Shown: positions 1 through 38,496 of the stretch, piece by piece
Numbering within the stretch: the first letter of the stretch is position 1
Layout: the number at the start of each line of letters is the position of its first letter
Made by a program: the position numbers and the translations under genes
The notes under the pieces: generated by a model
What the model was told of the DNA's origin: nothing
The model's input: the letters and a program-made list of their open reading frames with translations, nothing else
The model's database searches: none
Assembly: GCA_037441385.1 (NCBI GenBank)
Contig: JBBISH010000058.1
Location: forward strand, 1 to 38,496
Reading direction: 5' to 3'
Length of the DNA stretch: 38,496 bases
From: Myxococcales bacterium
GTDB lineage: Bacteria > Myxococcota_A > UBA9042

Positions 1-1649
1 ATGCGCTCGGTCTTGCGCTGGTCCAGCTTGCGCAGCAGATCTTCGCCAAAGGTGCCCAGCTGGCTCAGGTTGGCGCGGATGATCTTGTCTTCCTTGTCGA
101 TCTGCTTGATGGTGTTGTAAAGGTTGTAGAATTCCACGTTCTGCAGCACCGGCGACTGCAGCTGGCGCGGCAGACCCCCGCCGGCCTTGGGGTTGTTCAC
201 GGCGGCGATGAAGCTCTTGTAGAACTCCTCGGGCTTGCGCGAGCGCTTGAGGAAGTCGCGCAGGGCGGGCGCCAGCACCAGCACGCGATCTTCGAACATC
301 TTCATCGCGGCTTCGGCCGGCTCGATGCGGCACAGGTTCACGTAGGCGGTTGCCTCCAAGATCCACAGCTCGGGGTAGAAGTGGTGGGCGAAATACGGGC
401 TGTGCAGGGCGTGGAAGGTGCCCAGCGCGCGCGACACGTCGCCCTTGAGGAAGTACGTCCAGCCCGACTCGTAGAACGCCGAGGCAAGCTTGGGTGAATT
501 CTTGCTGATCTTCTTGTAGTAGAAGATCGCGGCGTCGAACTGCTGGATGTCGTAGGCCAGACGAGCCAGAGCCAGGTAGCCCAAATCGACCAATGGCCGG
601 CCGTTGGGCAGCTTCTCGGCCGCCACCACCGCGCGCTGGAACGCTTCCGAGGCCGCTTTCACCTGCGCACCCGATAGCGACTCGACCTTGCCTTCGTTGT
701 CCGGCGGCGTGTCGGGGATCTCCATCAGGCCCAGCAGGTACTGCGCCTTGGGGTAGTCGGGCGAGGCGGCAGTGACGCGCTCTAGGAACGGACGCGCCTC
801 GTCCTTGACGCCAAAGTCGTTCAGCGACTCGCCCACCATGTAGAAGTACGAGTCCTGGAAGCTCTGATCAAAGGTGGCCACGGCCAGCTTGGTCAGCTCC
901 TCCATCTCGGGCGGACGGTAGATGATCTGCCGGCGCAGGTCGCGCAGCTGGGTGACCGCGGGCACAAAGAACATCTTGTCGGATCCCGACTTGACCACGT
1001 CGAGCAGCGTGTCGGCCGCGGACTGGATCAGGCCGGCGCGGGCCAAGGCGTTGGCCATGCCGTAGCGGGCGATGTAGGCCTCGTTGCTGTCGGGCGCGTA
1101 CGGAATACCGCCGACGCCTTCTTCGACGAACTTGTTGAAGATCTTGATCGCCTTAACGAATTCGCCGTCGTTGGCGTAGGCCTGACCCTGGGCCAGCACC
1201 TTGCCAGCAAAAGCGCGCCGTTGCGCCTCTTCGCGCTTGCGCTGTTCTTCGGCCAGGCGCAGCGACTCTTCCTTCAGGCGGGCCTCTTCGGCGGCCTTCT
1301 CGGCGTCGCTCATCTCCTTTTCGGCCTTCTTCTCTTTGTCGGGGCCCTTCTCGACGGGCTGCGGCTTGGTCGAGCTGGTCGACAGCATGAAGCGGATCAG
1401 CTTGTCGGTGGCGCCGCGCTTCTTCAACTCCATGATCTCTTTGGGCGTCAGCGTGAATTTGCTGCCATCCTTCTGGATCTTCTTGATGATCTGATCGTCG
1501 GTCGCCTCCGCTTCCAGCAGGACGAACACCTGCTCCAGCGTGAGCGCCCAAGCCTGGGCTGCGTGGCCGACGCCGACCAGCAGCGCTGCGGCCAACAGGG
1601 GCCCGCGGGCGTGGCGTTGCAACCGTTCGAGCATGCTCACTTTCTTCAT
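1..1649 (-). CDS. gltC: TPR protein, GltC-like gliding-motility protein (3' end runs off the window)
   Basis: Absent from the ORF track because there is no stop in the window. Read manually from ATG 1649 (GGAG upstream): MKKVSMLERLQRHARGPLLAAALLVGVGHAAQAWA signal peptide, then TPR-like segments such as LGYLALARLAYDIQQFDAAIFYYKKISKNSPKLASAFYESGWTYFLKGDVSRALGTFHALHSPYFAHHFYPELWILEA. It lies downstream of two barrel genes, as in the myxobacterial gltB-gltA-gltC order. Confidence 0.75.
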   Translation of the reverse strand, partial: MKKVSMLERLQRHARGPLLAAALLVGVGHAAQAWALTLEQVFVLLEAEATDDQIIKKIQKDGSKFTLTPKEIMELKKRGATDKLIRFMLSTSSTKPQPVEKGPDKEKKAEKEMSDAEKAAEEARLKEESLRLAEEQRKREEAQRRAFAGKVLAQGQAYANDGEFVKAIKIFNKFVEEGVGGIPYAPDSNEAYIARYGMANALARAGLIQSAADTLLDVVKSGSDKMFFVPAVTQLRDLRRQIIYRPPEMEELTKLAVATFDQSFQDSYFYMVGESLNDFGVKDEARPFLERVTAASPDYPKAQYLLGLMEIPDTPPDNEGKVESLSGAQVKAASEAFQRAVVAAEKLPNGRPLVDLGYLALARLAYDIQQFDAAIFYYKKISKNSPKLASAFYESGWTYFLKGDVSRALGTFHALHSPYFAHHFYPELWILEATAYVNLCRIEPAEAAMKMFEDRVLVLAPALRDFLKRSRKPEEFYKSFIAAVNNPKAGGGLPRQLQSPVLQNVEFYNLYNTIKQIDKEDKIIRANLSQLGTFGEDLLRKLDQRKTER

Positions 1650-1753
1650 CTCGGGCTCCGTCAGGGCGCCAGCGCGGCCGGGCCTGCTAGGACTTGGAAC
1701 TCACCACCCCATCTTGCTTTTTTGGGCGGCGTCGTGGGTAGGGCGGCGGCTCG

Positions 1754-2713
1754 CTATTGCGGCGGCGCCGTGAAGTAGGTCAGCGCGATGGTGGTCGCCA
1801 GCGGGTGCGACAGACCGCCGGTGGGCGTGTCCTTCTTGTCGTCGTACGCCGGATAAAACAACTGGTGGAAATCGATGCGGAACGCCAGGCGCTCGGTCAG
1901 GTAGAACTGCGCGTAGCCGCCCACGTTGCCGCCCGGATCGATGCGCGTCTTGGCCTCAGCGGCGTTTTGCACGGTCACCTTAGTGGCGATGGCGCCGATG
2001 CCGACGCAGAGCGCCAGGTCGAATTCGAACAACCGCGTAGAGAAGAAGCGGATCTTGCCGTGCATCAGGTTCCAGTCCGCGCCGGCCGAGGCGTAGCCCA
2101 GCAACGTCTGCGGCAAACGCACCTTCAGCTCGTAGCCACCGTCGTCGCGCTTGCCCTGCAGCTTGGCGGGCAGCGACGAGGCGATGTCGAAGGTGTAGGC
2201 CCCGTGAACGGCCAGCGCCAAGTCCTCAGAGATGTAGTAGTTGTAGCCAAGCCCGCCGACCACGTAGGTCCAGAAATCGTCGTTGGGCACCACGCCGGTA
2301 ATGAGCGAGAAGCCGTGGCGACCCTCTTTGATCACCGCGCGCTTCTGCACCACGCGGATGTCGCGGCGGACCGCCCATTCCATGCGGCTGCCCGGGGGCA
2401 CGACGTCGTCGCCAATCCCATACAGGTCTTGGTCAACGCCGCCCGCGCTGCCCAGGTCAGGCATGTCCTCGCCTTTCTTGGCTTTGCCCGGCTTGGCCTC
2501 GGGCTTGGGCTCGGGTTTGGCTTCGGGAGCCGGCTCGGCCTTGGGCTCTTCGGCCTTGGCAGGCTCGGCCGCCGGTGCATCGACCTTGGGCGTGTCGGCC
2601 GGTGCCGCTTCGTCGGCATGGGCGGCCCCAGCATAGGCCGCCGCGGCAAGCAGTGCTACGGCAAGCGGTGCGGCAGCCAGCGGCAGCGAGCGGAGAAGGG
2701 AGAGAGTGCGCAT
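1754..2713 (-). CDS. gltA: Outer-membrane beta-barrel protein, GltA/GltB family (GltA by position)
   Basis: Start moved to ATG 2713 (GAGG upstream). Signal peptide ends AAHA, followed by a P/A/E/K-rich linker, the motif IRVVQKRAVIKEGRH..PNDDF, HGKIRFF..FDL and amphipathic beta strands. The A versus B assignment rests on gene order only. Confidence 0.65.
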   Translation of the reverse strand: MRTLSLLRSLPLAAAPLAVALLAAAAYAGAAHADEAAPADTPKVDAPAAEPAKAEEPKAEPAPEAKPEPKPEAKPGKAKKGEDMPDLGSAGGVDQDLYGIGDDVVPPGSRMEWAVRRDIRVVQKRAVIKEGRHGFSLITGVVPNDDFWTYVVGGLGYNYYISEDLALAVHGAYTFDIASSLPAKLQGKRDDGGYELKVRLPQTLLGYASAGADWNLMHGKIRFFSTRLFEFDLALCVGIGAIATKVTVQNAAEAKTRIDPGGNVGGYAQFYLTERLAFRIDFHQLFYPAYDDKKDTPTGGLSHPLATTIALTYFTAPPQ

Positions 2714-2788
2714 GCGAACCTCGCAAAGGGTCTCGGCCGGGGAGCGGCAGGGGATCGTCAGGCGGAACACGAGTGGGCCAGCCCACCA

Positions 2789-3544
2789 CTACTTGCTTAG
2801 CAGCGCCACGCCGAGCGTGAATTCCGCCGGAGCCAAGAACGACACCGACGACTGCGGCACGTACAGGTACTGCTTGTAGTCGAGGTGGAGATTCAGGAAC
2901 CGGGTCAGGTAAAAGCGGAAGCCTGCACCCCAGTGGCCGGCCACCTTCGTCATTGCCACCGCCGCCTTGTTGCCCACCGACTCGTCGATATCGACGTTGA
3001 CCATGCCGACGCCCAGCGACAACGACAGGTCGAAGCTGGTCAGCTTCTTGTCAAAGATGCCGAACTTGCCGTGGAACGGGCTGTAGCTCACGTCCAGGGC
3101 GCCCAGCCAGTTCAGCTTGGGAACCTTTTGCGCACCGTGGGTCAAGTCGATGCAGTTGGCCTGATCGCCATTGACGCAAGTGAGGTACGAGCCGATCTTG
3201 GACGGACTCGACATCAGGTACGAGAAGTCGCCTTCGATCGCCACGGTGTCGGTGATGAAGTAGCCCACCCGACCGCCGACCGACGTGAACAGGTAGAAAT
3301 TGTCGTTGGGGACCGTGCCGAACTTGACCATGCCCTCGAAGCCGCCTTTGCGCTCGTAGAGCGGGTTGTTCAGCGACAGCACGGCCTGGTCGGTGTCCCA
3401 GTATTTGGCCAGTTCCTTATCGATCGGCTCCTTTTGCTCGGCTTGCGCCAAGGTAGGCAGAGCCAGCGACGCCAGAGCGAGCAAGCCTGCGCACAGGCGG
3501 GCAACCAGCGGGCGCGGTTGGAACAGGGTGTTCAGCGTGGTCAT
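2789..3544 (-). CDS. gltB: Outer-membrane beta-barrel protein, GltA/GltB family (GltB by position)
   Basis: Signal peptide ends LAQA. Paralogous to the neighbour (PNDNF, PFHGKFGIF..FDL, GAGFRFYLT). The symbol rests on gene order only. Confidence 0.6.
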   Translation of the reverse strand: MTTLNTLFQPRPLVARLCAGLLALASLALPTLAQAEQKEPIDKELAKYWDTDQAVLSLNNPLYERKGGFEGMVKFGTVPNDNFYLFTSVGGRVGYFITDTVAIEGDFSYLMSSPSKIGSYLTCVNGDQANCIDLTHGAQKVPKLNWLGALDVSYSPFHGKFGIFDKKLTSFDLSLSLGVGMVNVDIDESVGNKAAVAMTKVAGHWGAGFRFYLTRFLNLHLDYKQYLYVPQSSVSFLAPAEFTLGVALLSK

Positions 3545-3600
3545 GGTTCTAGGTCCTTTGGTCCGCCGCTCCGCCTGGAGCGACCGTCCAGCGGGTTACG

Positions 3601-5724
3601 CTACTTGGAGCACGAGGCGCAGGTGGCCGAGCAAGTTCCGCCGCAGCAGAATTGCCCGTCGCTGGCGCCGCAGCGCAGCAGATCTGGGGCATTGGCCGAC
3701 TTGCAGGTGCCGCCCATGGCGCAGTGGTTGGGGGCGCAGGCCTCGCCGCCGCCGCACTCGCTCGACGCGCTGCAAGCGACGTTGAACATCAAGCGGCGAT
3801 CGCGCAGTGCGTTGCCGCCCGACTGCTGGAACTGGAAGTCGGGGCTCCAGTCACCGCTGCCCGTGGGCGGGGTGAAGGTGCCCGCCAAGCTGGCAAACAG
3901 CGGATTGGTGAAGCGGAGTTCGCCGCGCATCGCCATGGTGGTGCCGACCGGCATCGGCGAGCTGGGGTCGCCAATCGCGATGCGGTTGTCCAGGACGCCG
4001 ACGCGCCAAGAACCACCCAGGGCGTGGCGCACGCCGCTGACAGCGGTACCAATGGCCTTGTAGAACTCGTCTGGATCCTCTTGCACGAATTCGACCTGGT
4101 TCAAGAACTGGAACGTGCCGTCCGAGCGGCAGGCCAGTTCCATCAGCATCGGGTCGGGATCCGTGTTGCCCTTGCTCTGCAGTTGGATGACGTGGACGTG
4201 GACTGGGAAACCGGCCTTGGCCATGTCGGCGAGCAGTTCTTTGTAGTGCGTGGTCGCCGTGGTGCACTCCGACCGGCATTGGCCGACCTTGCCGTCGAAT
4301 TCGGCCTTGGGATCGCTAAAGTGGAAATTCTCGCTCTTGGTGCAGGTGTCCGGGCCGTCGGTGATCAGCACGATGTGCTTGGCGTTGCCGCCCTTTTGCG
4401 AATCGGGCGCCGACACCATGGTCCGGAGGAACTTGTAGGCGGTGTCCACAGCTTCGATCATCGGAGCGCGGCCGACACCGTTGTAGCGAGCGCGAGCGTC
4501 GATGCCAAAGCGGTTGTGCGACTTCTTTTCCGCGCTGGAACCGAAGCACTTCTTCATCGCGTCTTGCGGGTTCATCAGGTCGTAAGTGTCGTTGGTCGAC
4601 AGCGAGGCGTCGCAGCGGTACTCGTTCTTGGTGTCGCAGTTGTCGTCGCTAGTGCAGACGAACTGTTCTTTGCCGGGCTGAATCTGCACGGCACCGGTGC
4701 CGTCGTCGCGGCGGCAGCGAGCCGAGTCGGTGCAGCCGACCTTGACGCCATCGGCCTCGTCGAAAAGCATTGTCATCACGCGGTCTTGCGAGTTGAGCTG
4801 ATCGATGAGCAACTGCGCCGCCTGCACGCGAATGAAGTACTTGTCCGAGCTGCACTTGCCGAACTGCTCCGGCGCCTTGGTGTTGGCCGGCAGATCTTCG
4901 GCGAACTTGGTGGCATCGATGCACGACTGCGTGTTGATCACCACCTGGCCGCTGGTCGAGCCCGAGTGATCGACCAGAATCACCACGTTCTGCCAAGTCT
5001 CGGTGGCACTGGGGCTGCAGCGCCGCGAGTTCTGTCTGAACGCTACCGCCGATGCCGTGCTGGTCACCTGGTTCATCGACGTCTTGCAGGTGGTCGGATC
5101 ATCTTTGCCCGCGCGGGGTTCGATGCACTGGGCCTGCAACTTGAACATCTGCGGCGCCACCGTGGAGCCGAACTCGGCGCTGGTGGTCACCAGTTGCTGC
5201 TCCACGCGCTCGCCGTCGCGGATCTGCAGATCCTTGTCGCCCTTGCAGGCCGGGTTGACCCCGCTCAGATCGTTGGACACCAGGTTGACGTTGAACTCGA
5301 AGCCGTTGGGGACCACGGACGCCTGGCCGGCGTAGGGCTGACCCGAGTCGGGATCGACGATGGGCGCGCCGCAAGCGCGGGTGATCTTGCCCGAGGTCTT
5401 GTCGACCTTGGCCGGGAAGGCCGAGACCACGTGGACGCGGTCGAACTTGATGTCCACCAAGCTGAAACGCGCGGTAGAGTCGCACGACGTCAGACCACCG
5501 GTGACGGCCCAGCCAAGACCGAGGGTGCTCAGTACCAACGTGGCGGGGATCGCCAGGCGAGCCGACCCGCGCCAAGTGCGGAGCAGGGCGCGGATCGAGC
5601 GATCGTCGCTGCTGGTCGCGCGGGAGTGTTCGCTCAACCCCGCATGCGGCTGTGCCAAATTCGATCGTACCGGCGTTTGGTTCGATCCCGCGTGGGCTGG
5701 CTGGGTGGGGTTCGGAGTGGGCAT
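3601..5724 (-). CDS. Cys-rich von Willebrand A (VWA) domain lipoprotein, CglB-like adhesin
   Basis: ATG 5724 with GAGG upstream. Hydrophobic stretch ends in lipobox LTSC. VWA hallmarks NVVILVDHSGS (DxSxS), HIVLITDGPD, VHVHVIQL and LMELACRSDGTFQF. Many Cys, including a Cys-rich C-terminal tail. First gene of the glt-like operon. Confidence 0.7.
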   Translation of the reverse strand: MPTPNPTQPAHAGSNQTPVRSNLAQPHAGLSEHSRATSSDDRSIRALLRTWRGSARLAIPATLVLSTLGLGWAVTGGLTSCDSTARFSLVDIKFDRVHVVSAFPAKVDKTSGKITRACGAPIVDPDSGQPYAGQASVVPNGFEFNVNLVSNDLSGVNPACKGDKDLQIRDGERVEQQLVTTSAEFGSTVAPQMFKLQAQCIEPRAGKDDPTTCKTSMNQVTSTASAVAFRQNSRRCSPSATETWQNVVILVDHSGSTSGQVVINTQSCIDATKFAEDLPANTKAPEQFGKCSSDKYFIRVQAAQLLIDQLNSQDRVMTMLFDEADGVKVGCTDSARCRRDDGTGAVQIQPGKEQFVCTSDDNCDTKNEYRCDASLSTNDTYDLMNPQDAMKKCFGSSAEKKSHNRFGIDARARYNGVGRAPMIEAVDTAYKFLRTMVSAPDSQKGGNAKHIVLITDGPDTCTKSENFHFSDPKAEFDGKVGQCRSECTTATTHYKELLADMAKAGFPVHVHVIQLQSKGNTDPDPMLMELACRSDGTFQFLNQVEFVQEDPDEFYKAIGTAVSGVRHALGGSWRVGVLDNRIAIGDPSSPMPVGTTMAMRGELRFTNPLFASLAGTFTPPTGSGDWSPDFQFQQSGGNALRDRRLMFNVACSASSECGGGEACAPNHCAMGGTCKSANAPDLLRCGASDGQFCCGGTCSATCASCSK

Positions 5725-5897
5725 GGTGCCTCGTGTGGCGCAGATTTGCGGGCGGTGCGGCGATCGGCTCGCTGCCGCCAAGCCATCGGCAAGGTGGAGT
5801 AGTCCGCCCTGCCGCGAAGTTGGCGCTGCAGCGTGTCGCCAAACTTCGCTGAATCATTTGCTTCTTTTCGAGACACACCTGGGGCGGCCTCGGCAGA

Positions 5898-5934
5898 AGC
5901 AAGCAATGTTTCCCTTGCTTGCTCGCCAAGTCAA
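5898..5934 (-). promoter_or_regulatory. Candidate sigma70-type promoter for the glt-like operon, overlapped by a 9-bp inverted repeat
   Basis: Minus strand TTGACT (5934-5929)-N17-AAACAT (5911-5906). Perfect inverted repeat AGCAAGCAA-N8-TTGCTTGCT at 5898-5923. Confidence 0.35.
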
Positions 5935-6220
5935 GCGCATTGCGGAACTGTCTGCCTTTGAGGCTGCGGGCGAGGCGGGGGCGCCCCGCCCAGCGCGGCC
6001 GGATTGGCCGGGCCGGCCTGCGCAAGCTGGGCGTGTTGGCCCCGGCAGAGGTCGCCAGCGTGAATCGATCGTTGACGGGCGGCACCGCAGCCAGTAAATT
6101 TTGAGGTTTCGACGCATGGTCGCCCGCGTCGGTCACGCCCAAGGGGAGCCGCCGACCGAAACCGGTAAGGAACCCATGCTCTTGAGCAAGTTGCGTACTG
6201 TGAGCCACCCTGAGTGAGTT

Positions 6221-6331
6221 CCGCCAAGAGAACGTGCAGTGCGCCAAGAGAACGTGCAGTGCGCCAAGAGAACCTGCACTGCGCCAAGAGAACGTGCAGT
6301 GCGCCAAGAGAACCTGCAATGCGCCAAGAGA
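6221..6331. repeat. 20-bp tandem repeat, about 5.5 copies, consensus GCGCCAAGAGAACSTGCAVT
   Basis: Units start at 6221, 6241, 6261, 6281, 6301 and a partial unit at 6321. There are no spacers. Intergenic between divergent operons. Confidence 0.95.
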
Positions 6332-6440
6332 GTTGCGCTAGATTGAGTCGAGCAGGCCAAATCCGGCCGCCCCACGCCGCCCCGACGCGGACAACCGGCC
6401 GCACCAGCTTTGCTTCACTACTTGGTCCAGGAGAGTCGCG

Positions 6441-8843
6441 ATGACCCACCTTCCCTCGTTTCTTTCGGCCCGACTGGCTCCCCCGACGGCGGTTCAAGCC
6501 ACCTTGCGCACGGTCGCGCTGGCGCTGGGCATGCTCGGTGCCCTGTCGGGCTGTGGTTCGGACCAGACCAACACCCAGAACGGCCCGACGCAGAGCATCG
6601 CGGACTTTGCCTGCGTCAACACCGCCAGCAGCGGCCAGGTGGACTGCAAGGCCTCGCCCGAGCTGACCAATATCGTCACGGCCAAGAAGACCTACGCCAA
6701 CTCGACCGACTCGTTGGCCGTGGGCTCGGTGAACAAGGGTGACCACCAGAGCTACGACTACGAGGTCAAGAACATCGCCTCGATCACCACGGCGGCGGCC
6801 CTGCAGATCGCCTCGGTGCGCTTTGACTACACCACGGTGTCGCCCAGCGAGACGGCCGAGGACAAGGCGCTGGTCTGCCAGAACGCCGATGGTATCGACT
6901 GTGCCCAGCTGGACGGCAAGTGGCGCAAGATCGTGCCGATCGGCAGCACGCTGGGCGCCGGCCAGACGACTTCGGAGAAGATTCGCATCACGTTCAAGCG
7001 CTTTGACGACAAGGAGCGCTCGGCTAAGCTGCTCATTACCTTCAAGGGTGTCGATCCGGCCAACCCCACGTTCCAGTTCACCGTCAAGGCCAAGATCGGC
7101 TCGCCCTCGGCCAGCTTCCAGTCCGCCAAGACCGAGGATCCCAAAGGCGGCATGAATTTCCCGTACGTGGCGCCGGGCTCGTGCGAGAGCCGCGAAGTCA
7201 GCCTGCTGAACACGGGCGAGGCGATGCTGCAGGTGCACGCGTTCGACGTGGGCGCTCTGGATCCGTCGTTCGCGCTCAAGCTCATCAAGCCCGCCGACGT
7301 GGACACCAATGCGCACGCTGGCGGCACGCCGTGGGTGTTGCCCAAGGACTTGGAAGTGGCGCCGGGGAGCTCGGCCACGCTGCTGGTCACGTTCTGCCCC
7401 AAGGACGACAAGAAGAAGTCGGGCACCGTGTCGATCAAGAAGTCGAGCAATGACGGCAACGCCCAAGACCTGGTGCTGCAAGCCAACAGTGCCGTGCCGT
7501 GCATCAAGACGAGCGTCACGACCTACAATTTTGGCGGCACGATTCCCGGCCAAGAGCCCGCCAAGCTGTCTGTGGACATCTGCAACTGCGGCCCCGTCGA
7601 GTTGGACGTCAACAGCATGGATTTTGTGGCGGCAGAGACCAACAGCACCGAGTTCGGCATCGACATGGACGCCTTGTACGCCGCGCAGAAGATCGCCAGC
7701 CCGCCGCCCGTTTCGAGCAGCAACCCGCTGAAGATCGCCGTGGGCAAGTGCGAGCAGATCGTGGTCTCGTACTCGCCGGCAGACTTGACGCCCGACGAGA
7801 ACAACCCCGACAAGGCGACGATCGCCTTTGGCTCCAATGCCTATGTGACGCCCAAGCTGGCGGTCAAGGGCATTGGCGTGGACCAGACCTGCCCGCTCGC
7901 CAAAGTGACCGTGCAAGAAGGCGAAGAGACCGTGCCGCAGACGCTGCTGCACTTGGTCGGCAGCAAGTCGGTGGCGCCCGGCGGCGGCTCGATCAAGAAG
8001 TACAAGTGGACGGTCAAGCAGCCGGCCGGGTCGAACCAGCCGCTGCTGCCCAACGCCACCTTTGCCAATCCGACCTTGCTGGCCAACGCTGCGGGCGAGT
8101 ACTCGTTCTGCCTGGACGTGTGGGACCAGAACGATCAGCAGAGCTGCACGCCCACTTGCGTGACCGTGCTCGTGATCCCCAACGACGCCATCCACGTGGA
8201 ATTGCTGTGGGATACCCCGGCCGATCCGGATCAGACCGACACGGGACCGGCCGCGGGCGCGGACATGGACTTGCACTTTGGCCACCCGCTGGCGGCCGAG
8301 TTGGACCTGGACTGCGACGGCACGGCCGACCCGTGGTTCGCCAACCCCTGGGATACCTTCTGGTTCAACGCCCAGCCCGAGTGGGGCAGCCCGTCGGCGG
8401 CCGTCAAGGACAACCCGTCGCTGGACCTGGACGACACGGACGGCGCCGGTCCCGAAAACTTGAACCTGATCCAGCCCGAAGGCGACCAAGATGCAGAAGT
8501 CGCCTACTCGGTGGGCGTGCACTACTGGAATGACCACGGCTACGGCACTTCGTACGCCACCGTGTCGATCTACATCCAGGGCGGTCTGGCGCTGCAGTTC
8601 ACCAAGGTCAAGATGGACCCGCTGGACATGTGGTATGTGGGCAAGATCTGGTGGCCCAACACCGCGTCGGGCGGCACCAAGAAGGTGTTCGAGACGTGCT
8701 ACCAGAGCGGCTTCTCGTGCACCGAGAAGAAGAACCTGATGTGGCAGCCCAAGGGCGATTGGTGCATCACCAAGTGCTACAACAACGCGACCTTTGTGGG
8801 CGCAGTGGGCGGCGGCGCGGCGGCGAGTAGCTGCAAGCCGTAG
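6441..8843 (+). CDS. Large lipoprotein: tandem Ig-like (ASH/choice-of-anchor D-like) domains, PKD-like domain, Asp-rich C-terminal domain (paralog 1)
   Basis: AGGAG RBS, lipobox LSGC, ASH-like motifs (VSLLNTGEAMLQV, VDICNCGPVELDV), PKD-like IKKYKWTVKQP..AGEYSFCLDV, and C-terminal IHVELLWDTP..DMDLH..DNPSLDLDDTDGAGPENLN. Confidence 0.8.
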   Translation: MTHLPSFLSARLAPPTAVQATLRTVALALGMLGALSGCGSDQTNTQNGPTQSIADFACVNTASSGQVDCKASPELTNIVTAKKTYANSTDSLAVGSVNKGDHQSYDYEVKNIASITTAAALQIASVRFDYTTVSPSETAEDKALVCQNADGIDCAQLDGKWRKIVPIGSTLGAGQTTSEKIRITFKRFDDKERSAKLLITFKGVDPANPTFQFTVKAKIGSPSASFQSAKTEDPKGGMNFPYVAPGSCESREVSLLNTGEAMLQVHAFDVGALDPSFALKLIKPADVDTNAHAGGTPWVLPKDLEVAPGSSATLLVTFCPKDDKKKSGTVSIKKSSNDGNAQDLVLQANSAVPCIKTSVTTYNFGGTIPGQEPAKLSVDICNCGPVELDVNSMDFVAAETNSTEFGIDMDALYAAQKIASPPPVSSSNPLKIAVGKCEQIVVSYSPADLTPDENNPDKATIAFGSNAYVTPKLAVKGIGVDQTCPLAKVTVQEGEETVPQTLLHLVGSKSVAPGGGSIKKYKWTVKQPAGSNQPLLPNATFANPTLLANAAGEYSFCLDVWDQNDQQSCTPTCVTVLVIPNDAIHVELLWDTPADPDQTDTGPAAGADMDLHFGHPLAAELDLDCDGTADPWFANPWDTFWFNAQPEWGSPSAAVKDNPSLDLDDTDGAGPENLNLIQPEGDQDAEVAYSVGVHYWNDHGYGTSYATVSIYIQGGLALQFTKVKMDPLDMWYVGKIWWPNTASGGTKKVFETCYQSGFSCTEKKNLMWQPKGDWCITKCYNNATFVGAVGGGAAASSCKP

Positions 8844-8883
8844 CCCAGCGGGCGGTCGCCTGGCGTGCCGCACCGGAGTGGCC

Positions 8884-11190
8884 ATGTTCTTGAAACGACG
8901 TGTAGGTGCCCTGGTGATCGCCGTGGTGGCGATGACCACGGCCGCCGCTTGCAGCAGTGATCCTTCGGGCGCAAACGGCGACGCGACGACCAGCGGCGGC
9001 GACGGCGATACCGGCAAGGCCAGCGGCAAGTGCGGCTTTGACCCGAATTCCGGCAACCTGGACCGGGCGGCCAAGTTGGCGGTGTACGCCGGCTCCAAGG
9101 TCATCAACAGCGGCGACACCATCCAGGTCGACACCGGTGGCCTAAAGCTGGGCGACCCGCTCAGCCTGAGCTACGCCATCAAGAATGGCGCGGCCAAAGA
9201 CGTGGCGCTCGAACTCATCGTCGACAAGGTGATGCTCAAGTACACGGGCCCCGGCGGCAGCGACGACGGCGCCTTTGTGTGTGTGTACAACGACGCTGAC
9301 GGCAAGGAACGTCCGTGCGAGGGCGCCACCTTCCCCAGCGTGATTCCGCCCGGCTTTGACCCCGCTTGCGCTACCCGCGCGGCCACCGAGTCGCTGAGCT
9401 ACAAGATCCGCTTTACCAAGCTGGACAACGTGCCGCGCGACTGCACCGTGACGGTGTTCGCCCAGAGCGCCGGCAACACGCTGCAGGTGCAATACAAGAT
9501 CGCCACCAAGGCGGGCAAGCCGGCGATTTCCGTGCAGCCACCCGAAGTCAACTTTGGCGTGGTCGGTACCGGGCAGACCAAGACGGAAAAGCTGGGCGTG
9601 CTGAACACGGGCGACGCCAACTTGCAGGTCAAGGGCGTGACCTGGACGGCCTCGGACCCGCAGTTCTCGCTGGACATCGGCGGCAAGCACGCCGAAAGCG
9701 GCAAGCCCTTGGCGTTTGACCCGCCGCTGGAAGTCACGCCGGGCAGCGCGCTGCCCGTTTGGGCGAACTTTACGGCCGGCGACGACAAGGGCCACGTTGC
9801 CACCATCGAATTTCAGCACAATGCCAGCGGTGGCTCCGCGCAGGCCATCTTGAAAGGCAACTACGAGGTGCCGTGCATCCTGATCACGCCGCCCAAGAAG
9901 CTGGACATGGGCTTGGCGTATGTGGGCAGCACCATCACCAAGCAGGTGCTGCTGCAGAATTGCGGCGCCGCAGACGTGGTGGTCAGCAAGGCCGAGCTGA
10001 GCGACGACCAGCAGGGCGTGTACGCCACGACGACCAAGGCCCCCAGCGCCGTCGAGCCCATCACCATCCCCAAGAACGGCAAGAGCCAGGTGGCGATCAC
10101 CTGCACGCCACCATCGGAAAATAAAGACGCCAAGGGCACTTCGCAGCCCTTTACCGCCAAGCTGAACCTCCAGGACAACACGACCGCGCCCAACAAGGTG
10201 GTCGAGATCGCCTGCATGGGCACCGCCGCGGCCTGCCCCACGCCCGTCATCGACACCGCCGAGCAGATCGAGCCCCAGACGCCCTTGAAGCTGGACGCGA
10301 GCAAGAGCTTTGCCAAGCCCGGGCAGACCGTGAAGAAGTACAAGTGGACCGCGACGAAGATGCCGGCAGGCGCGACGTCGGCCCAGTTCTACCCGAGCGA
10401 CACCTCGCCGTCGCCCACCTTTGGCGTGCAGGACAAAGACCCCAAGACCGGCAAAGACATCGTTTGGGTCACCGTGGCGGGCGAGTACTGCTTCTCGCTG
10501 GACATCGAGGACTCGTCGGGCACCAAGGGCTGCGAGCCGGCGACCGCGTGCGTGGCGGTCATCCCCAGCGTGGCGCTGCACGTCGAGCTGTTGTGGGACA
10601 CGCCGGCCGACACCAACAAGAACGACACGGGCGAAAACGCCGGCACGGACTTGGACTTGCACTTCGTCCACCCCAAGGCCTACGACGGCAAGCTGTGCAC
10701 GGGCACGAGCACCGGGGCTTGCCAGCCCGACCTGGACAAAGACGGCCTGACCGACCCGTGGTTCAACGGCGTATACGATGCCTACTGGTACAACACCTGG
10801 CCAAGCTGGGGCAACCCTGCAGATGGTCAAGACAATCCCAGTCTGGACCGCGACGACGTGGACGGTTGGGGCCCCGAGAACTTGAACCTGGTCGCCCCGG
10901 AAGACAACACGTTGTATGGCGTGGGCGTGCACTACTGGTCCAACAACGGCTTCTTCCCCGACACCAGCACCGCGACCGTCAACCTCTTTGTCAGCGGTAC
11001 GCTGAAGGGCTCGTATTCGCAGCAGATGACCGAGTGCGACCTGTGGTGGGTGATGCAGGTCAAGTGGTCGTCGGGCGACCTGGTGCCCTTTGGCGGGGCC
11101 AACCTGTCGGCGCCGTCGGCGGGCAAGATCACGCCGGGCTACTGGAGCAACTTGGGCTCGCAGCTCAACGGCAAGTGCAAGAAGAAGTAG
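8884..11190 (+). CDS. Large lipoprotein, same architecture (paralog 2)
   Basis: Start moved to ATG 8884 (GGAG upstream). Lipobox-like AAAC. Motifs VNFGVV..LNTGDANLQV, LQNCGAADVVV, VKKYKWT and LHVELLWDTP..DLDLH..DNPSLDRDDVDGWGPENLN. Confidence 0.8.
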   Translation: MFLKRRVGALVIAVVAMTTAAACSSDPSGANGDATTSGGDGDTGKASGKCGFDPNSGNLDRAAKLAVYAGSKVINSGDTIQVDTGGLKLGDPLSLSYAIKNGAAKDVALELIVDKVMLKYTGPGGSDDGAFVCVYNDADGKERPCEGATFPSVIPPGFDPACATRAATESLSYKIRFTKLDNVPRDCTVTVFAQSAGNTLQVQYKIATKAGKPAISVQPPEVNFGVVGTGQTKTEKLGVLNTGDANLQVKGVTWTASDPQFSLDIGGKHAESGKPLAFDPPLEVTPGSALPVWANFTAGDDKGHVATIEFQHNASGGSAQAILKGNYEVPCILITPPKKLDMGLAYVGSTITKQVLLQNCGAADVVVSKAELSDDQQGVYATTTKAPSAVEPITIPKNGKSQVAITCTPPSENKDAKGTSQPFTAKLNLQDNTTAPNKVVEIACMGTAAACPTPVIDTAEQIEPQTPLKLDASKSFAKPGQTVKKYKWTATKMPAGATSAQFYPSDTSPSPTFGVQDKDPKTGKDIVWVTVAGEYCFSLDIEDSSGTKGCEPATACVAVIPSVALHVELLWDTPADTNKNDTGENAGTDLDLHFVHPKAYDGKLCTGTSTGACQPDLDKDGLTDPWFNGVYDAYWYNTWPSWGNPADGQDNPSLDRDDVDGWGPENLNLVAPEDNTLYGVGVHYWSNNGFFPDTSTATVNLFVSGTLKGSYSQQMTECDLWWVMQVKWSSGDLVPFGGANLSAPSAGKITPGYWSNLGSQLNGKCKKK

Positions 11191-11450
11191 CCGGGCGCGG
11201 CGGCGCGCTTTATGCGCACCCCACCTGATTCACGCCGGTACGGTTTCTTTGACCCGTTCTGCAACTGCCGAGAATCAGGCGGAGACCCTGGGTTCAGGCC
11301 CGAAGAATTGCGCGAGTTTTCGATCCGATTCGGACGGAACCGGATTTACATTTCCTCGCAGTCGCCGGTCTGGCCAAAGCGGCCCCAAAATGCCAACGTG
11401 AAGAGACGTGCGTGCGTGTCCGCCCCTGGCGTGCGCCGGCAAGGAGTTTC

Positions 11451-13673
11451 ATGGATCGGCGAAGCAAGTTGGGTCGTTGGGCGGCGTTGGGGCTGACTGC
11501 CGCGACTACGTTGGCTGGATGCAGCAGCGACGGCGCCACCGCCGCGAGCGCATGCGGCAACGCCGGGAACTTGGACAAGACGGCGACGATCTCGGTGCAA
11601 GACGGCTCTGCCGGCACGCCCGCCAAGTCCCTGTACGAGTGGGATATCTCGACACTGTCCAGCGGTTCCAGCAAGCAGTTGACCCTGGCGATCCGCAACA
11701 ACGCGCCCGCGGTCAGCGCACGCCCCCTGGCGGTCAAGTCCGTGACTGTCAGCGAGACCACGGGCACCGGCGGCGAGGTGAGCACGCCCAACTTTGCCTG
11801 CAGCGGTCCTGGCGACAAACCGTGCGACTCGGCCAACTGGCCGCAGGTGGTGCCGGCGGGCTACGATGCCGCCTGCAAGCCGGCCGGTGCAGCGGAAAGC
11901 GTTCAATTTACCATCAAGTACACGCGTACGGGCGCGTTGTCGCTGCGGCGCTACAAGGTGGCGATCGTCTTTGACGGCGATGTGCAGCAGGGGAGCAAGC
12001 CCTACGTCATCGAAGTCGCGACGCGGTTGGGTACCCCCAGCATCTCGTGTTCACCCAACCCCGCTGATTTCGGCAAGATCGGGCTCGCCGAGGCCGCGTC
12101 GACCACCGTGGTCTGCATCAACCAGGGCAAGGCGGACCTGCAGATGAGCGACATCAAGCTGCTGGGATCGCTGCCGGTGACCATCGGCATGGCCGGGCTG
12201 ACTTTGGACGCGGCCACCCCGTTGCCGGCGAGCGCAACCGTGACGATCGCCGCGGACGACAGCCTGACCATCACCGGCACCATCGCCAAGCTCACCTCGG
12301 AACAGAAGATGGCGGCGATCCTGCGGTTTGCCACCAACGACCCCAGCAAGCCGCAGATCGATCTGACGTGGCAGGCCAATGCCAGCGGGCCGTGCGTGTC
12401 GCTGTCCAAGACGTCGTTCGATTTTGGCCTGAGCCAGGTGGGTGTGTCGCAAGTCCAAGAGCTGCAAATTAAAAGCTGTGGCGCCGATGACCTGGTGATC
12501 ACCGGCGCCGAGATCACGCAGGGGGCCGAGCAGGGCTTCGCCGTGGGCTTTGCCACTTCGTGCTTCTCGGGCCAGGCTCCCACCGCCGCCGCGCCGGTGT
12601 CGGTCCCGCAAGGCCTGACGTGCTCGCTGCAAGTCATCTACACGGCCCCGCAATTGGGTGCGATCAGCGCGGGCAAGCTGACCGTCCACACTTCGGCGGG
12701 CGAGCGCACGGTGCTGCTGTCGGGCAAAGGCGAGTCGCAGGTGTCTTGCCCCAAGGCATGTATGACGCTGAAAAACCTGGCAGATAGTTCGCCCGTCATC
12801 GGCCAGGCGGTCATCCCGCAGACCAAGCTGGTGCTGGACGCCAGCTGCTCGACGCCAGGCAGCTCGGGCCAGGCCATCACCAAGTACAAGTGGAGCCTGA
12901 CCCAGCCGCCGGACAGCTATGCGGTGCTCACGCCTTCGGATGCGGTAAAAATCCCGCAAATTCAACCAAATTCGGCGGGTGCCTATACCATCAGCTTGGA
13001 TGTGATCGACGCGGCGGACGTGCACGCCTGCGCGCCGGCCGTCTACAAGCTGAATGTCACGCCCGACGACAAGCTGCACATCGAACTGACCTGGGACACG
13101 CCCGGCGATCCCGACAAGACCGACGTGGGCATCGATGCCAAGGGCAAAAAGGCCGACGGCACCTATGCCGGCACCGACCTGGACCTGCACCTGGCCAGCG
13201 CACTGGCCGAAGATCAGGCCGGCCAGAAAGACTACGACAAGAATGGTGTGCCGGATCCGTGGTTTGCGGTCTGCTACGACTGCTCGGTGTTCAACGGCTA
13301 CCCCGACTGGGATGAGTTCGGCAACTACCTCGACAACCCCAAGCTCGATCGCGACGACAAGGACGGCTGGGGCCCCGAGATCATCTACGTCAAGGAGCCG
13401 CCGGCCGGCGAGGTCTACACGATCGGCGTGCTGTATAACGCCGCGCACGCATTTGGAAAGTCGATTCCCACGGTGCGTGTGTTCCTGGACGGGCAGCTGC
13501 AAGCGACGGTCAACAAGGTGGGACCCGAGATGGTCGAAGGCGACCTGTGGTGCGCGGGACAAGTCAGTTGGCAGCCCAACAACTTCAAGCCCTGCAAGGG
13601 CGCCGACGCGCAGGGCAACCTTCTTACGCACAAATACCCTGTTATCATCCAGGGTAGCCTGCTGTGCCCGTAG
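11451..13673 (+). CDS. Large lipoprotein, same architecture (paralog 3)
   Basis: Start moved to ATG 11451 (AAGGAG upstream). Lipobox LAGC. Motifs ADFGKI..INQGKADLQM, IKSCGADDLVI, ITKYKWSL and LHIELTWDTP..DLDLH..DNPKLDRDDKDGWGPE. Confidence 0.8.
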   Translation: MDRRSKLGRWAALGLTAATTLAGCSSDGATAASACGNAGNLDKTATISVQDGSAGTPAKSLYEWDISTLSSGSSKQLTLAIRNNAPAVSARPLAVKSVTVSETTGTGGEVSTPNFACSGPGDKPCDSANWPQVVPAGYDAACKPAGAAESVQFTIKYTRTGALSLRRYKVAIVFDGDVQQGSKPYVIEVATRLGTPSISCSPNPADFGKIGLAEAASTTVVCINQGKADLQMSDIKLLGSLPVTIGMAGLTLDAATPLPASATVTIAADDSLTITGTIAKLTSEQKMAAILRFATNDPSKPQIDLTWQANASGPCVSLSKTSFDFGLSQVGVSQVQELQIKSCGADDLVITGAEITQGAEQGFAVGFATSCFSGQAPTAAAPVSVPQGLTCSLQVIYTAPQLGAISAGKLTVHTSAGERTVLLSGKGESQVSCPKACMTLKNLADSSPVIGQAVIPQTKLVLDASCSTPGSSGQAITKYKWSLTQPPDSYAVLTPSDAVKIPQIQPNSAGAYTISLDVIDAADVHACAPAVYKLNVTPDDKLHIELTWDTPGDPDKTDVGIDAKGKKADGTYAGTDLDLHLASALAEDQAGQKDYDKNGVPDPWFAVCYDCSVFNGYPDWDEFGNYLDNPKLDRDDKDGWGPEIIYVKEPPAGEVYTIGVLYNAAHAFGKSIPTVRVFLDGQLQATVNKVGPEMVEGDLWCAGQVSWQPNNFKPCKGADAQGNLLTHKYPVIIQGSLLCP

Positions 13674-13778
13674 CGGCCCTGCGCCGACCGGAATGGCCGA
13701 ACCAGAGCAATTCTGCCGCAGCGATGGGCGCTTTTTGGCCAACAGGCGATTTTGTTCAATCGTTGCGCAGGGTGGGAC

Positions 13779-13807
13779 TTGCATCGCCGGGCGCGCGCGT
13801 GTAAGCT
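13779..13807 (+). promoter_or_regulatory. Candidate sigma70-type promoter upstream of the IHF/HU gene
   Basis: TTGCAT-N17-TAAGCT. Confidence 0.45.
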
Positions 13808-13882
13808 CGCAAGCCTTCCGGGCAGTTGGGCGTGCGCCGCCCGTCCCAGTCCAGAAGACGCAGACGCACGCCCCGGCAGGCA

Positions 13883-13939
13883 CTGGTCGCCGACCAGGAT
13901 CGTGGTCGCCGACCAGGATCTTGATCACCGATCAGAATC
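13883..13939. repeat. Three tandem 19-bp units, each internally palindromic
   Basis: CTGGTCGCCGACCAGGATC / GTGGTCGCCGACCAGGATC / TTGATCACCGATCAGAATC. Confidence 0.85.
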
Positions 13940-14045
13940 AGGTGCCGAGACCGTGGCAGTTCGTGAAGTCATTTGTTCGTCAACCTGCGCCGTACCTTGC
14001 ACGGTCGCCGTCATTGCTGCCACGTAGCAGCGCCTAGGAATCGTC

Positions 14046-14324
14046 ATGACCAAGTCCGATCTGATCGAAGTCGTTGCCGGCAAGTCCAACCTCACCAAGG
14101 ACAAGGCGGGTACCGTCGTCAACGCCATCTTCGAGCTGATGGTGGATGCGATGAAGGAAGGCCAGCGCATCGAGATCCGCAACTTCGGCAACTTCACCGT
14201 CCGCAACTACCCCGCTTACACCGGTCGCAACCCCAAGACGGGCAACCCGGTCAAGGTCGGCCCCAAGCGCATGCCCTTCTTCAAGGTCGGTCTCGAGCTG
14301 AAGAATCGGGTTGACGGCAAGTAG
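14046..14324 (+). CDS. ihfB: Integration host factor beta-like / HU-family DNA-binding protein
   Basis: MTKSDLIE..RIEIRNFGNF..GRNPKTG..PFFKVGLELKNRV is typical of the IHF-beta branch. Confidence 0.85.
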   Translation: MTKSDLIEVVAGKSNLTKDKAGTVVNAIFELMVDAMKEGQRIEIRNFGNFTVRNYPAYTGRNPKTGNPVKVGPKRMPFFKVGLELKNRVDGK

Positions 14325-14355
14325 TCAAAGCCCCGGCAACTACAGTCAAGCCGCC

Positions 14356-14415
14356 AGACCGCGCGGCCGATGTCCGGGGGCGACCCTGGCGCGGCCGGGC
14401 GGTCTTGTGGTTTTT
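14356..14415 (+). terminator. Possible intrinsic terminator or structured hairpin after ihfB
   Basis: AGACCGCGCGGCCG..CGGCCGGGCGGTCT outer stem (1 mismatch) enclosing CCGGGG-GCGA-CCCTGG, followed by TGTGGTTTTT. Confidence 0.4.
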
Positions 14416-14507
14416 GCGGTAGCGCGGCCTGATGGCGGGTCGCACCGCAGCCTGGGGGCCGGCCCAATCTAGCGAACGTCGATTTCAAGCCTTTGCGGAG
14501 TGTTGTG

Positions 14508-15878
14508 ATGAGTTCTGTGACCCTGCCGATCAAGCTGCCGGACCTGCCGGTGGCGCTGGTGGCCGACGTGGCCCGTTTTGAAGGTCAGCGCGTGCAAATT
14601 CGTGGCTGGCTGTACAACCGCCGCAGCAAGGGCAAGCTGCACTTTCTGCAGGTGCGCGACGGCTCGGGACTGATTCAAGCCGTGATGTTCAAAGGCGATG
14701 TAGACGAGGCGACCTTTGCGGCCGCCGACCGGCTGACCCAAGAGACCTCGATCATCGTCAGCGGCACGGTGCGCAAAGACGAGCGGTCGGCGATCGGCTT
14801 CGAGCTGGCTTGCGATGGTCTGGTGGTGGTCGCGGCGGCCCAGGCCGACTACCCGATCTCGCCCAAAGAGCACGGCGTGGCCTTCTTGATGGACCACCGG
14901 CACCTGTGGCTGCGGTCGCGGCGGCAGGCGGCGATCCTGCGGGTGCGTGCGCGCATCATCAAGTCGATCCGCGACTTCTTGGACGGGCAGGGCTACCTGC
15001 TGGTGGACACGCCGATCTTTACGCCGGCGGCCTGCGAAGGCACGTCGACGCTGTTCGAGACCGACTACCACGGCCAAAAAGCCTACCTGAGCCAGTCGGG
15101 CCAGCTGTACAACGAGGCGACGGCGGCGGCACTGGGGCGAGTCTACACCTTTGGTCCCACGTTCCGCGCGGAGAAGAGCAAGACTCGCCGGCACTTGACC
15201 GAGTTCTGGATGGTCGAGCCCGAAGCTGCGTACCTGGACCTGGACGGCGTGATGGATCTGGCCGAGAACATGGTCTGGACGATCGTGCAGGACGTGCTCC
15301 GCGACTGCGGTGCCGAGCTGGACACCATCGACAGCATCCGCAGCGAGGCCGAGGAAGACCGCCAGCTCAAGCCGCGCCGCGAAGCCCTGTCTGGTCTGCA
15401 GCGGCCGTTCGTGCGCCTGCATCACGCGGACGCGGTCAAGCAGCTGCGCGCGCTGGGTTCGGACATCACCGACGGCGACGACTTGGGCGGCGACGACGAG
15501 ACCATTCTGACCCAGCAGTACGATCGGCCCATCTTTGTGATGAAGTACCCGGCTGAGGTCAAGGCGTTCTACATGAAGCGCGATCCGCTGGACGTGCTGC
15601 GGACGCTGTCGTGCGATCTGCTGGCGCCCGAGGGGTATGGCGAGATCATTGGCGGCGGCCAGCGCGAAGACGACCACGAGACGCTGCTGGCGGCGATCCA
15701 CAAGCACGAACTGCCGGAGTCGGCCTTTGACTGGTACCTGGATCTGCGCAAGTACGGTTCGGTGCCCCACGGTGGCTTTGGCTTGGGTGTGGAGCGCACG
15801 GTGGCGTGGATTTGCGGTCTGCCACATGTGCGCGAGACGATTCCGTTTGCTCGTTTGATGGACCGGCTCAAACCGTAG
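14508..15878 (+). CDS. asnS: Asparagine--tRNA ligase
   Basis: OB-fold [41 protein letters not shown], motif 2 [21 protein letters not shown], motif 3 [18 protein letters not shown] 14508 has GGAG upstream. Confidence 0.95.
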
Positions 15879-15935
15879 CGGTACGCAGGCCACAAGGCGG
15901 GTCGGCCGCGGACCGCCGCCAACGCTAGCCAGAGT

Positions 15936-15964
15936 TTGACAGGGTTCGCGGTACAGGCTACGTT
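15936..15964 (+). promoter_or_regulatory. Candidate sigma70-type promoter for the PP2C gene
   Basis: TTGACA-N17-TACGTT, about 90 bp upstream of ATG 16053. Confidence 0.55.
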
Positions 15965-16052
15965 CGCCGTGGTGCCCGCTGCCCGACCGCCTGGCAAGCC
16001 GCAAAGGTCTGCGGCCGTCACCGCCGCACAGCAGGCAAACTGGAAGAGGCGC

Positions 16053-17105
16053 ATGGCTACTCGCAAGGCCACCAGCACAGCCACCAGCAAGGCCACCAGC
16101 AGGGCCGTTCCCCCCGCAGCGACCGCGGACGGCGTGCCATCCAGCGCCGAGGCCCCGGCCAAGCCGGCCCGCTCGCAGTCCTACACGCTGGAGACCTGTG
16201 CCACGACCGATGTAGGGTTGGTCCGCGAAGGCAACGAAGATGCGTTCCTGGTCAGCGAAGAGGAACAGTTGTACGTGGTGGCCGACGGGATGGGCGGGCA
16301 CTCGGCGGGCGAGGTGGCTTCGGCCTTTACCATCGAAGCGTTGCGAGCCTTTTATGGCAACGACGACCTGACGCGACGCGTGCAGGCCGCCTACCGACGC
16401 ATGCGGCGCGCGGGCCACCCGATTCCGGAGGGCGAGGCCAGCCACCACGCGCTGCGCCTGCGCAAAGCGGTAGAGAGCGCGAACATCACGGTGTTTCGCC
16501 TGGCTCAGCAGCACGAACAGTTGCGCGACATGGGCACCACCGTGGTGGCAGCGGTGTTTGCCGGCCGCAACGTGCACATCGCCAACGTGGGCGACAGCCG
16601 GCTCTACCGGTTGCGCAACCGCAAGCTGACCCAGCTGACCGAAGACCACTCGTTGCTCAACGAATACCTGCGCATGAACCTGCTGCAGCCCGACGAGGTC
16701 GAGGCGTTCCCCTACAAGAACGTCATCGTGCGGGCGCTGGGGCTGCAGGAAGCGGTAGCTGTTGACATCTTTGGCTTTACTGTGCGGCGCGGCGATACCT
16801 ACGTGCTGTGCAGCGACGGCCTGACCGACCTGGTGCGCGACCCCGAAATCGGCGCCGTGCTCCATCAAGCGCCCAGCGCCATGGCCGCTTGCCTGCGCTT
16901 GACCGACATGGCCAAGGCCCGCGGTGGCCACGACAACATCACCGTTCTGGTGGTCAAGGTCCACGCGCCAGGCTGGCAACCGGCCGCGCCCACGATTCCG
17001 CCGCCGCCACCTGGACAGGCTCCAGGGGCCATTCCGCCGCCCCCGGCTGGCGCCGCGCCGGTGCACATCCCGCCGCCGCCCAGCGGCCCCGCACCGGTCG
17101 AGTAG
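16053..17105 (+). CDS. PP2C/PPM-family Ser/Thr protein phosphatase (Stp1/Pph1-like) with Pro-rich tail
   Basis: TDVGLVREGNED, VVADGMGGH, MGTT, NVGDSRLY, TEDHS, NVIVRALG, LCSDGL and GGHDNIT. Start moved to ATG 16053 (GAGG upstream). Confidence 0.93.
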   Translation: MATRKATSTATSKATSRAVPPAATADGVPSSAEAPAKPARSQSYTLETCATTDVGLVREGNEDAFLVSEEEQLYVVADGMGGHSAGEVASAFTIEALRAFYGNDDLTRRVQAAYRRMRRAGHPIPEGEASHHALRLRKAVESANITVFRLAQQHEQLRDMGTTVVAAVFAGRNVHIANVGDSRLYRLRNRKLTQLTEDHSLLNEYLRMNLLQPDEVEAFPYKNVIVRALGLQEAVAVDIFGFTVRRGDTYVLCSDGLTDLVRDPEIGAVLHQAPSAMAACLRLTDMAKARGGHDNITVLVVKVHAPGWQPAAPTIPPPPPGQAPGAIPPPPAGAAPVHIPPPPSGPAPVE

Positions 17106-17221
17106 CGGCAACCCGCTCGAACCGCAGCCCGCAACCGGCCCAGATCGTGGCCCGACGCTTTGGGCCGCCGGTGCTTGCCCTGATCCCGCGGAGCGCGACT
17201 CCGCACGCAGCGAGAGAATTC

Positions 17222-18253
17222 ATGCAGAACAAGACGTACCGTGTGGCCGTGCTGGGCGCGACCGGCGCTGTGGGCCGCGAGATGTTGTCCGTGTTGGACG
17301 AGCAGCGCTTTCCAGCCAGCGAGGTGATCGCCCTGGCGTCGCCGCGATCGGTGGGCGAAGAGGTGGACTACGGCAACCGCACGCTGAAGGTGCGCGCCGC
17401 GACGCCCGAGGCCTTTGACGGCGTGGATCTGGTGCTGGCGTCGGCGGGATCGGCAGTGTCCAAGCAACTGCTGCCCGAGGCGGCGCGGCGCGGGGCGATG
17501 TGCATCGACAACTCGAGCGCTTTTCGCATGGTCGACGGTGTGCCGCTGGTGGTGCCCGAGGTGAACGCCGCGGCGATGGCCAAGCACAACGGCATCATCG
17601 CCAACCCGAATTGCTCGACGATCCAGATGGTGGTGGCGCTGGGGCCGCTGCACGAGCGCGCTGGGTTGAAGCGGGTGGTGGTGTCGACCTACCAGTCCGT
17701 GTCGGGCGCGGGCAAGAAGGGCATGGACGAGCTGAGCAGCCAGACCATCGCGCTGCTGAACCAGAAACCCTTTGATGTGGCCGTGCACCACGCGCGGATC
17801 GCCTTCAACGTGGTGCCGCACATTGGCAGTGCCAGCGAAGGCGGCTACACCGACGAAGAGTGGAAGCTGGTGTACGAAAGCCGCAAGATCATGGGCCTGC
17901 CCGACCTGGAAGTGGTGCCGACCTGCGTGCGGGTGCCGGTGTTCTGCGGCCACAGCGAGACGGTGTACTGCGAATTCGAGCGGCCGATCAGCGTGGCCGA
18001 GGCGCGCGAAATCTTTGGCACGGCCCACGGCGTCAAGCTGGTGGACGATCTGGCGAACAAGCTCTACCCGATGCCGCTGGACTGTGCCGAGACCGATCCG
18101 GTGTACGTGGGGCGCATCCGTCAAGACCCCAGCCGCAACAACGCCCTGAACCTGTGGGTGGTCGCCGACAACCTGCGCAAGGGCGCCGCCACCAACGCCG
18201 TGCAGATCGCCTGGCTCGCGGCCAAGACGGGCTTGGTTCACGGTGCCAAATAG
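17222..18253 (+). CDS. asd: Aspartate-semialdehyde dehydrogenase
   Basis: VAVLGATGAVG, IDNSSAFRM, IIANPNCST, STYQSVSGAG, CVRVPVFCGHSE and DNLRKGAATNAVQIA. Start at ATG 17222. Confidence 0.96.
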   Translation: MQNKTYRVAVLGATGAVGREMLSVLDEQRFPASEVIALASPRSVGEEVDYGNRTLKVRAATPEAFDGVDLVLASAGSAVSKQLLPEAARRGAMCIDNSSAFRMVDGVPLVVPEVNAAAMAKHNGIIANPNCSTIQMVVALGPLHERAGLKRVVVSTYQSVSGAGKKGMDELSSQTIALLNQKPFDVAVHHARIAFNVVPHIGSASEGGYTDEEWKLVYESRKIMGLPDLEVVPTCVRVPVFCGHSETVYCEFERPISVAEAREIFGTAHGVKLVDDLANKLYPMPLDCAETDPVYVGRIRQDPSRNNALNLWVVADNLRKGAATNAVQIAWLAAKTGLVHGAK

Positions 18254-18259
18254 CCGCTT

Positions 18260-18274
18260 GTGCCAAATTGGCAC
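18260..18274. promoter_or_regulatory. Palindrome GTGCCAAATTGGCAC, candidate upstream activator site for a sigma54 enhancer-binding protein
   Basis: Perfect 7-1-7 palindrome. The core TGCCA-N3-TGGCA starts 118 bp before a -24/-12 motif, and the same arrangement recurs at 22348. Confidence 0.55.
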
Positions 18275-18378
18275 GGGAAGCCGGTGCAGCAATGGTTGGC
18301 GTGACGCAGCAGGCTTCCGTTCTTGGTCGTGGTCGGCCAAAATTCCCGTCGCTGTGCGCCCTTGGCCGTTGCGGCATT

Positions 18379-18394
18379 TGGCACGACCCATGCA
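18379..18394 (+). promoter_or_regulatory. Sigma54 (-24/-12) promoter candidate
   Basis: TGGCACGACCCATGCA, with GG-N10-GC spacing. Confidence 0.6.
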
Positions 18395-18476
18395 GCAAGG
18401 GCGTGATGGGCGCGTCCAGGCGGCTTGGCTGCCGGAGTCGCCCCAAGAACGCAGGACTACGCCGAAGTTGGAAACC

Positions 18477-20252
18477 GTGCATAACAAAATTCTGAACGCC
18501 CGCGCCGGCTTGTGGCGCCTGTCCACGCTGATGTTGGCCGCCGCGAGCGTCCTGCTGCCGGCCAGCGCCTGGGCCATTCCCTACGTGCAGATCCAGAGCA
18601 TAGCCAAGTCGTCGGCCGGCGACTGGGATCCGCCCACGCGGCTGGGCCTGGGCACCAACACGCCGGGCAGCGCGACCGACCTCCACGTGGTCAACCGCGC
18701 GGACTGCTACGCGGTGATGGCGGCGAAGAACCCCAAGGTGACCATCACCTGGACGTGGTCGCCCAGTTCGGTGCTGACCACCACCTCGTATTCGGCAGTG
18801 ACCAAGGTGGCGCCAGCCGGCAAGAGCTGCCTGGAGTCGTCGCTGCAAGAGACCGACACGACCTCGGCCTGCATCGTCAACGCCCAGGTGGACTACAAAG
18901 TGGGCGCCTCGTACACCTTTGACGTGGACGTGCGCGACCTGATCGGTCGCACCGCCACTTGCGAAGAGGGCACGGAGCAGGACGCCACGGTCTACATCCT
19001 GGTCAACGACACCGCGACGACCGTTGGCGCCACGACCCAAGTGGTGGCGTTCAAGCTGCGCTTCCGCATCGACTTGGTCGGGCCTGCGGTGCCGACGATC
19101 AGCTCGATCACCGCCGGCAACAATAACCTGCGTGTTAGCTGGAGCCACGCCGACGAGACCACCGTGGCCGCGAGCTACGTGTACTGGGCCGACCTGCCGT
19201 TTGACGCTACGTCGGTCCGCGACGGCACGGTCACGGTGTCGAAGTCGAGCAAGCTGACGGCCAAAGAGTATCAAATCAAAGGCTTGACCAACGGCAAGAA
19301 GTACTACGTCGCCGTGACGGCCGCGGACGCCAACGAGAACGAGTCGAACCTGTCGCCGCTGAAAACGGCTTCGCCCATCCCGGTCTACGACGCCTGGCAG
19401 TACTACAAGAATGCGGGTGGCGAGGAAGAAGGCGGCTTTGCCCCGTGTTCGGCCCAGCCCGTGGCGGCTGGCCCCGGTTGGCTGTGGCTGCTGCTGGCGA
19501 GCGTGGCGGCGGTGTGGGCGCTGCGGCGGCGCAACACGGGGCTGGTGCTGGCGGTGTTGGCGATCGGGCTGCTGACGCAGGCGGGGCAAGCCCAGGCGGC
19601 CTCGCCGCAGACCGGGTCGTTGGATTTTCGCTTTTCGCGCTATCTGCCGCAGATCGACGAAGGCTTGACCGGCAAGGCCAAGCCCTACGCCGACATCTTT
19701 GGCGGCGCCGCCTGGCAGGTCTCGCTGGCGACCGACTCGCGGGTGTGGGACCGCTTTGGCACGCTCTCGCTGGGGCTGTCGGCCGGCTACTGGAGCCAGG
19801 ACGGCTACGGCCGCGAGCAGGCCACCAACAACTCGAGCTCGGACAAGACCTCCCTGTCGATCGTGCCGATCACCTTTGATGTTGTGTACCGCATGGACGA
19901 GCTGGAGCGCGCTTGGGGCGTGCCGTTCATTCCGTACGCCAAGCTGGGCTTGGTCTACGGCATTTGGTGGATGCGCGATGGCGTGGACAACCTGGCGCGC
20001 TGGACCGACGCCAATGGCAGCACCAAGGAGGCCATGGGCGGCACGGGCGGTTACCACGCCACCTTGGGCATGCGCTTCTTGCTGGACGTGCTGGAGCCGA
20101 TGGCCGCGCGCAGCTTTGACATCGAGATGGGCGTGAACCACAGCTACCTGTTCGCCGAGTATCAGATGCTGCGGCTGAACGACTTTGGCAGTAAGAAAAG
20201 CCTGAATTTGTCGGACGATCTATTCACGTTCGGCATCGCCTTTGACTACTGA
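18477..20252 (+). CDS. Fusion of an FN3-containing MYXO-CTERM-anchored protein (MXAN_2561-like) and an outer-membrane beta-barrel (MXAN_2562-like)
   Basis: Probable GTG start at 18477 with a signal peptide ending SAWA. FN3 motifs (LRVSWS, YQIKGLTNGKKYYVAVTAADANENES). Then YDAWQYYKNAGGEEEGGFAPCS-TM-RRR, a second signal peptide ending AQA, and a barrel (PFIPYAKLGLVY, GVNHSYLFAEY) ending FTFGIAFDY. Confidence 0.75.
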   Translation: MHNKILNARAGLWRLSTLMLAAASVLLPASAWAIPYVQIQSIAKSSAGDWDPPTRLGLGTNTPGSATDLHVVNRADCYAVMAAKNPKVTITWTWSPSSVLTTTSYSAVTKVAPAGKSCLESSLQETDTTSACIVNAQVDYKVGASYTFDVDVRDLIGRTATCEEGTEQDATVYILVNDTATTVGATTQVVAFKLRFRIDLVGPAVPTISSITAGNNNLRVSWSHADETTVAASYVYWADLPFDATSVRDGTVTVSKSSKLTAKEYQIKGLTNGKKYYVAVTAADANENESNLSPLKTASPIPVYDAWQYYKNAGGEEEGGFAPCSAQPVAAGPGWLWLLLASVAAVWALRRRNTGLVLAVLAIGLLTQAGQAQAASPQTGSLDFRFSRYLPQIDEGLTGKAKPYADIFGGAAWQVSLATDSRVWDRFGTLSLGLSAGYWSQDGYGREQATNNSSSDKTSLSIVPITFDVVYRMDELERAWGVPFIPYAKLGLVYGIWWMRDGVDNLARWTDANGSTKEAMGGTGGYHATLGMRFLLDVLEPMAARSFDIEMGVNHSYLFAEYQMLRLNDFGSKKSLNLSDDLFTFGIAFDY

Positions 20253-20262
20253 GCGACCGCCG

Positions 20263-21150
20263 ATGTCCGCCGAGCCCCTTGTGCTGACCGAGGGTGGCGC
20301 CTACCCGCCGCGATCCGTGCTGTTGCGGGTGATGTTCGATGGCGCCGCCTTTGCTGGATTCCAAAAGCAGCAAGACGGCATTCGCAGCGTGGCCGGCGTG
20401 GTCGAAGAGGCCTGGCTGGCCATGCTGGGCGAGGTCGTCATCGCCCGCGCCACCAGCCGCACCGATGCTGGGGTGCACGCGCGGCGGCTGCCCATCCTCA
20501 TCCGCACCCACAAAAACGTGGGCGCGCGCGGCCTGATGCTGGGCCTGAACGTGATCCTGCCCGAGGACTGCAAGATCGTCAGCGCCGAGGAGCTGCCGGT
20601 CGAGGCCGACGTGCGCTCGGACGCGGTGGGCAAGCGCTACGTGTACTACGTGCAGACGGGCCCGGCGCGCCTACCGCTGTGGCGAACGCGGGCGTGGTAC
20701 ATCAAGGCGCAGCTGGATCCGCAAAAGCTTTTGGCAGCGTGCCAGATGCTGGAAGGCATTCACGACTTTGCTGCCTTTCGCTCGGTGAACTGTTCGGCGC
20801 AGTCGACCTCGCGCAACATCTTGCAGGTGCGGCCGCAGGTCATCGACGAGTGCGGCGCGCAGAAGGTCTGGGCGATCACCGTGGAAGGCAACGCCTTCTT
20901 GCACAACATGGTGCGGATCATGGCCGGTACGGTGGTGGACATCGCCCGCGGCCGCAAGACCCTGGACCAGCTGGCGCACGCGCTGAAGTCGGGTGAGCGC
21001 ACCAGCGCCGGCCAGACCGCGCCGCCGCACGCGCTGGTGCTGGATGACGTATTCTTTGGCCCTTGGGGAGCGCGGCAGGGGCAGAACTACAAGGATCTGC
21101 TGAAGAACATGGCAGAAATCCGCGACGGAGTGCCCGAGTCCGCTCAATAG
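20263..21150 (+). CDS. truA: tRNA pseudouridine(38-40) synthase TruA
   Basis: FDGAAFAGFQKQ, SRTDAGVHA, GIHDFAAF, GNAFLHNMVRIMAG and TAPPHAL. Confidence 0.93.
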   Translation: MSAEPLVLTEGGAYPPRSVLLRVMFDGAAFAGFQKQQDGIRSVAGVVEEAWLAMLGEVVIARATSRTDAGVHARRLPILIRTHKNVGARGLMLGLNVILPEDCKIVSAEELPVEADVRSDAVGKRYVYYVQTGPARLPLWRTRAWYIKAQLDPQKLLAACQMLEGIHDFAAFRSVNCSAQSTSRNILQVRPQVIDECGAQKVWAITVEGNAFLHNMVRIMAGTVVDIARGRKTLDQLAHALKSGERTSAGQTAPPHALVLDDVFFGPWGARQGQNYKDLLKNMAEIRDGVPESAQ

Positions 21151-22232
21151 ATGCACTCGAATTGCGGTTTGGGCGTGGCATTTGCATTCCAGCCGCACTT
21201 GTTGGCGCCGGCCTCGATGACGCAGTCGACGGTCTTGATCTTGCCCGTGTTGCAGTAGATCCAGGTGTCGCCTTGGCATTTGGCCTGGAAGCTGGCGTCG
21301 CTGCAGCTGCCGCCGGCGACGGGGTCGCACGAGGTGACGTTGCACTTCCAGCCGCCGGGGCAGCCGCCGCACGGGTTGCCGCACTGGTTGTTGCCGCAGA
21401 CGATCGCGGCGCCCGTGTCAGTTTTGCACGAGTTGTCGCAGACTTTCTTGATGCAGCCGTAGGCGTTGGCGATCGGATCCCAGCCACAGGTCAGGCCGCC
21501 CAGGTTGGGGGGCGCGGCGCAGTCTTTGGTGATCTTTTGCGCGCTGGCGCCGCTGCCCTGGCAGGTGACCAGGAAGTCGCCGTCGCACTGGCCTTTGGCC
21601 GTGTCGATGCCCTTGCATGCGCCCGCCTTGCAGGTGCCGCTGCTGCAGTAGTCGCCCGCGGCGCACTCGCCGCAGGGTTTGCCACAGCCGTCGTCGCCGC
21701 AGTTCTTGCCGCTGCACGACCCGACGCAGCTGTCTTTGTAGCAAACGCCGTCGCTGGTGCCGCAGTGGAAGTCTTTTTCGCAGGTGCCGCACTGGCCGCC
21801 GCAGCCGTCGGGGCCGCAAACTTTGCCGGTGCACTTGGGCTTGCAGTACTCGCTGCACTTGCTGCCGCCCGGCTCGCAGAATTCGCCGGACTTGCAGAAG
21901 CCGCACACCGACCCGCAGCCGTTGGGCCCGCAGACCTTGCCCTTGCAGTCCGGGGTGCAACCGTCGGTATTGCCTGGGGTGCTGGCCTCGACGGTGATGT
22001 CGACCTGCGGGGGCGCACTGTCGGCGGCGCTGTCGATCGGCGGCGCGGTCTGGTCCAGGGGATCTTGAGTGTCTGCGGCGGGCGAGGTGCTGTCCACGGA
22101 CGCATCGGCGGCGGCCTGCGTGTCGGCCTTGACGGCGGCCGGACTCTCGCTGCCGCAGCCCCACGCAGCGAGGAAAGCGGCGGCAGCCAGGCAGAGGGCC
22201 CAAGGGCGGGCAGCGCGGCGGGATCGGGTCAC
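21144..22232 (-). CDS. Cys-rich repeat putative lipoprotein
   Basis: GTG 22232 (GAGG upstream). MTRSRRAARPWALCLAAAAFLAAWGC, a D/A/S/T linker, three CxxxCxGKxCGxxGCGxxCGxC repeats plus a degenerate fourth, and two C-x-GD..C..DC..CGW modules. Its stop overlaps the truA 3' end by 7 nt. Confidence 0.8.
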   Translation of the reverse strand: MTRSRRAARPWALCLAAAAFLAAWGCGSESPAAVKADTQAAADASVDSTSPAADTQDPLDQTAPPIDSAADSAPPQVDITVEASTPGNTDGCTPDCKGKVCGPNGCGSVCGFCKSGEFCEPGGSKCSEYCKPKCTGKVCGPDGCGGQCGTCEKDFHCGTSDGVCYKDSCVGSCSGKNCGDDGCGKPCGECAAGDYCSSGTCKAGACKGIDTAKGQCDGDFLVTCQGSGASAQKITKDCAAPPNLGGLTCGWDPIANAYGCIKKVCDNSCKTDTGAAIVCGNNQCGNPCGGCPGGWKCNVTSCDPVAGGSCSDASFQAKCQGDTWIYCNTGKIKTVDCVIEAGANKCGWNANATPKPQFECIY

Positions 22233-22347
22233 GGCAAAGCCTCGCGGGCGGCACCCAACTGGCCAACCCCTGCCAAGCAGCATAGCCGAGCCGCGATCGC
22301 CGCGCAAAACTCACGCCAGCGGGCAAGGGCAGAAATGCACAGAGGTT

Positions 22348-22360
22348 TGCCATTTTGGCA
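22348..22360. promoter_or_regulatory. Palindrome TGCCATTTTGGCA, candidate upstream activator site
   Basis: TGCCA-N3-TGGCA starting 118 bp before the -24/-12 motif at 22466. Confidence 0.55.
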
Positions 22361-22465
22361 CACAGCTGCGGGATCGCCCTGGACCACCATGCCAGGCGGG
22401 CGCCACCGGATGCAGACGTGGTGCTGCAACCCTACGAAAGTACAGGACGACGCTGGCGAGGCGGG

Positions 22466-22481
22466 TGGCACGAGTTTTGCT
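22466..22481 (+). promoter_or_regulatory. Sigma54 (-24/-12) promoter of the T2SS operon
   Basis: TGGCACGAGTTTTGCT matches the consensus TGGCACG-N4-TTGCW and ends 62 bp before the gspC ATG. Confidence 0.75.
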
Positions 22482-22543
22482 TCAACCTGGGTGTAGCGGC
22501 GCTCAGGTTGGTGTCCGCAACCGTCGTGCTCGGGAGCTCTGGA

Positions 22544-23566
22544 ATGGAAACCCTGCTGAAACGCCACTTCTGGGCGATCAACCTAGTCGGCTTGGCGGTC
22601 ATCGCCTGGCTGGCGGCCGGATCGCTCAACGCGCTGATTGGCGTCCAGTTGTCCAAGGCTTCGCGCAGCGACGACAAGCCGCAAATCGCCGCAGCCGCAG
22701 GCGAATCGACGCTGACCAAGCGCCTGCGCGACGGCCGCCTGAAGGAAGAGTCGGGCGCGGTCATGTCGGGGCGGTCGATGTTCGAGATCCCCGAGCCCGA
22801 GGTGCCGCAAGAACCCGAAGAGCAAGGCGAAGGCGGCACCGATGGCGAAGGCAAGGAAGCGCCGCCGCCCGAGCCGACCCTGGAGCCCACCTCGTTGCCC
22901 ATCAAATTGCTTGGGACCATGGTCGTGGCGCCCGAGGCGTGGTCCAGCGCCAGCGTGGAGATCGACAAGAACCCGCAGAAGATCGTCAACGTGGGCATGG
23001 AGCTGCTGGACGGCAAGGCGACCGTGTACGCCGTGCGCCGCAACTACTTGGTCCTGAACGAGAGTGGCAAGCTGACCGTGGCGCCGCTGTACCCCAAAGA
23101 CGCCGCGGCCGGTGCCGATCCGGCCAATCCAGGTGCGCCTGGTACGCCGCCGAACCCCGGTGCCAACCTGCCTGGACCGCGCCCGGCTCCGCCGCGTACC
23201 AGCGATGCCGGCACTCCCGATGCGCCCGGCGTCAAGCGCCTGGCCGACGGCGCCTACCAGCTGGACCGCAACCACGTGAACGAAAAGCTAAAGGATGTAA
23301 CCCAGCTGGGAACCCAGGTGCGGATCGTGCCGAACTACCACGGCGGCAAGTACGAGGGTTTTCGGATGATCGGCATGAGCTCGGGCAGCCTGTTTTCGGA
23401 CATCGGCTTTGCCAACGGCGACGTGGTGCAGGCGGTCAACGGCGACAAGATCGACAGCCCGAACAAGGCCTTGGCCCTCTACGAGGCCCTGAAGAACAAG
23501 GCGCGGCTGACCGTGCTCATCGAGCGCGACGGGCAGCCTAAGACCTTGCGCTACACGATTCGATAG
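22544..23566 (+). CDS. gspC: Type II secretion protein GspC (HR + PDZ)
   Basis: N-terminal TM (METLLKRHFWAINLVGL..), HR domain IKLLGTMVV, and PDZ RIVPNYHGGKYEGFRM..GDVVQAVNG..IERDGQPKTLRY. First gene of the gsp operon. Confidence 0.88.
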   Translation: METLLKRHFWAINLVGLAVIAWLAAGSLNALIGVQLSKASRSDDKPQIAAAAGESTLTKRLRDGRLKEESGAVMSGRSMFEIPEPEVPQEPEEQGEGGTDGEGKEAPPPEPTLEPTSLPIKLLGTMVVAPEAWSSASVEIDKNPQKIVNVGMELLDGKATVYAVRRNYLVLNESGKLTVAPLYPKDAAAGADPANPGAPGTPPNPGANLPGPRPAPPRTSDAGTPDAPGVKRLADGAYQLDRNHVNEKLKDVTQLGTQVRIVPNYHGGKYEGFRMIGMSSGSLFSDIGFANGDVVQAVNGDKIDSPNKALALYEALKNKARLTVLIERDGQPKTLRYTIR

Positions 23567-23614
23567 GCGCGGGAACAAACCGGCATGGGGAGCCCGCAAG
23601 GTAAGGAGTTCGCT

Positions 23615-26600
23615 TTGAATTTGCATGGAAAACTGCGTATGACTCGGCGCCTGGCGCCGTTGGCCGCGACCCTGGTGGTGGCGGGCCTGGTTGCCCTGGG
23701 GCCCGCCTTGGCCCAAGAGCCGCCCGCGGGTGGCCGTCCGGCTCCGGGTCGCCCCACGCCCGCCAGCCCCGAGGCCAAGCCCGACGCTGGCGGCGACCGC
23801 GAAATCCCCGCGGGAGGTGGCACGGGCCGGCTGAGCAAGGGTAAGAAAGACGGCGAGTTGAAGGCTGGTGGCGAGGGCTCGGGCGTGCTGAAGCGCAAGG
23901 GTTCGAGCAAGCTGGACCCCGAATTCGATCCCGCCGCTGGCGGCAAGAAGGGCAAGCCCGACGACGGTCCGGCCGATCCCGGCGGGTTGCCGCCGCGCGC
24001 CCCGGGCAAAGACGATGCGGCCGGTGGCGGCGGTGGTGGGTCGCTGGACGACGACCTGAAGAAGTTGGACGACGTTGTTACGATCAAGAACAATTTCAGT
24101 GATATCAAGTGCAAGCGCCTACCGCTGAACGCCAAGGTGTCGGTCGACTTCCAAGACGCACCGCTGGAGGCCGTCACCAAGCTGATGAGCTGCTGGCTGG
24201 ATCGCAACTTTGTGGTCGCCACCCAGAAGCGCGGCGCCAAAGTGACGATCCTGTCGCCGCAGCGCGTGTCGGTGTACGAGGCCTATCGCGCGTTCTTGTC
24301 GTCGCTGGCCGTCAACGCCCTGACCATCACCAAGAAAGGCGCCTTTCACTACATCGTCGACTCGCCGGACGCGCGCAGTTCGGGCGCGCAAGTGCTTGGC
24401 CCCAAAGGCGCGGTTCCGGACGAGGACAACATCGTCACCCGCCTGATTCGCCTCAAGCACATCGACGTCAAAGACGCCGAGGCGCTGGCAGGCAAGTTCA
24501 AGTCGAAGTCGGGCGATGTGTTTGTGTACGGGCCGACCAACACCCTGATCGTCACGGACTCGGGCAGCAACATCCGCCAGCTCATGCGGCTTTTGGCCGA
24601 GGTCGACGTACCGCTGGGTACCGACAAGATCTTCATCCGGCCGGTGCAGCACATGGACGCGGGCGAGTTGGTCGAGAAGATTACCGCGATCTTTGGCGAA
24701 GGCGGCGGCGGCGGCGGTGGCGGTGGCGGCGGTCGTGGTCCGGCGCCAGCGGGCGGCGGCGGTGGCCAGGTCGGTGCGTCGGCGGGCTCGTCGTCGGCGG
24801 CCAAGGTCACCTTGACCAAGGTGGTGGCGGACGACCGCAGCAACCAGATCATCGTCATCTGCACCCGCAGCAACTACCTGAAAGTAGACGCTCTGATCCG
24901 CAAGCTGGACGTGCCGATCCCCGGCGAGGGCGCGATCCACATCCACCACCTGGAGAACGCCGACGCCGAGGACGTGTCGCAGACCCTGAGCTCGCTAACC
25001 GGCGGCGGCAGCGGCGGCGGCGGCGGCAGCAAGAGCAGTGGCAGCAAGAGCAGCGGCAGCAAAAGCAGCGGCAGCAAGGGCGGCGGCGGCGGTGGCGGCG
25101 GTTCGGCCAGCCTGTTCGAAGGCAGCGTGAAGATCACCGCACACAAGGCCACGAACTCGCTGGTGATCGAGTCGTCGCTGAAGGACTACGTGGCGCTGCA
25201 GAAGGTCATCGCGGAGCTGGACCGCAAGCGCAAGCAGGTCTACGTGGAAGCCGTGGTGATGGAGATCTCGACAAGCAAGAACCGCAAGACCCAGCTCGCG
25301 GGTTCGGCTGGCACCACCTTTGACATCGGCGGCGACACCGTGCCACTGCTGTTTGGCCTGGGCGGCCTGGGCATGTCGGGCGTGAGCCTGCAGCAGCTGA
25401 ATTCGGGCGGTTTTGCCGCAGGTATGCAGGGTCCGCTGCTGAACGTGAACGCCGGCAATACCGGCAGTTCGTCCGTCGCCGCGGGCGTGACGCTGTCGAT
25501 TCCGGCCTTTGGCTTCTTGGTGCAGGCCATCCAAGAGAACAGCGACGTCAACGTGCTGAGCACGCCGCACATCCTGACGCTGAATAACGAAGACGCTGAG
25601 ATCACCGTGGGTCGCAAGATCCCGTACCGCTCGCAGTCGATGGGCGGCCTGGGCGGACTGGGCATGTTAGGCGGCATGGGCTCCATGGGCATTCCGGGCA
25701 TGGCCGGCGGTCTGGGCGGTTTGGGCGCGCTGGGCGGTCTGGGCTCGATGATGGGCGGCATGATGGGCGGCATGGTCCAGTTCCTGGACGTGGACATGAC
25801 CCTGAAGATCACGCCGCAGATCAACGAGTCGGACTACATCAAGCTGAAGATCGACGAGAGCCTGAACGAAGTGGAAGGCATCGATCCCAACCTGGGGCCC
25901 ACCACCAGCAAGCGCAAGGTGAACAACACCGTGGTGGTGCGCGACCAGCAGCCGGTGGTGATCGGCGGCCTGGTCACCGACCGCGAGTCGACCGGTGTGG
26001 CCAAGATCCCGGTGCTGGGCGACCTGCCGCTCATCGGCATGCTGTTCCGCAAGAACAGCACGATGATCGAAAAGAAGAACCTGCTGCTGATCATCGTGCC
26101 GCACATCATCAAGGATGCCAGCGACTTGCAGCGCATGCACGAGAACAAGATGGAGCAGATCCGCCAGTTCGTCGACGAGCTGGCGACCAAGCAGAAGGAG
26201 TACCAAGGCAAGGTCGACTACCGCAAGAAGACGGGCTTTTTGGAGACGGTGTTCAAGGCGGTGGACAAGTCGGCCGAGGAGCGAAAGATGCTCGAGAAGG
26301 CCTACTTCGACAACCAGGACGTGGACAAAGTGGGCTCGCCCGACGGCCACGACCTGGAGTACGACCCCAACAAGGCCAAGAAGAGCGACAAGAGCAAGGC
26401 CGGCGACGACGACGATGAGGACGGCCCGCCGGTGGAGGTGCTGGAGCTGCCCGACGCCGACAAAGCCGACAAGGCCGACAAAGCCGGCGACAAGGCTGGA
26501 GAAAAGCCGGCAGACAAGGCCGGCGACAAGGCCGGCGAACCCAAGGCCGACGCCAAAGACGCGGGCAAGGACGCGGGCAAGGACGCTCCGGCTGGCGAGG

Positions 26601-26688
26601 CCAAGGCGGCCAGCGACAAGCCGGCCAAGGCCGACAAGGCTGGCAAACCGGTCAAGGGCAAGAAGGGCAAGAAGCACAAGGGGATCAA

Positions 26689-26692
<4 letters not shown>
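23615..26692 (+). CDS. gspD: Type II secretion secretin GspD
   Basis: N0 VDFQDAPLEAV, N-domain repeats (TNTLIVTD, DDRSNQIIV, TNSLVI) and secretin core QVYVEAVVME, VLSTPHILTLNNEDAEITVG, LKITPQIN, KIPVLGDLPLIGMLFR. Start uncertain: TTG 23615 follows AAGGAG; alternatives are 23585 and 23639. Confidence 0.93.
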
Positions 26693-28437
<1,745 letters not shown>

Positions 28438-28455
28438 CAGGAGAGCTGAGGAAAG

Positions 28456-29721
28456 ATGCCAGTTTACGAGTACATCGGCAAAGACGCCAACGGGCGCACC
28501 GTCAAGGGGACGCTCGACGTGGAAGGCGTGCGCGGGCTGAAGGCTGCGCTGCGCCGCGACAAGGTGTTTTTGACCGAGTACCGCGAGGCAGGCGCCAAGA
28601 GCGGCAAAGGCCAGAAGGTCAAGGCCGGCCAGCAGCAGAAAACCGGCTCGCGCGATGTGGATTTTGGCGAGATGCTCACGCGGATCAGCCCGCAGGACAT
28701 CAGCGAATTTACTCGGCAATTGGCGACGCTGCTGAAGGCGAGCGTGCCGCTGGTCGACGCGCTGGCGGCGGTGGTCGAGCAGCTCGAGAACCCAAAGCTC
28801 AAGCGCGTGGTGGCGCAAGTCCGCACCGACGTGAACGAAGGCGCGCCGTTCTGGCGGGCGCTGAGCGTGCACGACAAGGTCTTCGAGAACACTTACTACA
28901 ACATGGCGCGCGCCGGCGAGTCGTCTGGCAACCTGGACGTGGTGCTGCAGCGGCTGGCGGATTTTACCGAAAGCCAAGTTAAATTGCGGAATAAGATCAT
29001 CGGTGCCCTGACTTATCCAGTGATCATGCTGTGCATCTCGTTCGCCATCGTCACGGGCATGATGGTCTTTGTGGTGCCCAACATCACGGCCATGTTCGCC
29101 GACCTGGGCGCGGAGCTGCCGCTCATCACCAAGATCCTGATCGCCATCAGCAAGCTGTTCACCACCTTCTGGTGGGCCGGGTTGTTGCTGGTGGTGGGCG
29201 TGTCGCGGGCGTTCTTGAAGTGGAAAAGCAGCGAGAAGGGCGAAGAGACGCTGGATCGCTGGCTGCTGAAGGCCCCCGTGATGGGCGACCTGATGCGCAA
29301 GATCGCCATCGCGCGGTTTTCGCGGACGCTGTCGACGCTGCTCAGCTCGGGCGTGCCGCTGCTGACGGCGCTGGAGATCGTCGAGAACGTGGTGGCGAAC
29401 AAGATCTTGGCCAAGGTGGTGGCCGAAGCGCGCGGCGCGATCCGCGAGGGCGACAACATCGCCGGGCCGCTGAAGCGCTCGGGGCAATTCCCGCCGATGG
29501 TGGTGCACATGGTGGCCATTGGCGAGCGGTCGGGCGAGCTGGAAGAGATGCTCCGCAACGTGAGCGAGTCGTACGAGAATCAGGTGGATACGCGGGTGCA
29601 GGCGCTGACCAGCCTGCTGGAACCGCTGATGATCGTGTTCATGGGCCTGGTGGTGGGCTTCTTGGTGGCGGCGATCTTGCTGCCGATGATGAAGCTGACC
29701 CAGGCCGTTCAACAGGGCTAG
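28456..29721 (+). CDS. gspF: Type II secretion inner-membrane platform protein GspF
   Basis: FTRQLATLL, AGESSGNLDVVLQRLADF, ALTYP, GERSGELEEML and LLEP. Confidence 0.95.
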   Translation: MPVYEYIGKDANGRTVKGTLDVEGVRGLKAALRRDKVFLTEYREAGAKSGKGQKVKAGQQQKTGSRDVDFGEMLTRISPQDISEFTRQLATLLKASVPLVDALAAVVEQLENPKLKRVVAQVRTDVNEGAPFWRALSVHDKVFENTYYNMARAGESSGNLDVVLQRLADFTESQVKLRNKIIGALTYPVIMLCISFAIVTGMMVFVVPNITAMFADLGAELPLITKILIAISKLFTTFWWAGLLLVVGVSRAFLKWKSSEKGEETLDRWLLKAPVMGDLMRKIAIARFSRTLSTLLSSGVPLLTALEIVENVVANKILAKVVAEARGAIREGDNIAGPLKRSGQFPPMVVHMVAIGERSGELEEMLRNVSESYENQVDTRVQALTSLLEPLMIVFMGLVVGFLVAAILLPMMKLTQAVQQG

Positions 29722-29739
29722 GACGACCAGGAGGGTGCG

Positions 29740-30153
29740 ATGAAGGTGCAAGAACTGGAGAAGATGGTGGCCGAAGTTCGCAAAGGCGAGCGTGGCATGA
29801 CGCTGATCGAAATCATGGTGGTGATCGTCATCATCGGCGTGCTGGGCTCGGCGCTGGCCTACGGCGTGATGGGCGCCCTGGGCGAGGCCAAGGAAGACAC
29901 CTGCAAGGCGCAGATCGCCAACGTGGGCCAGATCGTCGAGGCGCACGAAGCGCGCAACGGCGACTATCCGTCAAGCCTGCAAGAACTGGCTGAGGGCAAG
30001 AAGGCCAAGCTGAAGCCCGAGAACCTGAAGGATCCGTGGAAGAAAGAGCTGCAATACCAGGCCAGCGGCGAGGGCTTTACCCTGTGCTCGGGCGGCTCGG
30101 ACAAGAAGATCGGCACCGAGGACGACATCTGCTACGGCGGCAAGGGGCACTAA
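29740..30153 (+). CDS. gspG: Major pseudopilin GspG
   Basis: Prepilin motif ERG|MTLIEIMVVIVIIG, plus YPSSL, KDPW and GTEDDI. Confidence 0.88.
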   Translation: MKVQELEKMVAEVRKGERGMTLIEIMVVIVIIGVLGSALAYGVMGALGEAKEDTCKAQIANVGQIVEAHEARNGDYPSSLQELAEGKKAKLKPENLKDPWKKELQYQASGEGFTLCSGGSDKKIGTEDDICYGGKGH

Positions 30154-30543
30154 GTGAGCGAAGTGGCGCCACGACCCGCCTGGGGCAAGAGGGTGGCCTG
30201 GCTTGTAGGGCTGGGGTTCCCCGTCGTGCTGGTTGCGCTCTTCCTTGGGTACGGCGTTTCCGGATGCCTGTGCGCATCCAAGGAGGAGACCGCCAAGGCC
30301 CAGGTGGCCGGCGTGGGACAGATCCTCGCGCAGTTCAAGGAGAAAACCGGCAGCTATCCCGCGAGCCTGCACGTGCTGGCGGACGGGCGCAAAGCGAAGC
30401 TCAAGCCGGAGAACCTGCGCGATCCGTGGCGGCAAGAGTTGGAGTATCGGTTGACGACAGCGGGTTTTGAGTTGTGCTCGGCCGGGCCGGATACCGACGC
30501 GGGCACGGTGGATGATGTTTGCTACGGTCGCGAGGTGCGCTAG
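30154..30543 (+). CDS. GspG paralog lacking the canonical prepilin motif; possible lipobox VSGC
   Basis: The C-terminal 84 aa align without gaps to GspG (48 identities by hand count). The N-terminus is unrelated. Confidence 0.75.
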   Translation: MSEVAPRPAWGKRVAWLVGLGFPVVLVALFLGYGVSGCLCASKEETAKAQVAGVGQILAQFKEKTGSYPASLHVLADGRKAKLKPENLRDPWRQELEYRLTTAGFELCSAGPDTDAGTVDDVCYGREVR

Positions 30544-31146
30544 GTGTTGAAGAGATCCCAAGGCTTTACGCTCATCGAGCTCATCGTCGTCGTGGCGGTG
30601 ATGATGGCGGTGACGTTGGCGGTGGCCACGGGGATCAACAACATCCGCGGGGCGTCGGCGCAGGCCGAAGCGGGCAAGGTGGCGACGGCGGTGCGCTACC
30701 TCTACAACCTGGCCGTGGTGTCGGGGCGCAACCAGCGGCTGGTGATCGACCTGGATACGCGGACTTGGTGGGGCGAGGGCCAGACCAGCGACGATCCGTG
30801 CCAGGGCTTTTTGCTGCCGGGCGACAACCAGGACGAGGGCACCGACGAGCAGCTGAAGAAAACCGGCGGCTTCGAGGCCAGCAAGACCACGCTGCTGCAG
30901 AAGAACGAGCTGGACAAGGGCGTGAAATTCGCCGGGGTGCTGACCAGCCACGACGACCAGCCGGTGGAAAAGGGGCAGGCGTTCATCAACTTCTTCCCCA
31001 ACGGCACCACCGAGCACGCGCTGATTCAGCTGAACGCGGAAGATGACTGGAACACTGTGGAAGTGTTCGCCTTGCAGGGCACCGCCAAGGTCCACGCCGG
31101 CAAGGTGGAGTTCGACGAGCTCAAGCGCGACAAAGAAGAACGGTAG
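30544..31146 (+). CDS. gspH: Minor pseudopilin GspH
   Basis: SQG|FTLIELIVVV, C-terminal FINFFPNGTTE, and gene position. Confidence 0.8.
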   Translation: MLKRSQGFTLIELIVVVAVMMAVTLAVATGINNIRGASAQAEAGKVATAVRYLYNLAVVSGRNQRLVIDLDTRTWWGEGQTSDDPCQGFLLPGDNQDEGTDEQLKKTGGFEASKTTLLQKNELDKGVKFAGVLTSHDDQPVEKGQAFINFFPNGTTEHALIQLNAEDDWNTVEVFALQGTAKVHAGKVEFDELKRDKEER

Positions 31147-31147
31147 T

Positions 31148-32065
31148 ATGCAAAGGAGGAGCGGACGGGTGCAAAAACGGAGTGCCGGCTTTACGTTGCT
31201 CGAGGTGTTGGTCGCCATGGCCCTGCTGGCCTTTGCGTTGACCATCATCGCCGGTAGCGCCTCGTCGTCGGCCAACTACAGCAAGCGCGTCTATCGCTCG
31301 ACCGTGGCGGCGCTGCTGCTACGTGGAACCCTGCTGGATATCGAAGAAAAGTACCGCAAAGACGGCTTCCCGACCAACGATCTGACCGGCCGCGACTGCG
31401 AGCTGCCCAAGGCCTATGCCAAGCAGTTCAAGTGCCGCTACGACCTGCTGGGCCTGAACTTGGACGAGGGCTCGATCTCGGGCATGACTGAGCAGGCGCA
31501 GTCGATGCTGACCAAGGCGCAAGAAACGCTGGCGCAGTCGGGCGCGTTGGACAAGTTATCGGGTGATAACAAAGGTGGCGGCTCCAAGCCGATGGCCAGC
31601 GATCTAGGCAAGTCGGCCGAGCAGGCGCAAAACGCCGGCATGGACCTGGGCGCGATCGCCAAGGGCACCGACCTGATGGGCCTGCTTCAGGTGATCCTGC
31701 TGTCCGGTCAACAGGGCATGAACCTGCTGGATCTGTGCGACATCAACATCGCCGTGTTGCAGATGTCGATGGGCCTGGTGATCAGCAACCTGCTGCCGAT
31801 GGTGCTCAAGCGCGCCAGCGACCGGACCCGCAAGGTGGTGGTGCACCTGCAGTGGAAGGATGAGGAAGGCGAGAACCGCACTCTGGACATGGAGACGTTT
31901 ACCACCGCGGTGAGTCAGGAGGAGGCCGAGGCGATCCGCAACCTGCAGAAGCAGGAGAAGGTGCAGAACGCGCTGGATCCGACGGGTGCGGGCGGCGTTC
32001 CGGGCATGCCCCCAGGCGGTCTGCTGGGCGGTATGGGCGGCATGGGCGGCGGGGTGAAGCGATGA
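31148..32065 (+). CDS. gspI: Minor pseudopilin GspI (extended, about 305 aa)
   Basis: SAG|FTLLEVLVAMALLA, RKVVVHLQW and gene position. Start at ATG 31148 (alternative GTG 31169). Confidence 0.78.
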   Translation: MQRRSGRVQKRSAGFTLLEVLVAMALLAFALTIIAGSASSSANYSKRVYRSTVAALLLRGTLLDIEEKYRKDGFPTNDLTGRDCELPKAYAKQFKCRYDLLGLNLDEGSISGMTEQAQSMLTKAQETLAQSGALDKLSGDNKGGGSKPMASDLGKSAEQAQNAGMDLGAIAKGTDLMGLLQVILLSGQQGMNLLDLCDINIAVLQMSMGLVISNLLPMVLKRASDRTRKVVVHLQWKDEEGENRTLDMETFTTAVSQEEAEAIRNLQKQEKVQNALDPTGAGGVPGMPPGGLLGGMGGMGGGVKR

Positions 32066-33369
32066 CCCCCTTCTGCCGCGCCATCGTGGGAGCCCAGCCG
32101 CTGAAGCAGCGGGCTATCATGACGCCGTCCCTCTACAGGGACGGCTTGGTATCTACTTGTGTAGACTCGGGTTTGTCGGGTCTGGTGCCGGATCGCAGGG
32201 CGCTCGGTGGGACGGAACCTGACGTCGGCGGAGGCCGACGGCGCTATGATAGCCCGCCCTTTCAAGGGCCGGGCACTCCCACGTTTGCCCAGCATGGTTG
32301 CGAACTTGGCCGAATCCGTGCTGACGTCGTGGGAGCCCAGCCGCTGAAGCGGCGGGCTAGCATGACGCCGTCCCTCTCCAGGGACGGCTTGGTATCTGCT
32401 GGTGCGGACTCGGGTTTTATCCCACGCAAACCCAACAACCAAGCCGGCTTCACCCTCATCGAGATCCTGGTGGCGGTGGGACTGCTCGCGGTTTTGGGCG
32501 TGATCCTGGCGACGTCGACGGCGTCGCTGATCGGCGCGATCCGCGACAACCGCCAGAGCCAGGAGTACTACCACGCGGCGCGGGTGGCGCTGGGGCGCAT
32601 GGACAACGAGATCGCCATGGCCTACCTGAGCAAGCACCAGAGCGACCTGAAGACCACCAAGACGGTGTTCGTCGGCAAGCAGAACTCGCTCACGTTCGCG
32701 ACGATCGGCCACCGGCGCATGGTCCGCGAAGCGCGCGAGAGCGACGAAGCGGTGGTGGAGTACAAGCTGGAAAAGGACAGCAAAACCGGCGACTCGATCC
32801 TGGTGCGCCGCGAGAAGCCGCTGATCGACGACCAGCCCTTCAAGGGCGGCCGCAAGCAGGTGCTGGCCTGGGGCGTCAAGAAATTGACCTTTGCCTACTG
32901 GGATATGGACAAGGAGTCCTGGCAGTCGGACTGGAAGGTCGAGATCGACAACGCCAAAGAAGAAGAGATGAAGAAGGCCCAGGCGGCGGCAGGCGTGGCG
33001 GCGGTGACCGGCAACGCGGCGCTGGGCTCGGCGCTGGCGTCGAACATGGCGAATCAAGAGCAGACCCACGGCCCGCAGGACCTGTGGCTGCCGGCGCGGG
33101 TCAAGGTCACGCTGGTGCTGGCGACCGAAGAGGGCGAGCTGACCTTTGAGACCCAGGCGCGGATTCGCCTGCAGCAGCCGTTGAACCTGGGCGGCATCCA
33201 TGTGCCCAAGCCCTTTGAGAATTCGCTGAATCCGTACGCAGCCATGCCGGGCCAGACGCCGGGCAATTTCAGCGTGCCGGGCGCAGGCGGCATGGGCGGC
33301 GCTCTGCCGGGCAACCCTATGATGCCGCGGCCGAATCCGGGCATGGGCATGCCGGGAGGTGGACGATGA
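32062..33369 (+). CDS. gspJ: Minor pseudopilin GspJ with a repeat-derived 129-aa leader
   Basis: QAG|FTLIEILVAV (cleavage between 32448 and 32449), VKKLTFAYWD..WQSDW and LPARVKVTL. The ATG overlaps the gspI stop (ATGA). Alternative start at 32362. Confidence 0.82.
   Translation: MTPFCRAIVGAQPLKQRAIMTPSLYRDGLVSTCVDSGLSGLVPDRRALGGTEPDVGGGRRRYDSPPFQGPGTPTFAQHGCELGRIRADVVGAQPLKRRASMTPSLSRDGLVSAGADSGFIPRKPNNQAGFTLIEILVAVGLLAVLGVILATSTASLIGAIRDNRQSQEYYHAARVALGRMDNEIAMAYLSKHQSDLKTTKTVFVGKQNSLTFATIGHRRMVREARESDEAVVEYKLEKDSKTGDSILVRREKPLIDDQPFKGGRKQVLAWGVKKLTFAYWDMDKESWQSDWKVEIDNAKEEEMKKAQAAAGVAAVTGNAALGSALASNMANQEQTHGPQDLWLPARVKVTLVLATEEGELTFETQARIRLQQPLNLGGIHVPKPFENSLNPYAAMPGQTPGNFSVPGAGGMGGALPGNPMMPRPNPGMGMPGGGR
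32084..32417. mobile_element. REP/REPIN- or MITE-like palindromic repeat cluster inside the 5' end of gspJ
   Basis: 91-bp direct repeats at 32084-32174 and 32327-32417 (7 differences), an inverted partial copy at 32237-32283, and hairpins such as GCCGTCCCT-N4-AGGGACGGC. Confidence 0.75.
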
Positions 33370-34655
33370 GCACGCCCGCGGCGACTTGGAAGCTGGGCGC
33401 GCGTCTGGCCGAGGCAGTGCGGGCGGGGCTGCGCGCGACCGGCCAGGGCTCGGCGGGACCGACCGACCGCCAGCGCGGGGTGGCGCTGCTGCTGGCGATG
33501 GCGTCGATCGCGATCCTGACGATCTTTTCGCTCGAGTTCACCTACACTTCGCGAGTGGCGGTCAAGACGTCGAGCTACGTGGAAGCCGAGGTGGAGGCGC
33601 ACCTGCACGCGCGCGCGGCAGTGGAGCTGGCGGCGATGGTGATCGGCAGCAACGATCTGGTCGAGAAGATGATCGCCCAGTACTCGCAGATGCTGGCCGG
33701 CAAGAAGCCCAACATCAGCATCGGCGCCTATGCCTGCGAATTCGTCAACGCCTTCTGCAAGGGCGAGATGACGCTGATGGGCCTGCAGCTGGTGAACCTG
33801 GAAGGGCATCCTGCGGTGGGTCTGAAGCGCGGTACCTGCGGCTGCCAGTCCGGCGACGACGACGGCCGGGTCAACATCAACCGGGTCAACGACTTGAACC
33901 AGAAGCAGGCGGTGTTCGACACCCTGTACAAGCTGCTGGAACGCAACGAGGGCATGACCCGGCCGGGCGAGATCGACAAGGACATGGCGCAGTTGGCGCT
34001 CAACGTCATCGACTGGGCCGACAAGGACACGCTGAAGACGGACATCGATCCCAACAGCAAGAAGCTGGTCGAGGGTTCGGGCGCCGAGGGCTCGGGCTAT
34101 GCGCGCAGCAACATGAAGGTCAAGGACGCGCCCTTTGACACCACCGAGGAAGTGCGGCTGGTGCAGGGCATGAACGACAAGCTGTGGTGCAAGCTGAAGA
34201 ACCAGCTGACGGTCTACAACACCGAGAAGCTGAACGTGAACACCGCGCCGATCGAGGTGATCAAGGCGCTGATTTGCAAGAATCTGGCCAATCCGATGAA
34301 CGAGCAGATCGCGTGTGCGCGCGGGATGCAGGGCAGCGGTCAAGAGATGTTCGTGCCGGTCAACGTGGCCGGGCAGTACATCGAGGTGTGCCGCACCTTG
34401 AAAAAGATGTTGTTCTCGCCGCCGTTTGCCAACCCGGGCCGGTTCGTCAATTTCTTTGACAAGCTGGGGACGGTGGTGCCGGCGGACTATGCAAAAGTCT
34501 TGGCAATCAACCAAGGCCGCATGCTCGAGGACGTGGGAACGAGCGGCAAGATCGTCCGCATCCAGGCCTACGGCACCAGCGGCAAGGTGCAGCGGCGCAT
34601 CACCGCGCTGCTCGACACCACCTCGCAGCGCTACGTGTACTGGCGCGAAGACTAG
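33366..34655 (+). CDS. gspK: Minor pseudopilin GspK
   Basis: QRG|VALLLAM (no E5, as expected for GspK), DDGRVNIN, NVIDWAD, PFDTTEEVRLVQGM and LNVNTAP. Confidence 0.9.
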   Translation: MSTPAATWKLGARLAEAVRAGLRATGQGSAGPTDRQRGVALLLAMASIAILTIFSLEFTYTSRVAVKTSSYVEAEVEAHLHARAAVELAAMVIGSNDLVEKMIAQYSQMLAGKKPNISIGAYACEFVNAFCKGEMTLMGLQLVNLEGHPAVGLKRGTCGCQSGDDDGRVNINRVNDLNQKQAVFDTLYKLLERNEGMTRPGEIDKDMAQLALNVIDWADKDTLKTDIDPNSKKLVEGSGAEGSGYARSNMKVKDAPFDTTEEVRLVQGMNDKLWCKLKNQLTVYNTEKLNVNTAPIEVIKALICKNLANPMNEQIACARGMQGSGQEMFVPVNVAGQYIEVCRTLKKMLFSPPFANPGRFVNFFDKLGTVVPADYAKVLAINQGRMLEDVGTSGKIVRIQAYGTSGKVQRRITALLDTTSQRYVYWRED

Positions 34656-34673
34656 CGGAAGGGGACGGAGCGA

Positions 34674-36686
34674 ATGGCTCACAGAATCCTGGGTTTGGAC
34701 ATTGGGACGCGGGCGATCCGCCTGGCGATTGCCGACAAGTCGCTGCGGCAGACGGCGCTGACCGGCTGGGACGAAGAGCCGGTGGCGGCGCCCGATCCCG
34801 AGCAGGCGGCGCATCATCGGCACGCGCTGTTTTCGCCCGAGCAGGCGGCGGCCGTGCAGACCCTGCTGCTGCGCAACCAGCGACCCGACGACGTGGTGGC
34901 CGTGGCCATGCCCGCGACCTACGTGATGCACCGCGTGCTCGCGTTCCCGTTCCGCGACGACCAGGCCATCGCCGAAGCGGTGGGATTTGAACTTGAAAAT
35001 CACATTCCGACGCCCATCAGCGACGTGATCGTCGACTTTGTGCGGCTGGGCGAAAAAGAGGGACAGACCGAGGTGTTGGCGCTGGCGGCGCCGCGCGACA
35101 TCGTCACCAAGCACATCGACGCGTACAAAGAGCTGGGGATCGAGGCGCGGCGGCTGGGCCTGCAGTCGCTGGCGTTCGCGCACCTGGTCCGCAAGCTGCC
35201 CGACGCCAAGGACGGCGTGACGCTGCTCGTCGATGTGGGCACGCGCTCGTCGGAAGTGCTGGTGTGCCAAGATGGCAAAACCCAGATGTTGCGCAGCTTT
35301 GCCGTGGGTGGCCAGACCGTCGCCGAGCTGTTCGGCAGCCTGGTCCAAAGCGACCTGCAGCCCGCCGACCTGCTGCGCGGCCATGCGCAATTGCTGCCCG
35401 ACGAAGCGCTAGAGAGCGAGCAAGAACGCGGGCTGGCGCTGGCAACCCGCCAAGCGGTGCAACCGCTGCTGCGCGAACTGCGCCTGACGCTGGCCAACTG
35501 GCAGCGGCGCTCGCACAAGAAGCCCGACCGGATCCTGCTGACGGGCTGGCTGGCCGAGCTGGGCGGCATCCACGAGTTCGTGGAGCGGGCGCTGGACGTG
35601 CCGGTGCAGGCGATTGCCTTGGGCAACATGCCCGACGTGCGCCTGGCCAGTGCCCACAGCCTGGGCGATCGCGGCGCGCTGGCCGTGGCGTTGGCTCTGG
35701 CGGCGGCGGATACCGAAGAGAGCGGCGACGTCGATTTTCGCCAGGGCGAGCTGGCTTACGAAGGCGATTTCAAGGTGCTGCGCCAGCGCCTGCCGCAGCT
35801 GGTCGCGTTCATCGTGGTGGCCCTGTGCCTGCTGGGGATCCGCGCGAGCCTGAACTACCGGGCGCTGGTCATCGAGCAGGAGCAGCAACTGGCGATTCTG
35901 CAGGCGCTTTCTAAACAGCTGACCGGCAAGGCCTCGACCGACTTTGAGACGGTGCGCAAGGAATTGGCGCGCGAGCCGGCCGTGGACATGGCGGCGTTGT
36001 ATCCCGATATCAGCGCCTTCAAGGTGCTGGAAGATGTGTCCAGCATCTTGGACAAAGTGACCGAGCCGCCGGACTTCAAGCCGCCGGGCGGCCCCGAAGA
36101 AGAGGCTGCGCCCCAGCCCGACACGCCGACGCCACCGCCCGGAATGGTGGTCCCGCCTGGGGTTACGGGGATTCCGGCGCACCGCCTGCCCACCGTTGAC
36201 GCGGTTCGGCGGCCGCCGCGTGGCGCGGGGCACGGTCGCGGCGGTCCCGGCGCTGGCGACGACTCGGCCAGTGAAGCCAAACCGTCGGCTGCGCTTCCGG
36301 GGGGAGCGCCGCCGGCTGGGCCCGCCAGCCCCGATGGGGCGGCCAAGGACGAGGCGAAGGGGCGCGATCCCTCAGAGCCTTTTACGGGGCACAAAGTCGA
36401 GCTGTCGGCGGTGCAGATCGAGCGCGGCCGCGGCACGTTGCGCGGCGACGCCGACACCCAGGACGCCATCCTGGCGCTGCAGCAGGCGGTAGACGCCCAC
36501 AAGTGCTTTTCCAAGGTGAAGTCGAGCTCGGACCGCATCACCTTTGAACGGCACCGCGACTGGTTCAAGTTCACGCTGGAATTCGAGATTGCCTGCCCCG
36601 TCGAGGCCGAGAAGGCCAAGAAAGACAAGGCCGCCAAGGGCGACGCCGAGGCCGACAAGACCGACGCGGAAGGGGAAGAGAAATGA
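34674..36686 (+). CDS. gspL: Type II secretion protein GspL (PilM-like cytoplasmic domain, TM, periplasmic domain)
   Basis: ILGLDIGTRAIR, FELENHIP, LLVDVG, ILLTG, VDFRQGELAY, a TM segment and a ferredoxin-like C-terminus. Confidence 0.85.
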   Translation: MAHRILGLDIGTRAIRLAIADKSLRQTALTGWDEEPVAAPDPEQAAHHRHALFSPEQAAAVQTLLLRNQRPDDVVAVAMPATYVMHRVLAFPFRDDQAIAEAVGFELENHIPTPISDVIVDFVRLGEKEGQTEVLALAAPRDIVTKHIDAYKELGIEARRLGLQSLAFAHLVRKLPDAKDGVTLLVDVGTRSSEVLVCQDGKTQMLRSFAVGGQTVAELFGSLVQSDLQPADLLRGHAQLLPDEALESEQERGLALATRQAVQPLLRELRLTLANWQRRSHKKPDRILLTGWLAELGGIHEFVERALDVPVQAIALGNMPDVRLASAHSLGDRGALAVALALAAADTEESGDVDFRQGELAYEGDFKVLRQRLPQLVAFIVVALCLLGIRASLNYRALVIEQEQQLAILQALSKQLTGKASTDFETVRKELAREPAVDMAALYPDISAFKVLEDVSSILDKVTEPPDFKPPGGPEEEAAPQPDTPTPPPGMVVPPGVTGIPAHRLPTVDAVRRPPRGAGHGRGGPGAGDDSASEAKPSAALPGGAPPAGPASPDGAAKDEAKGRDPSEPFTGHKVELSAVQIERGRGTLRGDADTQDAILALQQAVDAHKCFSKVKSSSDRITFERHRDWFKFTLEFEIACPVEAEKAKKDKAAKGDAEADKTDAEGEEK

Positions 36687-37357
36687 GCCTGATGGCCTCG
36701 AAATTGGGCAGGCTCGGCGCGGCTTTTGAGCGCATGAGCGATCGCGAGCGCAAGCTGGTGCTGGGCGGCATCGCGGTGATGACGCTGATCGGCCTGGTGC
36801 TGGTGGCCGTGCTGGTGTCGCGGCGGGTCAGCGCGCTGGAAGAAGAAGTCCAGGGCAACGAGGCGGCGCTCAAGGACATTTCGGCGGCGGCGCCGCGCTA
36901 CCTGGCCCTGCGCGAAGAAGAAAAGAGCGTGGCCGACCAGCTGGATCGCGCCGCCAAAGAGCCGCTGCAGGCCACGGTCTTGGCGATCGCCAAGGAGATC
37001 AAGTACCAGGCCAAGGATGCCGAGGGCGGCGAGGCCGAGACGCGGCTGGCGGATGTGATCAAATTTGCCAATGCGTCGGACATCTTGGCCGAGCTGACCA
37101 CCAAGGCGGCCAAGAAGGTCCAAAAGCCCAAGACCAAGAAGAAGAAGGGCGGCAAAGAGGTGTTCTTGTCGACCATCGACGCCGTGTTCCAGAATGTGCC
37201 GGACGACGCCGTGCTGCGCTTCTTGTCCAAACTGGAGACGCATCCCGAGCCGATGTTTGGCCTGACGGTGGAGATCACCCGCACCGGGCCGACGCGCGAT
37301 CAGATGCAAGCGACGATCAAGATTGGGCAATTTCGGTACGGGCAGCTCGAGGAGTAG
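36683..37357 (+). CDS. gspM: Type II secretion protein GspM
   Basis: FERMSDRERKLV followed by a TM, and LRFLSKLE. Position after gspL. Confidence 0.8.
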   Translation: MSLMASKLGRLGAAFERMSDRERKLVLGGIAVMTLIGLVLVAVLVSRRVSALEEEVQGNEAALKDISAAAPRYLALREEEKSVADQLDRAAKEPLQATVLAIAKEIKYQAKDAEGGEAETRLADVIKFANASDILAELTTKAAKKVQKPKTKKKKGGKEVFLSTIDAVFQNVPDDAVLRFLSKLETHPEPMFGLTVEITRTGPTRDQMQATIKIGQFRYGQLEE

Positions 37358-37360
37358 CGC

Positions 37361-38496
37361 ATGCAGCGGTTCTGGCAACACCCCCGGGTGATCGCGGCCC
37401 TGCAGTACGCAGGCTACGCGCTGTTTTTCATGGTGATTCTGGTGTTTGCGCTGCCGTGGACGTTCCCGGTGCGGCAATTGCGCAGCTATGTGACCAAGCA
37501 GGCGCGGCAGCAGGGTTACCCGATGGAGATCGAGGAGATCCGTCTGCGCGGCCTGGGCGGCATCGAGCTGTCGGGGCTGAGCGTGACGCTGCCGGGCAAG
37601 CCTGGCGAGCCCACCGAAGGCGGGGGCATCGGCCCAGGGCTGCCCGAGGTGGAGCTGAAGATCGACAAGGTCTCGGCCAAGGTGGCCATTTTGCCAATGC
37701 TTTTTGGCAAGACCTTTGACGTCCGCTTTGACATCGAGGCCGGCGGCGGCACCATCAGCGACGGACGGGTGGTGCGCAAGGGCGAGGTGTTCGACTTCGA
37801 GATCGGCGCCATCGACGGGCTGTCGCTGGCCACGATGGGCATCGGCAAGCGCGCGCTGGGGCCGCAGACCAGCCTGCTGGGCGACGTGGACGGCAAGCTG
37901 GGCGGCAAGATGCAGGTCCACTACGGCGGCAGCACCGACGACATGACCGGGCAGGTGGAGTTGGAGCTGGCCGACGCGGTGCTGCGCTCGCCAGAGTTGA
38001 GCGTGCAGGGTGGCTTGCGGCTTCAGGATCTGGGCGTGGGGACGTTTACGCTCAAGGTCAAGATGAACCTGAAGCAGAACATCGCGGCCCTGCAGGCGGT
38101 GCGCGGCGCGGACAAGGCCACGGTCTTGCACATCGAGCAGATGCAGGCCGAGGGCGACCAGTTGGAGCTGGTCACCGAAGAGACGAGCCATATCCTGATT
38201 CCGCCTGGAAAAGCTGGCTTCAAGCAGGCCACGCTGCAACTGCACTTTGCCTTTGCTTTGCCCGACAAGCCCAGCGCCAAGAAGAAGCCCGCCAAGGCGG
38301 ACGCAGACAAGGGCGACGGCGAAAAGGGCGATTCCGAGGCTGACAAGGCCCAGAGCGACCGCATCAAGTGGGCCTCGCTGCTGTCGCTGGTGGGCAAGAA
38401 GCTGCAGCCCTTCGAGCGCGGCGGCTACATCGGCATCGGCTGCACGGGGGCGCTGTCGCGGCCGCAGTGCAAGCCGGAATTGCCCATGGTCAATGT
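37361..38496 (+). CDS. gspN: Type II secretion protein GspN (3' end runs off the window)
   Basis: Absent from the ORF track because there is no stop in the window. Read manually: MQRFWQHPRVIAALQYAGYALFFMVILVFALPWTFPVRQL.., a TM followed by TFP and a beta-rich body. Position after gspM. Confidence 0.75.
   Translation, partial: MQRFWQHPRVIAALQYAGYALFFMVILVFALPWTFPVRQLRSYVTKQARQQGYPMEIEEIRLRGLGGIELSGLSVTLPGKPGEPTEGGGIGPGLPEVELKIDKVSAKVAILPMLFGKTFDVRFDIEAGGGTISDGRVVRKGEVFDFEIGAIDGLSLATMGIGKRALGPQTSLLGDVDGKLGGKMQVHYGGSTDDMTGQVELELADAVLRSPELSVQGGLRLQDLGVGTFTLKVKMNLKQNIAALQAVRGADKATVLHIEQMQAEGDQLELVTEETSHILIPPGKAGFKQATLQLHFAFALPDKPSAKKKPAKADADKGDGEKGDSEADKAQSDRIKWASLLSLVGKKLQPFERGGYIGIGCTGALSRPQCKPELPMVN

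Follow-up and report, generated by a model that had tools for sequence, protein, structure and literature searches.

The MYXO-CTERM sorting tag normally stands at the C-terminus of the proteins carrying it, and a gene in which such a tag lies in the middle and runs into a second signal peptide and an outer-membrane β-barrel raises the question of how many proteins it makes and how they are exported. Such a gene occurs in the window analyzed here, a stretch of 38,496 nucleotides from a Myxococcales bacterium (assembly GCA_037441385.1, contig JBBISH010000058.1). The gene starts with GTG and consists of a single open frame with no interruption; its homologue P0003 starts at the same codon. All of the parts that a sequence-only reading of this DNA had placed within one uninterrupted frame were recovered (Table 1), and 239 residues follow the internal tag. 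The N half contains cysteines at residues 77, 118, 132, and 162, of which C118, C132, and C162 are invariant in 57 aligned rows. The predicted mature barrel begins with ASPQTG and ends with FTFGIAFDY, its last residue being aromatic (Tyr). Promoter- or terminator-like sites were found nowhere in 18200-21300.

Table 1. Parts of the fused gene, its genomic context, and internal tags elsewhere in the same genome (coordinates without a contig label refer to the window).
Feature	Coordinates	Strand	Remarks
Fused ORF: SgmI/MXAN_2561-like surface protein, hairpin, and MXAN_2562-family barrel	18477..20252	+	591 aa
First Sec signal peptide, aa 1-33, end SAWA	18477..18575	+	by eye; helix 6-25 in model
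SgmI-like body: four-Cys β-sandwich and FN3 domain	18576..19430	+	NF045522, PF00041, fold matches
Internal MYXO-CTERM-like tag: GGFAPC, Cys324 at 19446, first helix, RRR (GGFAPCS...WLWLLLASVAAVWAL-RRR)	19431..19532	+	TIGR03901 below cut-off; conservation
Second, internal Sec signal peptide: RRR as n-region, AQA site end 19598 (NTGLVLAVLAIGLLTQAGQAQA, 19533-19598; hydrophobic core 19542-19574)	19524..19598	+	Ala conservation; helix 356-366
8-stranded outer-membrane β-barrel, MXAN_2562 family	19599..20252	+	NF040596; model strands aa 380-590; fold matches
Type II secretion cluster: gspC, D, E, F, pseudopilins, J, K, L, M-like	22541..37357	+	family matches; context, not part of gene
TSP3-repeat protein, tag, signal peptide, TraB-like barrel	C164:7627-11304	-	L154; cut by contig end
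PKD/NHL protein, tag, multiheme cytochrome	C20:2918-11125	-	
Cys-rich tagged protein, small lipoprotein DUF4266, lipobox	C20:41976-43223	+	L159
Tag, lipobox, β-propeller	C98:16612-19632	-	
MXAN_6640-type protease, tag, lipobox, unnamed lipoprotein	C99:16484-19729	-	
Tag, lipobox, unnamed lipoprotein	C187:562-4221	+	
Eighth internal tag, then 151 residues, no second signal, GC3 0.54	C4:83779-86421	-	L160

Of the three family models proposed for the two halves, that of the MXAN_2562 barrel (NF040596) passed its cut-off, with 221.7 bits against 100 over residues 380-591 (NCBIfam), whereas the other two remained below theirs. The MXAN_2561/SgmI model (NF045522, NCBIfam) is the top family for the N half but reached 103.6 bits against 150 (E 1e-29, residues 55-353), and the MYXO-CTERM model (TIGR03901) reached 15.8-16.5 bits against 20 (residues 324-352). 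On these scores, the N half is classed as SgmI-like and is not filed as a member of the MXAN_2561 family. It has the FN3 domain, the sorting tag, and the place upstream of a barrel that characterize that family, and the Pfam fn3 model (PF00041) matched residues 208-286 with 25.7 bits against a cut-off of 25 when the N half was scanned alone. The hallmarks of MYXO-CTERM, i.e., an invariant Cys, a hydrophobic helix, and an Arg cluster, were present in 57/57 fusions. The second signal, judged by pattern, has a basic n-region, a short hydrophobic core of ~11 residues, and small residues at -3/-1; it lies inside the protein and has no start codon of its own. A structure model built from the alignment of 57 fusions (mean pLDDT 86.4, mostly >90 in the barrel) shows two β-sandwiches, helices at residues 334-350 and 356-366, and eight barrel strands from residue 380. 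The modeled barrel resembles NspA (Z 15.3, rmsd 2.8, 153 aligned), OprF (14.7), and OmpW (14.2), and the N half matches FN3-type folds with Z 12-13; an earlier, weak fold (12 rows, pLDDT 65.5) gave only FN3-type PDB matches among those listed. The barrel region (19599-20252) also weakly matches the Bd0486 family (E 1e-7), which is possibly its Bdellovibrio counterpart.

The first issue is whether the fusion exists at all. The source genome is a 221-contig assembly, and another internal tag of the same genome, on contig C4, looks like a read-through; one could therefore suspect that the stop was lost through an error in sequencing or assembly, or that a non-functional read-through arose recently. 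We give this explanation next to no probability, and the surveys of homologues, loci, and same-family genomes effectively refute an assembly error. The protein search returned 13 matches among 7,999 scored candidates, i.e., the query itself, 11 full-length homologues at 44-85% identity, all keeping the junction, and one distant fusion. A quick tree of 145 barrels places the window's gene in a clade with support 95, in which 35/35 rows are fused at 35-85% identity, and fusions also occur in G013 and G176, genomes of another family that each consist of a single contig. In the other genomes of the same family, the barrel lies in a frame of 594-757 aa in 23/23 cases, and the seven whose sequences were checked are all fused. 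A contig assembled from run X1, which may be a source of the same DNA, covers the whole stretch with zero differences at a depth of 12.9; run X2 does not cover the junction. In a phylum sample of 301 genomes, the barrel was found in 242, and the survey of fused and split forms that the sequence-only reading had called for demonstrated a conserved fusion: of the 107 loci, the best 80 comprise 33 fused ones, 46 split ones, and one without an N-half match.

The conservation pattern of the linker gives an indication of what is maintained in these fusions. Its length varies from 47 to 84 aa, with the frame open every time, and identity across the 57 fusions, all of which keep two hydrophobic segments flanking a basic cluster, is as low as 28% in its first helical segment and 21% in its second. 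Within it, Cys324 is invariant (57/57) while neighboring positions vary, Arg350-352 are 84-93% conserved, and the signal-peptidase site retains Ala372 (-3) in 86% and Ala374 (-1) in 93% of the fusions. A small-x-Ala motif occurs in register, one residue before the conserved Ser of the barrel, in 47/57 fusions compared to a mean of 7.8 and a maximum of 16 in 500 shuffles, a contrast that the test overstates because related genomes are non-independent samples. An earlier junction pattern had failed on 3/34 junctions, and the 57-row alignment covers those three. This pattern indicates that both the tag and the second signal are under selection while the remaining linker drifts. It agrees with the earlier proposal that RRR serves as the tail of the tag and as the n-region of an internal signal peptide, both signals being conserved.

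The second debatable issue is whether the barrel is translated separately. An in-frame GTG, TTG, or ATG occurs near the junction in 47/61 fused loci, and the barrel might be made mainly from such an internal start, for instance GTG 19512, the long frame being incidental. However, upstream of the second helix, only 2/61 fused loci have a start codon preceded by a ribosome site, compared to 75/81 split loci (seven duplicate rows were left out; the test relies on Shine-Dalgarno sites, so that initiation independent of them would escape it). Within 22 codons before the second helix, 14/61 fused loci contain no such codon at all, and the codon positions are not conserved. GTG 19512 itself, which the sequence-only reading had singled out as a possible sole start of the barrel, lacks a ribosome site, and it is not conserved either. 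Moreover, a barrel with its own start would leave no constraint that holds the frame open across linkers of such varying length. A separately initiated barrel is highly unlikely on these grounds, and the barrel of the fusions has lost its own start. The arrangement of the split loci suggests how this could happen. There, the tag is located at the true C-terminus of the upstream gene in 79/81 cases by pattern (63 with the Cys-helix-basic pattern and 16 with a CFI-box; two were unmatched), and the barrel start overlaps the upstream stop, at -4 in 62/80 and at -1 in 9/80. With the genes arranged in this way, one frameshift in the basic tail would be enough to fuse them with both signals intact.

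The distribution of the fusion does not correspond to a single event. Among the 150 barrel matches listed (there are 105 further ones), 126 lie outside the window's family, and 63 of these, including all 38 with a frame of at least 500 aa, were examined. Fusions were found in 26 of the 63, in at least 12 other families, the two single-contig cases included. On the quick tree, the split state changes 11 times, and at least four of the changes are forced by well-supported branches. A single clade of fusions was rejected with p-AU 1.6e-57 for all 31 fusions and 2.7e-13 for the 22 MYXO-type ones (thinned set of 62 rows, with two long-branch fusions left out). These results show that fusion, fission, or transfer has occurred repeatedly, whichever the direction of change. 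A different tag is present in 11/26 of the outside-family fusions, and all seven tested passed the CFI-box-CTERM cut-off. On SgmI-like proteins, fused as well as split, the tag is MYXO-CTERM in some and CFI-box-CTERM in others (L118, L123, L128, L129, L135, L138, L141-L145), which suggests that the two tags are interchangeable. Six barrels from records titled Enterobacteriaceae or Klebsiella (L011, L015, L023, L025, L029, L032) nest inside the Myxococcota-type fused clade; the titles of these records are probably wrong.

The genome contains the machinery that the two signals would need. It encodes a myxosortase (NF040914, 108.6 bits against a cut-off of 100), 22 MYXO-CTERM tags over the cut-off, two signal peptidases I, BamA, and a type II secretion system (T2SS), whose cluster begins 2.3 kb downstream of the fused gene. 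Among the best 80 of 107 loci, gspC/gspD lies within 5 kb in 26/33 fused loci and in 0/47 others. Between truA and gspC, 31/33 fused loci contain a gene for a Cys-rich probable lipoprotein with no family match, located in the window at 21144-22307 (-). Elsewhere in the window, three lipoprotein-like paralogues in tandem, with choice-of-anchor D/Ig and PKD domains, occupy 6441-13673 (+), and 1754-5781 (-) encodes a barrel-like protein and a large Cys-rich lipoprotein, a pair which, by eye, we take to resemble outer-membrane components of gliding motility.

Considering these data together, the SgmI-barrel gene is a real, conserved, and repeatedly evolved fusion that most likely encodes a secreted polyprotein. 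We think it likely that one precursor is cut by signal peptidase I and myxosortase, in line with the sequence-only reading, with which all comparative tests were in accord. In the proposed mechanism, whose topology steps rest on established Sec topology, an in-frame fusion of overlapping sgmI-like and barrel genes would have created the single precursor. The first signal peptide would direct the FN3 half into the periplasm, and the tag helix would halt transfer in an N-out/C-in orientation, leaving RRR in the cytoplasm. RRR would then double as the n-region of the second helix, which, inserted N-in/C-out, would restart Sec export of the barrel. Signal peptidase I would cut after AQA (residue 374) and release a 24-kDa barrel into the periplasm for BAM. 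A myxosortase cut at Cys324 would yield a 31-kDa FN3 protein, probably lipid-anchored, for the T2SS, and a 5-kDa hairpin would be left over after both cuts. The two products would arise in a 1:1 stoichiometry and leave by different routes. The signal-peptidase cut is the firmest step of this scheme, because an uncut barrel could not reach the outer membrane: no more than five residues separate the AQA site from the first strand (residue 380), which would leave the barrel tied to the inner membrane.

The order passenger-linker-barrel recalls type V secretion, and the single-chain model reached a pTM of 0.73, a value that is no measure of binding between the halves; the chain might accordingly stay uncut, either autotransporter-like or tethered to the inner membrane. 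We regard this as very unlikely, since the inner membrane would retain a chain that has two hydrophobic helices with a basic loop, the fusions conserve the Ala-x-Ala site, the eight-stranded barrel matches NspA, OprF, and OmpW, and the halves are separate genes in 46/80 loci (best 80 of 107). Autotransporter barrels are 12-stranded, and eight strands are too small for passenger transport. A type V autotransporter was rejected as an assignment, the predicted barrel having eight strands and not 12, and no autotransporter family occurring among the NCBIfam/Pfam matches. It could also be considered that only signal peptidase I cuts the precursor. The barrel would then be freed, while the FN3 half would keep the whole hairpin (36 kDa), with the tag as a leftover stop-transfer helix, and either stay in the inner membrane or go to another protease. 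The tag scores below the TIGR03901 cut-off, the second helix next to it could hinder myxosortase, and uncut tag proteins are reported to be partly surface-displayed (PMC11980579). However, Cys324 is kept amid varying neighbors, and a plain stop-transfer helix would not need a Cys. This invariance argues for the myxosortase cut, and the peptidase-only scheme is unlikely, albeit the most probable of these alternatives. If both cuts occur, the two products would probably cooperate on the cell surface, as SgmI and MXAN_2562 apparently do in Myxococcus xanthus. By the same analogy, their function would probably be that of this pair, i.e., cell-surface attachment linked to pilus motility and development.

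The same joint was found elsewhere in the genome. The best 41 of 57 MYXO-CTERM matches comprise 28 terminal tags, five sequences that are not tags, and eight internal tags. In seven of the eight, the tag is directly followed by a second signal peptide, downstream of which GC3 is coding-like. Four of the seven joints have a lipobox and three, including that of the SgmI-barrel gene, an Ala-x-Ala site; no start codon with a ribosome site occurs in any of them. The eighth internal tag, on contig C4, is probably a lost stop, i.e., a negative case. The genome-specific tag HMM caught 2/7 of these internal tags and the pattern scan 5/7, so further cases may have been missed. The C164 fusion has the layout of MXAN_5598 but no OmpA match. 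The DUF4266 fusion recurs in 10/30 loci of its family (eight by pattern, two by eye), the others being free genes, and the window's genome also contains two free DUF4266 paralogues. The MXAN_6640-type gene is fused in 2/9 loci, and in one split locus it overlaps the lipoprotein gene by ATGA. Head to head with the cytochrome fusion lies the second signal peptidase I gene (C20:11407-12108, +), which may be dedicated to that joint. On the evidence of these genes, the joint is a recurrent cassette in this genome and not a one-off. A wider proposal, which we hold less firmly than the processing of the SgmI-barrel precursor but still favor, is that the hairpin serves Myxococcota in general as a functional polyprotein cassette. 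Any gene for a tagged surface protein that overlaps a gene for an exported protein could fuse with it by one frameshift, and myxosortase together with signal peptidase I or II would recut the partners for different routes (T2SS, BAM, lipoprotein, or cytochrome maturation). About one fifth of the tagged proteins of this genome (7/36) would be built in this way, and the SgmI-barrel pair would have been fused or split many times. The CFI-box tag would work in the same joint, so that CFI-box-CTERM would be a sorting signal that is cleaved and can take the place of MYXO-CTERM, and vice versa.

Should the cuts prove real, one precursor would supply two export machines at a fixed ratio, and annotation pipelines would be misnaming a whole class of Myxococcota envelope genes. 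Each fusion would also point to a functional partner, here a barrel for the poorly known motility protein SgmI, and the CFI-box tags would share the role of MYXO-CTERM. In bacteria, unlike in viruses, where they are typical, secreted polyproteins processed by housekeeping membrane proteases are rare. One bacterial example is the FbcH cytochrome b-c1 precursor of Bradyrhizobium japonicum, in which one gene yields two proteins, separated at an internal signal sequence that contains Ala-x-Ala; it involves one cut and inner-membrane respiratory subunits, with no sorting tag and no surface or outer-membrane products. In type V autotransporters, as in the window's gene, a passenger precedes a C-terminal barrel; unlike them, the window's gene has an eight-stranded barrel, an inner-membrane hairpin, and halves that are usually separate genes. 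The ArtA substrate of Haloferax volcanii, the downstream part of which is reportedly not exported via a second signal peptide, offers a further parallel. In this archaeal case, a tripartite C-terminal-type sorting signal is likewise processed in mid-protein, although the tag and the enzyme are different (J Bacteriol 2017).

The literature covered on tags, the SgmI gene pair, and polyproteins gave no account of the SgmI-barrel fusion or of its second signal peptide, which may still be mentioned in papers or supplements beyond that coverage; in the available text of the Haft preprint (10.1101/2023.06.07.544157), the words "fusion," "fused," "internal," and "polyprotein" are absent. What is already known, though missed by the sequence-only reading, is an internal tag before a barrel (PMC11980579), and the enzymes of the proposed chemistry are known ones. 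In MXAN_5598 of M. xanthus, an internal MYXO-CTERM precedes an outer-membrane barrel and an OmpA domain; gene fusion and processing of the N half were proposed, and internal tags were called rare (PMC11980579). MrtX cleavage was demonstrated in that work for terminal tags, the only ones in its myxosortase tests, and processing of the internal tag was proposed; in the text available, neither a second signal peptide nor a barrel route nor a test of them is given for MXAN_5598 (PMC11980579). The window's gene shares with MXAN_5598 the surface protein, internal MYXO-CTERM, and outer-membrane barrel in one ORF, whereas the partners there are TraA/TraB-like and not SgmI and MXAN_2562. The Corallococcus coralloides orthologue of MXAN_5598, located beside ftsZ, in agreement with the neighborhood described for MXAN_5598 (PMC11980579), has the tag, basic loop, second helix, and Ala-x-Ala of the window's joint, and matching long frames in five cultured relatives show the same elements. 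A second C. coralloides frame, of 3,399 aa (L201, G316:C1:5325318-5328944), carries a joint of tag, signal, and TraB-like barrel. The top tags checked in two of the five cultured relatives were terminal in 30/30 cases, which suggests that the cassette is rare there and common in the window's genome. Another close comparison is the SgmI/MXAN_2562 pair of M. xanthus, described in the sequence-only reading as separate adjacent genes and confirmed as such by the available text of a recent preprint (bioRxiv 10.64898/2026.08.28.747804). Insertions in sgmI and MXAN_2562 gave like fitness profiles, resembling those of EPS and LPS mutants, and a role in surface attachment linked to pilus motility and development was proposed for the two proteins (bioRxiv 10.64898/2026.08.28.747804). 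The window presents the same two families in the same order but, unlike M. xanthus with its two genes, in one gene, the N half of which falls below the family cut-off.
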